NCBI GenBank assembly: GCA_014729085.1
Contig: WJKM01000006.1
Coordinates: 88,016 to 152,015, forward strand
Origin: Candidatus Dojkabacteria bacterium
GTDB taxonomy: Bacteria; Patescibacteriota; Dojkabacteria; B142; WJKM01
Direction of reading: 5' to 3'
DNA length: 64,000 nt
Shown here: positions 1 through 64,000 of the stretch, one piece after another
Layout: each line of letters starts with the position of its first letter
Position numbering within the stretch: the first letter of the stretch is position 1
The notes under the pieces: generated by a model
What the model was told of the DNA's origin: nothing
Databases searched by the model: none
What the model saw: only the letters and a program-made list of their open reading frames with translations
Program-made: the position numbers and the translations under genes

Positions 1-7
1 AACAGAT

Positions 8-2476
8 GTGAGCCAGGAAGATTTGCTTGCCTACCAGCCAGTTATAGATACTCTTCGAGCTAATCCTGACCCTGACAAATATTCCAGTGATATTACGCGT
101 TGGACGGAACTTATGAAAGTTCCTGAGCAGGAATCGATACAGATTACAACTAGAGTTGAAAATGGAAGGTTAGAATTACAAGTACCAGATGGTACATGGG
201 TTGATATCATGGGGGGAGAAAATGATTTATTGCATAGACTTAATTTTCTTCAGGGGCAAGTTGATGCAGATACACCACTGGAGATTGTCGGAGGATGGAC
301 TCTTGACGTTCAAGAGTTGAGGGATTTAGTGCAAGAGGCGGCTCCACAAATTGGGGAGTATTATTTGCAAAATTTGAGAAATATTCAAGCTGAAAGGATG
401 AATATTGATTCACTCGAAGATGTAATTGAAGGTATTAGAGAACCATTAAGATCAAATCATGTTTTGGAGCAGGTCTTCACAGACATGGGAGTTATTGAAC
501 AACTTCAAGTTTTGGAAGCTACTCTAACTGAAAGACGAGACTTAGAGGAGGAGGGTGAAGAAGCAGTTGAAGAAGCAAGAAATGGGAACATAGAGAGATT
601 ATTAGCTTGGTTGAAACGACTGGCAGATGCTAATCTTTCTCGTGACGCAATTGTTGCACGGTTAAGAATGTATGGGATAGATATTAATTTGCTCCCATAT
701 GTTGGTAGGAGAAACTTTATAACTTTAGTTAGAACTATTGGAAACTTATTTCCTTCACTCAGAACTTTTACTGAATCATTGAGAGCAAGGGTAGGGAAAG
801 AAGTAGATGAGGAAATGCAGGAGCAAGATGAAGAAGATCAGGATCTTACGCAATCAAGAAGGTTAACAAGGGTAGATTTAGCTAGTTTAGTAAGAGGTGA
901 AGAGGTAGAGGGGGTGGATTTGTCTCCCCTAGAGCCTGAGGACCCTAATGCAGTAGCAGACTTTTTAAATATCATTAGAGATGAGGGCTTAGAACATTTT
1001 GTTCAGAGAAATCAAATAATTGAAATTCTAAGAAACGCAATTAACCAACGTATTGAACAAGACGATACTGATGAGACAACTAGAGAAGCCTTTGGAAGAA
1101 TTAGAGCAGAATATATTGCAGCCGGAGTCCCGCCTGAATACTTACCAGATTTACCAAGAGAGACTCCTGAAGAACGTGCTGAAAGAATGGAAGATATTGA
1201 GGGGGAGTTCGATGTGCTTCAACCACTTACAGTTTTGGCTTACATAAATGAAGAAATTGAGCAGAGGAATATCCAAGAGAGTACGCGTCAGAGAAGATAT
1301 GATCAAATTACTTTTGCTTTAAAAGAAGCTATCGCTCAAGGTAGGATTGAACTTGAGCCACCAAATGATAGAGTAGACTTGGCGCATGAATATTTGGATG
1401 CTGGAGTCCGTCCTACATCTGTTTATGCTGAAGTACTAATGGGAGAACATTATAAAGAAGCTCATAAGAAAGTAGAAGAATTTGCTCCTATAATGAGAGT
1501 ATTTTATGGTGAGGCTAGGCCTCCAGCAAATCCAGAAACTGTATGGAAAGAAAGGGTTTTACCAGAGTTAAGGAGCCAAAGGCCATTTGAGACTAGTCAG
1601 TATGAAGCATTAATACTAGTCCTTGCCCATGATATGTTCACCGAAGGTGTAAAGTGGTTAAGTTCTGTTGATAGGGTTATAGGAGCGGAAGGAGTAGATG
1701 GTGTTATGAAGGTAACTATGGAGATGATTGAAGAAAAATGTGATGTTTTTGAGGAAGGATCTCTATGGTGGAAGAAAGAGGGAATTAAACCTGTTAAGTA
1801 TGATGATATAAGAGGAGAATATGCAGGAAATCTATATGACGGGCCTCTTGCTGAATATTTAGGTCAATTAGATACGGTTGTAGTTGAAGGCATGATTGAT
1901 GATAATGCTGAAATGATAACATCATATATAAATTTACAAACTGAGTTTTGGATGGCACGACGAGAACAACAGAGAAAACTCGATAGACTCAACCGTCAGG
2001 AGAATTGGGATAGAATTAAATGGATTGCTGGTCTTGGAGGAGGGGCTGCGTTAATTGGGTTTGGAATCGCTGAATTATCCCTTGGTCCCGAGTTAATAGG
2101 TTTATTAGAATCAGCTGGAGAGATACCTTTGGTACCTAAATTAGGTGCACTTAGTCTTTCTACTATGGGTATAAGGTTACTTTGGGAGAGATTAGGAAAA
2201 CCGGAGGAAAGAGATAAAAAGGAGGATGAAAGGAATAAGGCTGAATTACAATTACGGCGAACTGAGAATAAATATGAAAGTGATTTAATGAGAAGGTTGC
2301 GTATGGTGAAAAGATCTGTTAGAAATTCGGTTTTAAACGTGTGTCAAACAGCTCCAGGCTCTAATGCTGCTACAGAGGCTGTTGTTTCTTATAGAAATTC
2401 AATGTCTCAATCTAATGGAGGTTGGCAGACACAGTTTAGAGGTGTTGGTGGACAGTCCTTTGCTTATGGGACATAA
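8..2476 (+). CDS. Large acidic coiled-coil hypothetical protein (822 aa) with a C-terminal hydrophobic/TM segment. The frame is open to the window edge, so it is probably truncated at the 5' end.
   Basis: Long ORF starting with GTG at 8 and no in-frame stop before position 1. Very D/E-rich. Gly-rich hydrophobic stretch 'GLGGGAALIGFGIAELSLGPELIGLL' near residue 680. No recognisable catalytic motif. Confidence 0.55.
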   Translation: MSQEDLLAYQPVIDTLRANPDPDKYSSDITRWTELMKVPEQESIQITTRVENGRLELQVPDGTWVDIMGGENDLLHRLNFLQGQVDADTPLEIVGGWTLDVQELRDLVQEAAPQIGEYYLQNLRNIQAERMNIDSLEDVIEGIREPLRSNHVLEQVFTDMGVIEQLQVLEATLTERRDLEEEGEEAVEEARNGNIERLLAWLKRLADANLSRDAIVARLRMYGIDINLLPYVGRRNFITLVRTIGNLFPSLRTFTESLRARVGKEVDEEMQEQDEEDQDLTQSRRLTRVDLASLVRGEEVEGVDLSPLEPEDPNAVADFLNIIRDEGLEHFVQRNQIIEILRNAINQRIEQDDTDETTREAFGRIRAEYIAAGVPPEYLPDLPRETPEERAERMEDIEGEFDVLQPLTVLAYINEEIEQRNIQESTRQRRYDQITFALKEAIAQGRIELEPPNDRVDLAHEYLDAGVRPTSVYAEVLMGEHYKEAHKKVEEFAPIMRVFYGEARPPANPETVWKERVLPELRSQRPFETSQYEALILVLAHDMFTEGVKWLSSVDRVIGAEGVDGVMKVTMEMIEEKCDVFEEGSLWWKKEGIKPVKYDDIRGEYAGNLYDGPLAEYLGQLDTVVVEGMIDDNAEMITSYINLQTEFWMARREQQRKLDRLNRQENWDRIKWIAGLGGGAALIGFGIAELSLGPELIGLLESAGEIPLVPKLGALSLSTMGIRLLWERLGKPEERDKKEDERNKAELQLRRTENKYESDLMRRLRMVKRSVRNSVLNVCQTAPGSNAATEAVVSYRNSMSQSNGGWQTQFRGVGGQSFAYGT

Positions 2477-2505
2477 TAATTTAGATAATTTAAATCAGAT
2501 AATTT

Positions 2506-3138
2506 ATGAATTACATTATAGATTCCACAATTATTTCAATTTTTTTGAAAAAAGCAATAGATAGTAAAGAAGTACAGAATTTCTTAGATTCTTATGAGGA
2601 AAAGGTTACACAGATTACTAGCCAAGTTATTTATAATTATTTAAGTAAGGAAGGCGGTATGAATGATAAAGAAATTGAAGGGGAGTTAAATAAATTTGTA
2701 GACTCTGGAGAAGACCCCCCAACTTTTTTCCAACCAGAAGTTTTACTTGAAATTGATAAGCAAATTGAGAAGTATAATGAATCTATTTACGCTAAATTTG
2801 AAAAACAGATGTCATTAGAGGATCAAAAAAGAGCTAATGATTATATTCAAAAGCAGTTGCAGTTGGCACAGAAAAATTTTGAGAAAATGAGACAGGCAGC
2901 CTTGGAAGAACTGGATGAAGTAGAAAAGGAATTTGCGCAAATTGGTCGAGTACGTTCCTGGGAGGAAAAACAAAGGGCAGAAAATAAGGCCCAGCAACCT
3001 CAGAGCGGACAAAAAAATAAATACGAACCTCCACAAGCAGTACCTAAGGAGCAAGTAAATGCCTCTCAACAAAATCAGCAAGCTTCACAAATTCAACATA
3101 AAGCGAGTATACCCACACAAGATCCAGTTTTAGATTAA
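2506..3138 (+). CDS. Hypothetical coiled-coil protein with a Q-rich C-terminus.
   Basis: 210-aa ORF directly downstream of the preceding gene on the same strand. Low-complexity Q/K/E composition. Confidence 0.45.
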   Translation: MNYIIDSTIISIFLKKAIDSKEVQNFLDSYEEKVTQITSQVIYNYLSKEGGMNDKEIEGELNKFVDSGEDPPTFFQPEVLLEIDKQIEKYNESIYAKFEKQMSLEDQKRANDYIQKQLQLAQKNFEKMRQAALEELDEVEKEFAQIGRVRSWEEKQRAENKAQQPQSGQKNKYEPPQAVPKEQVNASQQNQQASQIQHKASIPTQDPVLD

Positions 3139-3302
3139 TTTTATTGTAGTACAATACAAAGATTATTTTAATAATTGTATGCTAGAATTATTTATGAAAA
3201 TATTTGAGAAAATTTAAACATAAATGGCAGTCACATTAATACAGGTAAAAAAAACTACTTAAAGAAAATAATAAAATTCTTGAAAAAAGAATCGAGGCAA
3301 GG

Positions 3303-3593
3303 TTGGAGAAGAAGTTAGAAAGAATGTTGGACGAGAAATTGGAAGAGAAATTAGAAGAAAAATTAGAAAAATTCTATATCAGGATTGCGAAATTATTTGG
3401 GCAAACCCCAAAAGAAGAAAATTTAGCTACCAAGAAAGAACTACATGAGATTAAGATCCGCGTGAATAATAATACAGATAGCATATCACGAATTCGTGAA
3501 GAGCTTGATACAGGGCCAACAATAACCAATGAACATGTAAAAAGAAATACCGAGGAAATTGGTAAAATTAAAAAAGCCGCAAATTTGGCTTGA
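3303..3593 (+). CDS. Small coiled-coil hypothetical protein. The listed ORF starts at TTG 3303; an ATG at 3324 is the more likely start.
   Basis: 'EEKLEEKLEEKLEK' heptad-like repeats. Short and low complexity. Confidence 0.3.
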   Translation: MEKKLERMLDEKLEEKLEEKLEKFYIRIAKLFGQTPKEENLATKKELHEIKIRVNNNTDSISRIREELDTGPTITNEHVKRNTEEIGKIKKAANLA

Positions 3594-3611
3594 GAAAAAT
3601 TTGAAAGATAG

Positions 3612-3624
3612 TGTATAATTACAT
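3612..3624 (+). promoter_or_regulatory. Candidate extended -10 promoter element (TGTATAAT) upstream of the rRNA leader.
   Basis: 'tgtataatt' lies about 300 nt upstream of the mature 23S 5' end. It is followed by the AT-rich leader and a 'ctttgaaaactgaatag' leader-type sequence. Confidence 0.25.
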
Positions 3625-3928
3625 CACCTTCGAAGCATGTTTGTAACTTCATTCAAACCTCTGTTTCAACAAAAGTATTTTCATTCAAAGGCTTGTTAGC
3701 TTTTGACAAAGATTTTTAGTGCTCAGTACTTAGAGATTTCAAACTAGAATATTATTATTCTTAGACAATTTGGTCTTTATTCTAAGAACTAAATTCTAAA
3801 AATCTAGGTGCTTTTTGTTCTTTGAAAACTGAATAGTAGAAGTTTAACAGGGTTAAACTTTGATTTCACGGATAAAAAACATCACAATTTACCTGCTTTT
3901 AAGCAGGCAAACGTGATGATCAATATGA

Positions 3929-6900
3929 GATTAAAGCAACTCAAGAGTGTATGGTGGATGTCTTGGTTGAAAAAGCTGAAGAAGGACGTGGTAGCCTGCG
4001 ATAAGCTTCGGGGAGCTGGCAAACAAGCTGTGATCCGAAGATGTCCGAATGGGGGAACCCATCCCGAGTAACATCGGGATACCTTATGTCGAATACATAG
4101 GCATAGAGGGAGAAAGCTGGTGAACTGAAACATCTCACTAACCAGAAGAAAAAATACCGAATGGTATTCCCTTAGTAGTGGCGAGCGAACGGGGATCAGC
4201 CCAAACTCAACAGGTAGGTAGAAGAAGATGCGTCTGCTTTGCGGACAATTTTTCGGATACACCCGTGCAGGGGTGGTTACAGTTGGGTGTTGTAGGAGGT
4301 AAACGTTGCTATACTGCAAAGTAGCAGAACAAGTGATAAATCTTATTTCTAATAGAACACGGTTGGAAAGCCAGACCATAGAGGGTAATAGTCCCGTATA
4401 TGAAAGGAATAAGACTTGTTGGTTTACGATCCTGAGTACCACGATCAATGTAGGATTTTGTGGGAATCAACACGAACCATCGTGTAAGGCTAAACACTTT
4501 TTCAAACCGATAGTGGACAAGTACCGAGAGGGAAAGATGAAAAGTACCCCTGATAGGGGAGTGAAATAGTTCCTAAAACCATATACTTACAAACAGTGGG
4601 AGCCACGTTTACGTGGTGACCGCGTGCCTATTGAAGAATGAGCCTGCGAGTTATTCTATGTTGCTTGCTTAAACTGTTTTGCAGTGTAGGCGCAGCGAAA
4701 GCGAGTCTGAAAGGGCGCGTGTAGCATAGAATAGACCCGAAACCGAGTGATCTACGCATGAGCAGGTTGAATCTCGATGAGAATCGAGAGGAGGACCGAA
4801 CCAGTGAATGTTTCAAAATTCTTGGATGACTTGTGTGTAGCGGTGACACGCCAAACGAACTCGGAAATAGCTGGTTCTCCTCGAAATAACTTTAGGGTTA
4901 GCCTTGGTGTTAAATTCTTACGGGGGTAGAGCACTGATTGGATTGTGGGGGGTATATACCTTACTGCGTTCTCTCAAACTCCGAATACCGTAAGTTTTTT
5001 ACCAGGAGTTAGACTATGGGGGCTAAGCTCCATCAGTCGAAAGGGAAACAGCCCAGATCATCAGCTAAGGTCCTTAAATTTATGCTCAGTGGGAAAGGAT
5101 GTGAAATTTCTTAAACAGCCAGGAGGTTCGCTTAGAGGCAGCTATCCTTTAAAGAGTGCGTAACAGCTCACTGGTCGAGAGATTTTGCGCCGACAATTCA
5201 ACGGGGCTAAAGCATAATACCGAAGCCATGACTTTATGTACCTATGGTACATAAGGGGTAGAGGAGCATTGTGTTCAGCTGTGAAGGTGTACTGTAAAGT
5301 ATGCTGGAGCGTACACAAGAGAGAATGCAGGCATGAGTAGCGTAATCTCGGTGAAAACCCGGGACACCGAATATCTAAGGTTTCCACAGCAATGTCAGTC
5401 ATCTGTGGGTTAGTCGGTCCTAAGTCAAGGCCGAATGGCGTAGACGATGGACAACTGGTTAATATTCCAGTACCGCCTTTAATTCGTTATTAGTTAAGGA
5501 AGGACTAAATGTGCAACTTCCAAGCCTCGACAGGTCGGGGTATAAATAGTAAGCCAGTCTGATTTGGTAAATCCGGTCAGGCGAAATCTCTGCTTCGGCG
5601 GAAAATAGGTGAGCTATGATGTAGAACTGAAGCGCAAGCGGATGTGATTTGGAATAGTATGTTTACAAGAAAATTTTCTATACGAGAATTAAGGGTGACC
5701 GTACCGCAAACCGACACTGGTAGATTGGTAGAGTATACCAAGGTGTACGGATGATCCTTTGTTAAGGAACTCGGCAAATTACTACCGTACGTTCGCAATA
5801 AGGTAGCCCCGGAAAGCGCTTGCGCTTATACGGGGGGCACATAAGAGGCTCGATCGACTGTTTAACAAAAACACAGGTTCCTGCTAACCCGTAAGGGGAT
5901 GTATAGGAGCTGACGCCTGCCCAATGCCAGAAGATTACGGAAGGAGGTTATCTGCCTTTGGCAGAGAAGCTTCCAACTTAAGTCCTGGTGAATGGCGGCT
6001 GTAACTATAACGGTCCTAAGGTAGCGAAGTTCCTCGGCGCTTAATAGGCGTCCCGCATGAAGGGCGTAACGAGTTGGGCACTGTCTTAACAAGGAGTCCG
6101 GCGAAATTGAAGTGGCGGTGAAGATGCCGTCTACCCGCACCTGGACAAAAAGACCCCGGGATCTTTACTGTATCTTGACATTGAAATAAAGGTTAAGTTG
6201 TAGAGCGTAGGAGGGAGACTTTGAAGTCTCAGCGCTAGCTGGGATGGAGTCAAGCATGCAACACCTCCCTTCGTTTCTTTTGTTTCTAACCATCTTCCGT
6301 AAGCCGGAAATGAGACAGTGTCAGGTGGGCAGTTTGACTGGGGCGGTTTCATACTAAAGGATAACGTATGATTGCAAAGGTCGACTCAAGCTGGATGGAA
6401 ATCAGCTGAAGAGCATAATGGTATAAGTCGGCTTTACTGTGAGAGGGACACCTCGAGCAGTCACGAAAGTGGGCCATAGTGACCCTTTGGCAACAAATGG
6501 GAGTGCCATTGTTTAAAGGATAAAAGTTACCCCGGGGATAACAGGCTAGTCTTGCCCAAGCGCTCATAGCGACGGCAAGGTTCGGCACCTCGATGTCGGC
6601 TCGTCGTATCCTGGAGCTGGATAAGGTTCCAAGGGTTGGGCTGTTCGCCCATTAAAACGGCACGTGAGCTGGGTTCAAACCGACGTGAGTCAGGTTGGTC
6701 TCTATCCGGTGTGGGCGTTCGAATTCTGAGGAGATTGCTCCCTAGTACGAGAGGATCGGGAGGAGGTAGCCTCTAGTGCACCAGTTGTTCCACCAGGAGC
6801 ATCGCTGGGTAGCTACGCTGCTATTGTGATAAGCGCTGAAAGCATATAAGCGTGAAGCCAGCTCCAAGATGAGAATTCGTCTGAGACCTGCGGAAGACTA

Positions 6901-6972
6901 CCGCGTTGATAGGCTCTAGGTGTAAGCACAGTAATGTGTTTAGCCAAGGAGTACTAATCGGTCGAAAGCTTT
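3929..6972 (+). rRNA. rrl: 23S ribosomal RNA (large subunit).
   Basis: 5' end 'GGTGGATGTCTTGG...GAAGGACGTGGTAGCCTGCGATAAGCTTCGGGGAGCTG'. Internal universally conserved blocks such as 'GACGGAAAGACCCCGGG', 'GGATAACAGGCT' and 'GAGCTGGGTTCA'. 3' end '...GTACTAATCGGTCGAAAGCTT'. About 3.04 kb. Confidence 0.93.
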
Positions 6973-7106
6973 AGTTTCATTATTTTTCGTGAAATTAGTT
7001 TCATCTTATTATTCTACTATTCGGTTTTTAGAAAACAAATTCATAATTAGTATTTGGTATAATTGTTTACAGTCAATAGAAATTGCAAATTATTTGATTT
7101 TCAATT

Positions 7107-7223
7107 TCTGGTGATTGTAGCGGAGCGGAACCACCTCTTCCCATCCCGAACAGAGAAGTGAAACTCTCCAGCGCCGACGATACTAGAGATTAGGTTCTCT
7201 TGGAAAATAGGTCATCGCCAGAA
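7107..7223 (+). rRNA. rrf: 5S ribosomal RNA.
   Basis: 'CCCATCCCGAACAGAGAAGTGAAAC' 5S loop C/helix III signature. The terminal helix 'tctggtgat...atcgccaga' closes the molecule. Lies about 135 nt downstream of the 23S 3' end. Confidence 0.9.
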
Positions 7224-7227
7224 TAAA

Positions 7228-7257
7228 AAAAACAACCCTTGGGTTGTTTTTTTTATT
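7228..7257 (+). terminator. Rho-independent terminator of the rRNA unit.
   Basis: 'aacaaccc ttg ggttgtt' hairpin followed by 'ttttttttat'. Confidence 0.8.
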
Positions 7258-7463
7258 TGTCATAGGAAAATAGATCACCTGTCTGCCGTCAGGTAGGTCA
7301 CCAGAACCAAGGAAGTAACTCAAGGATTGTTTTTTTGTTGTTTATGTGATTCCCTACAATTTGTAATAGAAAAAACAGGCACTGTCAAGAGAATAGTGTC
7401 ATATTCCAGGCTTTTTTCTTTTATTTATTGTATAACTAAAAAGGGTAGAATATAATAATACAT

Positions 7464-8456
7464 ATGAATATTATCAAGCCTCCAAAATTAGACAAGGGCG
7501 ACACTATTGGTATAGTCGCAACGTCCTTCCCTTTCCCTCACAATGAAAAAAGTGATTATTATCATGAGTATCAGAGGGGGATCAAAATTATTAATAGCAT
7601 GGGCTTTCAAATTCAAGAATCAAAAAATTTGAGAAAGAGAAAATGGTGGGCGGCAGGCACCGCAAAGGAGAGAGCAGAGGATATAAATGGGATGTTCGAG
7701 AATCAGGATATAAATGCAATTATGGTACATGATGGTGGACAGTCTGCTATTACAATTCTTGAATATTTGGATTATGACCTCATAAAGATGAACCCAAAAC
7801 CATTTATTGGTTTCAGTGATGTAACAAATATTCTTTCTGCAATTTATTCCAAAACGGGCATTGTTTCTTTTTATGGCCCTTTAGTAACTTATGGTTTTGG
7901 CAAGCATTGGAGAAAATTTTCGGACGATAAAATTAGTAAGGGAAAAGATTATTTCCAAAAGATACTTTCTTCTCATAATCCTCTTGGTTATATTAGCCCA
8001 ATCACAGAATGGGAATCCTGGAAACCTGGCAAAGCTAGAGGAAAACTATTTGGCGGTAATCTAAGTATGCTGCTTTCCCTAGTAGGGACTTCTTATTTTC
8101 CTTTAAAAAATGAATTGGCCGACTCAATTTTATTTTGGGAAATTGATAATACAGAGTCGTACTGGATAGAAAGAGGTTTGTATGTACTCAAATATTCAGG
8201 AATTTTGGATATTATCTCGGGTATGATTGTCGGCAAACTTCCGGGAATTAAAAATACATGCTGGAAAAAATCCAGTGAACCTTCTCCTAAAGAAATAGTA
8301 CTGGAAATTCTAAAAGAATATAATTTTCCAGTTATGGGAGGATTTGATTTTGGACATGAAACTATAGATATTCCAATGCCAATTGGTATTGAAGTTTCAA
8401 TGAATTCGCAAAATTTAAGTTTTGAAATACTTGAGTCCGCAGTGAAAAGAAAATAA
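7464..8456 (+). CDS. LD-carboxypeptidase (peptidase S66, LdcA/MccF family).
   Basis: N-terminal 'GDTIGIVATSFPF' matches the S66 'GDtIgivAPS' nucleophile-region signature. Length of 330 aa fits the family. Confidence 0.75.
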   Translation: MNIIKPPKLDKGDTIGIVATSFPFPHNEKSDYYHEYQRGIKIINSMGFQIQESKNLRKRKWWAAGTAKERAEDINGMFENQDINAIMVHDGGQSAITILEYLDYDLIKMNPKPFIGFSDVTNILSAIYSKTGIVSFYGPLVTYGFGKHWRKFSDDKISKGKDYFQKILSSHNPLGYISPITEWESWKPGKARGKLFGGNLSMLLSLVGTSYFPLKNELADSILFWEIDNTESYWIERGLYVLKYSGILDIISGMIVGKLPGIKNTCWKKSSEPSPKEIVLEILKEYNFPVMGGFDFGHETIDIPMPIGIEVSMNSQNLSFEILESAVKRK

Positions 8457-8641
8457 TTTTTCTCTTTTATACCTTCCAATATTGGTAAAAATTTGCTTAA
8501 TTACTTTAACGGTTTTAAAATATAGATAAAGAATTTATAAGCTATTAAATTTTATATTATATATTAAGTGATGGAGCATTCATGATATAATACAACATAT
8601 AGTACTCATATATTAATAGGAGATATGGTCTGATTAATTAG

Positions 8642-9244
8642 GTGTTTATGAACGATCATATTTCAAATATTTTATTTTTTTATTACATAAAAATGAAAAA
8701 AGCAAAATTTGCTGCTTTACTAGTAATTCCATTATTGGCAATCTTATTAAGCGGATGCTCTAAGAAGCCAGAGTATAAAAATCTTGTCGTAGAACAAGAT
8801 GATGCAGTTGTAGAGTATGTATATGCTTTCGATGAAAATCAGTCAGCAAAATATACAATTAAACAGGTTACTTATGATTATATGCCAGAAGGTCTGGAAG
8901 AGAAATATGATCCACATGAGGAAGAAAATCAATTTGTAAAAGTGGATTTTGTTGTGGAGGGAACTGGAACTGAACCACTTGAAATCTATGAACATCAAAT
9001 TGTTTTAAATGCAGGATTGGAGGAGGATGTTAGTTCAACATACAAGTTGATGGACCAACCTTCTTCATTCAAGTCAGTTTTTGGGGATACAAGCTATGAA
9101 TTGCAGCCTGGAGAAACAAAGGAATTTAGTATGCATTATGAAATCTTTGGTGGAATTTTAGAAGCTGCAAGCGATAAGTTTAGTATAACAATTGATGACG
9201 ATTATAACGTTCCATTAGTTAGGAAAGTAGGTACAGAGGAATAA
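8642..9244 (+). CDS. Lipoprotein of unknown function. The probable start is the M of 'MKKAKFAALLVIPLLAILLSGCSKK' at about 8693.
   Basis: Signal peptide followed by the lipobox 'LLSGC'. Confidence 0.6.
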   Translation: MFMNDHISNILFFYYIKMKKAKFAALLVIPLLAILLSGCSKKPEYKNLVVEQDDAVVEYVYAFDENQSAKYTIKQVTYDYMPEGLEEKYDPHEEENQFVKVDFVVEGTGTEPLEIYEHQIVLNAGLEEDVSSTYKLMDQPSSFKSVFGDTSYELQPGETKEFSMHYEIFGGILEAASDKFSITIDDDYNVPLVRKVGTEE

Positions 9245-9260
9245 ATATAAATATTGTATA

Positions 9261-9290
9261 GACCCTCATTTATTATGAGGGTCTTTTTTG
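9261..9290. terminator. Bidirectional rho-independent terminator between two convergent genes.
   Basis: 'gaccctcat ttatt atgagggtc' perfect 9-bp stem flanked by an A-run and a T-run. Confidence 0.8.
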
Positions 9291-9303
9291 TTTATTCGTT
9301 TAA

Positions 9304-11088
9304 TTATTTATAATACTTTGTAATAAAAGTCTCTTCATTTCCATTTACACTTCTTACGAATTTTTCGATTATACCTTCTGATTCAGTGTCTTCAATAATA
9401 TACGTATCTTTTTGGAAATCTCTAAGAGTGACTTCATTAGGAACATAATCCTCGGTTGTATATAATACTAGTTCTATATAAAGGGCACCATCTTCCCCGA
9501 CTTTGTTTTTTGTTATAAATAGTATTGGACTATCCGAATTATTTACAAAACTGAAATCAGTTTCCTCAACCTCTTTTTGAGGGGTATCTTCATAGTCTTT
9601 GTTATCTTCTGTTTCTTCAATAATAGGCTGAAATATAACAGTTGATTTTACAGTTGCATTTGAATAAGGATAAGAATAGTAATCCATTAGATTTGCTTGG
9701 AGTTGATCACCTCTTTCAGTTATTGGGAATCCTGCTTCCAGAATACTTCTGTATAATACAGTGACTACAGCCTCAACATTACCAAAATAAGTTAAGATTT
9801 CTGTATCTGTTTCAATTTCAATCTTATTATACTGATAATCATCCTTTTCTATTATTTCTCCAAAAGCATTGAGGAAGGAAAATTCGGAATTTGCATCCAC
9901 TTCAAACACATCAAGTTGTTCAAGAAGTCTTTTAATACTATTAGTCCTTTCCAATGGATCAAGTGGCGCTTTAACGACCCCTTTGCTAATTACTTGGGGA
10001 AATCGCTTTATATCTAGGTTTTCGATTTCTGTTGCCTGTTCGATCTCATCAAAGATTAAAGTAATATCTGTAAATTTGTCCAATTTTTTAATATCATTTA
10101 TGAATAGATCATAAGATTCATCAATGTTTAAAAATCTTCCTGGAGTAAATTCTCCAAGTATGTATAAAGTATTCTTTCTGATTCTGTAATCGTAGTTTTG
10201 TGGCTCAACGTCAACTAAAGCTTTTAGCATTTTGAATTTATTTCTGAGTAATTCCTCATCATTTACTTCAATTTGGAGTGTGTTTTCTTGAAAAATATAA
10301 TTAAATATTTTCTTCGCAGATTCCTGTTGAATAAATTCGTGTCCTTTTTCTTCAATCTTTTTCTCGCCATCTATTTCAAATGCTTGTACTTTGACATTAG
10401 AAATTGTGTTTTCAAAATTTTCTATCTTGTCACAAGTAGCATTTATGAGTTGTTCTTGCGGAGACATATTCATCTCAACTAATTGGAATGTCATATTAGA
10501 AGGTATGGGGTTTTCTTCTCTTAGTTTTGTAAATATTTGTTTTATTGGTAGTTTAGTTGCACCATGTCCTTTAGTGCATTCTAAAATTTTATTGGTTTCT
10601 TCATCAAGTTCAAGTTTTGGTTCCACTTTGTTTTTTTCATTCGTTTCCAAATCTCCAAAGTGGTTTATTAGCCAGTATTCTAGCTTGGCTTGATTAAATT
10701 CAACAAGATACTCGGTCTCTTGATTCTTTGTATTTTGTTTTCCGAATAAGCCCTCAAGTATTTTATCTAGTATATTAATTTTTTCATTTTGTTGTTCAGG
10801 CGATGCTATGGATTTGATACGGAAATCAAACTCGTCCGTTGAAAGATTGCTGGATTTGGATTCGATGGAAATTGTTATTTCTTCTGGTATGGAAGCGACT
10901 GCTGTAGATATACCTGCAACATCGCCTTCATTTGTTTTTTTATTTTTTAAATAATTACTTATTTGGATAAAAATAAATGTACTTAATGAAGTTATTAGGA
11001 AAAGCTGTGCAAACACTATAGCTTTCCCAACAATTTTTTTATATCTTTTGTTTGAATTTTGTATTGCAATTGGAGTTGGATGTGCCAT
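9304..11088 (-). CDS. Membrane-anchored hypothetical protein (594 aa).
   Basis: N-terminal TM helix 'IVFAQLFLITSLSTFIFIQI'. The rest is an acidic soluble domain with no recognised motif. Confidence 0.55.
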   Translation of the reverse strand: MAHPTPIAIQNSNKRYKKIVGKAIVFAQLFLITSLSTFIFIQISNYLKNKKTNEGDVAGISTAVASIPEEITISIESKSSNLSTDEFDFRIKSIASPEQQNEKINILDKILEGLFGKQNTKNQETEYLVEFNQAKLEYWLINHFGDLETNEKNKVEPKLELDEETNKILECTKGHGATKLPIKQIFTKLREENPIPSNMTFQLVEMNMSPQEQLINATCDKIENFENTISNVKVQAFEIDGEKKIEEKGHEFIQQESAKKIFNYIFQENTLQIEVNDEELLRNKFKMLKALVDVEPQNYDYRIRKNTLYILGEFTPGRFLNIDESYDLFINDIKKLDKFTDITLIFDEIEQATEIENLDIKRFPQVISKGVVKAPLDPLERTNSIKRLLEQLDVFEVDANSEFSFLNAFGEIIEKDDYQYNKIEIETDTEILTYFGNVEAVVTVLYRSILEAGFPITERGDQLQANLMDYYSYPYSNATVKSTVIFQPIIEETEDNKDYEDTPQKEVEETDFSFVNNSDSPILFITKNKVGEDGALYIELVLYTTEDYVPNEVTLRDFQKDTYIIEDTESEGIIEKFVRSVNGNEETFITKYYK

Positions 11089-11370
11089 TAATTTTGAATT
11101 TTAGGTAAATATAGAAAACTATGCTTGTTAATTTATGAATTGAGACTACTTATATTTTATTAAATATAGGGAAAATTACAAGGAAAAGATTCAATTTAAT
11201 ATATTTTTTAGTTAGGAAGGCTAGTAAAAGACGAAGAATTGGAGTTTAGATATAGGAAGTTGGGGATTTAATAACTTTAGTATTGATATGTTATAATATT
11301 TGTGTTCAGAAAGGACTCTGTTACTGTATTTTTTATAATACAAATCCAAATAACAGAGTAATTTTTTATT

Positions 11371-12603
11371 ATGAAAGATAATACAAAACAAACGAAGTTA
11401 CAAGAAGAATTTGCTGATTATGTTGATTCCATAGGAAAGGAGGAGTTCCCCAAAATTTTCCATAAAGGCCAGATTGTTAAGGGTACAATAGTTAAAATGA
11501 AATCTGGTGAAATGATTGTAGACATTGGAGGAAGAACAGAAGGGGTTGTAATGGGTAAAGAAATGAAGCTGGAAGATGAGGTTCTTGATAAAGGGGTTGG
11601 AGATGAGATTCTTGCCTATGTTGTAAAAGGAGAAAATATGCTCGGCCAGATAGAGCTTTCTATACGTAGAAGCAGTATGGCCCGTAAATGGCATGATTTA
11701 TTTGAAGCACGTGAAAATGATACAGGAGTTAAAGTTGAAGTAATTGAGGCAAATACTGGAGGTGTTATAGTTACCATAGGGGGGGGTCTTCGAGGATTTA
11801 TCCCAACTTCTCAATTGGAAAATTCAAGAATATATCCATTAGAAAATTATGGGGATAAGGATAATATAAACAGAGAGTTGCAAAACAAATTAGGAGCCTT
11901 AATTGGTGAGGAATTAGAAGTCAAAGTAATTGAAATTGATAAGGAGAAAAACAGAGTCATATTATCCGAGAAGCTAATGAATGCTGATAGTGATCTGGAG
12001 ATGAGGGAAGATACACTAGCAAGTACTGAAGTAGGAGATGTTTTAGAAGGAAAGGTAACAGGTATTGCCCCTTTTGGTTTATTTGTAAATGCTCAGGGTT
12101 TAGAGGGATTAGTTCACTTATCTGAAATCTCTTGGGACAAGGTCTCTAATCCTGCTGATTTTTATAAAATCGGGGATGAGGTTGAAGTACAGGTAATAGG
12201 TATGCAGGATGGAGGAAAAAGAATAGCCTATTCGATTAAGAGGCTTAAGAAAGATCCATGGGATGAAATAATACATGATTATAAAGTTGGAGATATTGTT
12301 AAAGGAAAGGTTACAAAAGTTGTTGATTATGGGGCCTTTGTGAGAATCGATGATAAAGTCAATGGATTAATACATATCTCAGAGATGTCAGACAAGCTTG
12401 TTAAGGATCCAAAAGATTTTGTTAAGAAGGGGGAAGCAATTGATGTAGAAATAATTTCTATTTCAAAAGAGGAAAGACATTTAGGTTTGAGTATTAAGCA
12501 CAGGCAAGAAGGTGATACGAAAGAGAAAAAACAGGCAAAAACGGAAAAAGATACAGGAGTTGCACCTGAAATGGAAAGTTTAGAGAAAATTCTTCAAGAG
12601 TAA
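11371..12603 (+). CDS. rpsA: 30S ribosomal protein S1 (four S1 domains).
   Basis: Repeated S1/OB signatures: 'GQIVKGTIVKMKSGEMIVDIGGRTEGVV', 'GDVLEGKVTGIAPFGLFVN' and 'GDIVKGKVTKVVDYGAFVRI'. Confidence 0.85.
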   Translation: MKDNTKQTKLQEEFADYVDSIGKEEFPKIFHKGQIVKGTIVKMKSGEMIVDIGGRTEGVVMGKEMKLEDEVLDKGVGDEILAYVVKGENMLGQIELSIRRSSMARKWHDLFEARENDTGVKVEVIEANTGGVIVTIGGGLRGFIPTSQLENSRIYPLENYGDKDNINRELQNKLGALIGEELEVKVIEIDKEKNRVILSEKLMNADSDLEMREDTLASTEVGDVLEGKVTGIAPFGLFVNAQGLEGLVHLSEISWDKVSNPADFYKIGDEVEVQVIGMQDGGKRIAYSIKRLKKDPWDEIIHDYKVGDIVKGKVTKVVDYGAFVRIDDKVNGLIHISEMSDKLVKDPKDFVKKGEAIDVEIISISKEERHLGLSIKHRQEGDTKEKKQAKTEKDTGVAPEMESLEKILQE

Positions 12604-12621
12604 AAAAAGTGGGTTATAATA

Positions 12622-12676
12622 AGGTTCCAATAGCTTAGTAAACTTTTTGGTTTACTATATTGGAACCTTTTTTGTG
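12622..12676 (+). terminator. Rho-independent terminator after rpsA.
   Basis: 'aaggttccaata...tattggaacctttttt' long stem with an inner hairpin, followed by a T-run. Confidence 0.7.
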
Positions 12677-12845
12677 AATATAGTATCTAGCATTAGATTC
12701 TTGAATTCAATACTTAGTTTATGGTTATGAGTAATGAAGAGCAGCCACATATCTTTGAGTTTATCTAAGAAAGTATTAAGTTCAAAAGTCTAAACATTAA
12801 ATACTGATATTTAAAAACTACTTATATTTATTAATTATTTTTTCC

Positions 12846-15389
12846 ATGGGATATGCCCACACTGTTGATCAAATGAAAGAATTAGATAAATTTAGCGAAT
12901 ATGCTAAGAAAGCTATAGTAAATGCTTTTGAGCAAGCAATGAAAGAAGAGGCATCTGAAGTAACGCCTAAACACATCTTTATTGGCATTCTAGAAGATGA
13001 TAAAGGAATATGTCCGCGTCTATTGAACAAATTAGGGGTTGATGTAAATAGAACTCTTAAATCGCTGGATTTTATAAAAGAAGATAAAGATACTAGTCAA
13101 TCTAAAAATTTAAAAATGAATGAAACCTCGAAACAGCTTCTCGTTGATGCTTTTGTTATAGCTAGTGAGATGAATCATGTCTATGTTGGAACTGAACATA
13201 TACTCCTGAGTATATTAAAATTAGAGGATTTAGACTTTGTTAAGGATTTAAACAAAGTAGGAATAGATTATGCAAGCGTTTCTAAAGTTTTGCTTGGTTT
13301 TGCTACTTATCATAAAGGAGTGTTTAAAAAGAGTGAAGATGATATGGATGAGGATGAGGACGGTGACGATTCAACCAGTTCGATTAGTACTTTTGCTCAT
13401 GATATGAATGAGTTAGCAGAGTCAGGGAAGTATATGCCCATTTATGGAAGAGAAATAGAAATCGAAAGAATGATACACATATTGTCCAGAAAAACTAAAA
13501 GCAATCCAATATTAGTTGGGGAGGCAGGAGTCGGGAAAACAGCTATAGTCGAAGGCTTAGTCCAAAAAATTGTTAATAATAAAGTACCCCCTTCATTTTC
13601 AAAGAAAAGGATTGTAAATTTAGATCTTGCCGGAATTATTGCGGGTAGTAAAATTCGTGGAGATGTAGAAGAGCGTATTCTAGGCATAATGAAGGAAGCA
13701 AAGCAAGATCCGAATTTAATATTATTTATTGACGAGATTCATATGATTGTAGGAGCGGGATCTACTGGACAAGGTACAATGGATGTTGCAAACATTCTAA
13801 AACCCTTTTTAACTACCAATGATATTTCAGTGATTGGCGCAACTACCCTTGATGAATACCAAAAATACTTTGAATCAGATAGTGCTTTGACTAGAAGGTT
13901 TCAGTCTATTATTGTTGAAGAAATTGGGGAGGAGGACTCTATTCAGGCTTTAAAAAATATTAGAACTAAACTTGAAAATTTTCATGGTGTGAAAATTGAA
14001 GATAATGCATTGGTGCAATCTGTTAAATTAACAAAACGATACATCACAGATCGGTTTTTGCCAGACAAAGCTATTGATGTCTTGGATGAGGCAGCTGCCG
14101 GGAAAAAGATTTCAAAGGAGGGAGAGATTGATAAATTTACTGAGATTAAAGAAGAATATGAGGATATAAGAAAGTCTAAGGATAAGGTATTGCTTCAAGG
14201 TAAAATAAAAAAGGCAGCGAAACTCAGAAAACAAGAAATCGAAATAAAGAAAAAAATGGATAAGATGACCAAAAAAACAAATTCAAGAAATAAGAGTTTG
14301 AAAGTTACAGATGATGATATAAGGAAGGTAATTGCAGACTTAACAAAAATTCCGGTGGAAAAAATGGATAGTAATGAGATACAGTCGTTAATAAATATAG
14401 AACAATCTCTTCGTAAAAGTATAGTTGGACAGCCCGATGCAATAAATAAGGTAGCGGCAGCAATTAAGAGGTCTAGAGTTGGAATTGGCGACCAGAATAG
14501 ACCATCGGGGTCTTTCCTCTTTTTAGGACCGTCGGGAGTTGGAAAGACAGAGCTAGCGAAAACAATAGCAAAAGAAGTATTTGGCGATGAGTCTTCTTTG
14601 GTTCAAATTGATATGAGTGAGCATATGGAAAAGCATAGTGTTTCAAAATTGATAGGATCCCCTCCTGGATATGTTGGTTTCCAAGAAGGTGGACAGTTAA
14701 CTGAAAAAATTAGAAGGAATCCTTATAGTGTTGTTTTGTTTGATGAAATTGAAAAAGCACATATTGATCTTTTGAATATATTATTGCAGATACTTGAAGA
14801 AGGTCAGTTACAGGATGCAAAAGGCAGGACTATAAATTTCCGAAATACCATTATAATCATGACATCAAATATTGGTGCAGAAGAAGTCATGAAAGATAAT
14901 ATTCTCGGTTTCAATCTTGACCTCGATACTTCAAATGATTCGGAGGAAGAAGAAGGAGAAATGGATGAGGCCTTTAATTTGATGAGGGAGAGATTAATGG
15001 AGAAGTTGAAAGATACTTTAAGACCTGAACTTCTAAATAGAATTGATGAAATTATTGTTTTTAGAGGTTTAAGCGATTCGGATATTACGGATATCATTGG
15101 TTTGGAACTTGAAAAGTTAAATAAAAGATTAGCAGAGAAAAATGTCCATGTAGAGGCTTCCAGAGGAGCAATTAAGTTTATTGCTAAAGAGGGGGCAAGC
15201 AAAGAATATGGGGCTAGGAATGTAAAACGGAAAATTCAGGAACTAATTGAAAATCCCCTTGCTTTGTTAATATTAAAAGAAGGTAAGAATTTTGGTGAAG
15301 AAAAACAAGAGGAACCTCTGTATACTGCTAAGGTTACAAAAGCTCGCGGTAAAAAGGATTTGAATATCAAATTAAACAAGAAGAAATAG
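12846..15389 (+). CDS. Class-III stress AAA+ chaperone of the ClpC/ClpB type, with two nucleotide-binding domains.
   Basis: Clp_N-like N-terminal repeats. Walker A motifs 'GEAGVGKTAIVEGL' (NBD1) and 'FLFLGPSGVGKTELAK' (NBD2). Sensor region 'RPELLNRIDEIIVF'. Confidence 0.85.
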   Translation: MGYAHTVDQMKELDKFSEYAKKAIVNAFEQAMKEEASEVTPKHIFIGILEDDKGICPRLLNKLGVDVNRTLKSLDFIKEDKDTSQSKNLKMNETSKQLLVDAFVIASEMNHVYVGTEHILLSILKLEDLDFVKDLNKVGIDYASVSKVLLGFATYHKGVFKKSEDDMDEDEDGDDSTSSISTFAHDMNELAESGKYMPIYGREIEIERMIHILSRKTKSNPILVGEAGVGKTAIVEGLVQKIVNNKVPPSFSKKRIVNLDLAGIIAGSKIRGDVEERILGIMKEAKQDPNLILFIDEIHMIVGAGSTGQGTMDVANILKPFLTTNDISVIGATTLDEYQKYFESDSALTRRFQSIIVEEIGEEDSIQALKNIRTKLENFHGVKIEDNALVQSVKLTKRYITDRFLPDKAIDVLDEAAAGKKISKEGEIDKFTEIKEEYEDIRKSKDKVLLQGKIKKAAKLRKQEIEIKKKMDKMTKKTNSRNKSLKVTDDDIRKVIADLTKIPVEKMDSNEIQSLINIEQSLRKSIVGQPDAINKVAAAIKRSRVGIGDQNRPSGSFLFLGPSGVGKTELAKTIAKEVFGDESSLVQIDMSEHMEKHSVSKLIGSPPGYVGFQEGGQLTEKIRRNPYSVVLFDEIEKAHIDLLNILLQILEEGQLQDAKGRTINFRNTIIIMTSNIGAEEVMKDNILGFNLDLDTSNDSEEEEGEMDEAFNLMRERLMEKLKDTLRPELLNRIDEIIVFRGLSDSDITDIIGLELEKLNKRLAEKNVHVEASRGAIKFIAKEGASKEYGARNVKRKIQELIENPLALLILKEGKNFGEEKQEEPLYTAKVTKARGKKDLNIKLNKKK

Positions 15390-15436
15390 TTATGTCCGAA
15401 AAGCTATATGTAGAATTTAAATGTAATTTTATCTAA

Positions 15437-16795
15437 ATGTCTAAGCCTAAAAATGTTTTTGTGTGTACTAATTGCGGAGGGGAATTTTCTAGATGGTTGG
15501 GTAGATGTCCAGATTGCAATGAATGGGGAACTCTTTCTGAGGAAGAAAAGGTCGAGACTTCATCTTCTAATAGACAGTATAAAAAAATCAAGCCATTGGA
15601 TCTGTCCAAAGTTAAGAAACAGGAATTGGAAAGAATCAGCTCGAAATTCGGTGAATTTGATAGAGTTTTAGGCGGTTCTACTTTTGATAAAACAACTGGT
15701 TTTACTCCCGGCCAAGTGATTCTATTAAGTGGTGAGCCTGGTGTAGGAAAGTCTACGCTTCTTCTTCAGTTGCTATTGAAATTGGGCGAGGAAAATATAA
15801 AATCGTTATATGTCTCTGCGGAAGAGTCGTTAGCTCAAGTAGCCCAAAGAGCTTATAGAATCAAATCGGGCCAAGAATTTAAACTCGAAGATTACGATGT
15901 AAAAGTCTTAAATGGATATGAGGTTGAAGGTATTATATCGGCTGTCCGAAAAGTTGGACCAAAAATATTAGTCGTTGATTCTATACAGACAATATTTTCC
16001 AATGACAGTAATAGTTTGCCTGGAAGTGTTTCGCAAGTAAAGTTGTGTTCTAGTAAGTTGGTAAACTTTGCAAAGTCTGAGAAAATAGTTTTAATCTTAG
16101 TAGGCCATATAAATAAGGAAGGTATGATTGCTGGCCCTAAAGTTCTTGAACATATGGTAGACAGTATTTTCAGAATAGAAGGTGATGAAAAGACTAATAT
16201 AAAAATTTTAAGAAGCTTAAAAAATAGATTTGGGCCTACGAATGAAATTGGTCTTTTTAAAATGACATCACAAGGTTTGAAAGATTTAAAGGATCCTTCT
16301 AAGATGTTTAAATTTGAGAAGGACGAAAAACTGGTTGGAGTATGCAAGTCAATTGTAGTTGAAGGTCAAAGACCATTGGTAGTAGAGGTGCAGGCTTTAA
16401 CAAATAAAACTCCTTATTCTCTCCCAAAAAGAGTGGCTGAAGGTATTCCTCTAGCCAGGCTTCAGCGTATAGGGGCAATTATTTCAAAATATACAGCTAT
16501 TAATTTTATGGATAAAGATATTTATATAAAGATAGCAGGAGGATTAAAAGTAGATGATCCAGCCATGGATTTGGCAGTTGCTTTGTCAATGATTTCTTCT
16601 TTGAAAAAAAAGTCTCTATCTTTTGATCTAATATCATTAGGGGAGTTAAACCTTACTGGTAGTATATCTGATGTTCCAAGATTTGCAGAAAGAGCAAAAG
16701 AGGCTAAAAGGTTGGGATATAAAACAATTATTTCTTCAAAAAATTATAAGAAAGTCTCGGAATTAGTCAAATTTGTAGTTTCTTCTAAAAAATAG
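15437..16795 (+). CDS. radA: DNA repair protein RadA/Sms.
   Basis: N-terminal C4 zinc finger 'CTNCGGEFSRWLGRCPDCNEWG'. RecA-like Walker A 'GEPGVGKSTLLLQL'. Lon-protease-like C-terminal domain. Confidence 0.88.
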   Translation: MSKPKNVFVCTNCGGEFSRWLGRCPDCNEWGTLSEEEKVETSSSNRQYKKIKPLDLSKVKKQELERISSKFGEFDRVLGGSTFDKTTGFTPGQVILLSGEPGVGKSTLLLQLLLKLGEENIKSLYVSAEESLAQVAQRAYRIKSGQEFKLEDYDVKVLNGYEVEGIISAVRKVGPKILVVDSIQTIFSNDSNSLPGSVSQVKLCSSKLVNFAKSEKIVLILVGHINKEGMIAGPKVLEHMVDSIFRIEGDEKTNIKILRSLKNRFGPTNEIGLFKMTSQGLKDLKDPSKMFKFEKDEKLVGVCKSIVVEGQRPLVVEVQALTNKTPYSLPKRVAEGIPLARLQRIGAIISKYTAINFMDKDIYIKIAGGLKVDDPAMDLAVALSMISSLKKKSLSFDLISLGELNLTGSISDVPRFAERAKEAKRLGYKTIISSKNYKKVSELVKFVVSSKK

Positions 16796-16959
16796 CGCTT
16801 GTTTTTTCATTTAGTATTTTTAAGGTCAAATAAAATAAGGAGATCCATTTTATATATTGAGGTATGTACCCAACTTATTTTCTATAAATAAAAGACTATA
16901 AGGTTGACTATGTGTGTTATTATAGGGTATAATAATTATGTCTTAACTTGCATTTTAAA

Positions 16960-17150
16960 TATTTGTAAATATGTCCCAGAGTCTGGTTCGCATATTTTCC
17001 TGATTCGAAGGTTCGGTCGGGTCTTACTGGACTCTTGGATATGTTTATAAATAATGAATCGTTCACCTTTTCAATCTGAATCATTTATTTGATTCAGATT
17101 AAGAAGGGGGTCGGTTCGGGCAGTGCCGATCCCTTTTTGAAAGTATTTCA
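16960..17150 (+). promoter_or_regulatory. Structured, locally GC-rich 5' leader upstream of rho, with a terminator-like hairpin. Candidate autoregulatory attenuator.
   Basis: 'tcccagagtc...gactcttgga' long-range pairing. 'atctgaatca tttatt tgattcagat' perfect hairpin. 'gggtcggttcgggcagtgccgatccctttttg' GC hairpin plus T-run, about 200 nt before the rho start. Confidence 0.4.
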
Positions 17151-17356
17151 GTATTTTATTGACAGACTTCTCCCAGTTGAATATAATTTGTTTGTTTAGT
17201 CAAAAGTTTAATAAAATATTAAAAATTCTTTTATTTAAGAAAATTTGAATCTAGTTACTTTCCCCTTTGTATAAATTCCTTAACAATCATAATCTAGTTG
17301 AGTTCTTCAGCTGGAATCAAAATTAACAATATTTAATTTCCATAAATACATATATC

Positions 17357-18655
17357 ATGATAAAGAAAAGAAAAGGTACAGATAAAATTGCAGATTCTAT
17401 GACCATACAGGAATTAGAATCCAAAACTTTGGTAGATTTAAGAAAATTAGCAGACGAGCTAAAAATTAAAAAGGCCACAGATTATAAAAAGAGCGAATTG
17501 ATTATTAAAATACTGGAGAAACAAACTGAGCGCGGAGGCAATATTTTTGCAGAAGGTGTTTTGGAAATTATTAATGACGGAACTCATGGTGTATTAAGAT
17601 CCTTGAAATTTTTACCAGGAGATAATGATGTATATGTGTCTGGGTCTCAAATAAAAAGATTTAATCTGAGGCAGGGGGATTATGTCTCTGGTCAAGCGAG
17701 ACCACCAAAGGAAGGCGAAAGGTACCTGAGTTTATTAAGAATTGAAGCAGTAAATAACCAAAATCCCGAAGAAGCTGTAAGTCGGAAAGTATATGAGAAG
17801 TTAGTACCAATATTTCCCGAAGAACAAATAAAACTAGAAACAGATGCCCATGTGATTTCTACCAGAATAATTGATCTATTATCACCTATTGGAAAGGGCC
17901 AAAGAGGGATGATTGTAGCACAGCCAAAGGTTGGAAAAACTTGGCTTCTAAAGGATATTGCAAATGGAATAGCTGAAAATCATCCCGAGATACATATAAT
18001 AGTTTTGCTGGTAGGAGAAAGACCTGAAGAGGTAACTGACATGGACCGATCGGTAGAAGGAGAGGTAGTGGCTTCGAATTTTGATGAACCACCAGAAAAT
18101 CATACTAGAGTCGCAGAGATGGCTCTTGATCGAGCTAAAAGAATAGTTGAACAAGGTAAGGATGTTGCTATTCTCATGGATAGTATTACTAGGCTTGCGC
18201 GTGCATATAATATTACAGCTCCTCCATCAGGAAGAACTTTAAGTGGTGGTTTTGATCCAGTTGCATTGTATCCTCCTAAAAGATTTTTTGGTGCAGCTAG
18301 AAATTTTGAAGATGGAGGAAGTCTAACAATAATGGCAACTGCTTTGATAGAAACCGGAAGTCGAATGGATGAAGTCATTTATGAAGAGTTTAAGGGGACA
18401 GGTAATATGGAATTACATTTGGAGAGGAAGCTAGCTAGAAAGCGTATTTTCCCCGCTATTGATATTTTAAAGTCTGGCACTAGAAATGAAGAAAAATTAC
18501 TAGATCAGAAAGTCTTGGCAGAATCTTGGAGGCTTAGAAGAATGCTTGATACTGTAGGACGAAATGAAGAAGCTACATCGTTGTTGATCGAAAGAATGAA
18601 AAAGACTAAAAACAATACAGAATTATTAGCAACATTACATGAAAATTTGAAATAA
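17357..18655 (+). CDS. rho: Transcription termination factor Rho.
   Basis: Rho_N/CSD N-terminus. Walker A 'GQRGMIVAQPKVGKTWLL'. RecA-like core with 'SGGFDPVALYPPKRFFGAARN'. Confidence 0.9.
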   Translation: MIKKRKGTDKIADSMTIQELESKTLVDLRKLADELKIKKATDYKKSELIIKILEKQTERGGNIFAEGVLEIINDGTHGVLRSLKFLPGDNDVYVSGSQIKRFNLRQGDYVSGQARPPKEGERYLSLLRIEAVNNQNPEEAVSRKVYEKLVPIFPEEQIKLETDAHVISTRIIDLLSPIGKGQRGMIVAQPKVGKTWLLKDIANGIAENHPEIHIIVLLVGERPEEVTDMDRSVEGEVVASNFDEPPENHTRVAEMALDRAKRIVEQGKDVAILMDSITRLARAYNITAPPSGRTLSGGFDPVALYPPKRFFGAARNFEDGGSLTIMATALIETGSRMDEVIYEEFKGTGNMELHLERKLARKRIFPAIDILKSGTRNEEKLLDQKVLAESWRLRRMLDTVGRNEEATSLLIERMKKTKNNTELLATLHENLK

Positions 18656-18774
18656 TAATTTTTTGTGGTATCATATTTAGGTTTCTTTTTGGCATACACA
18701 GATCAATATATTTATGAAGTTAATTCATAAAGGTGATTTGGATAGGTGTCAAATTAAATTTTTAAACCTGTTTT

Positions 18775-19893
18775 ATGAATATTAGTAAAGAAAGTAATGA
18801 TTTTGAGCCACCTAATTTGTGCATAGGTACAATAAGCAAATTTTTCCCCAAACAAACTTCCCATTTAACAAAATACATTCTTAATAGTATTGTATTTTTC
18901 ATGGGCACATTGTTTGTATTAACACCTTTTTTCTCGCCAAATGTGTTAGGAGCTGAAAATACTTCAGACTTAAAGGCCATTGAAGACGAGAGATTAGCAG
19001 ATATGTTTGAGAGGTATGGTTTTGAGAAGGATCAACATATTTCAAGAGGGGAATTGGTAAAAATACTAATTACAGATCAATTTGAACAAGCAGAAATTGA
19101 CTCTTGTTTGATTAAGAGTTTTGATGATGTTGACGAAAACTCTGACTTTTTTAAATACGTTTGTATGGCTAGACGATTCGGTGTGGCCAGGGGTTTTAGT
19201 AATGGAACTTTTCGTCCTGATAAAATCATCGACATTCTAGACGGAAGTAAGATAATATATAAACTGTATAATAAAAAAGCCCAATTTGGAGCAGGAATAA
19301 ATCAAGATGATTTCCTTAAGGAGTTGGATGAAAGAAGACTACTTCCAGGTTCTGTATTTTGCAGGGATCAGGATTTGAGAATAGATCAAATACTAGAAAT
19401 AGTAGATAGAGTAACTAATGATTATAGTGGAGAAGATTTCAAGAAGATAAACAATTTGGAAAGATGCACGGAAAGTTTTATTAGTCCTATGTTAGATTCA
19501 AGTTGTACGAATAATTATTACTTAAGTAGGGGCTGGTCATCTTCCCATACTGGTATGGATTTCGTAGCTAATGAAGCAGAGAATGGCATGGGATGTTGGA
19601 TTATATCTTCGGGTAATGGTGTTGTAGAAGAAGTTGAGAAAGGTGGTACTTTGGGTAACTATATTGTTGTAAGACATGAAAACGGCTATAAAACTCTTTA
19701 TGCACATTTAGCAGATGATGAAACCATAGTTAAAGCAGGAGATGAGGTAGAAGTTGGCCAGAGGTTAGCAAAAATGGGAGACACTGGGAATGCAACAACT
19801 GTTCATTTGCATTTTAGCTTATCGCAGTCTAATGAAGATATTGTAAATCACTATTATAGTAGGATAAATCCAGAGAAAACAATTGATTTTTGA
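18775..19893 (+). CDS. M23 family metallopeptidase with an N-terminal TM anchor and an SLH-like (S-layer homology) motif.
   Basis: M23 motifs 'HTGMDF', 'GNYIVVRHENGYKTLYAHL' and 'TTVHLHFSL'. SLH-like 'FKYVCMARRFGVARGFSNGTFRPDKII'. The probable start is an internal ATG near 18900. Confidence 0.75.
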   Translation: MNISKESNDFEPPNLCIGTISKFFPKQTSHLTKYILNSIVFFMGTLFVLTPFFSPNVLGAENTSDLKAIEDERLADMFERYGFEKDQHISRGELVKILITDQFEQAEIDSCLIKSFDDVDENSDFFKYVCMARRFGVARGFSNGTFRPDKIIDILDGSKIIYKLYNKKAQFGAGINQDDFLKELDERRLLPGSVFCRDQDLRIDQILEIVDRVTNDYSGEDFKKINNLERCTESFISPMLDSSCTNNYYLSRGWSSSHTGMDFVANEAENGMGCWIISSGNGVVEEVEKGGTLGNYIVVRHENGYKTLYAHLADDETIVKAGDEVEVGQRLAKMGDTGNATTVHLHFSLSQSNEDIVNHYYSRINPEKTIDF

Positions 19894-20022
19894 TTGCTGG
19901 ATTTAGTCATAGGTGTATTATATAGATATAAATAAGATTAAAGCGATTTTTTTTTGAGTTTTATCAATTGTTCTATATAATAAGAAGTAAATTTCTGAAA
20001 TAGTTTTATATATATACTGGAT

Positions 20023-21237
20023 ATGCCCGATAAACCAAGGCCACAAACAAATATTACTTCTTTTTTTTCCTTTTTTCCTGATTTAGGAAATTATTTAAGG
20101 TTTCGTTTGAGACAACTTTATATATGGACTTCTTTAATAATTGAATTTTTCCTTAAGATCAGTTCAAATATTAAGAGGGAAGTGGTAAAAAGAATGTTTT
20201 GGGGTAGGAGTACATTCTATAGACAGCTTTTCCATTTAACAATAATTTCAATTACAATTCTGACATTTTTTTCTAGTATTTCTCAGAGAATCGGGGGAGT
20301 TGATCAGGAAGAGGACAGAGGCCTAAATATTGCACAGGGAGCAATTGGTGCAAACGATATGATTCTTCAATATGCTAACGCAAAAACTTTTACAATTAAA
20401 GAAACGGACGAGCTTCCTTTTGAAGTTATTGAGCATACAGTTCAAGAAGGAGAGACTTTAAAGAGCATTGCAAAGCAATATAAGCTAGACGATGTGTCTT
20501 CCATTCAATGGGCAAGCGGAATGGGGCCTTATGATATGAAGATTTTTCCCGGACAGATTTTAACGATTCCTCCTATGAAGGGAGTTTTAAAAAAGGTTGA
20601 AGAGGGCGATAATTTGGATACAATATTAGAAGATGTTAAGAATGCAGATAAGATCACTGTAATTGAACTAAATGATCTGAATCCCCCTGATTATGCTTTA
20701 AGAGCTGGAGAAACCATTTTTATTCCAAATGGAGATATACCTTTACCGAGACCTAGTTCCGGTAGTAAAAAAGGCAAGAATACCGGGGGAAGTTATATTA
20801 ATCTTGCAGATCCCGGTCTAGATGTACCGCCAGGTACATTCGTAAGTCCGGTAGGTGATAGTAGTTGTGCAGGAGTATCTGTAAGTAGAGGGTGGGCTTC
20901 TTATCATACTGGTGTGGATCTTGCTAAAAAAGGCGGTTGCTGGATACGTTCGGTAGGTGAAGGTACTGTAATCAGAGCTAGATGGGGAGGCGGAGGACTT
21001 GGTTTCCATGTTGTAATTCAGCATCCAAATGGATTTTCCTCTTTATATGCTCATGGTACTGGGGATTTTGCAGTCAAGGAGGGGGATTATGTTAATGCTG
21101 GTCAGAAGATAATGTATATGGGAAGTACTGGACGATCTTACGGTACTCATCTGCACTTCAGTCTTTCAGCGAACAATAATAATGTAATATCTTATGGCAA
21201 TAGAATTAATCCTGTTGGTATAGTTCCTTATCCTTAA
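20023..21237 (+). CDS. LysM-LysM-M23 peptidoglycan hydrolase.
   Basis: Two LysM-like segments: 'HTVQEGETLKSIAKQYKL' and 'KKVEEGDNLDTILEDV...IFIP'. M23 motifs 'HTGVDL', 'GFHVVIQHPNGFSSLYAHG' and 'GTHLHFSL'. Confidence 0.78.
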   Translation: MPDKPRPQTNITSFFSFFPDLGNYLRFRLRQLYIWTSLIIEFFLKISSNIKREVVKRMFWGRSTFYRQLFHLTIISITILTFFSSISQRIGGVDQEEDRGLNIAQGAIGANDMILQYANAKTFTIKETDELPFEVIEHTVQEGETLKSIAKQYKLDDVSSIQWASGMGPYDMKIFPGQILTIPPMKGVLKKVEEGDNLDTILEDVKNADKITVIELNDLNPPDYALRAGETIFIPNGDIPLPRPSSGSKKGKNTGGSYINLADPGLDVPPGTFVSPVGDSSCAGVSVSRGWASYHTGVDLAKKGGCWIRSVGEGTVIRARWGGGGLGFHVVIQHPNGFSSLYAHGTGDFAVKEGDYVNAGQKIMYMGSTGRSYGTHLHFSLSANNNNVISYGNRINPVGIVPYP

Positions 21238-21274
21238 GAAAATATTTAAAAATTTCGGTTTAGAAAGACTATAA

Positions 21275-21475
21275 TTACCAGTTTCGCAAGTCAAGAATTT
21301 GAAGACCATCCTCTTCTATGAAGTTTCCTAATTTATTATCTAGGTTGTCTAGAGTTTCATAATTATTCTGTAGTCGTTGCCATACGGACTTTTGTTGTAG
21401 ATTTTTTTTGTTTTTTTGTGTGGCAGTTTTTTTGGTTTTACTCATGGTGCAAAGAAAATTAATTAAATTAAGCAC
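21275..21475 (-). CDS. Small basic hypothetical protein. The likely start is the M of 'MSKTKKTATQKNKK'.
   Basis: Short ORF transcribed divergently from the TrmB-like regulator. Lys-rich N-terminus. Confidence 0.35.
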   Translation of the reverse strand: MLNLINFLCTMSKTKKTATQKNKKNLQQKSVWQRLQNNYETLDNLDNKLGNFIEEDGLQILDLRNW

Positions 21476-21494
21476 CTTAACATTTTAGTTTAGA

Positions 21495-21665
21495 AAAATA
21501 GGTATTGTCAAAAGTGTCAAGAAAATTTGGTGACAATATTGTCATTTGACAAAAAAGATTTTAAGGATTTGCATAATTGCTTATTCGTGGGAGAAATGAT
21601 AAAATATTTTTTGTCACCAAATTTTGTCAGTCAAGGTTTTCTGACAAAAATATTTAGATGTTATA
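21495..21665. promoter_or_regulatory. Divergent promoter region packed with TTGTCA/TGACAA operator-like palindromes.
   Basis: Perfect 14-bp palindrome 'TGACAATATTGTCA'. Also 'TTGGTGACAA' and 'TTGTCACCAA' as reverse complements about 80 bp apart. 'TTGTCAG-n9-CTGACAA' inverted repeat. All lie between the divergent 21275..21475(-) gene and the TrmB-like gene. Confidence 0.55.
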
Positions 21666-21694
21666 TATAAAACTCTTTAGTTTTCGGCAGAATT

Positions 21695-22474
21695 ATGGTT
21701 AAGAAATTAAGTAAAGAAATAGAAACTTATTTAACTGAATTTGGTTTATCTCCAGAGGAGATAACTATATATGTAGCTTTACTTCAATTAGGAAGAAGTT
21801 CGGTACTCGATATTTCAAGAAAAACTAAGATAAAACGATCAACAGCACATAACTATGTTGAAAAGTTGATAGCAAAAGGCATAGTAAGTCAAACAAGTCA
21901 GGGAAGTCGTAGGATGATGGTTGCTGAAGTACCAGAAAAGCTTAAATCAATACTTGATCATAAGAGATGGGAGATAAAGAGATTAGAAAATAAGTTACCA
22001 GAAGTTGTTAAAACTTTGCATTCTATGATTCCAAAGGTCGAAGAGAATACGAAAGTCGAAGTTAAGTATTATGAGGGCAAAGAACATGTCGAGAGTGCAT
22101 ATAAGCAAGTATTAAAAGCTGAAAAAGTATATGGATTCTATAATAATTCGCATATTGAATCGGCATTTCCCGGAAATGAACCTCTCTTCTACAAGGCTTT
22201 AGATGAAAATCCAGATATGGAAATATGGGAAGTAGTAGAGGATCCTCGTCCTAATAGGAAAGAGTTGAATCAGACACATGAGAGATATTACTGTAGATTT
22301 CTACCAGATGGTTTTTCTTTTGCCTATTTTGATTTAGTATTTTCTGATAAGCATATATGTATGGTTAATGTTCGTGAACAAAATCCAACTATCGTTCTAA
22401 TATACTCAGTTACAATGGCAGGAGGTATGAAAGCGTTGTTTGATATTGCATGGGAGTTTTCATTAGAAGGTTAG
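21695..22474 (+). CDS. TrmB-like winged-helix transcriptional regulator.
   Basis: N-terminal HTH 'LSPEEITIYVALLQLGRSSVLDISRKTKIKRSTAHNYVEKLIAKGIV'. Confidence 0.65.
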   Translation: MVKKLSKEIETYLTEFGLSPEEITIYVALLQLGRSSVLDISRKTKIKRSTAHNYVEKLIAKGIVSQTSQGSRRMMVAEVPEKLKSILDHKRWEIKRLENKLPEVVKTLHSMIPKVEENTKVEVKYYEGKEHVESAYKQVLKAEKVYGFYNNSHIESAFPGNEPLFYKALDENPDMEIWEVVEDPRPNRKELNQTHERYYCRFLPDGFSFAYFDLVFSDKHICMVNVREQNPTIVLIYSVTMAGGMKALFDIAWEFSLEG

Positions 22475-23469
22475 AATAATACAGCCCAATACATTCGTTG
22501 TTTTTTATATGTATGAAGTTTTAGTTTAAATTGATGTAAGCCTTTAGTTTCTGAGCCACCGACATTCAAATACTGATAGTCTTCTTTAAATAATTTTTTG
22601 CATGTGTATATAGTCGCAAAGTCATCTAAATTTGATATATGCTCTCGTAGCATAAGAGACATATATGTACATGCTGTGCTATCCGACATCCTGTAAATAT
22701 CAAAAATTCCTGCAGGGAAATTATTATATTGGAGCAAATATAGAGTCTCTTTTTTCGGAGCTGTATTAAAAATAATATTATAATAATCATAAGGATTTGA
22801 TAGATTTGAAGACAGGGTCTCAATGTTTTGGGAAAAAAATTCTTTCACGATTTTCCAGGCGATTTTTTGATCTTGTTGAGTAGTTATTTTCTTTATTTGT
22901 ATTTGATCTTTTAATTTGTCAAATACTTTGAGTGCTTTCCGAGTACTTTTTCTATTTTTTTTATTAATAAGAGTAGATTGAATGTCTGTGATTATTTCGG
23001 GGTAGGTATCATCTTCTGCATGTGCTGTAGAATGCCAGGGAAATTCTTTAGATGACTTGAATCCAGCGTTAATCAAACTATTGTATTCATTTTTAAAAAT
23101 TTTAGTGACACTAGTTGGTATCTCTTCCTCTTTTAGAATTTTATTTGAGAATTTTTTAATTTCTTTAAAAACATTTTTTCCCATAGGTCTAATCCAGTAG
23201 AAGACATTTACTTTAGGATTTTCAATTTTGGGATAAATACAGACTGCTGATAAATTTTCCCCATCATAATATTTATATCCAAGATTGGATTCACCGATAC
23301 CATACATTCCTTGTGTAATGTATGTCCATGAATTTCCATATGTGGTTTGTTTCTCTTTCTCAAAAAATTTTTGGAACAGGCTATAATCTTTTTTTGCAAT
23401 GGAGCTAAAATTTTTATTATTTCGAGTAATTTGTTTAAAAGTTCTATTCAATTTGTTAAAGTTTGGCAA
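22471..23469 (-). CDS. Hypothetical protein (332 aa), possibly a DUF2156/FemAB-like GNAT-fold aminoacyl-transferase domain protein.
   Basis: Soluble. No strong motif recognised. The length and 'YGNSWTYI...YYDGENLSAVCIYP' segment are reminiscent of the MprF C-terminal-like fold. Confidence 0.4.
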   Translation of the reverse strand: MPNFNKLNRTFKQITRNNKNFSSIAKKDYSLFQKFFEKEKQTTYGNSWTYITQGMYGIGESNLGYKYYDGENLSAVCIYPKIENPKVNVFYWIRPMGKNVFKEIKKFSNKILKEEEIPTSVTKIFKNEYNSLINAGFKSSKEFPWHSTAHAEDDTYPEIITDIQSTLINKKNRKSTRKALKVFDKLKDQIQIKKITTQQDQKIAWKIVKEFFSQNIETLSSNLSNPYDYYNIIFNTAPKKETLYLLQYNNFPAGIFDIYRMSDSTACTYMSLMLREHISNLDDFATIYTCKKLFKEDYQYLNVGGSETKGLHQFKLKLHTYKKQRMYWAVLF

Positions 23470-23718
23470 GATAATTTACTTTATTAAAAAACAATATAAA
23501 GCTTTTATATATATTTTCTATAATCTGGAAATTTTTCGTATAGTACTCTAGTTTAATTTTCTATTCAAAGCTATAATACATATCAACATAAATTTGTTAT
23601 ATTTTAAGACTTTGTTAATTAATAGCTATAAGGGAGTAAATAGCTATTAATTATATCAAACAAGTTTGCTGAATTTAATAACTGCAATTTAAGTAATGTA
23701 TCTATTAAAACAATATTC

Positions 23719-24576
23719 ATGATCTTATTATATGCTTTTATTAGCATGTTCGGGTGGGGAATAGGAGACTTTTTTGGTGCAACCTTAGCAAGAAAGGTGG
23801 GGGTGATACGTTCTCTTTTTTGGTCTTATTTAATCGGTTTAGTATTGTCTTCTTTAATTGTCATAGTATTTATTAATTCTATTCAATTAAGTATCGTAGG
23901 GGCGGTTTATGCTATTGTGGGAGGGTTTTTCCATATAGTCGGTTCTATAATGTTTTTTAAGGGCTTTAAAACAAGCAAGATTGGAATTGTTTCTACAATT
24001 ACGTCTTTGTATTCCCTCGTGATAGTCATATTCGGAGTGTTTGTTTTTAAAGAGAGTTTATCAGAAAGCCAATGGGTTGCAATTTTATTAGCATTAGTGG
24101 GTGTTACTGTTTTATCTTTTGATATTCACAAATTAAGTTCCAATCTAAAAGTTGATTTTGGCGGCAAAGGAATCTTTTTTTCAATCATCACCATGTTTGC
24201 ATGGAGTACAGCCTGGATTTTATTTAGAGAAGCAGTACGGGAATCAAGTTGGATTTTACCGCAATTTGTGTTTAACCTCTTGTCTTTTCTTGTTCTGGTT
24301 ATTTATGGTAAAGCATCAAAGGCAGATCTTTCTCTTCCAAAAGATAAGAAAATGATACTATTAATATTTTCTGATGCAGTTTTTACATTAATAGGTTTAG
24401 TAAGTTACAGTATAGGAATAATGAATTTTTACACATCGATTATTACTCCCTTTTCTTCAAGTTACCCTATTGTCACCACTTTATTGGGAAGAATTTTTTA
24501 TAAAGAGAAATTACATTTATTAAAATATATTGGCATTACCCTTGTAATTGCAGGAGTAATTGTTTTGAATTTGTAG
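23719..24576 (+). CDS. EamA/DMT-family permease with 10 TM segments.
   Basis: Duplicated 5-TM halves. Hydrophobic throughout. Confidence 0.7.
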   Translation: MILLYAFISMFGWGIGDFFGATLARKVGVIRSLFWSYLIGLVLSSLIVIVFINSIQLSIVGAVYAIVGGFFHIVGSIMFFKGFKTSKIGIVSTITSLYSLVIVIFGVFVFKESLSESQWVAILLALVGVTVLSFDIHKLSSNLKVDFGGKGIFFSIITMFAWSTAWILFREAVRESSWILPQFVFNLLSFLVLVIYGKASKADLSLPKDKKMILLIFSDAVFTLIGLVSYSIGIMNFYTSIITPFSSSYPIVTTLLGRIFYKEKLHLLKYIGITLVIAGVIVLNL

Positions 24577-24711
24577 CCTTTTTTAACTTTTTGAGCGTTT
24601 TTTGAGGAACTATTACTTCAGTTTTTGCCTTAATTAGTTTATAGTAGGTAACTTTATATCAAGATATTTTTTAATTCTTTCATAAATTACACCTCTCTCT
24701 TTACAGTTGGA

Positions 24712-25166
24712 GTGATAAAGCCAACAGCAGTATCTACAGATACTCTAACAGTCAATACGGTTCCTAACCTTAGTACAAATACAAAAACAGAAAATGATGG
24801 GGATGATACAGTTATCCCAGGGCAAACAGTGACATATACAATAACGATTCCAAATACAGGAAACGGAATGGGGACAGGAATAGCAGTGACAGAGATACTC
24901 GGGGTTTTTATAATACGGACTATGATGTATTACCAGAATCTTCTGTATCAATAGAGGAAACAATGATACCTGTATCTGAAGAGATCGAGACTGATACTCT
25001 TGTACAGACAGGCGTAGCAATTGCGAATTATGTTTTATTAGGCTTGATATTATTAGTAGCAAACGTAAGTTTGAATAATTTTGAAAGAATAATGCTGTTG
25101 ATTAATAGAATAAAAAAGAAGTATAGAAATAAGAATAAAAGAAATTTTGATAGTAATTGGAAATAA
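24712..25166 (+). pseudogene. Remnant of a cell-surface protein gene: a DUF11/CARDB-like repeat domain plus an LPXTG-like C-terminal sorting signal. It is frameshifted and lacks an N-terminal signal peptide.
   Basis: Frame 1 encodes 'PGQTVTYTITIPNTGNGMGTGIAVTE'. Frame 3, open across the junction, encodes 'DYDVLPESS...DTLVQTG-VAIANYVLLGLILLVANV-RIKKKYRNKNKR' (sortase-type motif, TM helix, basic tail). The frame change occurs near the 'ggggttttt' run at about 24900. Confidence 0.45.
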
Positions 25167-25254
25167 AAGATTGTCTAAATAGCTTCAAGTTAAGTATTCA
25201 ATTTCAAAATTTGTTAAAATCTGATTGTTAAATTTCAGTTATTATTAAGTTTAA

Positions 25255-28200
25255 ATGGGTAAAACAAAAAGCAATAATTCAGATGGAGAGCAGTATAATC
25301 ATGAAATGATCGAAGAAGCAATTCGAAAGGACTGGGCTTCAACGGGGCTTTATGATACCCCGGAAGGTGTCACGAAAGAGAATAAGTATTATATACTGCC
25401 TCAACTTCCTTATCCATCCGGAAGCGGTTTACATGTAGGACATGCAGAAGTTTATACGTCTTGTGATATTTTTGCAAGATTTATGCGTATGAAAGGAAAA
25501 AAGGTTTTACAGGTGATGGGTTGGGATGCCTTTGGACTCCCTGCCGAAAATTTTGCAATAAAAACGAATATACACCCAAGAATTAATACAGATAAAGCCA
25601 TCGATAATTTCCGTGAACAGATTAGTAAGATGGGGGTTTCTGTAGATTGGAATAGAGAAGTAGGGAGCCATAATCCAGGTTATTACAAATGGACGCAATG
25701 GTTTTTTAAACTTATGTATGACCAAGGACTTGCATATAGAAAGAACCAGGCGGTAAATTGGTGCGAGAGTTGTAAAACTGTACTTGCAAATGAACAAGTT
25801 GTAGAAGGTGCATGTGAAAGATGCGATACCGAAGTTATACAGAAAAATATGGAGCAGTGGTTTTTGGAAATAACTAAATATGCCGACAGACTTAAAGAAG
25901 ATTTGGATAAGATTGATTGGCCTGAGGAGACAGTAAAAAGACAAAGAGATTGGATAGGAAAGAGTAAAGGTGCAAACGTCAACTTTAAATGCAAAGTTCA
26001 GCATTTAGATTTGTTCTTTTCTACTAGTAACAAAGCAAAAGTCAAAAGGCTTAAAAAGATTCTAGATAAAACTGACTTAAAATACACTCTTTATACTGCA
26101 GATGATTTAGATATAGAATCCTTAAATATTAAAGAAGATGGAGATTTGGAAAGCAATGCCAAGAAAAAAGCATTAGCATATTTCGATAAAGTCAATATGC
26201 CTGTAGTTGCAGTAGACACAGGTTTATTTATAGAGGATGAGCATATAGATCCGGTTACAGTAAAAAGAAATGCTTTGGAGGGAAAGAAGGAAACAGAACT
26301 TTCACAAGAAGAAATTGGTAAGCTTATGAATTCTTATTATAAAAGCATTGCAGCTAAACATGGTGGAGAAGTAGAAGCCTATTTCAAGGATGTCTTTGCA
26401 TTTGTTTTTCCGGGTGGTAGAGTTCAAATAGCAGAGATAAGAAGGCCAATAGTCATTACTGATAAACCCAAGGGAGAACTTGATATTTATATGCCTATTA
26501 GAAATCTTTATAAAACCAAGGCAACTGGCAAATATGTTATTGAATATGGAGACAAAGGTTTCGACTTAGAGTTTGAGGAATACTTTAAAGTATTTAAGGA
26601 CGTATTTTCCTATAATTTGGAAGTATTTACGACACGGCCAGATACTTTGTACGGTGCTACTTTTATGGTAATTGCGCCGGAGCATGAATTAATTGAGAGG
26701 TTAGGCAGTACAATCCAAAATTATAAAGAGGTCAAAAAATATGTTGAACAGGCGAGATTAAAATCTGAGTTGGAAAGGCAGCAGCAAGAAAAAGAAAAGA
26801 CGGGGGTTAGAATTAGGGGAATTTATGCGATTAATCCAGTCACAAAAGAAAGAATACCAATCTTCGTAGCTGATTATGTACTTATTACTTATGGTACAGG
26901 TTCAATTATGGGAGTCCCAGCCCATGATGAAAGGGATTTCGAATTTGCATTAAAATATGACTTGTCCATAATTCCTGTAATTGATTTTGAAAAGGATGAA
27001 TATATTTGTTTTATAAAAAAAGAATGGAGGAAGAACTACCAAGATTTTTTAAAAGAAGCGGAAAAACTTGGAACAAAATTTTTAAAAAAAGGAAAGAATA
27101 AATCATTGTTATCTATTAAAAGTAATGATTTAAAAAATTTTATTAAATTAGTGAGAGATACAAGCCAAGATGGAAGTTGGTTAGATTTGGTTGGCAAGGA
27201 ATATATTGTAGTTTGGGAAGATGGTGAAGTTGAATATGTTAAAAGATTTATTAATGAAAAAGATGTTTTTGACAGACAAAAAGATACAGAGCCTGATGTT
27301 CGTGAGTTCAATAATGTTTGGGAAATGCTTTTTAATTCTACGGAATATAAGGATTATGTCTGTTATAGCGGACGCGGAAAAATTATTAATTCGGAAGATT
27401 GGAATGGATGGAAATACCCAGATGATTTTGATAAGGTACTTGATTATATAGAAGAGAAAGGTATAGGAAAAAGAAATACGATTTTTAAACTTCGAGATTG
27501 GTCTGTTTCAAGACAACGTTTTTGGGGAGCCCCTATTCCCATGCTAATAAAGGAATTAAAAAATGAAGATTCGGTAGAACTTAATGAAGTTTATAAAAGC
27601 AGTCCTGAAAAGGTAGTCCAAATGCATGCGTGGGATAGTGATCCTCAGGCTCACTTCCATTCATGGGTTGAAAAGAAGCTAGAGAAAAAAGGTATCAAAT
27701 GTGTAACACCTCAGCTTCCAAAACCGGTTAAACCAAATTTCAACGAATGGGTTCAAACGGGTGCAGATTTATTATATGAAAACTCAGAGAACTCAATTTT
27801 AGTTGGTAGAAGCTTAAGTGTTTGGAGTGCTTTGAAGGTTGCTGAAAAGAAAAAATTAAGAAAGTTAATTTTATTGTGTCCAACATTGAATATCGACAGT
27901 TGGTACAAACGTATTGAAGATGTTGTGGATAAAAAAGATGTTGCAGAATCAATTATTAATTTCGTAAAGAACAATAAAATAAATTTTGAAGCGGTTGAGA
28001 GAAATGTAGGAGAAGTTGTATTTTTCTTGTCTACGGATGATCCATATATTCCCCTAAGCGAAACAGAAGAATACATCCAAAAGATTTTTCCATGTGCTCG
28101 CATTCGAAGGTTCAGAGAATCGGGACACTTTGATGCTGAAAGTGGCTATAATACTTTCCCCGAGTTAATTGAGGAGATTGAGAAGAGTGTAAGATTAGAC

Positions 28201-29283
28201 TTAAAGAAGGTTAAACAGGAAGATTTGCCTGTCCTTCTACCTGATGATGTTGATTTCAAACCAACGGGCCAATCACCATTAACTTATTCGGATTCCTTCC
28301 AAGAAGATGTAGAAAAGATTTATGGAAAGGGATGGAGAAGAGAAGTTGATACTCTAGATACCTTTATGTGTTCGAGTTGGTATTATTATAGATATTTAGA
28401 TCCAAATAATGATGAAGCTTTTGCCTCAAAAGAATCACTTAAGAAATGGATGCCAGTTGATTTTTATATAGGTGGCCCCGAACATGTTAACGGACATTTG
28501 TTGTATTCACGATTTTTTACTAAGGTGCTTTATGATGCAGGATATATAGATTTTGATGAGCCTTTTAAATTTCATAGACATCAGGGGATGATTTTAGGTG
28601 AGGATAACAGAAAAATGAGCAAGCGATGGGGAAATGTGGTAAATCCAACAGATGTTGTTAATAAATATGGTGCAGACACCTTGAGAGTGTATGAAATGTT
28701 TATGGGACCTCTTGAACAGACTAAGGCTTGGAGTGATTCTGCGGTAAGAGGAGTGAGACGTTTTTTGCAGAGAGTTTACGATTATTCGCAAAAAGTTATT
28801 GATAATGAGTCAAACTCAAATGAAGAAGAAATTAAGGTCAGAATCGATCAGTTAATTAAAAAAATAAGTGAAGATACTAAAGAATTAAAGTTTAATACAG
28901 CAATAGCAGAGTTTATGAAATTCATGAATTTTGCAGAAGATAATAAGGTTGACATAGGAACCTGGAAGAAATTTATGCTCGTTCTTGCTCCTTATGCACC
29001 TTTTATTACAGAATACATTTGGAAGAAGTTGCTTGGTAATAAAGACTCTATACACTTAGAAGAATGGCCTCAATACGATGAGAAGCTCTTATCTTCCCAA
29101 AAGATTACAATTGCTGTACAGGTTATGGGTAAAACAAGAGGAGAAATATTAATTGATCCAGAAGAAAAGAAGGAGGACGCAGTTAATATTGCAGAAAACC
29201 ACGAAAACGTATCGAAGTATCTTAAGGACGGATATAAAAAAGCAATATATGTGAAAGGAAAAATTATTAATTTTGTTATCTAG
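25255..29283 (+). CDS. leuS: Leucyl-tRNA synthetase (1342 aa) carrying three large in-frame domain insertions.
   Basis: HIGH motif 'PYPSGSGLHVGHAEVYT'. KMSKS motif 'KMSKRWGN'. 'DWIGKSKGANVNF' and 'TTRPDTLYG' (CP1 editing) are separated by about 210 extra residues. 'GTGSIMGVPAHDERDFEFALKYDLSIIPVI' and 'RDWSVSRQRFWGAPIP' are both present. Confidence 0.92.
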   Translation: MGKTKSNNSDGEQYNHEMIEEAIRKDWASTGLYDTPEGVTKENKYYILPQLPYPSGSGLHVGHAEVYTSCDIFARFMRMKGKKVLQVMGWDAFGLPAENFAIKTNIHPRINTDKAIDNFREQISKMGVSVDWNREVGSHNPGYYKWTQWFFKLMYDQGLAYRKNQAVNWCESCKTVLANEQVVEGACERCDTEVIQKNMEQWFLEITKYADRLKEDLDKIDWPEETVKRQRDWIGKSKGANVNFKCKVQHLDLFFSTSNKAKVKRLKKILDKTDLKYTLYTADDLDIESLNIKEDGDLESNAKKKALAYFDKVNMPVVAVDTGLFIEDEHIDPVTVKRNALEGKKETELSQEEIGKLMNSYYKSIAAKHGGEVEAYFKDVFAFVFPGGRVQIAEIRRPIVITDKPKGELDIYMPIRNLYKTKATGKYVIEYGDKGFDLEFEEYFKVFKDVFSYNLEVFTTRPDTLYGATFMVIAPEHELIERLGSTIQNYKEVKKYVEQARLKSELERQQQEKEKTGVRIRGIYAINPVTKERIPIFVADYVLITYGTGSIMGVPAHDERDFEFALKYDLSIIPVIDFEKDEYICFIKKEWRKNYQDFLKEAEKLGTKFLKKGKNKSLLSIKSNDLKNFIKLVRDTSQDGSWLDLVGKEYIVVWEDGEVEYVKRFINEKDVFDRQKDTEPDVREFNNVWEMLFNSTEYKDYVCYSGRGKIINSEDWNGWKYPDDFDKVLDYIEEKGIGKRNTIFKLRDWSVSRQRFWGAPIPMLIKELKNEDSVELNEVYKSSPEKVVQMHAWDSDPQAHFHSWVEKKLEKKGIKCVTPQLPKPVKPNFNEWVQTGADLLYENSENSILVGRSLSVWSALKVAEKKKLRKLILLCPTLNIDSWYKRIEDVVDKKDVAESIINFVKNNKINFEAVERNVGEVVFFLSTDDPYIPLSETEEYIQKIFPCARIRRFRESGHFDAESGYNTFPELIEEIEKSVRLDLKKVKQEDLPVLLPDDVDFKPTGQSPLTYSDSFQEDVEKIYGKGWRREVDTLDTFMCSSWYYYRYLDPNNDEAFASKESLKKWMPVDFYIGGPEHVNGHLLYSRFFTKVLYDAGYIDFDEPFKFHRHQGMILGEDNRKMSKRWGNVVNPTDVVNKYGADTLRVYEMFMGPLEQTKAWSDSAVRGVRRFLQRVYDYSQKVIDNESNSNEEEIKVRIDQLIKKISEDTKELKFNTAIAEFMKFMNFAEDNKVDIGTWKKFMLVLAPYAPFITEYIWKKLLGNKDSIHLEEWPQYDEKLLSSQKITIAVQVMGKTRGEILIDPEEKKEDAVNIAENHENVSKYLKDGYKKAIYVKGKIINFVI

Positions 29284-29542
29284 AAAATTATTGCTTTATT
29301 TATTACTTAATTTTCCAATGAAGGAATTAAAATCCGGTATTTATAAACATTATAAAGGTAATAAATATTTGGTTTTAGGAAAAGCTAAGCATAGCGAAAC
29401 ACTTGAAGACCTTGTAGTATATATTAGCTTGTATGATAATGAAATGAGTAAGATTTGGGTTAGACCAGTTGAGATGTTTCTAGAGGAAGTTGAATATGAT
29501 GGAAGGAAGATGCCAAGGTTTAAGTATTTAGACGAGAATTAA
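29273..29542 (+). CDS. DUF1653 family protein. The true start is probably the M of 'MKELKSGIYKHYKG' at 29318.
   Basis: 'GIYKHYKGNKYLVLGKAKHSETLEDLVVYISLYD...WVRPVEMF' matches the DUF1653 signature. Confidence 0.7.
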   Translation: MLSRKLLLYLLLNFPMKELKSGIYKHYKGNKYLVLGKAKHSETLEDLVVYISLYDNEMSKIWVRPVEMFLEEVEYDGRKMPRFKYLDEN

Positions 29543-29608
29543 AATATTTTTTGTACTGCAGTACAATGCAAGTTTGTTTATTTTCAATTATTATTATCAT
29601 GAATTGCA

Positions 29609-30472
29609 ATGTTCCAAGATGAGGAAACAAGAAAATTTATGCTTTACGCTTTTGGAACCGGTATTTTGATGGTAGTAATGGCTTGCGTAGTACTGACATG
29701 TCTTGTTCCCGGTAATGAAAGGAACTGCCGAGTACCATTTGTGGTTGAAAATGAAGATGAAACTGATTTTATATATACTGATCCACCTGAGTATAAATTG
29801 AAGGAAGATACGGATTATAAAGCAATATTACATACAAATAAAGGTGATATAAAAATTGATTTATTTGAAGAAGCTGCGCCTACAACTGTAAATAATTTTG
29901 TCTTTCTTTCTTTGGAAGGCTATTACAATGAAGTAAAGTGGCATAGAGTTTTTAGAGATTTGTTGATACAAACGGGGAGTAGGAAGTCACTAGATGATGA
30001 TCCTGAGAATGATGGATACGGCAGCCCAGGCTATACGATTCCGGATGAAATAAATTGGGATGCCTTAGATATTCCAGAAAAAAAGAGGAAAGAATTAAGG
30101 GAAGCAGAATACGAAAGTACTCCAGGATTGGCTTCTAAACCAATGAGGAAATATTCAGTGGCAATGGCAAATGAACATCGAGGAAATACTAATGGCAGCC
30201 AATTTTTTATTGTAACAGCTGAAGATACAGATACGCGATTAGAAGCATTAGAAGGCAAACATACAGTTTTTGGAGAAGTAATTGATGGTTTTGAAGCTGT
30301 AAAGGAAATTAATGAAGTGAAGGTAGATGATTCTGATCCAGATGCTCCATATCCTAAGCGAGATGTGTATATTGATACGGTTGATATTATCGAGATTAGG
30401 GAAGAAGGTGTATACGAGAATGGTACAAAGACCGACAATGCAGAAAAAGATCAAACTATTAGATTGGATTGA
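29609..30472 (+). CDS. Membrane-anchored cyclophilin-type peptidyl-prolyl cis-trans isomerase.
   Basis: N-terminal TM helix. Cyclophilin core 'HTNKGDIKIDLFEEAAPTTVNNFVFL...WHRV', 'SVAMANEHRGNTNGSQFFIV' and 'HTVFGEVIDG'. Confidence 0.85.
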   Translation: MFQDEETRKFMLYAFGTGILMVVMACVVLTCLVPGNERNCRVPFVVENEDETDFIYTDPPEYKLKEDTDYKAILHTNKGDIKIDLFEEAAPTTVNNFVFLSLEGYYNEVKWHRVFRDLLIQTGSRKSLDDDPENDGYGSPGYTIPDEINWDALDIPEKKRKELREAEYESTPGLASKPMRKYSVAMANEHRGNTNGSQFFIVTAEDTDTRLEALEGKHTVFGEVIDGFEAVKEINEVKVDDSDPDAPYPKRDVYIDTVDIIEIREEGVYENGTKTDNAEKDQTIRLD

Positions 30473-30511
30473 ATCTGGACAGGATATTTGTTTATTTTTT
30501 AAAAACAGATA

Positions 30512-31084
30512 ATGTCCAAAAATCAATCAATAAATAAAAATATCCAAATACTGCTATCTCTTTCATTTATCTTATTAGGTTTCTTTTCATTTTTATTTTT
30601 ATTGGGGAGCTTTATTACTAAGTTTTTTTCACAAAAACATATAGAATTAAGTATCAACAATACAGATTATAATAGGGCATATATTGCAGGTGCTGTAAGC
30701 AAACCCGGTGTTTATAAATTTGAAGGACATATGGTAGTAATAGAGTTGGTAGAATTAGCCGGAGGATTTGCTGAAGATGCAGATTTAGTACAGATCAATA
30801 AAACCATAAACCTTTCAGAACAAGTCTTTAACGAAGATCATATCTTCATTCCGTTTCGTGAGGGTTCAGGTTCTAATCTAGCACTCCAGAATTATTCTCA
30901 GGAATTGGTAAATATAAATACTGCTTCCTCGTCTGAGTTGGAAACCTTACCTGGTGTCGGTCCTAGTACAGCAACGAAAATTATTCAGGGACGTCCATAT
31001 AAGCAGGTAGATGATCTTATGAATGTTAAGGGTATTGGTGAAGCGACTTTCGAGAAGTTAAAGAGTTTAATTATAGTGAAGTAG
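30512..31084 (+). CDS. comEA: ComEA-type DNA receptor (TM + SLBB + helix-hairpin-helix).
   Basis: C-terminal tandem HhH 'VNINTASSSELETLPGVGPSTATKIIQGRPYKQVDDLMNVKGIGEATFEKL'. Confidence 0.85.
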   Translation: MSKNQSINKNIQILLSLSFILLGFFSFLFLLGSFITKFFSQKHIELSINNTDYNRAYIAGAVSKPGVYKFEGHMVVIELVELAGGFAEDADLVQINKTINLSEQVFNEDHIFIPFREGSGSNLALQNYSQELVNINTASSSELETLPGVGPSTATKIIQGRPYKQVDDLMNVKGIGEATFEKLKSLIIVK

Positions 31085-31147
31085 ATTTAGTCGGTTTTTG
31101 TATTTAAATACATAGAAACTAATCCAACTTTTTACTATTATTCTTGT

Positions 31148-32641
31148 ATGAATTTACGTACAAGGATAAAACTGTTTAATTATATTCTAAGACACAGTAA
31201 GGAGCTTTTGTTTCTGTTTGGTTTTTCTTTTGGGATCTTCATATATGATAATACTTTAGATTTCATATTCCCCAGTATTATTAATTATTCAGGCCTTATT
31301 CTAACTTTCTTTCTAGTTATCTTGGTTTTTTTGCCTAAGCAGAGAATGTTTGTACTTATATTTTGCATAAGCTTTATTATTGGATTTCTGAGGACAAATC
31401 TTTTTTACTCAAATAATATTTATGGAGCTGCAAAATACTACGAAACTAGTATCAGAATGCAAGGAAAAATTATTAGTCAATCAGTTATAAAAAAAAATGG
31501 AATAGAGGCTGTTGTATTTTTGCCAAGATATGGGAAGGTATTACTCAAGCTTCCAAGATATCCTGTTTACAATTATGGAGATCAGTTGTTAATAAGTGGA
31601 GTTTTAAAAGAACCACCTGTATATGATAGTTTTTCGTATAAAAGATATCTGCAAGTTCAAAAAATAAATTATATTATGCGAACTCCTGAAATTACATTTA
31701 TAAACACAAACAATAAAGGAGTTATTGGCAAGACTGCAAATTTTCGAAATTCACTCATTCAAAGAATTGAATTGTTGCTACCGGAGCCTCATTCTGGCTT
31801 ATTACAGGGATTAGTACTAGGTGTTCGAGCATATATACCCGAAAAGCTTGGAAAATCGTTACAAATAACGGGGACTACACATATTATTGCTGTGTCTGGA
31901 TATAATGTAAGTCTAGTAGTACTGAGCTTAATGAGATTAACCAAAATCATTTCCAGGAAAAAACTTTCATACCTCGTTATTATTGCATTGATATTTTTTC
32001 TATTTCTTGTTGGTTTGGATAATATCCCTGCTTTTAGGGCTGTTTTTATGGGTATTGTGTTTATTATTGCTCAATTAGTGGGGAGAAAAGGAAGTATAAT
32101 GAAAATTTTGATCTTGGCAGTGATTTACTTTTTATTGATGAATCCTTTGGTATATAGATCGATTAGTTTTCAACTTACAATTATGGCAACGATAGGAATT
32201 GTCGGGTTATCGCATATGATTTCCGAGGTATTTTATTTTGTCCCAAAATTGTTTAGAGAAGAGCTTTCAGCAACTATTGCAGCAATTATTTGCACATCCC
32301 CAATTACGTTATCTAGTTTTAATTCGTTTTCAATAATTGCCCCAATTTCAAATTTAATGATTCTCCCATTTATTTCTTTGATTACTAACTTAGGAATTCT
32401 GATGTTGGGAATTTCATTCTTAAGCCTTAAAATAGCCTCAGCGATTTCTTGGTTTGTATGGCTTGGATTAGAATACATTATTATAGTTATTCGGTTTTTT
32501 GGAGAGTTCGAAGGAATGTTTTTAGAAAATGTGTTTTTTAGTATAGGCAATATGTTGATTGTGTATGTGGTTTTAATAATTTTTCTTTTCGAACTGCATT
32601 ATCGGCGAGTAAAAAGGAAGTCATCCCCAAATATTAGCTGA
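31148..32641 (+). CDS. comEC: ComEC/Rec2 N-terminal part (DUF4131 plus the polytopic competence channel domain).
   Basis: Polytopic membrane protein with a 'HIIAVSGYNVSLV' competence-domain motif. Confidence 0.75.
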   Translation: MNLRTRIKLFNYILRHSKELLFLFGFSFGIFIYDNTLDFIFPSIINYSGLILTFFLVILVFLPKQRMFVLIFCISFIIGFLRTNLFYSNNIYGAAKYYETSIRMQGKIISQSVIKKNGIEAVVFLPRYGKVLLKLPRYPVYNYGDQLLISGVLKEPPVYDSFSYKRYLQVQKINYIMRTPEITFINTNNKGVIGKTANFRNSLIQRIELLLPEPHSGLLQGLVLGVRAYIPEKLGKSLQITGTTHIIAVSGYNVSLVVLSLMRLTKIISRKKLSYLVIIALIFFLFLVGLDNIPAFRAVFMGIVFIIAQLVGRKGSIMKILILAVIYFLLMNPLVYRSISFQLTIMATIGIVGLSHMISEVFYFVPKLFREELSATIAAIICTSPITLSSFNSFSIIAPISNLMILPFISLITNLGILMLGISFLSLKIASAISWFVWLGLEYIIIVIRFFGEFEGMFLENVFFSIGNMLIVYVVLIIFLFELHYRRVKRKSSPNIS

Positions 32642-32675
32642 TGTTACGCTATTTAAATTATTATGCGTTTCACAA

Positions 32676-33533
32676 ATGAAACCCTTCGTGAAACAAGGTT
32701 TGACAAGACTGCTAAGCATATTGTTGTTAACGGTGATATTATGCGCAGTTTATTTGTCCCATACAAAAAATGATAAGCTTTCTGTTTATATTCTTGATAT
32801 AGGTCAGGGAGACTCAATTTTAATAAAGTCTCCTGATAATAAATATTTACTTGTAGATGGTGGTCCAAATGATAATATTCTATCTAGCCTTGGTTCGGCC
32901 CTTCCTTTTTGGGTTCGAAAAATAAATTATGTGATACTTACCCATCCCGATCTAGACCATGTTGGAGGACTTCCCGCAGTATTAGAGAGATATGAGGTTG
33001 AAAATATAATTTATACCCCTATTAAAGCCAATAGCAGCCAATATGTACAATTTCGTGACTTAATACAAAAGAAGGATATTAAATTCGAGATTGCCGATTC
33101 AACGGATGATTTCAAATTGGGATGTTGTGTTTTTATTGATATTTTATGGCCAGAAATAGAAGTAGCAAATAATGAAGAAATAAAAGATCCAAATGATATT
33201 TCGGTATCATTTAGACTAAGATATGAGAATTTTGATGCTTTTTTTGGTGGTGATTTATCATACGAAAAAGAACAAGAATTATGCAGGAAAAATCCTATGG
33301 ATTTAGATTTATTGAAAATAGGCCATCATGGTAGTTCCACAAGTACAAGTTCAAGATTTTTAGAATGTGCAAGACCCGAACTAGCAGTTATTAGTGTAGG
33401 AGAGGGAAATAAGTATAATCATCCTGATAGTGAGGTCATAGAACGACTTAATGACATGAATATTAATTACAAGACGACAGCCGAATGGGGAACAATTCAT
33501 CTTCAGACTGATGGAGAAAGTTTGTGGTGGTGA
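32676..33533 (+). CDS. ComEC C-terminal metallo-beta-lactamase domain protein, encoded as a separate ORF with its own TM anchor.
   Basis: 'LDIGQGDSILIKSPDNKYLLVDGG' and 'THPDLDHVGG' (MBL HxHxDH motif). Reading frame differs from the upstream comEC ORF. Confidence 0.75.
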   Translation: MKPFVKQGLTRLLSILLLTVILCAVYLSHTKNDKLSVYILDIGQGDSILIKSPDNKYLLVDGGPNDNILSSLGSALPFWVRKINYVILTHPDLDHVGGLPAVLERYEVENIIYTPIKANSSQYVQFRDLIQKKDIKFEIADSTDDFKLGCCVFIDILWPEIEVANNEEIKDPNDISVSFRLRYENFDAFFGGDLSYEKEQELCRKNPMDLDLLKIGHHGSSTSTSSRFLECARPELAVISVGEGNKYNHPDSEVIERLNDMNINYKTTAEWGTIHLQTDGESLWW

Positions 33534-33702
33534 TGTTGTTTGGAGGCTAGAAATTAACTTGAATAATTTATTAATAAAGGTTATTATTCTGTCAAGCCAA
33601 TCCTATTAAAAGGTAGGTTCGAAAAAGGTAATCGCTGATATCGAATATTAAGAGATTAATTTAGATAGTACATCTTCTACACTTTGTATTTTACTTTGTT
33701 AA

Positions 33703-34335
33703 ATGAGTATCATGTTTATTGTATTTGAGAGTATTGATGGAGGAGGAAAGGGAAAGCAGAGAGAAGAAATGGTTAAATTTTTAGATGAAAAAGGTATAAA
33801 GGTTGAATCCAAAGAATTTCCCGATCATAATACTACTATATGGAGAGATTATTTGCATCCAGCACTTCACGACGAGAAAAAGTTGACATCTGGAGCATGG
33901 TTTTCTGCATTTGCACTTGAGAAATTTCTTTGGGAAGAAAAACTAAAAAAATTTAAGGGAGATAAGAATAATTTATTTATAGCAGATGGGTATTATACTA
34001 CAACTCTAGTTTACCAATGTATTCTGCAGAAGAATCCGGATTTAAGATTTGGGGTAGAATTTGCTGAAAAGCTTGGAATTGTTAAACCAGACTTAACTAT
34101 CTATCTTGATGTACATCCCAAAACAGCATTAATTAGAAAAAGCAAAGAAGAAGGAAAAGAAAAGACAGATATATTCGAAAGCAATCTGGGTAAGCAAAAG
34201 GAGATACAAACTGCCTTTTTAAAACTTGCTAAAGAAAAAGTTTGGTGTAATTGGGAGGTCTTGGATGGGAATGGGACAATACAGGAAGTAAGGGACCTTG
34301 TATATGAAAAAATAAGACAGTTGATGGAATGGTAA
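33703..34335 (+). CDS. P-loop nucleoside monophosphate kinase, thymidylate-kinase-like.
   Basis: 'IVFESIDGGGKGKQ' P-loop resembles Tmk 'EGxDGxGKTT'. 'IADGYYTTTLVYQ' sits at the DRY-motif position. Size of 210 aa fits. Confidence 0.5.
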   Translation: MSIMFIVFESIDGGGKGKQREEMVKFLDEKGIKVESKEFPDHNTTIWRDYLHPALHDEKKLTSGAWFSAFALEKFLWEEKLKKFKGDKNNLFIADGYYTTTLVYQCILQKNPDLRFGVEFAEKLGIVKPDLTIYLDVHPKTALIRKSKEEGKEKTDIFESNLGKQKEIQTAFLKLAKEKVWCNWEVLDGNGTIQEVRDLVYEKIRQLMEW

Positions 34336-34399
34336 GAATTTAAAGATATAAGGTAATTCTTCTTGCGGTATTATAAACATTTCAGAAAATTATTAATAT

Positions 34400-35044
34400 T
34401 TGTATACTAGTATTGGGTTATTAATAAATTTTATTTTTATTTTAATGAAAAATATACAGCGAACTTTTTTAATGATTAAACCGGATGGTGTGAAGCGGTC
34501 TTTGGTTGGAGAGGTGTTGTCAAGATGCGAGAGGGTTGGACTTAAGTTGGTTTATTCAAGGATGATTTGGGCAACTGAAGAACAGGCAAGAGGTAATTAT
34601 CCTGGAACTGAGGAGTGGTTAAGAGGTATGGGAGAAAAGACGAAGAGAAACTATAAAGGAGATGATCAATTATTAAAAAAAGAGGTAGGCACTACAGATA
34701 CTTTGGAAATAGGCCAGAAAATATATGATCAACTTGTTCAGTATTTGATTAGTGGTCCGATGATACCAATGGTTTGGGAAGGAAATCATGCTGTTGAAAT
34801 TGCAAGAAAAATAGTTGGTAAAACTACTCCTAAGGAGGCCGATCTGGGAAGTATAAGGGCAGATTTTGGTTTTGATTCTCCTCAATTAGCAGTAAGGTCG
34901 GGTAGAATTGTATTTGAAACCATTGTTCATGTTTCTGATTCTGAAGAAGAAGCTGAGAGAGAAATTAAATATTGGTTAGGAAAAAATTATCAAGCTTTTA
35001 AGTATGAACGGACAGATCATTTAGGTTACGGAGTTACCTTTTAA
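34400..35044 (+). CDS. ndk: Nucleoside diphosphate kinase. The likely start is 'MKNIQRTFLMIKPDG' near 34446.
   Basis: 'RTFLMIKPDGVKRSLVGEVLSRCERVGLKLV' and the active-site His in 'IVHVSDS'. Confidence 0.8.
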   Translation: MYTSIGLLINFIFILMKNIQRTFLMIKPDGVKRSLVGEVLSRCERVGLKLVYSRMIWATEEQARGNYPGTEEWLRGMGEKTKRNYKGDDQLLKKEVGTTDTLEIGQKIYDQLVQYLISGPMIPMVWEGNHAVEIARKIVGKTTPKEADLGSIRADFGFDSPQLAVRSGRIVFETIVHVSDSEEEAEREIKYWLGKNYQAFKYERTDHLGYGVTF

Positions 35045-35067
35045 TATAAGAATTTAAATTTTAATAT

Positions 35068-35682
35068 TTGTTGATGTTTAACGAAAAAACTTTAGTAATT
35101 GCAAAGCATGATGCTGTCTCGAGAGGGATAGTCGGAGAAATTGTGAAGAGAATCGAAAGAGTAGGTTTCAAATTGCTTGCTTTTGAGATGATAGCGGCAA
35201 CCGAAGATATGGGGCTTAAGCATTATCCAGATAGTGAGGAGTGGAAGAAAAAAGTAGGAAATAGAACTTTAAAAGAATATAAAGAAAAGGGCATTGATCC
35301 AATTGAAAAGCTTGGTACGGCAGATGCTGTTGAAATAGGTGATCTCGTAAAACAATGGAATGTTGATTATTTAACATCTGGGCCAATAGTTGCCATGGTA
35401 TGGGAAGGGCCTAATGCAGTTAAGGTTGTACGAAAGATAGTAGGTGATACTGTACCTGCCAATGCTTTGCCAGGCACAATACGAGGGGATTTTAGCTGGG
35501 ATAGTCCGGAGCTTGCAAATGAACTTGGAAGACCTTTTTATAACTTAGTTCATGCATCAGGGGATGTAAACGAAGCTAATGATGAGATCAAACTTTGGTT
35601 CGAAGACTTAGAGGTTTTTGATTATGAGATTTCTGATAGTGAAGTAATGGGGCTAAAGTCTAGGTTGGGTGGGAAGAAATAA
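35068..35682 (+). CDS. Second, divergent nucleoside diphosphate kinase paralog.
   Basis: 'TLVIAKHDAVSRGIVGEIVKRIERVGFKLLAFEM', 'VHASGD' His, and 'SGPIVAMVWEG'. Confidence 0.7.
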   Translation: MLMFNEKTLVIAKHDAVSRGIVGEIVKRIERVGFKLLAFEMIAATEDMGLKHYPDSEEWKKKVGNRTLKEYKEKGIDPIEKLGTADAVEIGDLVKQWNVDYLTSGPIVAMVWEGPNAVKVVRKIVGDTVPANALPGTIRGDFSWDSPELANELGRPFYNLVHASGDVNEANDEIKLWFEDLEVFDYEISDSEVMGLKSRLGGKK

Positions 35683-35818
35683 AGTAACAATAGCGTATCC
35701 TTGATTGTTTATCAAGATACGTTTGAATAGAATCGCAAGGCTTTTTGTAAAAAGTTACAGGGACTAAAAAAGTGGATATGGAATTATAATTGTCTTTTTG
35801 TTTTAATAAGACTATATT

Positions 35819-36493
35819 ATGAAAAAAACAGACAAACCTTTTGAAATTATTGTTTTGGGTCCTCCTGTTTCCGGCAAAGGTACACAATCGGAGCTTCTAG
35901 CTAAAACATTTGACATTCCTCATATTTCGACTGGTGCAATTTTTCATAAAATTAAAAACGACAAAAAGAATCCTCTTGCAAAACAAGTTAAAAAGTATAT
36001 GAATTCAGGTGGATTGGTTCCGGATGAGTTGGTAAATAAACTTGTTGAGGAACGCATAAACAAGGAAGACTGTAAGCTTGGTTTTGTTCTGGATGGATAT
36101 CCAAGGACTCAGCCTCAGGCCGAGGCAATTAAAGGCATGGTTGAATTAGATTATGTTTTTTTAATTAACGTTAGTGATGAAGTAATTATTGAGCGAATTT
36201 CTGGTAGAAGAGTATGTATAGATGGTCATACTTGGCATTTAAGATACTCTCCTCCAAAGGAGAAAGGCATATGTGATATTTGTAAAGGACGACTTTTCCA
36301 GAGGGAAGATGATAAACCGGAAATCGTCAAACAAAGATTAAAAATATATCATATAGAGATGGATAAGGTGATTAGTTTGTTTAAAGAAGGAGACTTGCTT
36401 ATAGAGATTGATGGAGAAGCTAACATTGATCAAGTGTTCCAACAAATTGTGAGATATCTTGTGTATGATATGCGTAACCAATTGTATGGTTAA
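35819..36493 (+). CDS. adk: Adenylate kinase with a zinc-binding lid.
   Basis: P-loop 'LGPPVSGKGTQSELLAK'. Lid 'CIDGHTWHLRYSPPKEKGICDICKGRL'. Confidence 0.88.
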   Translation: MKKTDKPFEIIVLGPPVSGKGTQSELLAKTFDIPHISTGAIFHKIKNDKKNPLAKQVKKYMNSGGLVPDELVNKLVEERINKEDCKLGFVLDGYPRTQPQAEAIKGMVELDYVFLINVSDEVIIERISGRRVCIDGHTWHLRYSPPKEKGICDICKGRLFQREDDKPEIVKQRLKIYHIEMDKVISLFKEGDLLIEIDGEANIDQVFQQIVRYLVYDMRNQLYG

Positions 36494-36517
36494 GAATTAT
36501 ATTTCTTCAATTTTTTT

Positions 36518-37969
36518 ATGCTTACAAAATCAGAATTTTTAATATTTCTCGATTCGCCTAAACATTTATGGGCACGAAAAAACAATAGAACAACAAGGAG
36601 TAGTTCTCCTTTTTTTAAGTTTTTGGGTCGGCAGGGATACCATGTAGAAGAGTTAGCTCGTGAATTTGCTAAAGAGCATTTATTACAAAAATATGTTCAG
36701 AAGCCGAATTCGAATGTAGAAAAAAATCTAGTTTTTCAGGAGACTATCACTAGAAATGATCTATCTGCAAGAAGCGATATTTTAATTTATGATGATTTAA
36801 GTCAAAGTTATGATATTTATGAAGTAAAGAGTTCTACTCACGTAAAGTCAGATTATATCTGGGATACCGCTTTCCAATATTTTCTTTTTTCTCAGAAGTT
36901 TAATATTAGAAATGTTTATTTGATTTATGTAAATTCAAGATATAAAAGAGGAACAAAGTTTGATTTGAAAAAATTTTTCAGAGTTACAAATTTAACCGAT
37001 GATATTAAACAGCTTCAAGATGATTTACAATTTTATATTTCAAAAGCTAAACAGGCCATTAAACTTAAGTCTCATAATAGTCTGGAAGGTTGTTTAAATC
37101 CTAAAACTTGTCCTTGCAAAGGGATTTGTCATCCTAATCTACCTGATTATTCGATATATGATCTTTGGAGATTAAATACAATTGAAAAGGAGCGGTTGAG
37201 AGATAAAGGCATTATCAATATAATAGATATCCCACAAGATTTTAAACTTTCTATTAAGCAGAAAAGACAAATTGAAGCTGTAAAGAATAATAAACCTTTT
37301 ATTGATGAGAAAAGTATTATAAAGGAACTGAAAAAGTTTGAATTGCCCTTATATTTTTTAGATTATGAAACTTTTGGACCTGCTATACCGATGTATGAGG
37401 GATACAAACCTTTTCAACATATGTGTTTTCAATATTCTGTTCATAAACAAGAAACCGAAAGTTCGGAACTTGAACATTTTGAATTTATTACGACAAAAAA
37501 AGAGGAGCCGAGTAAATATTTAGTAGAGGATCTCTCTCAAGTTATTGGAAAAAAGGGGACGGTTATAGTTTGGTATGAAAGGTTTGAAAAGACAAGGAAT
37601 ACAGATATGGCAAAATTTAACCCCAAATATGCTAGTTTCCTTGAAAATCTTAATGAACGCATTTTTGATCTAATGAACATATTTAAAAATCAATATTACA
37701 TTGATGCAAATTTTAAGGGAAGTAGTTCTATTAAAAGCGTTTTACCTGTCTTGGTTCCAGAGTTTAATTATAGTGAGTTAAATATAAGTGAAGGAGCAGA
37801 AGCAATGGTAGCATGGTACGACCTTGTTTATAAAGACTTGAAAATGAATCAAAAGATTCAACTTAAAGAAGATTTACTTGAATACTGTAAGCTTGATACT
37901 TTAGCAATGTATGAAATATGGAAGTTTCTTAATAATTTGGTAGAGGTAAATTACAAAATGGCAATTTAG
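36518..37969 (+). CDS. PD-(D/E)XK nuclease-superfamily protein (Cas4/RecB-like N-terminal domain, DUF2779-like architecture) with a Cys cluster.
   Basis: 'ILIYDD...YDIYEVKSSTHVKSDYIWDTAFQYFLF' resembles a D...E-x-K nuclease core followed by a Q/Y motif. Cys cluster 'CLNPKTCPCKGIC'. Confidence 0.45.
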   Translation: MLTKSEFLIFLDSPKHLWARKNNRTTRSSSPFFKFLGRQGYHVEELAREFAKEHLLQKYVQKPNSNVEKNLVFQETITRNDLSARSDILIYDDLSQSYDIYEVKSSTHVKSDYIWDTAFQYFLFSQKFNIRNVYLIYVNSRYKRGTKFDLKKFFRVTNLTDDIKQLQDDLQFYISKAKQAIKLKSHNSLEGCLNPKTCPCKGICHPNLPDYSIYDLWRLNTIEKERLRDKGIINIIDIPQDFKLSIKQKRQIEAVKNNKPFIDEKSIIKELKKFELPLYFLDYETFGPAIPMYEGYKPFQHMCFQYSVHKQETESSELEHFEFITTKKEEPSKYLVEDLSQVIGKKGTVIVWYERFEKTRNTDMAKFNPKYASFLENLNERIFDLMNIFKNQYYIDANFKGSSSIKSVLPVLVPEFNYSELNISEGAEAMVAWYDLVYKDLKMNQKIQLKEDLLEYCKLDTLAMYEIWKFLNNLVEVNYKMAI

Positions 37970-38029
37970 AAAGCAAAGAGTTTGTTAAATTTCTTATTGA
38001 TTTTAAAAGAGCTTTTAAATTTATTAAGT

Positions 38030-38103
38030 TGGACCTAACCGGACTTGAACCGGTGACCTTTGCTGTGCGATAGCAATGCTCTAGCCAACTGAGCTATAGG
38101 CCC
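38030..38103 (-). tRNA. tRNA-Ala (anticodon CGC).
   Basis: Minus-strand read: GGGCCTATAGCTCAGTTGGCTAGAGCATTGCTATCGCACAGCAAAGGTCACCGGTTCAAGTCCGGTTAGGTCCA. G3:U70 Ala identity pair and A73 discriminator. CCA is not encoded. Confidence 0.85.
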
Positions 38104-38196
38104 GGAATAGGTAAATTTTTCCTCACTAGGGCTTCTACCTTTGTTCAGCTAGGCAGACAAGAGGACACAAAGTTTTCGAGACCAGGCTAGGATCGA

Positions 38197-38273
38197 ATGG
38201 TGCACTAGGAGGGAGTCGAACCCCCAACCTTTTCCTTAGGACGGAATTGCTCTATCCATTGAGCTACTAGTGC
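38197..38273 (-). tRNA. tRNA-Arg (anticodon CCU) with genomically encoded CCA.
   Basis: Minus-strand read: GCACTAGTAGCTCAATGGATAGAGCAATTCCGTCCTAAGGAAAAGGTTGGGGGTTCGACTCCCTCCTAGTGCACCA. Confidence 0.85.
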
Positions 38274-38353
38274 ATAGTAGAAATTATCCATCTGCTTGTC
38301 GTCGAAAGTTCCCATTTATCGGGATAAGGGAGGGAACTATGATGGCCTTTATC

Positions 38354-39892
38354 TTATATATTTTCTTCTGTAAGTTTTAGATTATATAAATTGTTTTTAC
38401 CTTCAGATGTTTCTGTTTCTTTTGAATCCTGAATTAACATGAGTAAAGCTTTATTGTTTGATAGCATATAAAAACTTTCATCTACAATTCCATCATTAGT
38501 AAATAAATCAATTAGATTTTCTCCATTTCGATCCATAATTGTGATAGTTTTTTGGCCACTTTCGATACTTTTAGCTAAGAGAACGATGTGAGTTGAAATA
38601 GTGTTCCATTGAATTGAATGTATCTCAGGATTGTAATTTTCTAATATTAGATTGTGTTTAGAGATAATTTCATTTGTTACTTTATTTTCCTTGATTGTAT
38701 AAGAGAAGATTTTATTATCCTTCTGATAAAGTAGAGAGAGCCCATCTTTTGAAAAATCAAGAATATTAATATTTTGTCCTATTCTATCAATGAAGCTGTA
38801 TTGCGTATTTAGGTAATAATACTCATCTTTTGTTTTGTAAACAATATATTTCCCATTATTTCTATCTATATCTAGATATTCAATTTCCTTTGGCAGGCTT
38901 TGATTCTCAAGTGAAATTTTTTTCTTGGTTTCATCTTTGTAATAATACAAATTATTATCTTTATTTGATTTGAAAACTAAGGTATCTCCATTAATTGCGT
39001 ATATTGGTTCATGATCTGGATGGTAAGTGATTATGATATTTTTTTGATTACTTAGAACAAGCTCAGTTAGAAGTGTTTTGTCTTTTACTATAAGAGAAGT
39101 TGAACCTCTAAACCATTTGAACTGTTCTGGAGTAAAACCTAACATTCTTTCAATTGAAAGCAGATCTTCTGGTTTCGGATTTGGATTGGGGCTTTCTGTT
39201 TCAAAAATATAATGGGGGGTTTTATCAGATTTAAATAAGATTTTTTTATTATCAGGAGAGGGGAGAATTTTATATGAACCAGAATTAATAGCATCCTCTA
39301 TTTCTGGGATTATGTTAATAATCTTAACGGGTTGACTTTCAATCGTATTGAATATGGTAGAGATATCAGTTAATTGGAGTTGGAAAACACCATTTTCTAC
39401 ACCATTGGGAGATTTGCTGACAACGTAATAAACAAAATCGCCATATTCAGCAAAAAAAACTTTCTCTATATTTGTTGCTGGTAATCTTAGTTCTAAATTT
39501 GGATTTTCAGGAAATAGGAAAGGATTGATATCTGTAATCATCCCTCCTTCTATATTAAGGATGCTTTCCCATTCATTGTATCCCTCCATAGTTAAGTTCA
39601 ATTTATGTTCGCCTGGTTCGATGTTAGCTATTATATTTTCCTTTATTTCTTTAGGTTCACCATCTATTTTTGCTGTTAATTTCTCTTTATAGTCATCGTT
39701 ATTAATTCTGATAGACCCCGTTTGTATTATGATTGGTTCTCGAGTAGCGGAGGGGTTTTCATTATTTCCTAGAATACTGCTTAGGTTGATCTTCCTGCTG
39801 TTAGCGGATAACAAAGCCCACAAAAGCATTACGATAAATGCAATAGAGGAAGAAAATATCAATAATTTTTTTTGTGTATTAAATTTTTTCAT
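38354..39892 (-). CDS. Membrane-anchored PEGA-domain protein with a beta-propeller/TolB-like C-terminal region.
   Basis: N-terminal TM helix. PEGA-like 'IEPGEHKLNLTMEGYNEWESILNIEGGMITDI'. C-terminal region is repetitive and beta-rich. Confidence 0.55.
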   Translation of the reverse strand: MKKFNTQKKLLIFSSSIAFIVMLLWALLSANSRKINLSSILGNNENPSATREPIIIQTGSIRINNDDYKEKLTAKIDGEPKEIKENIIANIEPGEHKLNLTMEGYNEWESILNIEGGMITDINPFLFPENPNLELRLPATNIEKVFFAEYGDFVYYVVSKSPNGVENGVFQLQLTDISTIFNTIESQPVKIINIIPEIEDAINSGSYKILPSPDNKKILFKSDKTPHYIFETESPNPNPKPEDLLSIERMLGFTPEQFKWFRGSTSLIVKDKTLLTELVLSNQKNIIITYHPDHEPIYAINGDTLVFKSNKDNNLYYYKDETKKKISLENQSLPKEIEYLDIDRNNGKYIVYKTKDEYYYLNTQYSFIDRIGQNINILDFSKDGLSLLYQKDNKIFSYTIKENKVTNEIISKHNLILENYNPEIHSIQWNTISTHIVLLAKSIESGQKTITIMDRNGENLIDLFTNDGIVDESFYMLSNNKALLMLIQDSKETETSEGKNNLYNLKLTEENI

Positions 39893-39951
39893 ATTTTTAA
39901 AATTTGAAATTTGTCGAAGTTATTATACTATACATTTCGTTTTAAATACCT

Positions 39952-41064
39952 ATGGGTAAGGTTAAAAAACAAAAAACATTTAACTATGAACTTGCACATA
40001 ATGAAAAGAACCATGTTAAAATTAATCAACATTCAATTATTAATTCAATTATTAATAGATTCTCTGTGGGGAAAAAAATTGCAATTGATTTAGGTACAGC
40101 CAATTCACATGTTTTTTTAGAAGGAAAGGGTATTGTAGTCAGTGAGCCAACTGTTGTTGCCTATTCCAAAACAGACAAGAAGATTGTTGCGATTGGATTG
40201 GAAGCTAAAAAAATGTTAGGAAAATCTCCTGGGGATATTATCGTAAAAAGGCCTTTAAAACAAGGTGTAATAGCCAGCTATAAACTTACAGAAGCTCTAC
40301 TGAAAGGTTTAATACAACAAGCTTTAGGTAGATTTATTTTTGTGAAACCAGAAATTATGGTTGCTGTACCTGCTGGTTTGACTTCCGTAGAGGAAAGGGC
40401 GGTTATGGAAGCTGTAAACTCTGCTGGTGCTTCAAAGATATATTTAATTCCAGAGCCAATAGCTGCGGCAATCGGGGCTAAACTTCCAATAAGTTCATCA
40501 TCCGGAAATATGATAGTAAACATGGGAGGAGGCACAGCTGAGATTGCTGTACTTTCTATGAATGGAATTGTAACTTGTATGTCAAAAAGACTAGCAGGAG
40601 ATGCGGTAAATGACTCAATAATATCTTACGTGAAGAAAAAACATAAACTAGTAGTTGGAGAACAAATGGCAGAAAAAGTAAAGATAAGGTTGGGAAGTGC
40701 TATTAAAATGTCAGAACCTTTAAGTATGGAGATTAGGGGAAGTGATTCAACAACTGGCCTCCCAAGAAGCATAGAGTTGGACTCCAACGATATTGTTGAA
40801 CCTATCCGAGATGTAATGAACGAAATAATAAAATCAATTAAGGAAGTATTAGAGTCCACTCCTCCTGAGCTTGCATCGGATATTATTGACAGAGGAATAG
40901 TTTTATCTGGAGGTACATCACTAATTCGTGATATTGATAGATTGTTTAGAGAGGCTTTGGATGTTCCAGCCCATGTTGTCGAAAACCCATTAACTTCTGT
41001 AGTAGAAGGAGTAGCAGAAGCTCTTGATAATATTGATATTTTAAAACGTATTCTAAAAACTTAA
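39952..41064 (+). CDS. mreB: Rod-shape-determining actin homolog MreB, with an N-terminal extension of about 40 aa.
   Basis: 'IAIDLGTANSHVFLEGKGIVVSEPTVVAY' and 'NMGGGTAEIAVLS'. Actin-fold phosphate loops are present. Confidence 0.88.
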   Translation: MGKVKKQKTFNYELAHNEKNHVKINQHSIINSIINRFSVGKKIAIDLGTANSHVFLEGKGIVVSEPTVVAYSKTDKKIVAIGLEAKKMLGKSPGDIIVKRPLKQGVIASYKLTEALLKGLIQQALGRFIFVKPEIMVAVPAGLTSVEERAVMEAVNSAGASKIYLIPEPIAAAIGAKLPISSSSGNMIVNMGGGTAEIAVLSMNGIVTCMSKRLAGDAVNDSIISYVKKKHKLVVGEQMAEKVKIRLGSAIKMSEPLSMEIRGSDSTTGLPRSIELDSNDIVEPIRDVMNEIIKSIKEVLESTPPELASDIIDRGIVLSGGTSLIRDIDRLFREALDVPAHVVENPLTSVVEGVAEALDNIDILKRILKT

Positions 41065-41066
41065 AT

Positions 41067-42035
41067 TTATAGTTTAAAAAACATTTTTAAAATTTTTTTT
41101 GGGATTTGAAGGCTTTCTTTCATGTCTGCAAAGTAGTGTATATAAATATTCGGACATCCATTATTTTCGTTTATATATCCTCCTACTTTTTTGTAGGATT
41201 CATATATATTTTCAGTAATATAATCAATACCACACAGATTCAACTTGCTGTATTTGAAAACCTCAAGAAACATTTTCTTTGTATCAGGATGAATTTTTTT
41301 AATATCTATTCTTTTTGTTTCTCCTCCTAATGCGAAGTTACAGGTTGGACGTACTTCAACTTTATGCCCTTTTTTTAATACAGAGTTCAAGTTTAGCTTT
41401 TGATCTTGAAGGAAGTTTTCCACTGTTTTATCTACTTGAATTAATTTTAGTCTCAATTTTTCTCTTTCTTTGTTTTTTGACGCTATTAATTCTTTGATTG
41501 ATTTTTCTCCGTCTCCAATTACATATGGGGGAATTCTTTTTAGTACATCTAGAATCTTATTCCGGTAGATTAAAATTCGGTAATCTGTTCCTTTTACATA
41601 GTCTTCAACCAAAACCTTTTTCTTACCTATTAAAGAAACCTCTTGTATAGCAGGCTCGATTTCATCTGTGGAGTTTATGTTGACGGTAACACCTTTTCCT
41701 AAACTGGAATCCTCAGGTTTAATAACTACTGGAAAGTTTTGCTCACAATAACCAATGATTTTGTCGGTTTCGTCTATTTCGAACAATTTTTGTTTTGGGA
41801 CGGGAAGATCGTTCTTGTGTAGTATTCTGTAGGTTAGATGTTTGTTTTCAGCTGTCCGAATCGGGACATAGTTATTTACACCTAAAGTTATTCCTCGAAT
41901 ATATAGTTCCTTTTCATCATTATATATTCTACAGTAAGAATATTCCTTATCATATATTTCAATATTCAGTTTTAGCTTCTCGGCTGCAGAAAGATAAATA
42001 TCAGTATCAATATACGAAACTTTTTTTGCAATCAT
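41067..42035 (-). CDS. ATP-grasp amidoligase (RimK/cyanophycin-synthetase-like), paralog A, 322 aa.
   Basis: 'FPVVIKPEDSSLGKGVTVNI' (K-P-x-x-G-x-G ATP loop), 'YRILIYRNKILDVLKRIPPYVIGDGEKSIKELI', and 'NLCGIDYI' (Mg-binding region). Confidence 0.7.
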   Translation of the reverse strand: MIAKKVSYIDTDIYLSAAEKLKLNIEIYDKEYSYCRIYNDEKELYIRGITLGVNNYVPIRTAENKHLTYRILHKNDLPVPKQKLFEIDETDKIIGYCEQNFPVVIKPEDSSLGKGVTVNINSTDEIEPAIQEVSLIGKKKVLVEDYVKGTDYRILIYRNKILDVLKRIPPYVIGDGEKSIKELIASKNKEREKLRLKLIQVDKTVENFLQDQKLNLNSVLKKGHKVEVRPTCNFALGGETKRIDIKKIHPDTKKMFLEVFKYSKLNLCGIDYITENIYESYKKVGGYINENNGCPNIYIHYFADMKESLQIPKKILKMFFKL

Positions 42036-42041
42036 ATTGTA

Positions 42042-43010
42042 TTATTTAAAATATAGACTTAAGATTTTCATTGGAATTGTTATATTGTCTAGTTTATCTG
42101 CAAAATGGTGGATGCTTATTCCAGGATTATAGTTTACTTCATTTACACCAGAGGTAATTTCTTTATATGGTTTTTTGATGTCTGGAGATATGTAGTCTAT
42201 ACCGCAATGGTCTAAAAATAAGATTTTCTGTATTTTTTTGAAGAGATGCAGATTTTCTTTAGGTACTTCGTGTATATTTATTCTTCGGACCTCTCCTCCT
42301 TTTGAAAAATTACAGGAACTTCTAAGATAGATTTTAGAGCCTGAAGAGGGAATAGTTTTAAGGTCATATCCTTGTAAACTGATAAATTCATTTAAATGCT
42401 CATCTATAACTATTTTCGGCATAATTTTTTCTGTTCGGGAGTGATTTTTATCAAGAATTAATTCTTCTACTGTATTGTTGCCATTCCCTGTTATATAAGC
42501 AGGGATTCTTTCGAGAATATCAATAATCTTGCCTTGAAAAACTAAAATTCTATAATCTTTTCCTTTTATATGTTTTTCTAAGATCAATCTTTGCTTTCCC
42601 ATATCTTCAATAATTTTAATTGCGACATCTAGTTCTTCAGGATTTTGTATATTTGCAGTAACACCTTTTCCACATACTCCTGTTACTGGTTTAACCACAA
42701 CTGGAAAATTATTATTAGCAAGATTATGCATTTGATCTTTGTAATTAATATCAAAAACTTTACAGAAAGAGGGAGTAGGAATATTATTCTTAGTAAGAAA
42801 TTTATGTGTAGTATACTTATCTTTTGATATTCTACATGCTGAAATACTATTTATTCCCAGAGCAGCGTTTTGTATTAAAAGGTATTTTTTACCATTTCCT
42901 ATTTTGCATATACTTCGTTGAGTATCAAGTATCTCAAAATCTAGTCCAATTTCTTCTGCAGCCATTATATATAAATTGGTATGCCTACTTTCTGTAAAAG
43001 GTTTAATCAT
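42042..43010 (-). CDS. ATP-grasp amidoligase, paralog B, 322 aa, arranged in tandem with paralog A.
   Basis: 'FPVVVKPVTGVCGKGVTANI', 'YRILVFQGKIIDILERIPAYITGNGNNTVEELI' and 'DHCGIDYI'. Same length and collinear motifs with paralog A. Confidence 0.7.
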   Translation of the reverse strand: MIKPFTESRHTNLYIMAAEEIGLDFEILDTQRSICKIGNGKKYLLIQNAALGINSISACRISKDKYTTHKFLTKNNIPTPSFCKVFDINYKDQMHNLANNNFPVVVKPVTGVCGKGVTANIQNPEELDVAIKIIEDMGKQRLILEKHIKGKDYRILVFQGKIIDILERIPAYITGNGNNTVEELILDKNHSRTEKIMPKIVIDEHLNEFISLQGYDLKTIPSSGSKIYLRSSCNFSKGGEVRRINIHEVPKENLHLFKKIQKILFLDHCGIDYISPDIKKPYKEITSGVNEVNYNPGISIHHFADKLDNITIPMKILSLYFK

Positions 43011-43073
43011 ATGTCCTAATTAACTTAAATAAAGTGATTATTTATGAGATTCTCCTGAAATAAGGAGTATTAT

Positions 43074-45521
43074 TTATAAAGAGTAGTTTGCTTTTAGTAC
43101 TTTTTTTACATCTTTGATTGAAATAGGGGTGGAGGAGTCTGATGGTTTAGTAAATTCCATTAACTCATTTGGGTTTGCCTTCCCATTCCATAAATAGCCT
43201 AGGGATTTTGGGTTATTAACAATATATTGCCCAGTTTTTATGGCCCATTTCAAATAAAGATCTTTGGTAAAAGCTCCACTACTAGATGTATCTGATATAC
43301 CTCTCTTGAATCTTACTGTGTAGTTCCAAGCTTTGTTTTCGTCTTGGATGTATTTATATGCTTTGTTGTAAACAGCTTTAAAATCCGAAATCAAGGAGGT
43401 GTTCATTAATATAATAAGTAAGCTTGGGATTTTAAAGACTTTGTCTTTTTTTCTTGAGTGGCCTACTATTGTAGCTAGCCCTTCTTCTGTAATTATATAA
43501 CGTGGGGTACCTATTTTCCAAATTAATTCCTTCTTTTTCTTCCCATTATGCAGCCGTAATAAGTGTGTGAGTATTTCATGTCCTATTGCATTGTTTAGTT
43601 GATCTTCACTCCTACCACGGTTTTCTGGTAGTTTTATTCTTCCAGAACTTTTTCCTATAGACATTTTAGTTCTCTTATCGCTAAATTTAATAGGATAATC
43701 GAGTTTGTATTTGTCGAGAGCTTCCTGCATTCTTTTTCCTACTTCTCGGGCAGGGATCTCTGGATTCTTATCTATTGTTATTTTATGATTCTTAAGGATT
43801 TTTCTAGCAAGTCTCCTTATTTTACGGTTAGGTTGCCCAAAAAGTTCAATTGATCTTTGAGTAAAGGTATGTGGGTCATGTCCAATTGTTTCCATTAAAT
43901 ATACCATTTTTTTATATTCTTTAATTTTGTTTCTATAGATTCGTCCTATACTGTCAAATGGAGGATTTAAAAGTTCTAGTTTGTCAAGTATTTTATCTGG
44001 ATCAAATTTTAAAGGTTTGTATTCAAATTGTGGATTATAATCACAATTTTTCTTGAAAAACTTTTCTTTTTCTTCTTTAACATTCCGAGGTCTTAATGCA
44101 GGAATAATGCTTAATATTTTATTGAATTCTTCGAATGCTTCATCCAATTTTTTAATTTTAGTTGGTTTGAGCAATGCATAAATATTTTCTTTTAATTTAC
44201 TTTCCTCTGGACCCTCGATTTTTTTAACGTCAATTATGAAATTCCCTAGATCTTTTCTTCCTATTGACAGATTATAACCTTTGATTTGATCATTTATTAT
44301 CCTGCATTCACAATCAATTGTTTGATTGCCTAATTTTATTTTTATAAATACTATCTCGTACTCACCTTCCTCTACCTTTTCTTCCAGAATGCCAAGTTTC
44401 ATAGCTATTTGGGAACTAATGATCGAGGTTCTTCGGCTTGTATCAACCAAACTCATTGTTTGAACTTTTTTATCTTTGAAAATTATAGTCGCGGGCATTA
44501 TATTACTAATAATTTCTTTTCCAGAGATCCTTTCTATTTTTTCTTCAACTTCACCACCAAACAGATCTTTTCCTATTCTTATACCATGATCAGAATTTTT
44601 AACTTCCAGACCTTTAGCTTTATACAGTCTCCAAGCAAGGCCTCTTCTGTTTACTATTTGAATAGATAATCCGGGCCTTGCATTAAGTTCTACAATGACA
44701 GGTCCTTTTTCATTATCTATAAGGAAGTCAACAGCTCCAAAATTAAGTCCGGAAGCGTCAATAGCTTTAGAGGCGTATTTTAAGATTTCGTTCCAATGGG
44801 GAATTTCTAGTCCCTGGAATGGTAGTTTTGTTCCAGGTACAAATTCAATCGGATATCCTTTCCCCCCACTTCCTTTTCCATAAGTAGAAGTAGTAGTAAT
44901 GCCGCTTGCAAGGTCTATACCAGTACCAACAGCGCCTTTTATCATATTAGCCTTTCCTTTTGATTCTTTTGTAGGAAATCGAACATAGGCCATTATAGGA
45001 ATTTTATTGTATGTTACAACTCTTATATCGGGAGTTCCTTTATAAGTGTAGTTTTTTAGGTCATCATGTGTTCGTATTCTTTCCTCAAAAAAAGCTTGAT
45101 CCGGTTCGTTTCTAAGGGAATATTTTCCATCAAGTATTTCCAGGGCCATGCTTTTAATTTGATATGCAGATACTCTGCTACCATCGGATTTAATCCAATT
45201 TCCGTTTTTGTCTCTATTATAAAAAATTTCGATACCCGCTCCTTGTGCCCCCTGTACTGGTTTCATGACAAAACTTGCAGGTAATTTGTTCCAGTTGAAT
45301 GCTTCAAATTCTGAATAATCCTTTATGACTCCCAGTAATTCTGGTGAGGGAATATTTTCTGAAGCCAATATTTTTTTTGTAAGTAATTTATCGTCAGCAA
45401 TTTTCCTGCCTCTGGTATTACCTTCTTTTTGTATGAATAGTAGATTTCTCGCATTTTGTCCGAGAACCTTATTTCTATTCCTCAGTATTTGAAAGATTGT
45501 CATCTTCGTTTTTAGGATCAA
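43074..45521 (-). CDS. Tri-domain fusion: RimK-type ATP-grasp ligase, retropepsin-like (PF05618-type) protease, and MATCAP/DUF1704-like HExxH metallocarboxypeptidase.
   Basis: N-terminal domain: 'NARNLLFI...ADDKLLTKKIL', 'SFVMKPVQGAQGAGIEIF' and 'GAVDFLIDNEKGPVIVELNARPGLSIQ'. Middle domain: 'SLVDTSRRTSII...SIGRKDLGNFIIDV'. C-terminal domain: 'AIGHEILTHLL' (HExxH) and 'EEGLATIVGH' (QEGLA-type motif). Confidence 0.7.
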   Translation of the reverse strand: MILKTKMTIFQILRNRNKVLGQNARNLLFIQKEGNTRGRKIADDKLLTKKILASENIPSPELLGVIKDYSEFEAFNWNKLPASFVMKPVQGAQGAGIEIFYNRDKNGNWIKSDGSRVSAYQIKSMALEILDGKYSLRNEPDQAFFEERIRTHDDLKNYTYKGTPDIRVVTYNKIPIMAYVRFPTKESKGKANMIKGAVGTGIDLASGITTTSTYGKGSGGKGYPIEFVPGTKLPFQGLEIPHWNEILKYASKAIDASGLNFGAVDFLIDNEKGPVIVELNARPGLSIQIVNRRGLAWRLYKAKGLEVKNSDHGIRIGKDLFGGEVEEKIERISGKEIISNIMPATIIFKDKKVQTMSLVDTSRRTSIISSQIAMKLGILEEKVEEGEYEIVFIKIKLGNQTIDCECRIINDQIKGYNLSIGRKDLGNFIIDVKKIEGPEESKLKENIYALLKPTKIKKLDEAFEEFNKILSIIPALRPRNVKEEKEKFFKKNCDYNPQFEYKPLKFDPDKILDKLELLNPPFDSIGRIYRNKIKEYKKMVYLMETIGHDPHTFTQRSIELFGQPNRKIRRLARKILKNHKITIDKNPEIPAREVGKRMQEALDKYKLDYPIKFSDKRTKMSIGKSSGRIKLPENRGRSEDQLNNAIGHEILTHLLRLHNGKKKKELIWKIGTPRYIITEEGLATIVGHSRKKDKVFKIPSLLIILMNTSLISDFKAVYNKAYKYIQDENKAWNYTVRFKRGISDTSSSGAFTKDLYLKWAIKTGQYIVNNPKSLGYLWNGKANPNELMEFTKPSDSSTPISIKDVKKVLKANYSL

Positions 45522-46200
45522 TTAGTAAGTCATAGAAACGGAAATATTCAGTTAATCTTAATCCTGTGAATTTCCCAATAAATAGGTTTATAGGGATTAA
45601 TAGTATTATAACCCAAGGATAATTAAGGAGAATATTTTGTAGGGATTCATTTGCGATAATTGTTAAACATATACTTGTTATCAAAATACTTCTAATGATA
45701 ATTTGAAAAGTCTTTTTTATACCACTTTTAATATGCACTTTGAGTAATTGTTCTGAAATTATTATTAGGAGTACTACATTTAAAGGATTTATTTGAACTA
45801 ATAGTTGGTCTGAAAGTTTACGTGCTATTGCCATTACAATGAAGATAGCAATTGTTGATGAGATTAAAATTAGGGATATTTTAGGATAATAATGTAATTG
45901 AATTTTTTTCGTAAGTAGATATGAGATAAAAATTGCTGCATAGGATGAAAAAATCAAGAGTGTACCATAGCTAATTCCTAGAAACAGGTCAGGTTTATTA
46001 TTGAAAGTCAATGTACTTCCTAAGGAGTAAAAAAGGAAAATGGTAGCTATAGTTGCATATATGCTTATCGTTCTTAAACCAATCAAATATCTAAAGATAT
46101 TAATAACAGTCATTATCAAAGGAATAGAAAGGAGAAAGCTTAAAGTAATTATTGTTTCTTCTCCTCCTTGTAGGAGGGTTTCAATTAAAGGATGATACAT
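45475..46200 (-). CDS. Polytopic membrane protein with about 7 TM segments (7TM_transglut-like partner). Its 3' end overlaps the start of the fusion gene by 47 nt.
   Basis: Seven hydrophobic segments in 241 aa. First gene of the minus-strand ATP-grasp operon. Confidence 0.6.
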   Translation of the reverse strand: MYHPLIETLLQGGEETIITLSFLLSIPLIMTVINIFRYLIGLRTISIYATIATIFLFYSLGSTLTFNNKPDLFLGISYGTLLIFSSYAAIFISYLLTKKIQLHYYPKISLILISSTIAIFIVMAIARKLSDQLLVQINPLNVVLLIIISEQLLKVHIKSGIKKTFQIIIRSILITSICLTIIANESLQNILLNYPWVIILLIPINLFIGKFTGLRLTEYFRFYDLLIDPKNEDDNLSNTEE

Positions 46201-46417
46201 GACCAGAGATATAAAAAATATTGTTCACTTTGAGGGCTCTTAAGCACATAATCCTCGCTACGCTCGGAATTATTTGCCTTCATCCTGTAAAACAGGATTT
46301 CGGCAGCTTGTACAGAAAAATGTAGATTATTAATAATTTACATTTTCCGTAACAATGAACCGTTTTATCTAGAGAAAAGATTAAATAAATATAATCAATT
46401 ATATTATAAATACAGAA

Positions 46418-46450
46418 AGACCCCAAATATTCTTGGGGTCTTCTTTATTA
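46418..46450 (-). terminator. Rho-independent terminator downstream of rplL.
   Basis: Minus-strand read: 'gaccccaa gaatat ttggggtc' followed by 'tttctgtattta'. Confidence 0.7.
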
Positions 46451-46468
46451 GTACAAAGTAGTAATCTA

Positions 46469-47032
46469 TTATTTGAGTTCAACTTTTGCTCCGGCTTCTT
46501 CCAATTGTTTCTTTAATTCTTCAGCTTCTTCTTTTCCAACACCTTCTTTAATTGGTTTTGGTGCGCTTTCTACTAATTCCTTAGCGTCTTTCAATCCTAC
46601 TCCTGTAATTGCCTTTACAGCCTTAATTACTTGAATTTTATTACCGCCTGCTTCTGCAAGAACAACGTCAAATGTAGATTGTTCCTCATCTTCTCCTTTG
46701 CCACTTTCTGCTGGTGCAGCCATAACTGCAGCTGGAGCAGATGCAGAGACTCCAAATTTTTCTTCTAGAGCTTTGACTAATTCGGATAATTCGAGGACAG
46801 TCATATTTTCAAGCATATCGGCAATTTTTTTTGAGTCTCCTTTAAGCTCTACTTCTTTTTTCTCTTCTTTCTTCTCCTCTTTGTCTTTACTTGAAGTATC
46901 CTTTTTGCTTTTACTTTCTTTTTCCTCTTTCTTTTCTTCCTTCTTTTGTTCTTCCTCCTTTTTTACATCCTTGTCATCCTTTTTCTTTTCCGCAGCTTCT
47001 GCTGCTTTTTTATCTTTTTTATCGTCTGCCAT
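46469..47032 (-). CDS. rplL: 50S ribosomal protein L7/L12 with a K/E-rich N-terminal extension of about 65 aa.
   Basis: Canonical core '[18 protein letters not shown]...[67 protein letters not shown]'. It is preceded by '[59 protein letters not shown]'. Confidence 0.88.
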
Positions 47033-47097
47033 AATATTTTAATAATAAATAATATAATTTAGATCTTAGTTTTTCAGATCTAGATTTTACTGAAAAA

Positions 47098-47622
47098 TTA
47101 TTTTTCTTTTTGTTCTTTTATTGCATTAACTATGTTTCCAAAGTTTCTTATGGTTCCTGCCAAAACATTTACAAAGCCATTAATTGGGGCATTCATAGTT
47201 CCAATAGTTTGAGCCAGCATTACTTCGTAACTTGGTAATGTAGCGAGTTCTAAGATTTCTTCAGCTTCTACTTTTTGATCTTCAATATAACCAAATTGAA
47301 ATTTAAGTATATCCTTATTTTCATCAATAAAATTTTTAATTACCTTTGCAGATTCACTAGTTTTATCGCTTGAGAATACTACGGCTTTTGGGTTTTGTTC
47401 TATGTCGTCTTCTTCTATTGAAAATTCAGATAAAGCAAGTTTAAAAAGTGAATTTTTTATTACATTAAAAGATGAATCTAAGTCAAAAAGAGATTTTTTG
47501 ATCTCAACTGCTTGGTTAGCAGTTAAAGCATTTTGTTCCAATACAAAAAATGCTTTTGAATGTTTAAGTTTTTCAACATATTCATTTACAAGTTGTTTTT
47601 TTTGTTCTCTAGTTCTTGCCAT
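47098..47622 (-). CDS. rplJ: 50S ribosomal protein L10.
   Basis: 'MARTREQKKQLVNEYVEKLKHSKAFFV' fits the L10 N-terminus. Gene order is rplJ then rplL. Confidence 0.85.
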   Translation of the reverse strand: MARTREQKKQLVNEYVEKLKHSKAFFVLEQNALTANQAVEIKKSLFDLDSSFNVIKNSLFKLALSEFSIEEDDIEQNPKAVVFSSDKTSESAKVIKNFIDENKDILKFQFGYIEDQKVEAEEILELATLPSYEVMLAQTIGTMNAPINGFVNVLAGTIRNFGNIVNAIKEQKEK

Positions 47623-47651
47623 ATTATTTAATTAAAAAAGTAAATAATTTT

Positions 47652-47677
47652 TTGACCAAATAAAAAACCGTCTTTGC
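47652..47677 (-). terminator. Hairpin plus U-run attenuator/terminator in the rplJ leader, between rplA and rplJ.
   Basis: Minus-strand read: 'accgtctcgcaaagacggt' followed by 'tttttt'. Confidence 0.6.
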
Positions 47678-47801
47678 GAGACGGTATATTAAGAATACAA
47701 CTAAGTATTTTCTTATACGTCTCGGCTAGTCTTATTTTCTGCTAGCTGTCTTTGACGAATTTGAACCTTTTGGGCTCAAAATTGTTGTTAATTATATCTT
47801 T

Positions 47802-48500
47802 TTATTTAATTTCTTTCAACACATCGGAAGTATCAACCTTTATTGCAGGCCCCATTGTTGCAGATAGTATTACATCCTTAAGTCTTTGGGGTCCATAAAT
47901 TCTTGTTTCTGTATAGGTTTTTTTCAGAAATGCAATTAAATTTTCTTTTTGTTCATCCTTTTTCATATCAAGTTTAGCAATTTTTGCTTTAATGGATCCG
48001 TGATCATCTACTTTGAAATTCATTTTCCCTGCTTTATAATTTTTTATGACCTTCTCTAAATCCTCAGTTACAGTATTATTTTTGGGATTTGGCATCAAGC
48101 CTTTCGGTCCGAGAACTGGGCCTAGTGAGGCTACTTTAGGCATTACATTAGGAGTTGCAATTAAAATATCAAACTCGCTATATCCTTCTTTTAGTTTTTC
48201 AATTAATTCATCTAACCCAACTTCGTCTGCTCCTGCCTCCTTTGCTATTTTTTGATCTTTCTTTTCGGCAATTACTACAATTTTCTTTTCTGTGTCCATT
48301 TGGTGGGGCAGAGTAATACTACCTCTAACTGAATCATTTTTCCGTTTAGAAGGTATATTAAAATTTACTACTAAATCCAATGACCCTACAAAATTTGAAT
48401 AGGAAGTTTTGTTTACAAGCTCTATAGCTTCATCGACTGAATAATGTTTTTTCCTGTCTATGAGTTTTAAGCTTTCTTTATATTTTTTTGACCTATGCAT
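47802..48500 (-). CDS. rplA: 50S ribosomal protein L1.
   Basis: 'YSVDEAIELVNKTSYSNFVGSLDLVVNFNI' L1 signature. Confidence 0.88.
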   Translation of the reverse strand: MHRSKKYKESLKLIDRKKHYSVDEAIELVNKTSYSNFVGSLDLVVNFNIPSKRKNDSVRGSITLPHQMDTEKKIVVIAEKKDQKIAKEAGADEVGLDELIEKLKEGYSEFDILIATPNVMPKVASLGPVLGPKGLMPNPKNNTVTEDLEKVIKNYKAGKMNFKVDDHGSIKAKIAKLDMKKDEQKENLIAFLKKTYTETRIYGPQRLKDVILSATMGPAIKVDTSDVLKEIK

Positions 48501-48617
48501 TGTAATTATTTAAAAAATTAAACCTCCTAATTTAGCTTTCCAGATCTAAAAGAAATTGATCCAGCTAAATTAGTACAAATGGTGATTATAATAATTTGTG
48601 GTTGTTGAAATGAGATA

Positions 48618-49049
48618 CTATTCTTTCTCAATTTCCAGTCCCATACTTTTGGCAGTTCCTTCAACAATTTTCATTGCAGATTCAATATTTTTTGTGTTCA
48701 AGTCGTCAATTTTCTTCTCTGCAATATCACGTATTTGCTTTTTTGTAAGTTTTCCAACTTTGATTTGATTTGGTTCAGCGGAACCTTTTTTTAATCCTAT
48801 TTCTTTTTGAATCAAGTTTGCGGTTGGAATACCTTTGAGTTCAATTTCAAAGGTTCTATCTTTATATACTTTAAGTTCGCAGCGAACTTGATAGCCCATA
48901 TGCTTTTTTGTCATATCGTTAAATCTATTACAAAAATCCTGGATGGGTACTCCGTGTTGCCCCAAGGCAGGCCCAATTGGCGGTGCAGGAGTTGCCTTAC
49001 CAGCTTCAATTTGTAATTTCATTATTGTTTTTATTTGTTTTTTTGCCAT
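48618..49049 (-). CDS. rplK: 50S ribosomal protein L11.
   Basis: 'KLQIEAGKATPAPPIGPALGQHGV' L11 N-terminal signature. Confidence 0.9.
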   Translation of the reverse strand: MAKKQIKTIMKLQIEAGKATPAPPIGPALGQHGVPIQDFCNRFNDMTKKHMGYQVRCELKVYKDRTFEIELKGIPTANLIQKEIGLKKGSAEPNQIKVGKLTKKQIRDIAEKKIDDLNTKNIESAMKIVEGTAKSMGLEIEKE

Positions 49050-49086
49050 AACATTTACAAAAATTATTTTAATTCAGAATTTAAGT

Positions 49087-49629
49087 CTATAATTTAGTCA
49101 CTTGCAGAAAGTCTAGTACAATAGGCGTTTCTCTTCCAAAAACAGTTAGTAAAACTTTTACTTGTCCTTTGTCTGGATTTATTTCACTGATAGTTCCCAT
49201 AAAATCCTTGAATGGGCCGTCGGTTACCTTCACAGCGTCGTTCACTTCGAATGAGGTTTGGAAGGAAGGCTGTTTAACCTCCATATATGCCATAATACCT
49301 TTCACCTTTTTTTCATTGAGAGGAGTAGGTTTTCGATTTGTCCCAACGAAACCTGTAACTCCTTGAGTGTTCTTAACAACCCTTGAGGTATTATCATTCA
49401 TCTCCATCTGAATGAGAATATAGCCTGGAAATATCTTTTCTTCCACCTTTTTTTTCTTTCCGCTCTTAACAACAACTTTTTCTTTGGTAGGTACTAGTAC
49501 CTCGGGCATTTTATCTTCCAAATTATTTGCTTTAATTCTCTGCTTAATATTATTTGCTACAGTTTTTTCCTGACCAGCATATGACTGTACGATGTACCAT
49601 TTTAAATTTTGATTCTTTTCCTCACTCAT
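49087..49629 (-). CDS. nusG: Transcription antitermination factor NusG.
   Basis: 'KWYIVQSYAGQEKTV' NGN domain. C-terminal KOW 'NDAVKVTDGPFKDFMGTISEI'. Confidence 0.88.
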   Translation of the reverse strand: MSEEKNQNLKWYIVQSYAGQEKTVANNIKQRIKANNLEDKMPEVLVPTKEKVVVKSGKKKKVEEKIFPGYILIQMEMNDNTSRVVKNTQGVTGFVGTNRKPTPLNEKKVKGIMAYMEVKQPSFQTSFEVNDAVKVTDGPFKDFMGTISEINPDKGQVKVLLTVFGRETPIVLDFLQVTKL

Positions 49630-49651
49630 CTCAGAAAAATATATTAATAAT

Positions 49652-49837
49652 TTATAAATTTGAAATTAGATATGTTCTTGCTGTTATAAATCCTATATCT
49701 ATCAGTCCAATAATAAAAGTTGCTAAAACAATAAATAATATCACTAAAGAACTGTAGTATACCAATTCTTTCTTACTTAACCATTCAATCTTTTTGGCTT
49801 CTTCAATTATCGATTTAATAAATTTAATAATATTCAT
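49652..49837 (-). CDS. secE: Preprotein translocase subunit SecE.
   Basis: 61 aa with a single C-terminal TM helix. Sits in the conserved tRNA-Trp / secE / nusG order. Confidence 0.8.
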   Translation of the reverse strand: MNIIKFIKSIIEEAKKIEWLSKKELVYYSSLVILFIVLATFIIGLIDIGFITARTYLISNL

Positions 49838-49887
49838 CTAAAAATTTATAATTAATTAATATAACTACTATTAAAACTTTAGTAATT

Positions 49888-49962
49888 TGGCAGGCTTGCC
49901 CAGACTCGAACTGAGAACTACGGTTTTGGAGACCGTTGTTTTACCAGTTAAACTACAAGCCC
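49888..49962 (-). tRNA. tRNA-Trp (anticodon CCA) with CCA encoded.
   Basis: Minus-strand read: GGGCTTGTAGTTTAACTGGTAAAACAACGGTCTCCAAAACCGTAGTTCTCAGTTCGAGTCTGGGCAAGCCTGCCA. Confidence 0.85.
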
Positions 49963-50014
49963 AAAAACCTGCTGTTGTGCAGGATAGTATTAACTTTGGA
50001 TTCTTATCAACGGT

Positions 50015-50191
50015 CTATTTCTTGTTTTTGATTTTGCTTTCTTCATACTCAACGTGTTTTTTTATTGTAGGATCAAACTTGGTTATTTTGATTTTATCCT
50101 GTGTATTAATCCTGTTTTTCGTTGTGTAGTAACAATGACCAGACTTGGTACTTTTTAGTTTGATTTTGATTCTGTTTCCTTTTTTTGCCAT
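50015..50191 (-). CDS. rpmG: 50S ribosomal protein L33. Below the 60-aa cutoff, so absent from the ORF track.
   Basis: Minus-strand translation: '[58 protein letters not shown]'. Lies immediately upstream of tRNA-Trp and secE. Confidence 0.8.
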
Positions 50192-50298
50192 TTGATTATT
50201 TTAAAAATTGGTCCTTGAATTTTAACTTGTTATAGCAACAAAGGTCAATTCAAAGACGAGTGGGAATTAAATATACTGCTGTAAAGTTTGCTGTAAAA

Positions 50299-51024
50299 TT
50301 AATTGTTTGTCTGTCTTAAAACCTCATACATTATAATCGCTGCTGCAACGCTCATATTCAAAGAATTCACCTTCCCATGCTGAGGTAGCTTGACTATTAT
50401 ATCACATTTATTTGTAATGGAATTACTAAGTGGCCGGTCTTCTCCTCCAATAATTAAGAGTATATTTCCAGTTAATTTTGACTTTGTGTATAAAATAGAG
50501 TTTTCTGTTTGTTCAATACCAACTATCTTTATTAACTCTTCCTTGCATTTTTTCAAAAAGGGAAACAGAGATTCGTTAAATATGTGTATATGCTCGGAAG
50601 CGCCCATAGAAGCTCTTATAATTTGTGGAGTCATGTTGATTTTAGGCGGTAAAATAACAGCGTTAAAACCAGCAGATTCTGCAGTTCTTATAATTGCACC
50701 TATGTTGTGTTCATGGTAGGCTTCTCGAATATAAATAAGTTTAAGATTATTGTCTTGACCACTATAGTTTTCTAAAAATTCATCAAAAGATATATTATCC
50801 ACTTTGTCGGTCATGGCAATTATTCCTTGATGCGAACCAGTCGAGCTTATTTGGTCTAGTTTCTTCTTGCTTTTACGAATTATTCTGATATTACTTTTTT
50901 TAGCTCTTTTAATAATGGTATTAATTTTTGTATCTTGTTTGATACGATTTTGTAAGTAGAGTTTTTTAACTGGTTTTCCAGATTTCAGTAGTTCTATGAC
51001 TGGATTTCGTCCTTCAACACGCAT
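50299..51024 (-). CDS. SpoU/TrmH-family RNA 2'-O-methyltransferase (RlmB-like).
   Basis: 'MRVEGRNPVIELLKSGKPVKKLYL' N-terminal substrate-binding region. SPOUT C-terminal region 'IVKLPQHGKVNSLNMSVAAAIIMYE'. Confidence 0.75.
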   Translation of the reverse strand: MRVEGRNPVIELLKSGKPVKKLYLQNRIKQDTKINTIIKRAKKSNIRIIRKSKKKLDQISSTGSHQGIIAMTDKVDNISFDEFLENYSGQDNNLKLIYIREAYHEHNIGAIIRTAESAGFNAVILPPKINMTPQIIRASMGASEHIHIFNESLFPFLKKCKEELIKIVGIEQTENSILYTKSKLTGNILLIIGGEDRPLSNSITNKCDIIVKLPQHGKVNSLNMSVAAAIIMYEVLRQTNN

Positions 51025-51218
51025 GGTTATTTTTTGTTAGGAAGTTAATATGTTTTATATATGATACGTCATTTTTGAATGAAGTATCAATAAAGAGGAA
51101 TATTTTTTAAGTATAGCTATGTCAAAAAAAGTCATGACAATTTTTAGAAATAGCCTATAATTTATTGTTCTTGCACAAACTATATATAGATTATATTTAA
51201 ATTATTATTTAAATCACG

Positions 51219-52109
51219 ATGAGTATAAATTTTGAAAATTTTCATGCACAGCCTATGTTCCAGGATCCAGATTATCCCGAGAGTATCTGGGATATTCCAA
51301 ATGGACAAGTGTATGGTACAACTGCTCATGTATCCTTGTCGAGAGATGAAGATGGATACAATATAGTAGCTGGTCCTGATTACTTAAAAGATGAATCCGG
51401 GGAGTTTGTGCCTTTTAATCCAGAGTACCCATATGTTGGAAGGGATGGAGAAGTGTATACCATTTCGGAAGATACGTTCGATGGGGAGTTAATTGATGAA
51501 CAAGATCTAAGCAGGGTTGCATATCAATATACTTACGGAGAAGGACTAAACGGATGGGCTACTAGGGATGTTTCGAGATACAATGCGAAAGAAGGATCAC
51601 CACTTCTATACTATCGAGTTAGTCATGGAGAAGTAGATGAGTCTGGTGAGCACGATTCTTATTTTGATGTTGCTGCAAGCTTGGAAAATGGATTTGAGCT
51701 GTTCATGAGGCACGACCCAGCTAACGATAATGTTGGGGGTTTATATGATGCAAACTTAACATACACCTCTAATGATACTGTCATAGCATGTCAAGGTAAT
51801 ATGTGTGAAGTGAGAGGAGCAAATGGAGATTTTGAGTTCCAAGTACCCGAAGTTTTGACAGACAACGATCCATGGGCAGCCACCAACTATGCAATCCATG
51901 TTTTGAATGGGTATGCTGAGTATGCAGATGAAATGGATTTTAGTGAACCAGGAAGTTTCGATGAATTTATTACACACCATCTGACTGTAAATGGCGCGAC
52001 TGGTTATCTTTTGGATAATTACTCCGAGATAGGTTTAGTAGATTCCCAAAGGATTCAGCTAGGTGATGATGTTGGTACGGGTGAATCAGTAAGGATGGAG
52101 GAGAACTAA
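51219..52109 (+). CDS. Acidic hypothetical protein (296 aa) of atypical composition.
   Basis: D/E/G/Y-rich. No signal peptide. Locally higher GC than flanking genes. Confidence 0.45.
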   Translation: MSINFENFHAQPMFQDPDYPESIWDIPNGQVYGTTAHVSLSRDEDGYNIVAGPDYLKDESGEFVPFNPEYPYVGRDGEVYTISEDTFDGELIDEQDLSRVAYQYTYGEGLNGWATRDVSRYNAKEGSPLLYYRVSHGEVDESGEHDSYFDVAASLENGFELFMRHDPANDNVGGLYDANLTYTSNDTVIACQGNMCEVRGANGDFEFQVPEVLTDNDPWAATNYAIHVLNGYAEYADEMDFSEPGSFDEFITHHLTVNGATGYLLDNYSEIGLVDSQRIQLGDDVGTGESVRMEEN

Positions 52110-52122
52110 ATTAATATTATAT

Positions 52123-52506
52123 TTGATGTCTAGAAAAATGAGCAATTGCCATGAAAATTATGCATCCAGTGTATATCTAGGAGATTTCCCAGTTAAAGGC
52201 GGCTTGGTAGAGGATTCAAGCAATCCCTTAGCCTGTTATGATACAGATGCAGGACCTAACCAGGATGATGGTTTTAAGCCATTTGAAGCGGGATGGGTTC
52301 ATGACCCCGAAACAGGCGAGACCCATCCCGATAGGTTACTTTCTAATGGGGTACTACTTGAGAGTTTTTGTAATGATGAAGGGGAATGGGAAGTTGGGAT
52401 GTATTGGTGTCCTGGAGAGGTTGATGAAATAGCTTTTAGTAATGGTGTGCATGCTTGGGAATGTGCTGAGATAGACGCGTATTTACCATTGGTTTTAAGC
52501 TGGTAA
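52123..52506 (+). CDS. Acidic hypothetical protein (127 aa).
   Basis: Co-directional with and 13 nt downstream of the previous gene. W/C/E-rich. Confidence 0.4.
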   Translation: MMSRKMSNCHENYASSVYLGDFPVKGGLVEDSSNPLACYDTDAGPNQDDGFKPFEAGWVHDPETGETHPDRLLSNGVLLESFCNDEGEWEVGMYWCPGEVDEIAFSNGVHAWECAEIDAYLPLVLSW

Positions 52507-52568
52507 AATCTTTGATATATATTTGAAGGTGGGTATTGTGTAAGGAATTCCCACCTTTTAGTTTGGGT

Positions 52569-53063
52569 CTAAACGTAGAGTTCGTTGATGGTTTTCCCTT
52601 TGACTTTTAGCTTAAATGGGATAAAGAAGAATAGGTTGTTTAGATAATGTATCATAACTGAAACCCAGATTGATCCTGTATGGTATGTTATAAGTGCAAA
52701 AATTGGTCCGTAGAAAATCCCCGTAGTCAGTATTTGAAATAAAAGTTTTCTTTTATTTTTCTGTGTGAATATATTTTTGAAGTGCCAGATCCCAAAAAGG
52801 GCAGAGGAGATTATTAGAGATTTTGTAAAAGAAAAAGTGTAGAGTAATCCTCCAAAAATAATACCCCTGAAAATTATTTCTTCATAAATTGGGGCGAAGA
52901 TACATTGCATATTGATGGAGTTAGAAGTATCTTTCGCAAGCCCCTTTTTGATTTGTAGGTATTTGAAATATGCCGTAAGAATAAAGAGTAAGGTGATCAG
53001 TACTAACTGAATCTCTGGTAAAAGGAAATATATTTGTTTTATTTGAAAGTAATTTGTTTGCAT
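52569..53063 (-). CDS. CPBP (CAAX protease/Abi) family intramembrane metalloprotease.
   Basis: 'YEEIIFRGIIFGGLL' (EExxxR), 'FGIWHF' and 'HYLNN' motifs. Confidence 0.75.
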   Translation of the reverse strand: MQTNYFQIKQIYFLLPEIQLVLITLLFILTAYFKYLQIKKGLAKDTSNSINMQCIFAPIYEEIIFRGIIFGGLLYTFSFTKSLIISSALFGIWHFKNIFTQKNKRKLLFQILTTGIFYGPIFALITYHTGSIWVSVMIHYLNNLFFFIPFKLKVKGKTINELYV

Positions 53064-53105
53064 ATTCTAGAAAATATTTTGTATCAGGTTTTGATTATGT
53101 AGGCT

Positions 53106-54272
53106 CTAAGATTTTTCTAGTGGAATTTTAACATAGAAAGTTGTCTCTTTATTCTCAATCGATTCAAACCAGATTTCTCCTTTAATCAATTTGAGCATTT
53201 CTTTGGCAATATATAAACCAACACCTGTTCCATCTGTATCTACCTTCTTAATGTTGCTTGCTCTAAATAATTTAGTAAAGATTTTATTTTGCTCATCTTC
53301 GGGAATTCCAAACCCTGCATTGTTGATTTGAAGATATAAGTTTTTTGAATTGTCTTTAAATATCTGTATTTTGATTTCAGTTTTTGGAAAAGAATATTTT
53401 ATTGAATTAGAAATTAGAGTATTTAATATAGTTTGCGTAATATTTTTATCCATAGAGATAACCTCCAAACCAGGCTGTATCTGCCAAATAATTTTTAATT
53501 TTCTTTTCTTTATTTCTGATTTAAATTTATTCAAAATGGAAACGATTAATTTCTGGAGATCTAAGTCAATAGGCTTTACTTCGATAGTATTCATTTCTAG
53601 TCGGGAAATATTAATAAGAGAGTTTACAATATTAGTCATCCTTCTTGATGCATGAATGATTTCATTTATATATGTTGCTTGATCCTGATTGAGCTGACCA
53701 ACATCTCCCTCATACATACTTTCGGAATACCAATTGATAGAGGAGAGCGGAGTTCTAAGTTGGTGTGATGCAAGTGAAACAAATTGATTTTTCGATTTTT
53801 CGATTTCTTTTTCTTCTGTTATATCTGAAAAGATTTGTACAATGCCAATTTGTTCTCCGTTCATTACAATAGGGGAAGTTGTCAAATCCACTGGAAATCG
53901 GGTTCCATTTTTTCTTACATAGTAATAATTTAGATAGCCTCCCTGATGTGCAATAAATGAATCTATTTTTTTAAATCTTTGTTTTGATTCTACAATCTCT
54001 CCTTTGTCGTTTTGTTTGATAATAATATCTGTGAATTTTTTGCCGAGAACTTCATTTGCATTCCAGCCAAGTAGTCTTTCAAAAGCGGCATTCACCATAA
54101 CAATAGTTTTATCCATATCAACAACAACCAATCCATCTCCTATTGCTTGCAGTATTGCTTCATCTGTTGTAACGTCGGTTTCAAGTTCCGCAACCTTTTT
54201 CTTCAATTCTGTATTTTCTTGTTGGAGTTGGCTTATTATATTTTGGTAGTTGTTGTTTGTTTGCTGCATCAT
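53106..54272 (-). CDS. Cytoplasmic PAS-domain sensor histidine kinase with no adjacent response regulator.
   Basis: H-box 'SHQLRTPLSSINWYSE' and G2 box 'GTGVGLYIAKEMLKLIKGEI'. N-terminal coiled coil and a PAS-like region. Confidence 0.8.
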   Translation of the reverse strand: MMQQTNNNYQNIISQLQQENTELKKKVAELETDVTTDEAILQAIGDGLVVVDMDKTIVMVNAAFERLLGWNANEVLGKKFTDIIIKQNDKGEIVESKQRFKKIDSFIAHQGGYLNYYYVRKNGTRFPVDLTTSPIVMNGEQIGIVQIFSDITEEKEIEKSKNQFVSLASHQLRTPLSSINWYSESMYEGDVGQLNQDQATYINEIIHASRRMTNIVNSLINISRLEMNTIEVKPIDLDLQKLIVSILNKFKSEIKKRKLKIIWQIQPGLEVISMDKNITQTILNTLISNSIKYSFPKTEIKIQIFKDNSKNLYLQINNAGFGIPEDEQNKIFTKLFRASNIKKVDTDGTGVGLYIAKEMLKLIKGEIWFESIENKETTFYVKIPLEKS

Positions 54273-54294
54273 TTATATTTATAGATCTATAAGT

Positions 54295-55089
54295 TTACTT
54301 AAGATTCTCAGTGATTTCCCAGAATTGCCAGAATATTTGTTTCTGCATATTTGCGTATGACTTATTTATTATTTCCGTTCCGATCCTTTTTTTTTCTTTC
54401 CAACTAAAAATTGCTACTGTATCTTTATATATTACAGTCTGTTGTCTGATTTTTAAAATTTTTTTGGGAATATATCTTGATTCATAAAAATCAGGCCATT
54501 GTTTTAGGTCGGTATACCAGTATTCACCCTGATCTTTTGCATTTTCAAGTTCATAGCATTTTATTTGTCTTTTGATTTGTTCAAGTCTTGTTTTTTCTGC
54601 AAATTTTTTTCCTGCTAGTTCGTTTCTGGTTTCATATCCTAGGATCAGTATTTCTTTAGTACCTGAAGTGATTTCATTCCAAAGCATTTGTTTAAGTCCA
54701 TCTTCTCCTCGGTAGTTTTTAATTTGAAAATCCTCTGTTAAATTGTTTTTAATCTTATTAAGGTTTTTTACTAAATCTGAGAGTCCGTTCCGCTGAACTT
54801 TAATCTTTTCTTCTTTTTCTATAATCTGGATTTCTAAGTTTTCTGGGGGTGCGGCTTGGAAAGTTTTTTTGTCAAAGTTTATTTTTTCCTCTACTAGTTT
54901 TTTTTCTTTTAGATCATCTAGAGTCCTGTATGCCTTGCTTCTGTTTATTGTAGTTTCTCTTGAGATTTGTAATGGGGTTTTATTTCCATTTTGTAAGAGG
55001 TGGAAATATAGGCGAGCTTCATCTTCGTTTAAGCCAACATCCAATAATTTTTCAAACATGAGAGTTTTGTTCATCAATTTGGACAACAA
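54295..55089 (-). CDS. Second TrmB-like winged-helix regulator, a paralog of 21695..22474.
   Basis: 'LNEDEARLYFHLLQNGNKTPLQISRETTINRSKAYRTLDDLKEKKLVEE'. Confidence 0.6.
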   Translation of the reverse strand: MLSKLMNKTLMFEKLLDVGLNEDEARLYFHLLQNGNKTPLQISRETTINRSKAYRTLDDLKEKKLVEEKINFDKKTFQAAPPENLEIQIIEKEEKIKVQRNGLSDLVKNLNKIKNNLTEDFQIKNYRGEDGLKQMLWNEITSGTKEILILGYETRNELAGKKFAEKTRLEQIKRQIKCYELENAKDQGEYWYTDLKQWPDFYESRYIPKKILKIRQQTVIYKDTVAIFSWKEKKRIGTEIINKSYANMQKQIFWQFWEITENLK

Positions 55090-55147
55090 GATATATGAAT
55101 AATTATAAGTTACTATAATATATTACGAATGTCAAAGTATATATTTT

Positions 55148-56086
55148 GTGTTGATATTTGAACATCAGGTGCAATTTCTATTTTTTATTATAGAAAAGAT
55201 GAAGCTTAGCAAAAAACAATTAGGTATAGTAGCTCTTTTAGGGTATGCATTTTTAGCATCTACTATGGGAATTTTGGTGCGAGAAATGGATACAGTGTTT
55301 ACAAGTTTTCAGCAGGTTTACTTAAGGGCTTTTATTGGATTTTTATTTGCGGTTTTAATTTATCGTAAAAGAATTAATATTCAAAAGTTTAAAAAATTAC
55401 AGAGAAAGCAGTGGGGGATTTTGCTTCTTAGATCTTTGTCTCTTTATGTTTTTGGAGTCGTGCTTTTCTCGAAATCAATTGTTTTGACTACTTATAGTAA
55501 TGTCAATTTTATATTTGCAATCCCTTTTACTGCTATCTTGGGTTTTTTGCTTCTAAAAGAAAGGCTGAACATAAGAAAGTCAATCCTAGTTCTTTTAGCA
55601 TTTGTAGGGGTTTTGATAATATCTGTAGAGGATTTTACAAATATTTTCTCGGTAGGACTTGGAGAAACCTTGGCTTTCATTTCGGCCTTTTTTTATTCTT
55701 TCAGCTCAATACTGCGAAAGTTTCAGTCGAAGGAACTTAATAATCAAGAAATTACCGTAGCCATGCTTTTAATTGGTTCTACTATGGTTTTTATTACTTC
55801 CATATTTACTGGAAATGATTTCACAAACTTTGTAAACATAACACCTAGTGTACTCATTGCTTTAGTGATTGCTGGTTTATGGAACACTTTAATGGGTTTG
55901 TTTATTAATTATGGCTTTTCCAAAATCGATGCTGTGGTTGCAGGCAATATCATATTTATAGAAACGGTCTTTGCGGTTTTAATAAGTATTATTGTTTATA
56001 AGGAATTTCCAGATATATTTGAGTGGCTGGGTGCTCTTCTCGTTATCCTTAGTGCTTATTGGATGAATAAAGAGTCGGGAAATTGA
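55148..56086 (+). CDS. EamA/DMT-family permease (second copy).
   Basis: 10 TM segments with duplicated halves. Confidence 0.65.
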   Translation: MLIFEHQVQFLFFIIEKMKLSKKQLGIVALLGYAFLASTMGILVREMDTVFTSFQQVYLRAFIGFLFAVLIYRKRINIQKFKKLQRKQWGILLLRSLSLYVFGVVLFSKSIVLTTYSNVNFIFAIPFTAILGFLLLKERLNIRKSILVLLAFVGVLIISVEDFTNIFSVGLGETLAFISAFFYSFSSILRKFQSKELNNQEITVAMLLIGSTMVFITSIFTGNDFTNFVNITPSVLIALVIAGLWNTLMGLFINYGFSKIDAVVAGNIIFIETVFAVLISIIVYKEFPDIFEWLGALLVILSAYWMNKESGN

Positions 56087-56183
56087 AATCTGTTTTTTAT
56101 CAGAGAATATAAAACTATCCGATATAGAATAAATAAAATTTAGCGTTATAACCCCATGTAGTTTATATCTGTGGTATCATTGG

Positions 56184-56660
56184 ATGTTATGGCAAAGCAA
56201 GCAAAAAAAATTAAAAAGAACCCTATATCAAAAATTTGTTGAATGGCTAAAGAGATATTTACCTGCCGAAATTTTAGCAATTACTGGTGCTCTAGTAATA
56301 GGGGGATTAGCTCACATAATTTTTCAAAATGGTGCTGTTACTGCTCTTGCGGGTACATGGGGAGAGAACATTGGTTTTTACGGCAAAATTTTATATGAGG
56401 ATATTCGAAAAAGAAAACAGAAGGATGAAAGGATTACATTTATTGGCATGCTTAAAGTTTTAAGAGGTATTATAGTTGAATTTGGTGCGGGAGAATATTT
56501 AGATAGTTTTGTGATCAGGCCTGGTGCTATGTATGTATTTCCAAAACTGCTTGGGAGTACTTTTTGGGGTTTGCTTGTTGGAAAATTAACTGCCGATATT
56601 ACTTTCTATTTGCCTACTGTGATATCTTACGAGTTAAAGAAAAAATATCTAAAAGACTAA
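56184..56660 (+). CDS. Small hypothetical membrane protein.
   Basis: Two or three hydrophobic segments. No recognisable motif. Confidence 0.4.
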   Translation: MLWQSKQKKLKRTLYQKFVEWLKRYLPAEILAITGALVIGGLAHIIFQNGAVTALAGTWGENIGFYGKILYEDIRKRKQKDERITFIGMLKVLRGIIVEFGAGEYLDSFVIRPGAMYVFPKLLGSTFWGLLVGKLTADITFYLPTVISYELKKKYLKD

Positions 56661-56678
56661 TTGGTTAATTTTACTTAA

Positions 56679-57542
56679 GTGTTTATTATTAAAATGAAAA
56701 AGCATAAAAAAAGTTTTCTAATATTCATAGTAACTTTTACAGCCTTATTTATATTTAGATTGGCGTATGGATATATACAGCACCCCGAGCTGGATTTGTA
56801 TTCAGCTTCCAGTACCTACATTACATTTGATAATACAATCCGAAATATTGCTACTCAAAAGATGAAAAATATGGAAAGTAATGTAAATGATGCATTTGCA
56901 GTTGTTGAACAAAAATATGAAAAAATTTCTACAATAGTTTCTAAAACTACGGATTTTAAGAAAAATGAAACAAAAGTAAGAAGCATAATTGAGAAATTTG
57001 ATGCTTTGATACAGTATGAAAAAAGTAAGGGGAATCAGGGAGAAAGAGTTTTGGAATTCTCCATTGGAGTAAATCCTGAAAAATTTGACAGTATGGTAGG
57101 AGAATTAAAAAAAGTAGGAAAAATTGAATCAATAGAAGTAAATAAAATTGACAAAACTAACGAATATAAAGATCTTAAAGCTAAACAAAGTTCTCTTGAA
57201 GAGACAAAGAATTCACTTATTGAATTAAAAAATAGAGGGGGGTCTATTGATGAAATGATAAGGCTTGAAAATAGAATTTTAGAAATAGAGAAAGAAATTC
57301 AGGCACTTGGAGTCAGTCTTGGCGATTACGATGCTGAAAATGAGTTTTGCACTATACAGTTTGGGCTTACAGAGGTAAGCCAGCCTAGATCTGAATTTAT
57401 GTACAGAATCTTGACTGCATTCTCTTGGACTGTGAAATATTATGTTGTTTTAACTTTTAGCTTATTATTTCTAACGGCTACAGCGTTTTTTGCAGTCAAG
57501 GTTATCAAAGAGATAAAAAAGTTAAAGAAGGGAAAGGAGTAA
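56679..57542 (+). CDS. Bitopic coiled-coil protein (N-terminal and C-terminal TM helices), DUF4349-like architecture.
   Basis: TM helices at both ends with a long central coiled coil. Confidence 0.4.
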   Translation: MFIIKMKKHKKSFLIFIVTFTALFIFRLAYGYIQHPELDLYSASSTYITFDNTIRNIATQKMKNMESNVNDAFAVVEQKYEKISTIVSKTTDFKKNETKVRSIIEKFDALIQYEKSKGNQGERVLEFSIGVNPEKFDSMVGELKKVGKIESIEVNKIDKTNEYKDLKAKQSSLEETKNSLIELKNRGGSIDEMIRLENRILEIEKEIQALGVSLGDYDAENEFCTIQFGLTEVSQPRSEFMYRILTAFSWTVKYYVVLTFSLLFLTATAFFAVKVIKEIKKLKKGKE

Positions 57543-57997
57543 AGGTCTAATTAACTAACTAGGAAGCAGGGGTGCATATGAGTCCAAATGGACGTACAGT
57601 TAATGTTTTACCCGCAGTTGATCCATGGGGGTTTTGAGATACAGTTCTAATAGACCTCACATTAGAGTATTTCCCAAGAACCAGAATTTTCATCTTTTTT
57701 CATCATTGGGTTTAATAGATGTTGAATCAGGTTTAAATTTATGCAATAAGTTAGGAATTAAGAGCCGTTACTTTAGTAAAGGATTGGTGCATGATTAATG
57801 GAAGTAGTAAATGACCATGGTTGAACGAGTCCTGTAAGGTGGGTATGTCAAAGTTTGGCATTTTAACGAATTCACTTTTACTGGAGAAGCCGGAGAGCAT
57901 CAAAGTTTGAAGAAAACAGATCCCGTATAATTCACTCCGTTCGTTTGCGGAATTCTCAATTTTGTAATCGCTCACTATAGTTCGCAGACAAAATTGA

Positions 57998-58072
57998 GAG
58001 CTGAGACCGGGAGTCGAACCCGGGACCTTTCCCTTACCATGGGAATGCTCTGACCATCTGAGCTATCTCAGC
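57998..58072 (-). tRNA. tRNA-Thr (anticodon GGU) with an atypical T-arm: either an 8-nt T-loop or a 6-nt variable loop.
   Basis: Minus-strand read: GCTGAGATAGCTCAGATGGTCAGAGCATTCCCATGGTAAGGGAAAGGTCCCGGGGTTCGACTCCCGGTCTCAGCT. Confidence 0.75.
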
Positions 58073-58132
58073 GGTTGTTTATCAACGGTATAAATTATAT
58101 ACTAAATTAGCAGAAGTAGGGAAGTATTGTAG

Positions 58133-58501
58133 TTAAAATGGTTCTTCTTGGTTGTCTCCAAATAGTGCATATCTAACTGCATCAATTATGATGCCAATGA
58201 AAAAGTAAATGAGAAAACTAATTCCTATTGGAAATATAATCCATGGTGCTGAATATAATTTTTCTGGGTCTATATGTTTTAAGAAAAAACGACCTGGTAT
58301 TGTAAGCAGAGCAATAACCCAAAACTCTTTTGGGAAATATTGGGTAATATATTTGTCCACATCTTCGACTATTTCGTTCAAAATATATGAAATTATTGAA
58401 AATAAACAAATTTGGACAAAGAAAGTAAGAATAGTTATGGTAATTTTGTATTTTGATGGGGCGTCTTTGTTATTAAACATTTTTTTTAATTTAATATACA
58501 A
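58133..58501 (-). CDS. Small hypothetical membrane protein.
   Basis: Three hydrophobic segments in 122 aa. Confidence 0.4.
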   Translation of the reverse strand: MYIKLKKMFNNKDAPSKYKITITILTFFVQICLFSIISYILNEIVEDVDKYITQYFPKEFWVIALLTIPGRFFLKHIDPEKLYSAPWIIFPIGISFLIYFFIGIIIDAVRYALFGDNQEEPF

Positions 58502-58590
58502 CCTTAAAAAAGTTGAAATTGAGCATGGGGACAGATTGATTTGATTATACTACTATAGGGTTTGGGTGTGCAAGTTTATTTGAAGGTATA

Positions 58591-59343
58591 TTATATTTCT
58601 TCTTGGACAAATCTTCGAACCTTTTCAACGCTAATTTTTAGACTTTTGGATAGGTCATTTAAAAATACGTCTTCGAGGTTCTTTATAGTACTTTTTCTTC
58701 TTTTCCACAATGATGTATGAATAATGTGCCAAGCTTCTCTAATATAGGAGACAAACCAATCATTTTGTTTTTCAGTTTTGATTTTATGCAGCTTTTTGTG
58801 GCTGATTAAGGGAACAACTGCGATACGTTCTTGCCGAAATATGAAGTTTAAAATTACTTCAATTCCATATTTAGAGTTTTCAATTTCTGTTAAGGATTTT
58901 ATAATAAATTCTTTTTTAAGGCATCTTTGACCGCAAATAGGAAGAAGAACAAAAGCGATAGCTGGATTTTCAAGCGAGACATTGGGGCCGAGCGTCATGT
59001 CCACTTCGTCTTTTAATACCGGTTTTATTAGCGAAGAGAGATGATAAGGTTTTATGTTAATCATATCAGCATCCAAGAAAAGCAAATATTCATATTTGGA
59101 TTTTTTAATACCCTTTACTACTGCAAATCCCTTTCCTTTATTTTTTTTTAATTCAATAATTTTAGCTTGGTTTTTAAATCTATTTATAATTTCTTGCGTG
59201 TTATCTTTAGAACCGTCATTGATAACTATAACTTCTCCTATTTCCGGGGTTTGCAAGGCAGTTTTAATAACATCTTCAATGGTTTGAGATTCATTGTAAG
59301 CTGGAATGATGCACGTTGCCTTTTTTGCGAGTTTATTTTTCAT
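58591..59343 (-). CDS. Family-2 glycosyltransferase (Dpm1/GtrB-like polyprenyl-phosphate glycosyltransferase).
   Basis: 'CIIPAYNESQTIEDVI', 'VIVINDGSKDNT' and 'FLDADM' (DxD motif). Confidence 0.75.
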   Translation of the reverse strand: MKNKLAKKATCIIPAYNESQTIEDVIKTALQTPEIGEVIVINDGSKDNTQEIINRFKNQAKIIELKKNKGKGFAVVKGIKKSKYEYLLFLDADMINIKPYHLSSLIKPVLKDEVDMTLGPNVSLENPAIAFVLLPICGQRCLKKEFIIKSLTEIENSKYGIEVILNFIFRQERIAVVPLISHKKLHKIKTEKQNDWFVSYIREAWHIIHTSLWKRRKSTIKNLEDVFLNDLSKSLKISVEKVRRFVQEEI

Positions 59344-59511
59344 AATGGTTAATTATTTATTTTGAATATAGTTTTTGTCAAGTTTATTATTTTTTTACCC
59401 TAATTATTAGATATATAAATAAAAGTTGGTATAATCGCTTTTATTTGAAGTAAAATAGTAAACTAAACAATTTTCGGCAATTAATTTTTAGTTTATACAA
59501 TAAAATTTTTA

Positions 59512-59739
59512 ATGAAAGAAATTCCTCTATTTGATCCGAACAGGGAAAGTTGTAGATCATGTAGAAATTTTAAAATATGTGATGGACTTGGGATGTGCTG
59601 TGTGCTACCTACTGCAGAAAATCAGATTGACAGAGGCGGTTTAAGCCCAAGAGAATTTTCCAGGCTTATGCAAGAAGTAGGGAAACGAATAAGAAGATAT
59701 GGATGTGGAGGGTATGATTTAAGTGATTTGAATAAATAA
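59512..59739 (+). CDS. Small Cys-rich hypothetical protein (75 aa).
   Basis: Contains 'CRSCRNFKICDGLGMCC...YGCGG'. Falls in the region of elevated GC. Confidence 0.35.
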   Translation: MKEIPLFDPNRESCRSCRNFKICDGLGMCCVLPTAENQIDRGGLSPREFSRLMQEVGKRIRRYGCGGYDLSDLNK

Positions 59740-59845
59740 GCTATTGTTAAATTTAAATATGCAAATAAAATAAAAAGAAATATTTCATTGATCGAATAGA
59801 AAGTTTTTTGATATAATTATCCTATAATGTTTTATTATTTATGTT

Positions 59846-60340
59846 ATGGAGAATATATTGAGTAATTTAGCGGATAGGATTTTGGGGCCTGAAGATCCTT
59901 ATTATTTATATAGATGTACAGGCCCATCTCAAACAAATCAACCTCCAGGCGTATTATTGACACAAAAGGGTAAAAGATTGGATTGTAGTGCTTGTGGAGG
60001 GAATAGTCTCTGCACTCAAAACTGGGGACCTTGTGAAAGCATGAGTGGATTTAAATGTCCCGTTAGCTTAGTTGATCCTAGAAGTATGGATGCTGGATTT
60101 AGACCAGCAGCTCCGGCAACAGGAGAAGTTTCTCAAAAATTACAGGTTACTGGCCCTGGATCCACGGGTATTCCTCAAGTAAATCTTGAAGCTCGAAGAG
60201 GAGCATGGGAGGATTTACCTATTACAAATCTTCGAACGGCAATTAATTTAGGATATAATCCACCACCTGGGTTACGCCTAAAAGCATGGGCTAGTCAAGT
60301 TTTAGATTTACTCCCGGGTGATTTTTCAGTCTTTTCGTAA
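59846..60340 (+). CDS. Cys/Pro/Gly-rich hypothetical protein (164 aa).
   Basis: 'DCSACGGNSLCTQNWGPCESMSGFKCP'. No signal peptide. Confidence 0.4.
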   Translation: MENILSNLADRILGPEDPYYLYRCTGPSQTNQPPGVLLTQKGKRLDCSACGGNSLCTQNWGPCESMSGFKCPVSLVDPRSMDAGFRPAAPATGEVSQKLQVTGPGSTGIPQVNLEARRGAWEDLPITNLRTAINLGYNPPPGLRLKAWASQVLDLLPGDFSVFS

Positions 60341-60382
60341 TTATTACCAGAATTTTTTCGATTCACAGTATAAATATATAGT

Positions 60383-60694
60383 TTGATTATTATGGAACAG
60401 TATTCTTGCCCCTTTACATTTTTAGACCCTCCTTTTGCTGACCCAAGTGGTTTATGTTGGCTTCCAGATGCAAGTTGTTGTAGAGAAACAACATTAAACT
60501 TATTAGGGGGCACACAAGATGACCAGAAAAAATTTGCATTACAAATGCCTAATATTACTTGCAGCGGCATTGGATCTGATACTAGAATTGCAGGAATTCA
60601 TGGTGCATTGACTATTTTTAAATTGGATCATCCAGATCGTTATAATCAATTCTGCTCGCAGTTTCTAGAAGATAGAGATCCTCTGGAACAATGA
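60383..60694 (+). CDS. Cys-rich hypothetical protein (103 aa), an N-terminal paralog of 63565..63972(-).
   Basis: 'QYSCPFTFLDPPFADPSGL' here versus 'SYQIFLDPTLPTFPGIDSSL' in the other gene. Confidence 0.4.
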   Translation: MIIMEQYSCPFTFLDPPFADPSGLCWLPDASCCRETTLNLLGGTQDDQKKFALQMPNITCSGIGSDTRIAGIHGALTIFKLDHPDRYNQFCSQFLEDRDPLEQ

Positions 60695-60848
60695 GCATAT
60701 GCTTTGATTTCAGAGTGAATTTAATTCAGGATGAATACCAATTTCGGTTCTTCGTTTATAAATCTACATTCTTCCCAAATGAAAGTAAGCCATTCATGTA
60801 ATAATTTCAAACTTTGTATTAACGATTACATTTATTTGCGCTAATAAA

Positions 60849-61724
60849 TTGTGTATCATATTTATGAAATTATTTATCCTATCCAATATTGTGAGATTAG
60901 ATGAGTTTGCAATAAAAGTTTGGACTGTTTTGTTGGTTTTTGTTGGTATTTATATCGTATATGGAGCTGCTAAGCTTATTACGCTTAAGCAAGCAGAGAA
61001 GAAATATTCGCCTATAATTCAAGAAAAAGAACTGGCTCTGAGCTTTCTGAATCATGAAATATCAGAGCAGAATAACTATATTAAAACCCTGAATCTTGAA
61101 GTTAGTAATTTGACGGAGAGAGGGGTACAGTTAATTCAAACTAATAATAATTTAGAAGGAAGAATAGCAGGTTTGAATACTCAAAGAGAGCTTAGGTATC
61201 CATTTGATGTCCCGACCAAAGGAATAGTAGGCAGTTTTGCAGGAACATTTGGTGGTAATATGTACGGAATGAGGCATCTTGGAATTGATGTTTGGACAAC
61301 GATAGAGAATAATGGCAGAACTGAAAATAATTCCGGGAACCCTGTGTATGCTGCCTGTTCAGGGGTTGTGGACAATTCTGATAGACTTAATGGAGCAATA
61401 ACTATAAAGTGCGATCCTATACCTTCAAATTACAATGTTCCTGACCACAACGTTGATACTTATTATGCACACATGGGAAATGGCGTGTCGAAAAATTTGT
61501 ATATACAGGCAACACCGGGTAGAAGAGTGCAGAAAGGTCAGTTAATAGGATACCAGGGCAATATTAGTAAATTTTTTCCAAATATGCGTAATGTACATCT
61601 TCATTTCTCTGTTTTTGGAGGACTTTCTGAAGTCGATTCTAAAAAAGGTGCTTACAATCCGTGTCTTTATATTGGAGGTGATTGTAGAACAAGGGGGGCG
61701 AGATTTGTAACAAAATATGATTAG
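60849..61724 (+). CDS. M23 family peptidase with an N-terminal TM helix and coiled coil. Third M23 gene in the window.
   Basis: 'MRHLGIDVWT', 'YYAHMGNG' and 'VHLHFSVF'. Confidence 0.7.
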   Translation: MCIIFMKLFILSNIVRLDEFAIKVWTVLLVFVGIYIVYGAAKLITLKQAEKKYSPIIQEKELALSFLNHEISEQNNYIKTLNLEVSNLTERGVQLIQTNNNLEGRIAGLNTQRELRYPFDVPTKGIVGSFAGTFGGNMYGMRHLGIDVWTTIENNGRTENNSGNPVYAACSGVVDNSDRLNGAITIKCDPIPSNYNVPDHNVDTYYAHMGNGVSKNLYIQATPGRRVQKGQLIGYQGNISKFFPNMRNVHLHFSVFGGLSEVDSKKGAYNPCLYIGGDCRTRGARFVTKYD

Positions 61725-61773
61725 AATACATCGAAAGTGATATAATCTCAGTATAAATTTTAATGTTATTAAA

Positions 61774-61989
61774 ATGGAGAAGGCATATATTATAGACCCA
61801 AATTTCGCAAATATGCAAGATTATACCCCTGAAGGAATCCCGGTAGTTGGAAGAGTTCAAACTGGTGGGGGACCTTCAGTTTTAAATTTTTTTACTGGAG
61901 AGCCAGAAAAATTGCCTCCGGTAAGATTAGTAGATTCACCAGATAATCCGCCAGCTGATCAAGGGCCTACAATTAAATACTGTCCATAA
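61774..61989 (+). CDS. Small Pro/Gly-rich hypothetical protein.
   Basis: 71-aa ORF. Atypical composition. Confidence 0.3.
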   Translation: MEKAYIIDPNFANMQDYTPEGIPVVGRVQTGGGPSVLNFFTGEPEKLPPVRLVDSPDNPPADQGPTIKYCP

Positions 61990-62326
61990 ATCAACATCGG
62001 GCAGTATTTTCAATCTGTCTTAATCGGGGACTTGTGACTTCATTTGAAGGGAGTGTGATGGTAATGGTTTCTCTTATTGATGCTTCAGAACATATTTGCC
62101 TATTGCCACATAATTTACAAAGTCCGCCCGATAATACGCTCCGTGGATGAACTCCTGTTACATTGAAAATGGTCTCCTGTGGGCTTGTTTGTACTCTGGA
62201 TTCTACTAGTCTCATTTTTTTTTTGGATTTAAGATCCTCCAATTATATCAAGTATAAATCTTTCTCGATTTTATTATTTTCAAAAATTGTTATGATTTTT
62301 TAGTGAAATATTAATACATTAAGAAA

Positions 62327-62701
62327 ATGTCTATAAACGATGAAATAAGAATAACGCCAACTCCTATGAGGACAGATTTGGATGCACTTGAGGTTTTGCG
62401 AGGCGATCCTGAAATGCATGAAAGAATAAGACGCCATGCTGCACAAATTTTACAAGAAAGATTGCAAATGCAACCTCCTATATCTCTAAATTTCGGAGAA
62501 AGGGTTGCTGCTACTGCTTCAGGTAAATCTAGTTGGCCTGGGATCGAGCATGATCTACAGATGGCAATAAATGGAACATTGGAAGATTGTTTTGCAGGTG
62601 ATTTACCTCAAATAGATCAATATGGTTTTGATACGTTGCTTTTGGATCTTGGTGCACCACCAGAACTTTTTACTAGAAATAATAGGTTTTTATTGGAATG
62701 A
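62327..62701 (+). CDS. Hypothetical protein (124 aa).
   Basis: ORF only. No motif recognised. Confidence 0.35.
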   Translation: MSINDEIRITPTPMRTDLDALEVLRGDPEMHERIRRHAAQILQERLQMQPPISLNFGERVAATASGKSSWPGIEHDLQMAINGTLEDCFAGDLPQIDQYGFDTLLLDLGAPPELFTRNNRFLLE

Positions 62702-62740
62702 GAAGAAAATATTTCAAGTAAAGATTTTATCTTGAGAACT

Positions 62741-62947
62741 TCATTTTAAACAAATACACACTGGGGCAAGTGGTGGGGGGCTTTCCAAAAGAATCCTTCC
62801 ATGTGGGCCTAACATATATTGAACTAACTCGTCTGGCCTAAGTTCAGTATGGGTGAAAACCGGACGACCACATACTAAGTCAGCACAATAAATTTGTGTT
62901 GGAAAGCTTTCGGCTCCATCTATTCGTACAAAACCATCTTCTTCCAT
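62741..62947 (-). CDS. Small hypothetical protein, paralog family 'GFV-x-I...C-x-D-x-VCGR-x-V...TEL'.
   Basis: 'GFVRIDGAESFPTQIYCADLVCGRPVFTHTEL' here, versus 'GFVQISAAGEIPRITCQDTVCGRKVSSETEL' in 63171..63494. Confidence 0.4.
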   Translation of the reverse strand: MEEDGFVRIDGAESFPTQIYCADLVCGRPVFTHTELRPDELVQYMLGPHGRILLESPPPLAPVCICLK

Positions 62948-63170
62948 CTGGATTCCGCTTAAAGGAACTCCTAGTTTTTCTATATCACATCCGACAAATT
63001 GATGCCTTTTCCGCCATAGTTCCGGGTCTCCTACAAATATTTAATTTGGGACTATTTTCTGTTTCCATATTGTTTTTTCTATGTTTTATTGAAACTTTCT
63101 GATTATATTAAATAGAGAACGTTTTTATCTTGTAGTTAATGAAAGTATAAAATTTTACGATATTAGGGGT

Positions 63171-63494
63171 TCAAATTTTTGCAAGTATACGTATGGGAGG
63201 AAGAGGGCCGGCCCTATAAACCATAATTTTACTACTTGGACTTGCAACAAATTTCACTGTGTCTCCAGTTCCTAATTCAGTCTCAGAACTTACTTTTCTG
63301 CCACATACAGTATCTTGGCAGGTTATTCGGGGTATTTCACCAGCAGCGCTTATTTGAACAAATCCATCTGGTGTTAGATCAATTTGAGGTAAGGGGGCTT
63401 TTAAAGACTCAGGTGGAATAGCTTGAGGGACAAAGTATCCTTGCTGCCATGCATCTGGATGTCCCGTATCTACTTGTAATAAAAAATATTCCAT
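63171..63494 (-). CDS. Small hypothetical protein of the same paralog family.
   Basis: See the 62741..62947 entry. The motifs are collinear. Confidence 0.4.
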   Translation of the reverse strand: MEYFLLQVDTGHPDAWQQGYFVPQAIPPESLKAPLPQIDLTPDGFVQISAAGEIPRITCQDTVCGRKVSSETELGTGDTVKFVASPSSKIMVYRAGPLPPIRILAKI

Positions 63495-63564
63495 GATTTT
63501 GATTGATTAACTAATAGAAGTAATACTTAGGAGTTATCGCTATTTCGAATACAGTTTAATATAT

Positions 63565-63972
63565 CTAACCATTCCTATTGTCAATTTTCATATTGCAATT
63601 AATAATGCCCTCTTTTCTCCAATGATCTAGTTGAGGATCAGTTAGTGATACATCCTCAGGTGCAACAAAAAGTTTTCCTTGGCTAAATTCGGCAACCGGA
63701 CAACCTCCACAAACAGGCAATTGGCCCTCATAGATTCTATTATATCCGTCATTTCCTTTTTCTAGATGGGGTTGAATTAAAACTGATGGTCTATGAGTTA
63801 AATTCCCACAATATGAAGAGCATTCTCTGCAAGGAGTAGGGCTATTGTGGCCATATGGAGAATTTCCAGTTAGAGTAACTTTGCCAATGTTTTTGTACAA
63901 ACTGGAATCTATACCTGGAAAAGTAGGTAAAGTTGGATCTAAAAATATTTGGTAACTTGGGTCTGTTTCCAT
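63565..63972 (-). CDS. Cys-rich hypothetical protein (135 aa).
   Basis: 'PCRECSSYCGN...PVCGGCPVAEF'. 'FLDP' N-terminus shared with 60383..60694. Confidence 0.4.
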   Translation of the reverse strand: METDPSYQIFLDPTLPTFPGIDSSLYKNIGKVTLTGNSPYGHNSPTPCRECSSYCGNLTHRPSVLIQPHLEKGNDGYNRIYEGQLPVCGGCPVAEFSQGKLFVAPEDVSLTDPQLDHWRKEGIINCNMKIDNRNG

Positions 63973-64000
63973 TTGTGCTAGTCGTAAAAAGGGATTATAA

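Follow-up and report, generated by a model that had tools for sequence, protein, structure and literature searches.

MATCAP enzymes were identified in 2022–2023 as eukaryotic tubulin detyrosinases and deglutamylases. MATCAP1/TMCP1 and TMCP2 act on acidic tubulin tails, from which they strip the C-terminal Tyr and the Glu before it (PMC10499314), and the residues cut from the ...EE(Y) tail are rebuilt by an ATP-grasp ligase, TTL or TTLL (PMC10499314, PMC13269789). Human MATCAP1 is inactive when its catalytic glutamate is replaced (E281A/Q) (PMC10499314, PMC13269789). In bacteria, the RimK/RimB pair acts on a C-terminal tail in a similar fashion: RimK, an ATP-grasp alpha-L-glutamate ligase, lengthens the -EE C-terminus of RpsF, and the Glu residues so added are taken off by RimB, a retropepsin-like peptidase that also binds and stimulates RimK; a RimBK hybrid is an active ligase-protease fusion (PMC11957791). 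The RloABC system of Pseudomonas aeruginosa combines a PF14402 seven-transmembrane (7TM) protein (RloB), a TIGR02291/PF14397 ATP-grasp protein (RloC) and a PF05618 retropepsin-like module (RloA). In that system the protease counteracts the RloB/RloC product, as a triple rloA protease mutant is relieved of its defects when rloB or rloC is deleted (PMC11957051).

The locus described here lies in a window of 64,000 nucleotides (the whole stretch of Candidatus Dojkabacteria DNA that was analyzed). A single gene in it encodes an ATP-grasp ligase domain, a shortened retropepsin-like domain and a MATCAP domain, and a 7TM gene lies directly upstream (Table 1). The first-pass annotation had proposed that an ATP-grasp ligase, an aspartic retropepsin-like protease and a gluzincin-like HExxH domain are combined in one chain, and all three domains were confirmed in a real ORF. 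The motifs it quoted are all found in the 815-aa protein: VDTS at residue 359, SIGRKDLGNFIIDV at 419, GHEILTH at 647 and EEGLA at 679. The true start is probably the ATG at 45503, which gives 809 aa; this is also the start of the identical NCBI protein (809 aa, 'DUF1704 domain-containing protein [Candidatus Dojkabacteria bacterium]'). An assembly or frameshift artefact was ruled out, since the full-length colinear form recurs in at least 46 representatives at the 50% clustering level and in many independent assemblies. The full-length AlphaFold2 model had a mean pLDDT of 86.8 and a pTM of only 0.56, hence the placement of the domains relative to one another is not fixed by the model. For conservation analyses, we used 32 three-domain proteins and 88 two-domain paralogs from a first homolog search, and a wider alignment of 83 homologs, three of which are not MATCAP fusions (~80 true fusions).

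Table 1. Features of the locus, with positions in the window and the basis of each assignment.
Feature	Position	Strand	Basis or remark
Three-domain ORF (ligase, retropepsin-like pseudo-protease (probable), MATCAP)	43074..45521	-	Continuous 815-codon frame from TTG
ATP-grasp ligase domain, residues 27-305	44607..45443	-	PF14397 / TIGR02291-like (RloC type); RimK alignment VDIL..GPLVMEVNASPGL
Shortened retropepsin-like (PF05618/RloA/RimB-type) domain, residues 334-432	44226..44522	-	hhalign 99.7%, pLDDT 92.6, fold matches
D360-T361-S362 at the catalytic D-T-G position, then R363-R364	44436..44444	-	Alignments
MATCAP (PF08014 / DUF1704 / TIGR02421-like) metallocarboxypeptidase domain, residues 461-786	43164..44141	-	Profile, PDB and fold matches
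HExxxH zinc motif H648-E649-I-L-T-H653	43563..43580	-	E649 aligned to catalytic E281 of human MATCAP1
E679-E680-G-L-A ('QEGLA' family motif)	43473..43487	-	E680 and G681 invariant
7TM partner gene, 241 aa	45475..46200	-	Seven hydrophobic segments, PF14402 7TM_transglut; 3' end overlaps ligase gene by 29 nt
C-terminal -NTEE of 7TM protein, candidate acceptor/substrate tail	45478..45489	-	Tail comparison across loci
Accessory ATP-grasp ligase 1, 322 aa	42042..43010	-	TIGR02068 E 1e-63, model positions 164-470; resembles cyanophycin synthetase ATP-grasp (G) region
Accessory ATP-grasp ligase 2, 322 aa	41067..42035	-	Paralog of accessory ligase 1, 38% identical
Terminator-like 12-bp hairpin between rplL and 7TM gene	46416..46443		Consensus scan only

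The ligase domain matched PF14397 well above the cut-off (E = 7.2e-55, 186.6 bits against 31.4). Its match to TIGR02291 was stronger still (E = 5.9e-68, 229.2 bits) and yet lay below the equivalog cut-off of 314.2, which makes it a relative of RloC rather than an equivalog. The domain carries the intact Lys and Mg2+ ligands that define the ATP-grasp superfamily: K87 (FVMKPV) aligned with LVVKLV of RimK, and D265...E278-L-N280-A-R282-P-G (ELNARPG) with VDIL..EVNASPGL of RimK. The Lys and the D...ExNxR motif were invariant or nearly so in one alignment, and were kept by nearly all of the 83 homologs. The domain nevertheless belongs to a different ATP-grasp subfamily from RimK: it lacks the RimK N-terminal domain, and the RimK Pfam model covers residues 248-286 only. 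Nor is it like a tubulin tyrosine ligase: the PF03133 match was sub-threshold (14.5 bits, cut-off 20.1) and confined to residues 263-288. Unlike the MATCAP/TTL pair, the ligase here falls outside the TTL family and shares one chain with the peptidase.

The C-terminal domain is homologous to the peptidase domain of MATCAP1/TMCP1 and TMCP2, with which it shares PF08014, HExxxH and TEEGLA. It scored E = 1.4e-35 and 123.4 bits against PF08014 (cut-off 27); human MATCAP1 (7z5g) was matched in sequence (E = 6.6e-17) and was also the best Foldseek match in the PDB (E = 7.7e-13, target-normalised TM 0.65). The gluzincin-like zinc motif and EEGLA seen by the first-pass annotation are thus real and MATCAP-equivalent, although the spacing is HExxxH, not HExxH. 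A conservation check of the zinc ligands and the additional Glu came out in their favor: they were invariant in one alignment, and in the wider one H-E...H was kept in 81 of the 83 aligned homologs and the EG of EEGLA in 78, and the two sequences without H-E...H are both among the three that are not MATCAP fusions. The MATCAP motif is kept in about 78 of the 80 fusions. A peptide-forming ATP-grasp ligase and a MATCAP-type metallocarboxypeptidase therefore stand in a single chain, each with an intact catalytic set that is kept over the ~80 fusion homologs.

The middle domain was harder to place. On its own it gave only sub-threshold Pfam matches (gag-asp_proteas, Asp_protease_2 and PF05618), and a PDB profile search returned nothing beyond a marginal Ddi1 match (E about 0.1); what settled its identity was its fold together with a profile-profile comparison. 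Compared with hhalign to the PF05618 domain of the two-domain paralogs, whose profile in turn matches the RloA structures 9g58/9g59 and 2pma, it reached a probability of 99.7% (E = 2e-26). RloA (9g58) was the best structural match of its AlphaFold2 model (pLDDT 92.6), followed by Lpg0085 (2pma), Ddi1 and the HTLV/HIV proteases, and the retropepsin fold that had been proposed for the third domain is thereby upheld. In this fold VDTS occupies the position of the catalytic D-T-G, as anticipated, except that the Gly is replaced by Ser.

This replacement bears on whether both peptidases are active, with the retropepsin cutting inside an added chain as an endopeptidase and MATCAP trimming its end, which would make a two-stage editing of a tag. 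Such an arrangement, a detailed form of the two-peptidase proposal in the first-pass annotation, is improbable. DTG is 'wholly conserved' in A2 family proteases according to the RimB study (PMC11957791), and the PF05618-specific insert with the invariant SSHG..R (about 45 profile columns including S97, G100 and R104) is absent from the middle-domain profile of the three-domain proteins. All 32 three-domain proteins of the first search are short in this region (fewer than 90 residues from the D to GR), with DTS in 22 and DTG in four, whereas 86 of the 88 two-domain paralogs have D-T/S-G and the long insert. In the wider alignment, D-T/S-G survives in only ~7 of about 80 true fusions, and the Asp itself is gone from roughly one third, variants including DPG, NPN, SLN and TPT; unfused ligases adjoining a standalone MATCAP have NTG. 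On the other hand, conservation of D360, T361, G421 and R422 among the closest 32 fusions is 90% or higher, DTSRRT is nearly invariant within the Dojkabacteria clade, the retropepsin-like fold is predicted with high confidence, and a RimB-RimK hybrid with activity exists (PMC11957791). Given the loss of DTG, of the insert and of D-T/S-G in most fusions, we judge the domain to be probably a non-catalytic pseudo-protease, while the conservation of DTSRRT in Dojkabacteria makes residual or altered catalysis possible. The claim of an aspartic retropepsin-like protease thus holds for fold and homology and fails for the activity signature. Compared with RloA, the module is shortened, carries DTS and is fused to the ligase, hence cytoplasmic rather than secreted. 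Relative to RimB its protease motif is degenerate, and relative to RimBK, in which RimB is N-terminal, the order of the domains is reversed. The family would represent a case of peptidase replacement, in which the retropepsin domain decayed where MATCAP arrived.

The gene is the fused form of a conserved Patescibacteria operon that consists of a 7TM RloB-like protein, a ligase that may or may not carry a retropepsin domain, a MATCAP protein and extra ATP-grasp ligases. The hosts have reduced genomes, and systems that are retained in such organisms tend to be important. Iyer et al., who defined these Pfam families in 2009, reportedly described a neighborhood of 7TM, ATP-grasp and aspartyl-protease genes. 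Unfused equivalents were found in several loci: L005, at the same rplL/mreB site, has a standalone MATCAP and a 7TM gene together with two ligases, one two-domain and one RimK-like, and in L006 and L007 the 7TM protein, ligase, MATCAP and further ligases are all encoded by separate genes. The two-domain ATP-grasp + PF05618 proteins of Patescibacteria (~470 aa; for example P0028 and P0093) are 45-59% identical over the ligase domain, and share the same 7TM partner and, in Dojkabacteria, the same genomic slot; they differ in having DTGA(D/L)xTS, a long insert and SSHG..R, and no MATCAP.

In Dojkabacteria, the cluster directly follows rplJ-rplL in a syntenic rplK-rplA-rplJ-rplL context at every locus, which raises the possibility that a neighboring ribosomal protein is modified, much as RpsF is by RimK (PMC11957791). 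The L7/L12 of the window has an unusual Lys/Glu-rich N-terminal extension. Its C-terminus, by contrast, reads ..KVELK in all relatives and offers no acidic tail, and loci outside Dojkabacteria (L004, L006, L007) show no link to a ribosomal operon. A terminator-like hairpin, found by a consensus scan, would moreover separate the cluster from the ribosomal operon. The invariable partner is instead the 7TM gene, which immediately precedes the ligase gene in all of the examined loci that could be oriented. As the synteny is confined to Dojkabacteria and the L12 tails are not acidic, we rejected a ribosomal target as very improbable. A promoter scan was uninformative (34 sites, 27 expected).

PF14402 was the sole family matched by the 7TM protein (44.6 bits against a cut-off of 25). 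The RloB model NF052267 aligned over positions 310-506 of its 508 only (39.6 bits against a cut-off of 900), and the N-terminal inactive transglutaminase domain of RloB is absent from the 241-aa protein; its relatives have PKD domains or nothing in that place. A positive-inside count of 10 versus 3 favors an N-out/C-in topology, hence the C-terminal tail is predicted to be cytoplasmic. Since a homolog search with the 7TM protein returned 12 proteins only, we collected tails from 80 genome loci instead. The partner ends in -EE at 36 of 44 loci with MATCAP and at 1 of 38 without it (Fisher p = 2.7e-14, with kinship ignored). The exceptions are eight MATCAP loci, including the close relative L002, and a single MATCAP-less locus, L030 (..NEEE), which is also the only one among the two-domain paralogs whose partner has an -EE end. 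When the ligase domains were clustered at 60% identity, about 11 clusters resulted and the association rested on about five lineages, at which level it is suggestive and not significant. Within the window's own clade, the terminal EE is constant and the linker before it varies.

This near-confinement of -EE termini to MATCAP loci suggests that the cytoplasmic tail of the 7TM partner is the substrate, although -EE could also serve as a docking motif instead. By the same circumstantial co-occurrence, the MATCAP domain is predicted to act as a carboxypeptidase on an acidic C-terminal tail. The tail offers a concrete and testable candidate for the MATCAP-linked versions of the system.

Taking these observations together, we consider it an even call that the protein acts in the cytoplasm as a 'writer-eraser' enzyme with two functions, in concert with the upstream-encoded 7TM membrane protein. 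The domain identities, the intact or degenerate state of each active site, the operon with its unfused equivalents and the joint occurrence of -EE and MATCAP are observed; which way the chemistry runs, which residue is added and to what, and what the middle domain does are inferred as follows. The RimK/RloC-type ATP-grasp domain would use ATP to add one or more amino acids to the carboxylate at the C-terminus of an acidic tail, whether of a peptide or a protein, and most likely to the -EE tail of the 7TM partner. The MATCAP-type zinc enzyme (HExxxH + E) would take C-terminal residues off again and so limit or reset the extension. The middle domain, a presumed descendant of a RimB/RloA-type protease of the kind fused to the ligase in sister genomes, has lost features needed for catalysis and has probably been kept for dimerization, for regulation of the ligase or for binding of acidic tails (DTSRRT being conserved). 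Further types of residue would be attached by the two cyanophycin-synthetase-like ligases encoded downstream. The build-and-trim logic put forward earlier is partly supported. It agrees with the RimB/RimK and RloABC precedents and with an intact MATCAP and ligase; its retropepsin part is probably dead, and a processive or proofreading mode is conjectural. In comparison with RimK/RimB, the peptidase at work would probably be MATCAP, and the partner is located in the membrane; in comparison with RloABC, a MATCAP carboxypeptidase has been added.

A more specific version, which we hold tentatively and think rather doubtful, is a prokaryotic 'C-terminal tail code', in which the -EE tail is reversibly extended by the fused and possibly also the accessory ligases, trimmed by MATCAP and held by the dead retropepsin domain. 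The analogy with the tubulin cycle draws circumstantial support from 7TM -EE ends that occur almost only with MATCAP, and is weakened by a ligase that is not TTL-like; no tubulin is present, and the candidate tail is that of the 7TM protein. Should the tail code be true, a bacterial module that combined writing with erasing, and was already directed at acidic -EE tails, would be the ancestor of the MATCAP eraser in the tubulin code.

The accessory ligases lend themselves to a different explanation, in which the three ATP-grasp enzymes build a free oligo- or poly-amino acid (poly-alpha-glutamate- or cyanophycin-like), the 7TM protein serves to export or anchor this product, MATCAP only sets its length or recycles it, no protein tail is modified, and the role is in the cell envelope. 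We regard this as unlikely. RimK does make free poly-alpha-L-glutamate, and is stimulated in this by RimB (PMC11957791). The accessory ligases are similar to the part of cyanophycin synthetase that extends the chain, its ATP-grasp region, and ligases of this kind occur in 13 other loci; in L010, for example, two lie in tandem immediately after the fusion gene. Many loci, however, have none. Mutants in rlo genes differ in the shape of their cells, in osmotic tolerance and in sensitivity to ampicillin (PMC11957051), the Dojkabacteria cluster adjoins mreB and a PEGA-domain gene, and Pfam labels PF14397 'sugar-transfer associated'. Against this, a free polymer leaves the specificity of the -EE ends for MATCAP loci unexplained, and the 241-aa 7TM protein, with PF14402 as its only match, belongs to no transporter family that we could detect. 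We prefer the writer-eraser reading.

The physical link between a MATCAP-type carboxypeptidase, a RimK/RloC-type ligase and a 7TM protein offers a function prediction for hundreds of 'DUF1704' proteins, and the fusion and the unfused operons hint at a possible origin of the eukaryotic MATCAP enzyme. For TIGR02421/QEGLA/DUF1704, and for MATCAP with ATP-grasp, the literature turned up no functional study, and no paper in the library searched names MATCAP together with ATP-grasp. Standalone bacterial DUF1704/TIGR02421 proteins are of the same family and carry the same motifs; they differ in being single proteins of about 320-380 aa, and the fused domain here scores 123.3 bits against TIGR02421, below the equivalog cut-off of 338.65. 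One such gene, RS17025 of Photobacterium damselae, is induced 27-fold at low salinity, and the neighboring locus tag, RS17020, is annotated as glutathione synthase GshB (PMC10308900).

The reading frame proposed for the fusion protein in the first-pass annotation is unbroken over 815 codons from a TTG start, and every motif quoted there was found in it. An identical protein of 809 aa is in the public record with an ATG start at 45503, six codons after the TTG, as 'DUF1704 domain-containing protein [Candidatus Dojkabacteria bacterium]'.

Coordinates of the fusion gene, its motifs, its neighbors and genes from related loci
Feature	Position	Strand	Remark
Fusion gene	43074..45521	-	815 codons
VDTS	residues 359-362
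SIGRKDLGNFIIDV	residues 419-432
GHEILTH	residues 647-653
EEGLA	residues 679-683
7TM gene	45475..46200	-	directly upstream of fusion gene; 241 aa, seven hydrophobic segments
7TM C-terminus	45478..45489	-	NTEE, the end of the tail ...NEDDNLSNTEE
Two tandem 322-aa ATP-grasp ligases	41067..43010	-	downstream of fusion gene; paralogs, 38% identical
mreB	39952..41064	+	cluster flank
512-aa gene	38354..39892	-	cluster flank; weak PEGA-domain match
Hairpin	46416..46443		12 bp, G+C-rich, T-runs on both strands; between rplL and 7TM gene
L7/L12 gene	46469..47032	-	187 aa
429-aa ligase, locus L006	3705..4994		adjoins standalone MATCAP gene
429-aa ligase, locus L007	3707..4996		adjoins standalone MATCAP gene
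7TM protein gene, locus L004	4439..5986		Peregrinibacteria-type

The N-terminal part is an ATP-grasp domain, as first annotated (PF14397 ATPgrasp_ST, E 7e-55, residues ~27-305). FVMKPV (K87) and VDFL...ELNARPG (D265, E278, N280, R282) line up with the motifs through which RimK and Ddl bind ATP and Mg. Across 32 close three-domain homologs these residues vary little or not at all, and almost every one of a wider set of 83 retains them. In a full-length AlphaFold2 model (mean pLDDT 86.8, pTM 0.56), the ligase part matched the folds of CphA1, ArgX/LysX, RimK and Ddl; it is not a TTL. Its match to TIGR02291 'alpha-L-glutamate ligase-like' (E 6e-68) scored 229 bits against an equivalog cut-off of 314 bits, and that of the C-terminal domain to TIGR02421 'QEGLA' (E 1.4e-35) was likewise under the equivalog cut-off. 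The protein is therefore not an equivalog of RloC, of which the ligase is a relative, or of TIGR02421.

The C-terminal domain, first described as gluzincin-like, belongs to PF08014 MATCAP (E 1.4e-35, residues ~461-786), and this putative eraser is homologous to MATCAP: human MATCAP1 (KIAA0895L, 7z5g/7z6s) was matched by sequence (E 6.6e-17) and was also the best fold match (E 7.7e-13). The zinc motif is present, but H648-E-I-L-T-H653 is HExxxH rather than the HExxH originally read. HExxxH is the motif of MATCAP/TMCP (PMC10499314), and GHEILTH aligned at the family zinc-motif position. From alignment offsets, E649 is the counterpart of MATCAP1 E281, whose mutants E281A and E281Q are inactive (PMC10499314, PMC13269789), and TEEGLA aligns with TEEGLA in the human enzyme. 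H648, E649, H653, E680 and G681 are invariant in the 32 close homologs; in the 83-sequence alignment, the HExxxH residues are kept in 81 and EG in 78, and both sequences without HExxxH are among the three that are not MATCAP fusions.

For the middle domain (residues ~334-432), a Pfam search of the query returned no match. A profile of 23 such domains matched, marginally, the retroviral-protease-like domains of Ddi1, in register at the catalytic motif (AlIDTSRRTTI vs AfvDTGAqTTI). Profile-profile comparison matched it to the PF05618 domain of ~470-aa two-domain paralogs (probability 99.7%, E 2e-26), whose own profile matches RloA in the crystal structures 9g58/9g59, as well as Lpg0085 (2pma). 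An AlphaFold2 model (pLDDT 92.6, pTM 0.82) had RloA, 2pma, Ddi1 and the HTLV-1 and HIV-1 proteases as best fold matches. The profile-profile match and the fold thus make VDTS and SIGRKD equivalent in position to D-T-G and G-R-D/N, the correspondence set beforehand as the test of an aspartic-protease motif.

The idea of two active peptidases in one chain fared less well, since the middle domain is short, degenerate and fails the retropepsin catalytic-motif test. Ser replaces the Gly of D-T-G, a motif described for A2 family proteases as 'wholly conserved' (PMC11957791), and ~45 residues of the PF05618 paralogs are missing, including the invariant S97, G100 and R104 (SSHG..R). Our first homolog search yielded 120 proteins. 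The 88 two-domain proteins have D-T/S-G in 86 cases and the long insert in 86; all 32 three-domain proteins have the short form, with DTS in 22, DTG in four, DTT in two, and DSS, DPG, NPL and DMS in one each. Among ~80 true fusions (27-55% identity), D-T/S-G is retained in only ~7; the position also reads DPG, DPT, NPN, SLN, TPT, STK and so on, and the Asp is absent in about one third. The ligase and MATCAP catalytic residues, unlike this motif, are essentially fixed in those alignments. A chain with both peptidase domains active is a reading we consider improbable; the retropepsin-like domain probably has no protease activity. The 429-aa ligases of two other Patescibacteria loci (L006, L007) end in a short retropepsin-like domain with the catalytic Asp changed to Asn (N-T-G; VNTGRYRS), an independent case of predicted active-site loss where MATCAP is present.

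IDTSRRT is almost invariant among the Dojkabacteria clade, which argues that selection maintains the middle domain, most likely in a role other than catalysis. RimB is a binding partner of RimK that boosts both its ATPase activity and its poly-Glu production (PMC11957791), and RloA has a positively charged channel, suggesting affinity for acidic substrates (PMC11957051). By analogy, these properties suggest a possible role: the remnant might hold or present an acidic tail, or dimerise or regulate the ligase. MATCAP would have functionally taken over from the retropepsin protease.

The fusion gene lies downstream of nusG-rplK-rplA-rplJ-rplL (G+C of the window, 31-35%) and is obligately paired with the 7TM gene; a 7TM-ligase pairing was found in every oriented locus examined. 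The 7TM gene runs 29 nt into the ligase gene before it stops; L001, a related Dojkabacteria locus, shows the same. PF14402 '7TM_transglut' matches the 7TM protein, as does the RloB model over its C-terminal half; a family-model search found no transglutaminase domain in these 241 aa, and the protein is not a full RloB. In Peregrinibacteria-type loci (L004 and many of L010-L089), we noted 7TM proteins of 500-570 aa with a signal-peptide-like N-terminus; in L004, PKD domains occupy the place of RloB's inactive transglutaminase domain.

Between rplL and mreB, Dojkabacteria carry the 7TM gene with a two-domain ligase (L009), with a RimK-like ligase in addition (L008), or with both and a divergently transcribed standalone MATCAP (L005); L001 and L002 have 7TM and the three-domain fusion, and the window has these plus two accessory ligases. 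Of the standalone MATCAP proteins, that of L005 (P0121) is most closely related to the fused domain (38% identity). In L006 and L007, the parts are separate genes in the order 7TM, ligase, MATCAP, RimK-like ligases. The mreB/PEGA-gene flank is kept in all Dojkabacteria loci examined. The fusion is not rare, with at least 46 full-length colinear representatives at 50% clustering and ~45 carriers among the best 80 species-representative loci (Peregrinibacteria, Peribacteria, Gracilibacteria and other Patescibacteria). Several loci (among L043 and L056-L089) carry an 'uncultured Bdellovibrionales', 'Pseudomonadales' or 'Saccharibacteria' label despite Patescibacteria-typical gene content, and one fusion protein bears a Nitrospirota label; such labels look doubtful and automatic.

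An observation new relative to the first-pass annotation concerns the 7TM C-terminus, where a strongly conserved G(K/R)(W/F)TGLRxxExxRF past the last membrane segment is followed by a short tail. Loops on the predicted cytoplasmic side hold 10 Lys and Arg versus 3 outside, which puts the C-terminus on the cytoplasmic side, where an ATP-dependent enzyme must act; the relatives' signal-peptide-like N-termini and PKD domains are consistent with this N-out, C-in topology. Across 82 loci, the 7TM protein ends in -EE (also -EEE, -EEEE) in 36 of 44 with MATCAP (fused, adjacent or nearby within the fetched flank) and in one of 38 without MATCAP in that flank (Fisher's exact p = 2.7e-14, the loci being mutually related). 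Only 9% of 481 background ORFs from the same loci have at least two acidic residues among the last three. Clustered at 60% identity, the loci behind this pattern fall into about five lineages or architectures: the window with L001; L005; L006 with L007; a large Peregrinibacteria-type cluster; and L055. In the window's clade, the terminus is held while the linker varies (..DTEE, ..DSEE, ..NTEE, ..NSEE; one ..DPEK). The eight MATCAP loci without -EE include L002 (..ILNKK), L010 and L011.

A single cytoplasmic chain carries an ATP-grasp ligase and a MATCAP zinc peptidase, both intact, with a catalytically degenerate retropepsin-like domain between them. We liken its mode of action to RimK/RimB and RloABC: the ligase would add to a C-terminal carboxylate, and the residue(s) added would be taken off by the MATCAP domain. 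Such antagonism has been demonstrated for RimK/RimB, and genetic results imply it for RloBC/RloA. RimK extends the -EE terminus of RpsF (PMC11957791), and MATCAP/TMCP enzymes trim acidic -EE(Y) tails (PMC10499314). A ribosomal-protein target, which the RpsF precedent and the rpl genes upstream might bring to mind, is very unlikely; the best candidate substrate would be the -EE tail of the 7TM partner.

Further residues may be added by the accessory ligases, a tandem pair whose match to cyanophycin synthetase is confined to the ATP-grasp region (model positions ~164-470). Ligases of this kind are found in 13 other loci; in L010, for example, two in tandem follow the fusion gene directly. The ATP-grasp ligases could instead make a free polymer for export, a reading we hold to be unlikely, though less so than two active peptidases or a ribosomal-protein target; it leaves the association of MATCAP with the -EE tail unexplained. 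By analogy with Rlo, the system may act in envelope or osmotic homeostasis; the 27-fold induction at low salinity of a Photobacterium damselae QEGLA gene beside a GshB-annotated gene (PMC10308900) is only an analogy. The proteins are already in public databases, generically named, and a published RimB-RimK hybrid exists. A literature search, with Iyer et al. 2009 outside its reach, did not turn up the ligase/pseudo-retropepsin/MATCAP fusion, the decay of the retropepsin site alongside MATCAP, or the -EE correlation.

Upstream of the 7TM gene, the hairpin looks like a bidirectional terminator. The L7/L12 protein beyond it exceeds the 133-142 aa of five related Dojkabacteria loci by a Lys/Glu/Asp-rich N-terminal extension of ~55 residues.

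What the first reader, a model, noticed from the sequence alone, without database searches (positions are those of the whole stretch)
46469..47032. Ribosomal protein L7/L12 with a K/E-rich N-terminal low-complexity extension of about 65 residues
The canonical L12 N-terminal dimerisation/L10-binding helix, hinge and C-terminal factor-binding domain are all present. They are preceded by '[69 protein letters not shown]'.

The L12 N-terminus docks on L10, so an extension of more than 60 charged residues there is unusual and would protrude from the stalk base. It also sits immediately downstream of the ATP-grasp operon. Whether this charged segment is a ligase substrate or mimic is pure speculation, but it is a cheap test.
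Basis: seen in the sequence. Interest (0 to 1): 0.5.

Follow-up and report, generated by a model that had tools for sequence, protein, structure and literature searches.

The report
Ribosomal stalk protein with charged tail
A candidate-phylum bacterium (Dojkabacteria) makes its ribosomal stalk protein bL12 with a real, translated, roughly 65-residue lysine/glutamate-rich floppy tail at the N-terminus. It is the extreme case of a variable-length tail found across this lineage and a few others, it is probably a passive charged "bristle", and it has no detectable link to the neighbouring ATP-grasp genes.

Summary
ORF 46469-47032 (minus strand, 187 aa) is a complete bL12: the N-terminal domain starts near residue 66, followed by hinge and C-terminal domain. 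Ahead of it lie about 65 residues that are 75% charged.

The tail is translated:
- M1 is the only start codon upstream of the L10-binding helix.
- Only this frame is open across the tail.
- The genome almost never uses Shine-Dalgarno sites.
- Relatives all keep 'MA[DE][DE]KK' at a fixed 33-65 nt after rplJ, while the low-complexity stretch varies.

The window has the longest tail among the 120 closest relatives. At least 12 other bL12 clusters, from several phyla, carry 40-80-residue E/K/A/P/T tails.

The tails are near-neutral, unusually well-mixed polyampholytes, neither RNA-binding nor ER/K-helix patterned. The tail DNA holds imperfect short purine repeats, suggesting slippage.

The ATP-grasp idea is not supported. 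An Rlo-like cassette does follow rplL throughout Dojkabacteria, but it lies behind an intrinsic terminator. It also occurs next to a nearly tail-less bL12, and it is absent next to long-tailed bL12 in other phyla.

Verdict: a real but modest architectural variant; function unproven.

The parts
46469..47032 (-). rplL: full bL12 coding sequence (187 codons plus stop), last gene of the secE-nusG-rplK-rplA-rplJ-rplL row
   Evidence: ORF list. Pfam L12_N and L12 C-terminal domain. TIGR00855 at 149.7 bits against a cut-off of 84.4. An identical protein is in NCBI as Candidatus Dojkabacteria L7/L12 (P0001).
46853..47032 (-). Low-complexity K/E/D-rich tail, residues 1-60: conserved 'MADDKK' start followed by the variable polyampholyte
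   Evidence: Residues 1-65 hold 25 K and 24 D+E, so 75% are charged with net charge +1. DNA is 59% A and 26% G, with imperfect 9/12/15/30-nt repeats. AF2 predicts a helix at 3-44 with pLDDT 65-72 and disorder at 46-60. Charges are better mixed than in 99.5% of shuffles.
46835..46852 (-). Conserved junction 'VELKGD' (residues 61-66) between the variable tail and helix alpha1
   Evidence: A junction-like motif is found in 80 of 120 relatives. Variants such as (V/I)(E/K)L(K/T/S)... occur in WWE3, Gracilibacteria, Omnitrophota and Planctomycetia L12.
46703..46837 (-). bL12 N-terminal dimerisation and L10-binding domain (residues 66-110; helices 66-76 and 79-93), running into the Ala/Pro-rich hinge
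   Evidence: Pfam PF16320 matches residues 68-110. AF2 places helices at 66-76 and 79-93, with a disordered hinge at 94-120.
46472..46672 (-). bL12 C-terminal factor-binding domain (residues 121-187)
   Evidence: Pfam PF00542 matches residues 121-187, E=2.1e-30. AF2 pLDDT is about 84-92.
47033..47097 (-). 65-nt AT-rich rplJ-rplL spacer with no Shine-Dalgarno site, which is the normal start context in this genome
   Evidence: Sequence. Only 1 of 54 ORFs has an SD-like motif. The spacer is 33-51 nt in seven Dojkabacteria relatives regardless of tail length.
46416..46443 (-). Intrinsic-terminator hairpin (12-bp stem, then a T-rich run) just after the rplL stop, separating rplL from the downstream cassette
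   Evidence: Terminator scan. Equivalent strong hairpins follow rplL in L003, L004, L086, L087, L088 and L091.
47098..47622 (-). rplJ (uL10, 174 aa), the docking partner. Its C-terminal helix alpha8 has the same length as in Thermotoga maritima.
   Evidence: Pfam and NCBIfam L10 matches. The alignment of residues 100-173 to residues 106-179 of 1zav_A has no gaps. Three bL12 dimers, and therefore six tails per ribosome, are an inference from this.

Best explanation
The gene encodes a normal bL12 whose translation starts at the distal ATG (47032). The protein therefore carries a tail of about 65 residues ahead of the L10-binding helix.

Nature of the tail. It is a highly charged, near-neutral, well-mixed polyampholyte. 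It is intrinsically disordered or at most transiently helical. It has no defined fold and no RNA-binding character.

Origin. It arose by in-frame expansion of short purine-rich (GAA/AAG/AAA) repeats. The expansion lies between two fixed anchors: the conserved N-terminus 'MA[DE][DE]KK' and the conserved junction 'VELKGD'. This makes it the extreme end of a length-variable tail present throughout Dojkabacteria. Similar tails recur in several other uncultivated lineages.

Placement (inferred). The bL12 N-terminus sits at the solvent-exposed end of the dimerisation bundle on uL10 helix alpha8. This uL10 is long enough for three dimers. About six such tails would therefore project from the stalk base as a hydrated charged brush.

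Selection (inferred). It appears to act on composition (charged, non-sticky, evenly mixed) rather than on sequence or length. The most likely role is therefore passive: solubilising, excluding volume, or simply tolerated, rather than a specific binding or catalytic function.

Neighbouring genes. The tail is not functionally coupled to the neighbouring Rlo-like ATP-grasp/peptidase cassette. That cassette is a separate transcription unit in conserved synteny.

Shown: the tail is real and in frame, the start is conserved, the length varies, and the composition and the dissociation from the cassette hold. Inferred: disorder, six copies per ribosome, slippage origin, passive role.
For: Start and translation:
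- M1 is the only ATG/GTG/TTG upstream of the N-terminal domain, and a stop lies two codons upstream.
- Only this frame is open across the tail.
- The genome lacks SD sites (1 of 54 ORFs), and M1 has the usual AT-rich context.
- The most common N-termini among 99 extended relatives are MADE, MAEE and MADD. Tail length varies from 17 to 76 residues before the 'MTVLE' motif.
- The rplJ-rplL spacer stays 33-65 nt whatever the tail length.
- In L001 the distal start of a 185-aa bL12 overlaps the rplJ stop.

Specificity: this is the only strongly K/E/D-rich segment among the 54 ORFs of the window.

Physical nature:
- 75% charged, net charge +1. Pooled tails are K 24%, E 24%, A 12%, T 9%, with net charge from -12 to +5.
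- Charge mixing is 0.018, against 0.086 +/- 0.038 in shuffles.
- AF2 gives only moderate or low confidence across the tail.

Repeats in the DNA.

Recurrence elsewhere:
- Omnitrophota, Planctomycetia and Actinomycetota-labelled MAGs carry similar tails.
- At least 12 clusters at 50% identity have tails of 40-80 residues.

Stoichiometry: uL10 aligns without gaps to T. maritima uL10 over helix alpha8.

Dissociation from the cassette.

Literature: bL12 is listed among ribosomal proteins that are 'large in CPR', uncharacterised, with a caveat about start codons (PMC9297842).
Against: - No protein-level data exist for this uncultivated organism, so the N-terminus is inferred only.
- AF2 predicts a 42-residue helix (residues 3-44) at pLDDT 65-72, so an ordered helical rod cannot be excluded for this particular tail.
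- A tail is present in nearly all Dojkabacteria, its ends are conserved, and it recurs in several phyla. This hints at a positive function that a 'passive bristle' may understate.
- Codon usage in the tail does not differ from background, so it gives no independent signal of translational selection.
- The geometry of the bL12 N-terminus on uL10 rests on my recollection of the T. maritima L10-L12 complex. It was not modelled here.
Confidence: 0.65

Rival explanations
1. The charged stretch is an untranslated, purine-rich leader. Translation starts at an internal Met (M73 or M77) and gives a normal-sized bL12.
For: An AGGAG lies upstream of M73. M77 is nearly invariant among relatives, as part of the conserved 'MTVLE' motif. 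Purine-rich DNA is poor in stop codons: I estimate about a 2.5% chance of 69 open codons from the composition.
Against: - The AGGAG is 19 nt from M73, and this genome does not use SD sites (1 of 54 ORFs).
- Starting at M73 removes 7 residues of helix alpha1, since Pfam and TIGR profiles align from residue 66-68. Starting at M77 removes 11.
- The residue equivalent to M73 is not Met in 30 of 99 extended relatives.
- A leader would not keep a conserved 'MADE/MAEE' peptide, a constant distance from rplJ, and in-frame indels in every relative.
- The other two frames contain stops.
Confidence: 0.04
2. The tail is a substrate, docking site or mimic for the neighbouring ATP-grasp ligase/peptidase cassette. 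This would be a RimK-RimB-like or tubulin TTL/MATCAP-like writer/eraser acting on the ribosomal stalk.
For: - The cassette follows rplL in 8 of 8 Dojkabacteria loci reached from the bL12 side. It does so in 24 of 42 loci reached from the ligase side.
- The ligase matches the RimK-related TIGR02291 family and is fused to a MATCAP or RimB-like peptidase domain.
- RimK/RimB modify ribosomal protein bS6 (PMC11957051).
- A stand-alone MATCAP gene sits inside the stalk operon in L090.
Against: - A strong terminator hairpin separates rplL from the cassette in all seven loci examined.
- The cassette sits beside a virtually tail-less bL12 ('MAELKGD', L091) and beside 24 bL12s with only 22-30-residue N-termini.
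- Long-tailed bL12 genes in other lineages have rpoB or unrelated genes beside them and no cassette within the flank.
- 18 of 42 cassette loci have no rplL nearby.
- The cassette is equally syntenic with mreB, and it includes a 7TM membrane protein.
- The characterised Pseudomonas rlo operon gives osmotic-tolerance and cell-shape phenotypes, not ribosomal ones.
Confidence: 0.05
3. The driver is at the mRNA level. An A-rich, structure-poor 5' coding region would boost initiation in an SD-less genome, helping bL12 reach its multi-copy excess over uL10 (six copies inferred here). The protein tail would be a by-product.
For: The genome lacks SD sites. bL12 is needed in several-fold excess over uL10. 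The tail DNA is 85% purine, and the -30..+120 region folds weakly at -11.2 kcal/mol, third weakest of 36 genes.
Against: - The initiation region proper (-30..+45) folds at -9.8 kcal/mol, rank 29 of 36. It is more structured than most genes, because the T-rich leader pairs with the A-rich coding run.
- About 200 nt is far more than a ribosome footprint.
- Many relatives manage with 4-15 extra residues.
Confidence: 0.08
4. The tail has a specific structural role. It could be a rigid charged single alpha-helix (ER/K-type) spacer, or an arm that binds rRNA or translation factors and changes stalk geometry or factor recruitment.
For: AF2 predicts one continuous helix over residues 3-44. Several relatives have helix-friendly EAK-type repeats such as 'AEAKAEAKAEAK'. 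A tail is retained in almost all Dojkabacteria.
Against: - Opposite-charge i/i+3 and i/i+4 pairs are not enriched: 36 opposite against 36 same, with 60% of shuffles scoring at least as high.
- The dominant KKEE period puts like charges four residues apart.
- pLDDT is only 65-72, and residues 46-60 fall below 50.
- Other long tails contain regular prolines, such as 'EEPKKEEPKK', or are purely acidic (P0187, P0195, P0231).
- Net charge near zero or negative argues against rRNA binding.
- Sequence and length are not conserved.
Confidence: 0.12

Closest known systems
Canonical bacterial bL12 (L7/L12), e.g. Thermotoga maritima or E. coli, bound to uL10 helix alpha8
   Same: Same two-domain architecture (N-terminal dimerisation/L10-binding domain, Ala/Pro hinge, C-terminal factor-binding domain) and same rplJ-rplL gene order. 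The core is 60-70% identical to ordinary bacterial bL12.
   Different: Canonical proteins have 12-15 residues before the 'MTVLE'-type motif; this one has 76. The extra residues are a low-complexity polyampholyte plus a conserved 'VELKGD' junction.
Enlarged CPR ribosomal proteins noted by Tsurumaki et al. 2022 (RNA 28:1041; PMC9297842)
   Same: [quoted passage not shown]
   Different: The paper gives no description of the bL12 addition. Added here: the start is supported, the tail is length-variable, its composition is defined, it also occurs outside CPR, and the window is the extreme case.
Other long-tailed bL12 clusters (e.g. P0175, P0183, P0187, P0195, P0231, P0260; loci L074, L037, L019, L020, L008)
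   Same: N-terminal E/K-rich tails of 40-100 residues that begin 'MA(D/E)E..KK' and end just before helix alpha1.
   Different: Different lineages (Omnitrophota, Planctomycetia and Actinomycetota-labelled MAGs, plus unnamed ones). Different repeat units, some proline-containing and some purely acidic. No ATP-grasp cassette nearby.
RimK/RimB modification of ribosomal protein bS6, and the related Pseudomonas rloABC operon
   Same: The downstream genes encode a RimK-related ATP-grasp (TIGR02291-like), a 7TM RloB-like protein and a fused peptidase. This is the same logic of ligase plus trimming peptidase.
   Different: - No evidence that bL12 is a target.
- The 7TM protein lacks the inactive transglutaminase domain: the match covers only positions 310-506 of the RloB profile, at 39.6 bits against a cut-off of 900.
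- In the window the peptidase is MATCAP-type and fused to the ligase.
- Scores fall below the curated cut-offs.
Archaeal/eukaryotic stalk proteins P1/P2 (aP1)
   Same: From my own knowledge: these stalk proteins also carry K/E/A-rich flexible low-complexity segments, on multiple copies attached to the uL10/P0 helix.
   Different: They are not homologous to bL12. Their charged segment is a C-terminal hinge leading to a conserved factor-binding peptide, whereas here the charged segment is N-terminal and ends in no recognisable motif. This is a resemblance in composition only, and it was not tested.

Membership tests
bL12 (Ribosomal_L12; TIGR00855) | N-terminal dimerisation and L10-binding domain | tested here: met
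   PF16320 matches residues 68-110, E=7.5e-19. AF2 places two helices at 66-76 and 79-93.
bL12 (Ribosomal_L12; TIGR00855) | C-terminal factor-binding domain and a whole-protein score above the curated cut-off | tested here: met
   PF00542 matches residues 121-187, E=2.1e-30. TIGR00855 scores 149.7 bits against a cut-off of 84.4.
bL12 (Ribosomal_L12; TIGR00855) | Flexible Ala/Pro/Gly hinge between the domains | tested here: met
   Residues 94-120 read '[26 protein letters not shown]'. AF2 shows them as non-regular, with pLDDT 40-59.
bL12 (Ribosomal_L12; TIGR00855) | Encoded directly after rplJ in the rplKAJL row | tested here: met
   secE-nusG-rplK-rplA-rplJ-rplL lie on the minus strand at 49837..46469.
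ER/K charged single alpha-helix (SAH) domain | Enrichment of oppositely charged residues at i/i+4 (and i/i+3) along a long helix | tested here: not met
   36 opposite pairs against 36 same-charge pairs. 60% of composition-preserving shuffles score at least as high.
ER/K charged single alpha-helix (SAH) domain | Confidently predicted isolated long helix, conserved among relatives | tested here: inconclusive
   AF2 predicts a helix at 3-44, but pLDDT is 65-72 and residues 46-60 are disordered. Long tails in other clusters contain periodic prolines.
Substrate of a RimK/RimB-type or TTL/MATCAP-type ligase-peptidase pair | Co-transcription, or strict co-occurrence, of the modified segment with the enzymes | tested here: not met
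   A terminator lies between the genes in 7 of 7 loci. The cassette sits beside a tail-less bL12. Long tails occur without the cassette. 18 of 42 cassette loci lack rplL.
Substrate of a RimK/RimB-type or TTL/MATCAP-type ligase-peptidase pair | Direct evidence of added residues on the protein | not testable with these tools
   This needs intact-mass or peptide mass spectrometry of bL12 from the organism or from a reconstituted system.
RloABC system (for the neighbouring cassette, not the finding itself) | RloB: inactive transglutaminase domain fused to 7TM; RloC: ATP-grasp; RloA: secreted retropepsin-like peptidase | tested here: not met
   - Only the 7TM part of RloB is present (profile positions 310-506 of 508; 39.6 bits against a cut-off of 900).
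- The ligase scores 229 bits against a cut-off of 314 for TIGR02291.
- In the window the peptidase is a fused MATCAP/QEGLA domain rather than a retropepsin.
- The cassette is therefore Rlo-like, not a member.

The most novel reading that the evidence does not exclude
The Rlo-like ATP-grasp ligase/peptidase cassette, fixed beside rplJL throughout Dojkabacteria, could post-translationally add and trim amino acids on the stalk protein bL12, either on its acidic/lysine-rich tail or on another site. In one genome a MATCAP gene even lies inside the stalk operon. This would be a bacterial ribosome counterpart of RimK/RimB on bS6, or of the tubulin TTL/MATCAP code. The variable tail would then be the evolving acceptor platform.
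Probability: 0.04. Interest if true: 0.8.

Novelty: new variant of a known kind. Interest (0 to 1): 0.3.

Why it matters
bL12 is the only multi-copy ribosomal protein, and it recruits every translational GTPase. Its N-terminus is the part that anchors it to the ribosome.

This work shows that whole lineages tolerate, or use, 10-80 extra charged residues there. With the six copies per ribosome inferred here, that adds up to about 45 kDa of disordered mass at the stalk base. This sets a boundary condition for models of stalk assembly. It also gives a natural series of tail lengths for testing whether disordered "brushes" affect factor recruitment.

It also settles a caveat in the CPR ribosome literature: for bL12, the longer protein is not a start-codon artefact.

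In practice the finding is a modest curiosity. There is no new fold, no new enzyme, and no demonstrated function.

Tried and rejected
1. Internal start with an RBS. Rejected: the genome has SD-like motifs before 1 of 54 ORFs, the AGGAG is 19 nt from M73, and M73 is not conserved.

2. ER/K single-helix pattern. Not supported by charge-pair statistics.

3. mRNA-unfolding explanation. The start region of rplL is more structured than most genes in the window.

4. Codon-usage signal in the tail (AAG/GAG enrichment to avoid poly-A slippage). No difference from background.

5. Genome-contig scan with the bL12 core. It served instead as a background sample of bL12 N-termini.

6. First metagenome scan with the single ATP-grasp protein found nothing. 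The second, using a six-sequence alignment, worked.

7. The Iyer et al. 2009 amidoligase paper could not be read because it is not held. Statements about it are from memory and are not used as evidence.

8. Literature searches found no description of bL12 N-terminal tails beyond the one-line listing in PMC9297842.

9. Pfam found no domain in the tail.

Full report
**What is there.** The window is 33.8% G+C. Its minus strand carries secE, nusG, rplK, rplA, rplJ and rplL in the usual order.

The flagged ORF (46469..47032, minus strand, 187 aa) is rplL. The identical protein is deposited as 50S ribosomal protein L7/L12 of a Candidatus Dojkabacteria (WS6, candidate phyla radiation) genome (P0001).
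- Pfam places the bL12 N-terminal domain at residues 68-110 and the C-terminal domain at 121-187.
- NCBIfam TIGR00855 aligns residues 66-187 to profile positions 5-125 of 125, at 149.7 bits against a cut-off of 84.4.
- They hold 25 K and 24 D+E in 65 residues, so 75% are charged with net charge +1.
- The best 30-residue K/E/D fraction is 0.87. No other ORF of at least 100 aa in the window exceeds 0.57, so this is not a genome-wide bias.

**Is the tail translated?** Five lines of evidence say yes.
- M1 is the only ATG, GTG or TTG upstream of the N-terminal domain. An in-frame stop lies two codons before it. The next Mets (M73, M77) would delete 7 or 11 residues of helix alpha1, which the family profiles align from residue 66-68.
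- The lack of a Shine-Dalgarno site before M1 means nothing here. Only 1 of 54 ORFs in the window has an SD-like motif at a usable distance, and starts normally sit in AT-rich sequence, as M1 does.
- Only the bL12 frame is open across the tail. The other two frames have 2 and 5 stops.
- Comparison with relatives is the strongest evidence. Among the 120 closest database relatives, 99 have an extended N-terminus. Most begin 'MADE', 'MAEE', 'MADD' or a near variant. Typical ones then run through a K/E/A/T-rich stretch of very variable length and rejoin at a junction-like motif found in 80 of the 120: 'VELKGD(A/S)[23 protein letters not shown]'. The number of residues before 'MTVLE' ranges from 17 to 76. 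Ordinary bacteria have 12-15.
- The rplJ-rplL spacer stays at 33-65 nt whatever the tail length. In L001 the distal start of a 185-aa bL12 overlaps the rplJ stop. A leader would not behave like this. The residue equivalent to M73 is not Met in 30 of the 99.

**How unusual is it?** The window has the longest tail of the 120 closest relatives. The median before 'MTVLE' is 25 residues, and only six sequences exceed 60. Long tails are nevertheless recurrent.
- In a sample of 80 bL12 loci from species-representative genomes, K/E-rich N-terminal tails of 40-100 residues appear in MAGs labelled Omnitrophota, Planctomycetia and Actinomycetota, and in unnamed bacteria.
- An exhaustive search of 1.84 billion cluster representatives found at least 12 clusters at 50% identity with tails of 40-80 residues.
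- Tsurumaki et al. [quoted passage not shown] They do not describe the addition, and they caution that N-terminal additions depend on start calls (PMC9297842).
- I found no other description.

**What kind of polypeptide is it?**
- Pooled tails are K 24%, E 24%, A 12%, T 9%, D 6%, S 5%, with almost no aromatic residues or arginine. Net charge runs from -12 to +5. They are polyampholytes, not basic RNA-binding arms.
- In the window's tail the charges are far more evenly interleaved than chance: segregation index 0.018 against 0.086 +/- 0.038, with 99.5% of shuffles more segregated. That is the signature of an expanded, non-collapsing chain.
- AlphaFold2 with a 60-sequence alignment gives a confident C-terminal domain (pLDDT about 84-92) and a moderately confident N-terminal domain (about 69-83). 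It shows a disordered hinge and a helix over residues 3-44 at only pLDDT 65-72, and residues 46-60 fall below 50.
- The pattern that defines ER/K single helices is absent: 36 opposite-charge against 36 like-charge i/i+3 and i/i+4 pairs.
- Other long tails carry periodic prolines ('EEPKKEEPKK') or are purely acidic. A rigid helix is therefore not the conserved property. Composition is.
- The tail DNA is 85% purine, with imperfect 9-, 12-, 15- and 30-nt repeats. This fits growth and shrinkage by in-frame slippage between the two conserved anchors.

**Placement on the ribosome (inferred).** The window's uL10 aligns to T. maritima uL10 (PDB 1zav chain A) without a gap through the C-terminal helix, residues 100-173 to 106-179. 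From my knowledge of that structure, this helix binds three bL12 dimers. Six tails per ribosome, roughly 45 kDa at 7.5 kDa each, would then emerge at the stalk base.

My best reading is a hydrated charged brush that is either useful in a non-specific way (solubility, excluded volume) or merely tolerated. Selection would keep it charged and non-sticky.

**The ATP-grasp neighbours.** With respect to transcription, rplL is upstream of these genes, not downstream. They are:
- a 7TM_transglut membrane protein (45475-46200);
- an 815-aa fusion of an ATPgrasp_ST / TIGR02291 'alpha-L-glutamate ligase-like' domain with a MATCAP (QEGLA) metallopeptidase domain (43074-45521);
- two ATP-grasp proteins resembling cyanophycin synthetase and RimK (42042-43010 and 41067-42035).

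The nearest characterised system is the Pseudomonas aeruginosa rloABC operon. It is related to rimK/rimB, but its phenotypes are hypo-osmotic tolerance, cell shape, biofilm formation and antibiotic resistance (PMC11957051).

The adjacency is striking in one respect.
- All 8 Dojkabacteria loci reached from the bL12 side have the 7TM gene and the ligase directly after rplL.
- 24 of 42 metagenome loci reached from the ligase side have rplL upstream.

Four observations argue that this is inherited synteny rather than a functional link to the tail.
- A strong hairpin followed by a T-run lies after rplL in all seven loci examined.
- The cassette sits beside a bL12 that starts 'MAELKGD' (L091). Every cassette-adjacent bL12 in the metagenome set has only 22-30 residues before the motif.
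- Long-tailed bL12 genes in other lineages are followed by rpoB, or have no cassette in the flank.
- The cassette is just as constantly flanked by an opposite-strand mreB. 18 of the 42 cassette loci have neither rplL nor mreB nearby.

I put the substrate or mimic idea at about 5%.

**Other rivals.** An mRNA-level explanation (an unstructured A-rich start region to boost bL12 output) is not supported. The -30..+45 region of rplL folds at -9.8 kcal/mol, rank 29 of 36 genes, because the T-rich leader pairs with the A-rich coding run. Codon choice in the tail does not differ from background.

**Verdict.** The tail is the extreme member of a lineage-wide, length-variable, compositionally constrained N-terminal extension of bL12. 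Similar tails recur in several other, mostly uncultivated, lineages. Its function is unproven, with a passive polyampholyte brush the most likely reading. The link to the ATP-grasp genes is not supported. It is a new architectural variant of a very well-known protein and of moderate-to-low interest. The conserved Rlo-like cassette beside the stalk operon is the more intriguing by-product.

Noticed in passing
window 41067-46200 (minus strand); loci L003, L004, L006, L086-L088, L091, L092-L171: An Rlo-like cassette is fixed between rplL and an opposite-strand mreB across Dojkabacteria. It consists of a 7TM_transglut protein lacking the transglutaminase domain, then a TIGR02291-like ATP-grasp ligase. 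The ligase is fused to a MATCAP domain in the window, L003, L091 and L099, and to a RimB-like retropepsin domain in most other loci. Extra RimK/cyanophycin-synthetase-like ligases or a Mur ligase are added variably.
   Followed up: partly
L090 5778-7223 (opposite strand); L125, L131-L133, L137-L141, L146, L150, L153, L157, L163, L170: A stand-alone MATCAP-domain gene lies between rplA and rplJ in one Dojkabacteria genome. Where the ligase carries a RimB-like domain, a separate MATCAP gene often sits on the opposite strand next to mreB, so both peptidase types co-occur.
   Followed up: no
whole window (54 ORFs of at least 100 aa): Only 1 of 54 ORFs has a Shine-Dalgarno-like motif 3-12 nt before its start. 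Starts lie in AT-rich sequence, so this organism appears to initiate without SD pairing.
   Followed up: partly
proteins P0121 (593 aa), P0122 (803 aa), P0123 (692 aa), P0124 (1056 aa), P0126 (953 aa): Large proteins carry 6-9 separate matches to the bL12 C-terminal domain. These tandem L12-CTD repeat proteins out-scored genuine bL12 in the exhaustive search. Their origin and function were not examined.
   Followed up: no
window 39952-41064 (+): The MreB homologue (370 aa) has about 40 residues ahead of the Pfam MreB_Mbl match, which starts at residue 41. This is a second N-terminally extended housekeeping protein, though its extra residues are not K/E-rich.
   Followed up: no
window 45475-45521: The called TTG start of the 815-aa ligase-MATCAP gene overlaps the end of the 7TM gene by 47 nt. 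The gene boundary is tight in relatives as well (1 nt gap to 29 nt overlap in four loci). This suggests either translational coupling or a start that lies further downstream.
   Followed up: no
L004 4907-6997 (opposite strand): A 696-aa ORF with no Pfam hit is inserted between rplA and rplJ in another Dojkabacteria genome. This is the same position as the MATCAP gene of L090.
   Followed up: no
L017, L073 (WWE3), L023 (Gracilibacteria), L015, L008 (Omnitrophota), L010 (Planctomycetia), L042: A short conserved N-cap of the form (V/I)(E/K)L(S/T/K)xxxx precedes bL12 helix alpha1 in several CPR and non-CPR phyla. This suggests a widespread bL12 subtype with a slightly longer N-terminal domain, independent of the low-complexity tail.
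   Followed up: partly

Follow-up and report, generated by a model that had tools for sequence, protein, structure and literature searches.

Nine small orphan genes around a conserved M23 peptidase gene in a Candidatus Dojkabacteria genome

The locus and its coding status

We analysed 64,000 nucleotides of a Candidatus Dojkabacteria MAG (contig WJKM01000006.1; hereafter, the window). The window is core chromosome, with genes for 23S/5S rRNA, S1, a Clp ATPase, RadA, Rho, MreB, L1/L10/L12 and ComEC. From position 59500 to its right end, nine small ORFs (A to I), all annotated at NCBI as hypothetical proteins, enclose a gene for an M23 peptidase, with A, B and C on one side of it and D to I on the other (Table 1). 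The ORFs are found on both strands where a sequence-only reading of this DNA had placed them, with the Cys-rich strings that it had quoted; the embedded M23 peptidase and the flanking GT2 glycosyltransferase that it had named are borne out by Pfam matches, and the tRNA-Thr, put at about 1.5 kb away, lies 1.4 kb from position 59500. D and E are convergent, with their stop codons 1 nt apart. For C, the TTG at 60383 is probably unused, as NCBI takes the ATG at 60392 for the start.

Table 1. Genes of the small-ORF cluster and its left neighbours (window positions)
Feature	Position	Strand	Product length	NCBI protein	Basis
tRNA-Thr(GGT)	57998..58072	-			ARAGORN, Rfam
GT2 glycosyltransferase (left neighbour)	58591..59343	-	250 aa	MBD3362453	PF00535, E 6.5e-27
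Small ORF A	59512..59739	+	75 aa	MBD3362454	ORF list, NCBI hypothetical
Small ORF B	59846..60340	+	164 aa	MBD3362455	ORF list, NCBI
Small ORF C	60392..60694	+	100 aa	MBD3362456	ORF list; exact NCBI product confirmed
M23 (LytM-type) metallopeptidase	60864..61724 (ORF from 60849)	+	286 aa		PF01551
Small ORF D	61774..61989	+	71 aa	MBD3362458	ORF list, NCBI
Small ORF E	61991..62215 (ATG at 62215)	-	74 aa	MBD3362459	Exact NCBI product confirmed
Small ORF F	62327..62701	+	124 aa	MBD3362460	ORF list, NCBI
Small ORF G	62741..63040 incl. upstream homology (annotated CDS 62741-62947)	-	68 aa	MBD3362461	tblastn, NCBI
Small ORF H	63171..63494	-	107 aa	MBD3362462	ORF list, paralog of G
Small ORF I	63565..63972	-	135 aa	MBD3362463	ORF list, NCBI

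A to I are nine real protein-coding genes, with products of 68-164 aa. Indeed, the codon-position GC minimum falls at position 3 of the annotated frame in all nine (chance about 5e-5), the GC content of the ORFs (37-43%) contrasts sharply with that of the intervening spacers (16-31%), and a stop-free run of the length of B (164 codons) at 41% GC has a chance of about 2e-5, as estimated from base composition. Short orphan ORFs are a familiar source of false gene calls, and A to I lack credible homologs; AF2 models of H (pLDDT 43.5) and I (pLDDT 31.1) were both unusable, and the start region of G is lost. The idea that they were annotated in error and are open by chance, in non-coding or decayed DNA of slightly higher GC, is nevertheless hardly tenable in view of these coding signals, of the host-like synonymous codon usage in frame and of the protein-level constraint indicated by the substitutions between G and H (see below).

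The M23 gene matches PF01551 with 33.9 bits (cut-off 28.7), and its product begins with a membrane anchor, after which comes a coiled-coil-like linker. It has 41 homologs, the best non-self one at 57% identity; H138/D142, H245/H247 and four Cys are invariant in 20 of them. Its amino-acid composition is backbone-like, and different genes adjoin it in each of the distinct relative loci that were examined. It is a native gene conserved in Dojkabacteria, for a cell-wall peptidase that is catalytically intact by sequence; as such, it is neither island cargo nor a member of the small-ORF family. The GT2 gene has the composition of the backbone, and nothing ties it to the small ORFs. It falls far under every NCBIfam equivalog cut-off, including that of the SunS-type peptide S-glycosyltransferase (28.7 bits against 350), and its best relatives in GTDB genomes reach at most 33% identity over full length; we predict a generic glycosyltransferase.

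Composition, shared motifs and a duplicate pair

The stretch has a GC content of 36.0%, against 32.9% for the rest of the window, and ranks first in GC among the 209 non-rRNA windows of 4.5 kb (mean 0.328, sd 0.010). The GC-richer island of the sequence-only reading is thus present, but not at the values that it had given (about 40% against 30-33%). The excess is confined to codon positions 1 and 2, with Pro, Cys, Gly and Arg up and Lys down: the small ORFs contain 9.4% Pro (backbone 3.5%), 3.9% Cys (0.6%), which agrees with the earlier description of many of the proteins as Cys-rich, and 3.5% Lys (9.5%), the last falling below their Arg (5.9%). GC3 of the small ORFs is 0.20-0.29, compared with 0.26 +/- 0.04 for the backbone, and their synonymous codon score departs from the backbone expectation by z = -0.9 to +1.5; for A, GC1/2/3 is 0.42/0.45/0.24 and z=+0.97. 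Amino-acid composition accounts for the raised GC, and among synonymous codons the small ORFs have the host's preferences. The sliding-window check proposed for foreign origin hence gave a GC peak, yet one with backbone-like GC3 and synonymous usage, and since these match, there is no compositional sign of recent foreign origin. Two other parts of the window, 8-2476 and 51219-52506, also contain genes composed in a similar way. In a genome of 33% GC, the composition of the small ORFs has outlasted fast divergence, so selection probably maintains it.

The nine products, Lys-poor and rich in Pro, Gly and Cys, are predicted to be soluble: no hydrophobic N-terminal or transmembrane segment was found in any of them by a Kyte-Doolittle scan (maximum 19-residue mean <0.9), in line with the previously noted absence of an obvious signal peptide. 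Short motifs recur across the set far beyond chance. An 'ME' start is found in 6/9 small ORFs (B, C, D, H and I among them) and in 0/35 backbone ATG genes (Fisher p=1.2e-5). The pattern [FLIVM][FLIVM]DP occurs within the first 16 residues of A (LFDP), C and I (both FLDP at residues 10-13) and D (IIDP at residues 6-9), but in 0/46 backbone genes and 3/1557 ATG-ORFs outside the island, and three or more proteins were never reached in 20000 shuffles. CxxCx5C is present in A (CRSCRNFKIC), B (CSACGGNSLC) and E (CKLCGNRQIC) and in no backbone gene. All three motifs were picked after sequence inspection. In addition, A has a CC after its knuckle (6 Cys in total), C also has 6 Cys, the C-terminal half of B is Pro-rich (10% Pro), D has 17% Pro, and F is acidic, with 1 Lys and 1 Cys. 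I carries CRECSSYC and VCGGC, possibly a zinc-ribbon-like pair of knuckles.

MAFFT placed the (D/H)P motif of 8/9 proteins in one column block, followed by a Cys-knuckle block. However, among the 36 pairs no alignment besides G/H was significant (next best, A-B with z=3.1 and B-E with z=2.8). The similarity of 'LPPVRLV' at the C terminus of D to 'LPPIRIL' of H, seen by eye and in the MAFFT alignment, is not statistically significant; 'RGDPEMH' of F likewise resembles 'VGDPELW' upstream of G. Of the two paralog families proposed earlier, the 'FLDP' family (60383+, 63565-, perhaps 59846+) did not survive pairwise alignment and is replaced by enriched short motifs, while the 'GFV..C.D.VCGR.V..TEL' family (62741-, 63171-) is one of true homology. 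As G/H is the sole significant pair, the idea of a single superfamily rests on post hoc motifs.

H has the motif 'DGFVxI...CxDxVCGRxV..TEL...PLPP' and is 40% identical to G across 65 aa (E 1.5e-13); with the DNA upstream of G included, the alignment reaches z=25.8 against shuffles. A tblastn search of the window with H matched 63034-62744 (37% over 99 aa, E 1.7e-14), which extends beyond the annotated start of G. The 93 nt upstream of G (62948-63040) are in frame and as H-like as the rest (11/27 aa identical), but begin right after a TAA and contain no ATG, GTG or TTG; G is therefore either 5'-truncated or has a non-canonical start. In the codon-level alignment, nucleotide identity is 0.50/0.66/0.38 at codon positions 1/2/3, i.e. 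highest at position 2 and lowest at position 3. This pattern marks G and H as the result of an old duplication, with constraint acting on the protein sequence.

Homology searches and the origin of the cluster

In an exhaustive search of 1.84 billion (1.84e9) representative proteins, the G/H profile found no credible relative, its only matches being H itself, G and three repeat proteins. Protein I, in a word-index search of 5.8e9 proteins, found only itself. None of the nine had a significant match in Pfam, PHROGs, NCBIfam or PADLOC; B and I weakly resembled radical-SAM families in their Cys motifs, both below threshold (E 0.035 and 0.095). No relatives were found for B in JGI metagenome contigs, IMG/VR (both contig scans pattern-based), INPHARED phages or PDB sequences, for I in PDB or IMG/VR, for A in PDB sequences, for C and F in IMG/VR (viral pattern scan), for the G/H profile in IMG/VR, or for the island DNA in INPHARED. 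Search depth ranged from exhaustive (G/H) through the word index (I) and pattern scans plus phage and PDB sequences (B) to family libraries and local tblastn (A, D and E; A also PDB), with the viral pattern scan in addition for C and F. Among the members searched in these ways, none has a credible homolog outside this locus. The comparison with related genomes that had been suggested gave the same picture: none of the nine was detectable in 17 related loci with an orthologous M23 gene (147 kb). Since the closest available relatives have M23 identities of 57% or less, this absence fits either gain here or loss or divergence elsewhere.

These results support the earlier description of a fast-evolving accessory module, and we favour, with a probability of about 0.5, the view that the cluster encodes a family of small, soluble and possibly metal-binding proteins which is specific to its lineage and diverges rapidly. 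The nine genes would form one such family, grown by local duplication and inversion around the M23 gene, and divergence would have been so quick that only the ME start, the N-terminal hydrophobic-hydrophobic-Asp-Pro and a CxxC(G) knuckle remain, while selection probably kept the unusual composition.

The horizontal acquisition put forward in the sequence-only reading loses its compositional basis, as GC3 and codons are host-like. In addition, no flanking or att-like repeat and no copy of the tRNA sequence was found in 57000-64000, and the 3' end of the tRNA-Thr (57998) faces away from the cluster, unlike in canonical tRNA-targeted integration. An old block, cargo of a prophage, integrative element or plasmid or what is left of one, and possibly derived from a donor with more GC, would give the same codon-position pattern if the synonymous sites had since drifted to host usage and the amino-acid composition were still the donor's. 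The make-up of the proteins is indeed typical of GC-richer genomes, the genes are many, short and orphan, on both strands, with an AT-rich spacer before each, the site is poorly syntenic and close to a tRNA, and in one relative locus, L037, M23 is two genes away from a tyrosine recombinase. Moreover, the island runs past the right end of the window, so hallmark or mobile-element genes could sit downstream. Nevertheless, we consider such an origin unlikely: the visible part of the island contains no integrase, phage or transfer gene, the phage and viral searches above were null, a conserved native M23 gene sits mid-cluster, and the similarly composed genes elsewhere in the window also argue against it.

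Candidate function and comparison with known systems

Of the metal- or redox-binding and toxin-like roles suggested in the sequence-only reading, metal binding is made plausible by the CxxC motifs. The most likely mode would be a small Cys-knuckle module holding a metal, probably Zn, joined to Pro/Gly-rich flexible segments; the proteins would work by binding partners, in a regulatory or conflict-related role (phage or host interaction) rather than an enzymatic one. The function we propose is a guess. An alternative is that they are exported or injected effectors, with the N-terminal motif as a non-classical targeting signal and Lys depletion protective in a host cell. CPR bacteria are generally regarded as symbionts, and the enriched N-terminal motif, the avoidance of Lys relative to Arg and the small, Cys-rich, quickly diverging products would suit such a role. 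We find it quite improbable, however, because the proteins have no signal peptide or hydrophobic segment, the annotated window has no secretion-system genes near the cluster, a literature search gave no known secretion signal matching the motif, and the reading is purely inferential.

RiPP-like precursors, in which ME...hydrophobic-hydrophobic-DP would be a recognition motif before hypervariable Cys-rich cores and the maturases would lie outside the window, are very improbable. Several adjacent small genes do combine a conserved N-terminal motif with variable Cys-rich remainders, B and I show the weak radical-SAM likeness, and the window holds peptidase, GT2 and ATP-grasp genes. However, a Pfam scan of most window ORFs found no radical SAM, LanB/C/M, YcaO or other RiPP enzymes, the GT2 is not SunS-like, and the ATP-grasp genes, of the cyanophycin-synthetase/RimK type, are 14 kb off, with ribosomal protein genes between. 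M23 orthologs occur in genomes without the small ORFs, the genes lie on both strands, the putative cores (60-150 aa) are far above typical RiPP core length, and inspection by eye revealed neither a double-glycine nor any other known leader cleavage motif.

Archaea and bacteria have small zinc-finger proteins of one domain, the CPxCG-type 'micro-proteins'. The cluster shares with them the size (60-160 aa), the lack of an enzymatic domain and the knuckles (CSACGG in B, CKLCGN in E, CRECS and VCGGC in I, CxDxVCGR in G/H), but matches no Pfam or NCBIfam zinc-ribbon family, and most members have only one clear knuckle, a putative metal site. Like tRNA-associated genomic islands, the locus combines proximity to a tRNA, many hypothetical genes and locally deviating GC; it differs from them in having no integrase or att repeats, host-like codons and an averted tRNA 3' end. 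The M23 protein does not differ from LytM/EnvC-type peptidoglycan metallopeptidases, with PF01551 above threshold, invariant HxxxD and HxH metal-ligand motifs and, after the N-terminal anchor, a coiled-coil-like linker; its gene is ordinary and conserved and happens to stand within an orphan cluster.

A survey of prokaryotic orphan genes (Vakirlis & Kupczok 2024, PMC11293555) found that orphan GC closely matches that of conserved genes, which was argued to speak against an external origin for most orphans, and that orphans use optimal codons less often. The cluster resembles these orphans in lacking homologs outside its lineage, in its short and probably disorder-rich proteins and in a third-position GC at the level of the genome's conserved genes. 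In contrast to them, its synonymous codon usage is not weaker than that of the backbone, its overall GC exceeds that of conserved genes owing to amino-acid composition, and its nine members sit densely together, share motifs and include one clear duplicate pair.

Base composition and coding status of the small ORFs

The window comes from an AT-rich bacterium (GC 32.9% without the rRNA genes) and belongs to its core chromosome, with 23S and 5S rRNA, four tRNAs and genes for ribosomal protein S1, Clp ATPase, RadA, Rho, MreB, L1/L10/L12, ComEA/ComEC, thymidylate kinase and NDK. The island at its right end holds nine small ORFs, A to I, around an M23 peptidase gene. The reading with the best support is that of a cluster of real genes, specific to the lineage, whose products are small and soluble; none of the proteins has a hydrophobic segment, and pI values lie between 4.4 and 9.4. 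The small ORFs and their peptide strings are exactly where the sequence-only reading had placed them, and its M23 peptidase (PF01551), GT2 glycosyltransferase (PF00535) and tRNA-Thr are all present. NCBI starts are slightly shifted from a mechanical ORF list for C (60392), E (62215) and the M23 gene (60864).

Positions of the island (59500-64000) and of other features in the window
Feature	Position	Strand	Remark
ORF	8-2476	+	island-like composition
23S/5S rRNA	3930-7223	+	822-aa protein gene upstream, no 16S
M23 gene	18775-19893	+	
M23 gene	20023-21237	+	
TrmB-family regulator	21695-24576		near EamA transporter; first of two copies
NDK paralogs	34400-35682		tandem, n=2
Four-gene block	41067-46200	-	two tandem 322-aa ATP-grasp genes
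ORF	51219-52109	+	island-like composition
ORF	52123-52506	+	island-like composition
TrmB-family regulator	54295-56086		near EamA transporter; second copy
Gene-free stretch	57543-57997		455 nt between DUF4349 gene and tRNA-Thr
tRNA-Thr(GGT)	57998-58072	-	3' end at 57998
GT2 gene	58591-59343	-	
A	59512-59739	+	
B	59846-60340	+	
C	60392-60694	+	
M23 gene of the island	60864-61724	+	
D	61774-61989	+	
E	61991-62215	-	
F	62327-62701	+	
G	62741-63040	-	annotated 62741-62947
Upstream stretch of G	62948-63040	-	in frame with G
H	63171-63494	-	
I	63565-63972	-	

The island is richer in GC than the rest of the window, as had been noted by eye, although the difference had been overstated (36.0% versus 32.9%). 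It nevertheless ranks at the top of 209 non-rRNA windows of 4.5 kb (mean 32.8%, sd 1.0%). The surplus lies in the ORF bodies (37-43% GC), every intervening spacer having 16-31%. By codon position, GC1 of the small ORFs is 0.42-0.58, GC2 0.41-0.52 and GC3 0.20-0.29, the last being the same as in 46 genes of the window's backbone (0.26±0.04). A synonymous-codon score conditioned on the amino-acid sequence of each protein placed every small ORF between -0.9 and +1.5 sd from the backbone expectation. The amino acids themselves differ from those of the backbone: Pro 9.4% versus 3.5%, Cys 3.9% versus 0.6%, Gly 8.3% versus 6.1%, Arg 5.9% versus 3.9% and Lys 3.5% versus 9.5%. Since third-position GC and synonymous usage are backbone-like, the island's surplus GC reflects amino-acid composition. 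In an AT-rich genome this alone can raise GC locally, and horizontal transfer should not be read from GC without a check of third positions and synonymous codons. The compositional case for recent horizontal acquisition fails on the GC and codon-usage check that the sequence-only reading had itself proposed, and composition gives the idea no support.

All nine ORFs are annotated as "hypothetical protein" (locus tags GF362_01935 to GF362_01980; proteins within MBD3362454-63). It is very unlikely that they are spurious. In all nine the third position of the annotated codons has the lowest GC, which, together with the host codon preferences, argues that they are real. Strong AT pressure should push fast-evolving proteins towards Lys, Asn and Ile, whereas these keep much Pro, Gly, Cys and Arg and little Lys, a sign that their composition may be under selection.

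Three ORFs elsewhere in the window have the same signature (Lys-poor, acidic, GC1 ~0.55, GC3 0.27-0.33; Table), so that the unusual composition is not limited to the island. None of the three has a Pfam or NCBIfam match. The 296-aa ORF among them begins 'MSINF...MFQDPDYP', which recalls the start of F ('MSIND...') and the DP motif described below.

Relationships among the small proteins

All-against-all BLASTP gave one significant pair, G (as annotated) and H (40% over 65 aa, E 1.5e-13), so the family defined earlier by 'GFV-I...C-D-VCGR-V...TEL' stands as a pair of paralogs. The similarity runs 93 nt 5' of the annotated ATG of G (tblastn 63034-62744, 37% over 99 aa, E 1.7e-14). In this upstream stretch 11 of 27 residues (41%) are identical to H, matching the rest of G; the stretch has no ATG, GTG or TTG and starts directly after a TAA. 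G is thus either a recent 5'-truncated copy or a gene with a non-canonical start, such as ATT directly after the stop. At codon positions 1, 2 and 3 the nucleotide identity of G and H is 0.50, 0.66 and 0.38, a pattern that marks an old duplication under protein-level constraint.

Beyond G and H the best pairs were A-B (z 3.1) and B-E (z 2.8) among 36, scored by Smith-Waterman against 300 shuffles. Formal alignment did not bear out the 'FLDP' family proposed for C, I and perhaps B, which survives only at the level of a motif. Taken as one family, the nine show significant similarity for G and H only, the others being joined by enriched short motifs (Table). MAFFT aligned a (D/H)P motif in eight of the nine proteins, with Cys knuckles in a block after it. 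The motifs were defined post hoc from the sequences, so their p-values are optimistic; the enrichment is too strong to be dismissed on that account. We infer that the shared motifs may be traces of a common origin in a family that diverges very fast.

Short motifs of the small ORFs compared with other ORF sets
Motif	Small ORFs	Backbone	Outside ATG-ORFs	Significance
[FLIVM][FLIVM]DP, first 16 residues	A, C, D, I (4/9)	0/46	3/1557	20000 shuffles: never at least 3
'ME' start	B, C, D, G, H, I (6/9)	0/35 ATG starts	80/1557	Fisher p = 1.2e-5, island vs backbone
CxxCx5C	A, B, E (3/9)	0/46	8/1557	20000 shuffles: never at least 3

A reading of the N-terminal motifs as the non-classical tag of a set of effectors is improbable. 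The literature yielded no account of 'FLDP' as a motif at the N-terminus, and nothing relevant on Dojkabacteria with 'cysteine-rich'.

No significant match to any of the nine was found in Pfam, PHROGs, NCBIfam or PADLOC, NCBIfam giving three far-sub-threshold matches only (E 0.035-0.095, 11-14 bits against cut-offs of 35-500). A profile of G and H run against all 1.84 billion representative proteins recovered G, H and three long repeat proteins (SprB repeats, LRRs, TIL domains); we rejected the last as artefacts, their scores being summed over 3 to 7 weak 'DGFVRIDG'-like matches. Protein I found only itself among 5.8 billion proteins, and B, compared with JGI metagenome contigs, IMG/VR, INPHARED phages and PDB sequences, found no relative. 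Scans of IMG/VR with the G/H profile and with B, C, F and I, and blastn of the whole island against INPHARED phages, gave no match. AF2 models were unusable (pLDDT 43.5 for H, modelled with G, and 31.1 for I). All genes looked up, the backbone GT2 included, are singletons at 90% identity; the source genome thus has no close relative in the protein collection searched, and singleton status alone does not set the island apart.

The M23 gene and its surroundings

Unlike the small ORFs, the M23 gene of the island is conserved. It matches PF01551 at 33.9 bits (gathering cut-off 28.7) and has 41 homologs at E <= 1e-28, all with PF01551, the best non-self one at 57% identity. In a 20-sequence alignment the zinc ligands of the HxxxD and HxH motifs (H138, D142, H245, H247) are invariant, as are four Cys. 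Its amino-acid composition is backbone-like. The window has two further M23 genes (one SLH-M23 and one LysM-M23), three in all.

We compared 17 loci with M23 orthologs (147 kb in total). The neighbours vary: SpoIID and a recombinase, GatCAB and a sortase, or a RimK-like gene and EF-P, at one locus each. In several relatives (L040, L041, L042, L051) the ortholog is divergently oriented beside rpoB and three genes for small membrane proteins. The M23 of the window lacks such surroundings, which indicates that its lineage has undergone a rearrangement. By tblastn none of the 17 loci holds sequences like the small ORFs, though these relatives are too distant to separate gain here from loss elsewhere. 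Because the M23 is conserved, its neighbours vary and the small ORFs are absent from the 17 loci, we regard it as a native gene at a position prone to rearrangement; on both sides of it, small genes would appear to have gathered in the window's lineage only.

At L041 (10841-11296, +), and in an identical region of L042 (JGI Ga0209976_10000985 and Ga0114923_10001249, respectively), a 151-aa ORF lies directly after the M23. Its composition carries the island's signature (Lys-poor, GC1/2/3 of 0.53/0.50/0.28, two CxxC motifs), but it has no sequence similarity to the island ORFs. Orphan genes of the island type may recur beside this M23.

To the left of the island, the GT2 gene (PF00535, E 6.5e-27, 94.9 bits) has only distant GT2 genes as relatives in GTDB genomes. 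A SunS-type peptide S-glycosyltransferase (glycocin maturation) was rejected (TIGR04195, 28.7 bits against 350; 250 aa against a 421-position model); the protein scores far under all NCBIfam equivalog cut-offs and is a generic GT2. The 455 nt before the tRNA-Thr contain short ORFs only and are visibly GC-richer than usual spacers. Rfam found no RNA gene there or in the island (E <= 1), and neither strand of the 455 nt has excess folding energy (z +0.65 and +1.37). The stretch may be a decayed gene. Elsewhere in the window the rRNA operon appears split (Table).

Interpretation and comparison with known systems

Among the small proteins, CxxC(G) knuckles occur in B (CSACGG), E (CKLCGN), I (CRECS and VCGGC) and G and H (CxDxVCGR), so that the most economical guess at their structure is a small module that binds metal. 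On this guess the proteins would be putative metal-binding modules, their Pro/Gly-rich remainder would provide flexible binding segments, and their role could lie in regulation or in conflict with phages or host. Most likely, the small genes would be one family, grown by local duplication and inversion, that quickly diverged. The earlier view of a fast-evolving accessory module is supported.

Hypothetical small proteins are abundant in CPR MAGs, and CPR genomes ordinarily contain blocks of hypothetical genes with a restricted taxonomic range. This one is mildly interesting for its composition against mutation bias, its shared N-terminal motifs and its unusual bias for ME starts. If the reading as a lineage-specific cluster of real genes is true, the island is a compact case of an ultra-small CPR genome making and keeping genes of its own lineage; a family that is dense, locally duplicated and quick to diverge, with a composition opposed to AT mutation pressure, would suggest selection and hence function. 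A bolder proposal, which we think improbable, is a new family of Lys-depleted, Cys/Pro-rich mini-proteins in one CPR (Dojkabacteria) lineage, with the N-terminal tag as a functional address and diversification driven by an arms race with host or phage. As part of it, 'ME...hydrophobic-hydrophobic-Asp-Pro' would be a new export or targeting signal, or a motif recognized by a maturation enzyme.

An improbable alternative is that the small proteins are RiPP-like precursors. A leader/core pattern is confined to the 4-residue N-terminal motif in four of the nine proteins, with remainders of 60-150 aa, and no maturation enzyme (radical SAM, LanB/C/M, YcaO or graspetide-type ATP-grasp) was found among the window ORFs scanned (up to 64000). 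The ATP-grasp genes of the four-gene block are cyanophycin-synthetase-like and 14 kb off. The tandem pair resembles the ATP-grasp part of cyanophycin synthetase and RimK (E 1e-57 to 1e-63, far under equivalog cut-offs); the block also encodes an 815-aa fusion of ATPgrasp_ST and MATCAP (tyrosine-carboxypeptidase-like) and a 7TM_transglut membrane protein, and looks like a putative peptide-ligase/peptidase module.

Other systems were considered and rejected. WhiB-like Fe-S proteins (C-Xn-C-X2-C-X5-C) have a canonical first Cys and a G[VI]WGG turn, whereas the CxxCx5C of A, B and E has neither, and Pfam Whib gave no match at E <= 0.01. Target genes of a diversity-generating retroelement (DGR) did not fit either: no DNA repeat in 57000-64000 exceeds 32 nt, and a TR/VR-like pair was not found there; no reverse-transcriptase domain occurs among the window ORFs scanned, and G and H are 38-66% identical per codon position. 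A SPASM-like idea was likewise dropped. Nor is stop-codon recoding, or one broken large gene, accepted: although B and C are in a common frame, two TAA and an AT-rich spacer lie between them, and all gaps among the ORFs have the low GC given above (16-31%).

A less likely reading is an ancient mobile-element remnant that has since adapted to host codon usage. Neither an integrase or recombinase nor direct repeats above chance, including a duplicate of the tRNA 3' end (att), were found in 57000-64000, the right edge of the island lying beyond the window. The 3' end of a tRNA gene is the usual integration target, and that of the tRNA-Thr faces away from the cluster. The island also differs from a tRNA-integrated island or prophage in its genes, phage or mobile content not being found in the small ORFs (PHROGs, PADLOC, IMG/VR and INPHARED as searched), and in its host-like composition, with GC3 of 0.20-0.29 against 0.26 and codon-usage z from -0.9 to +1.5.
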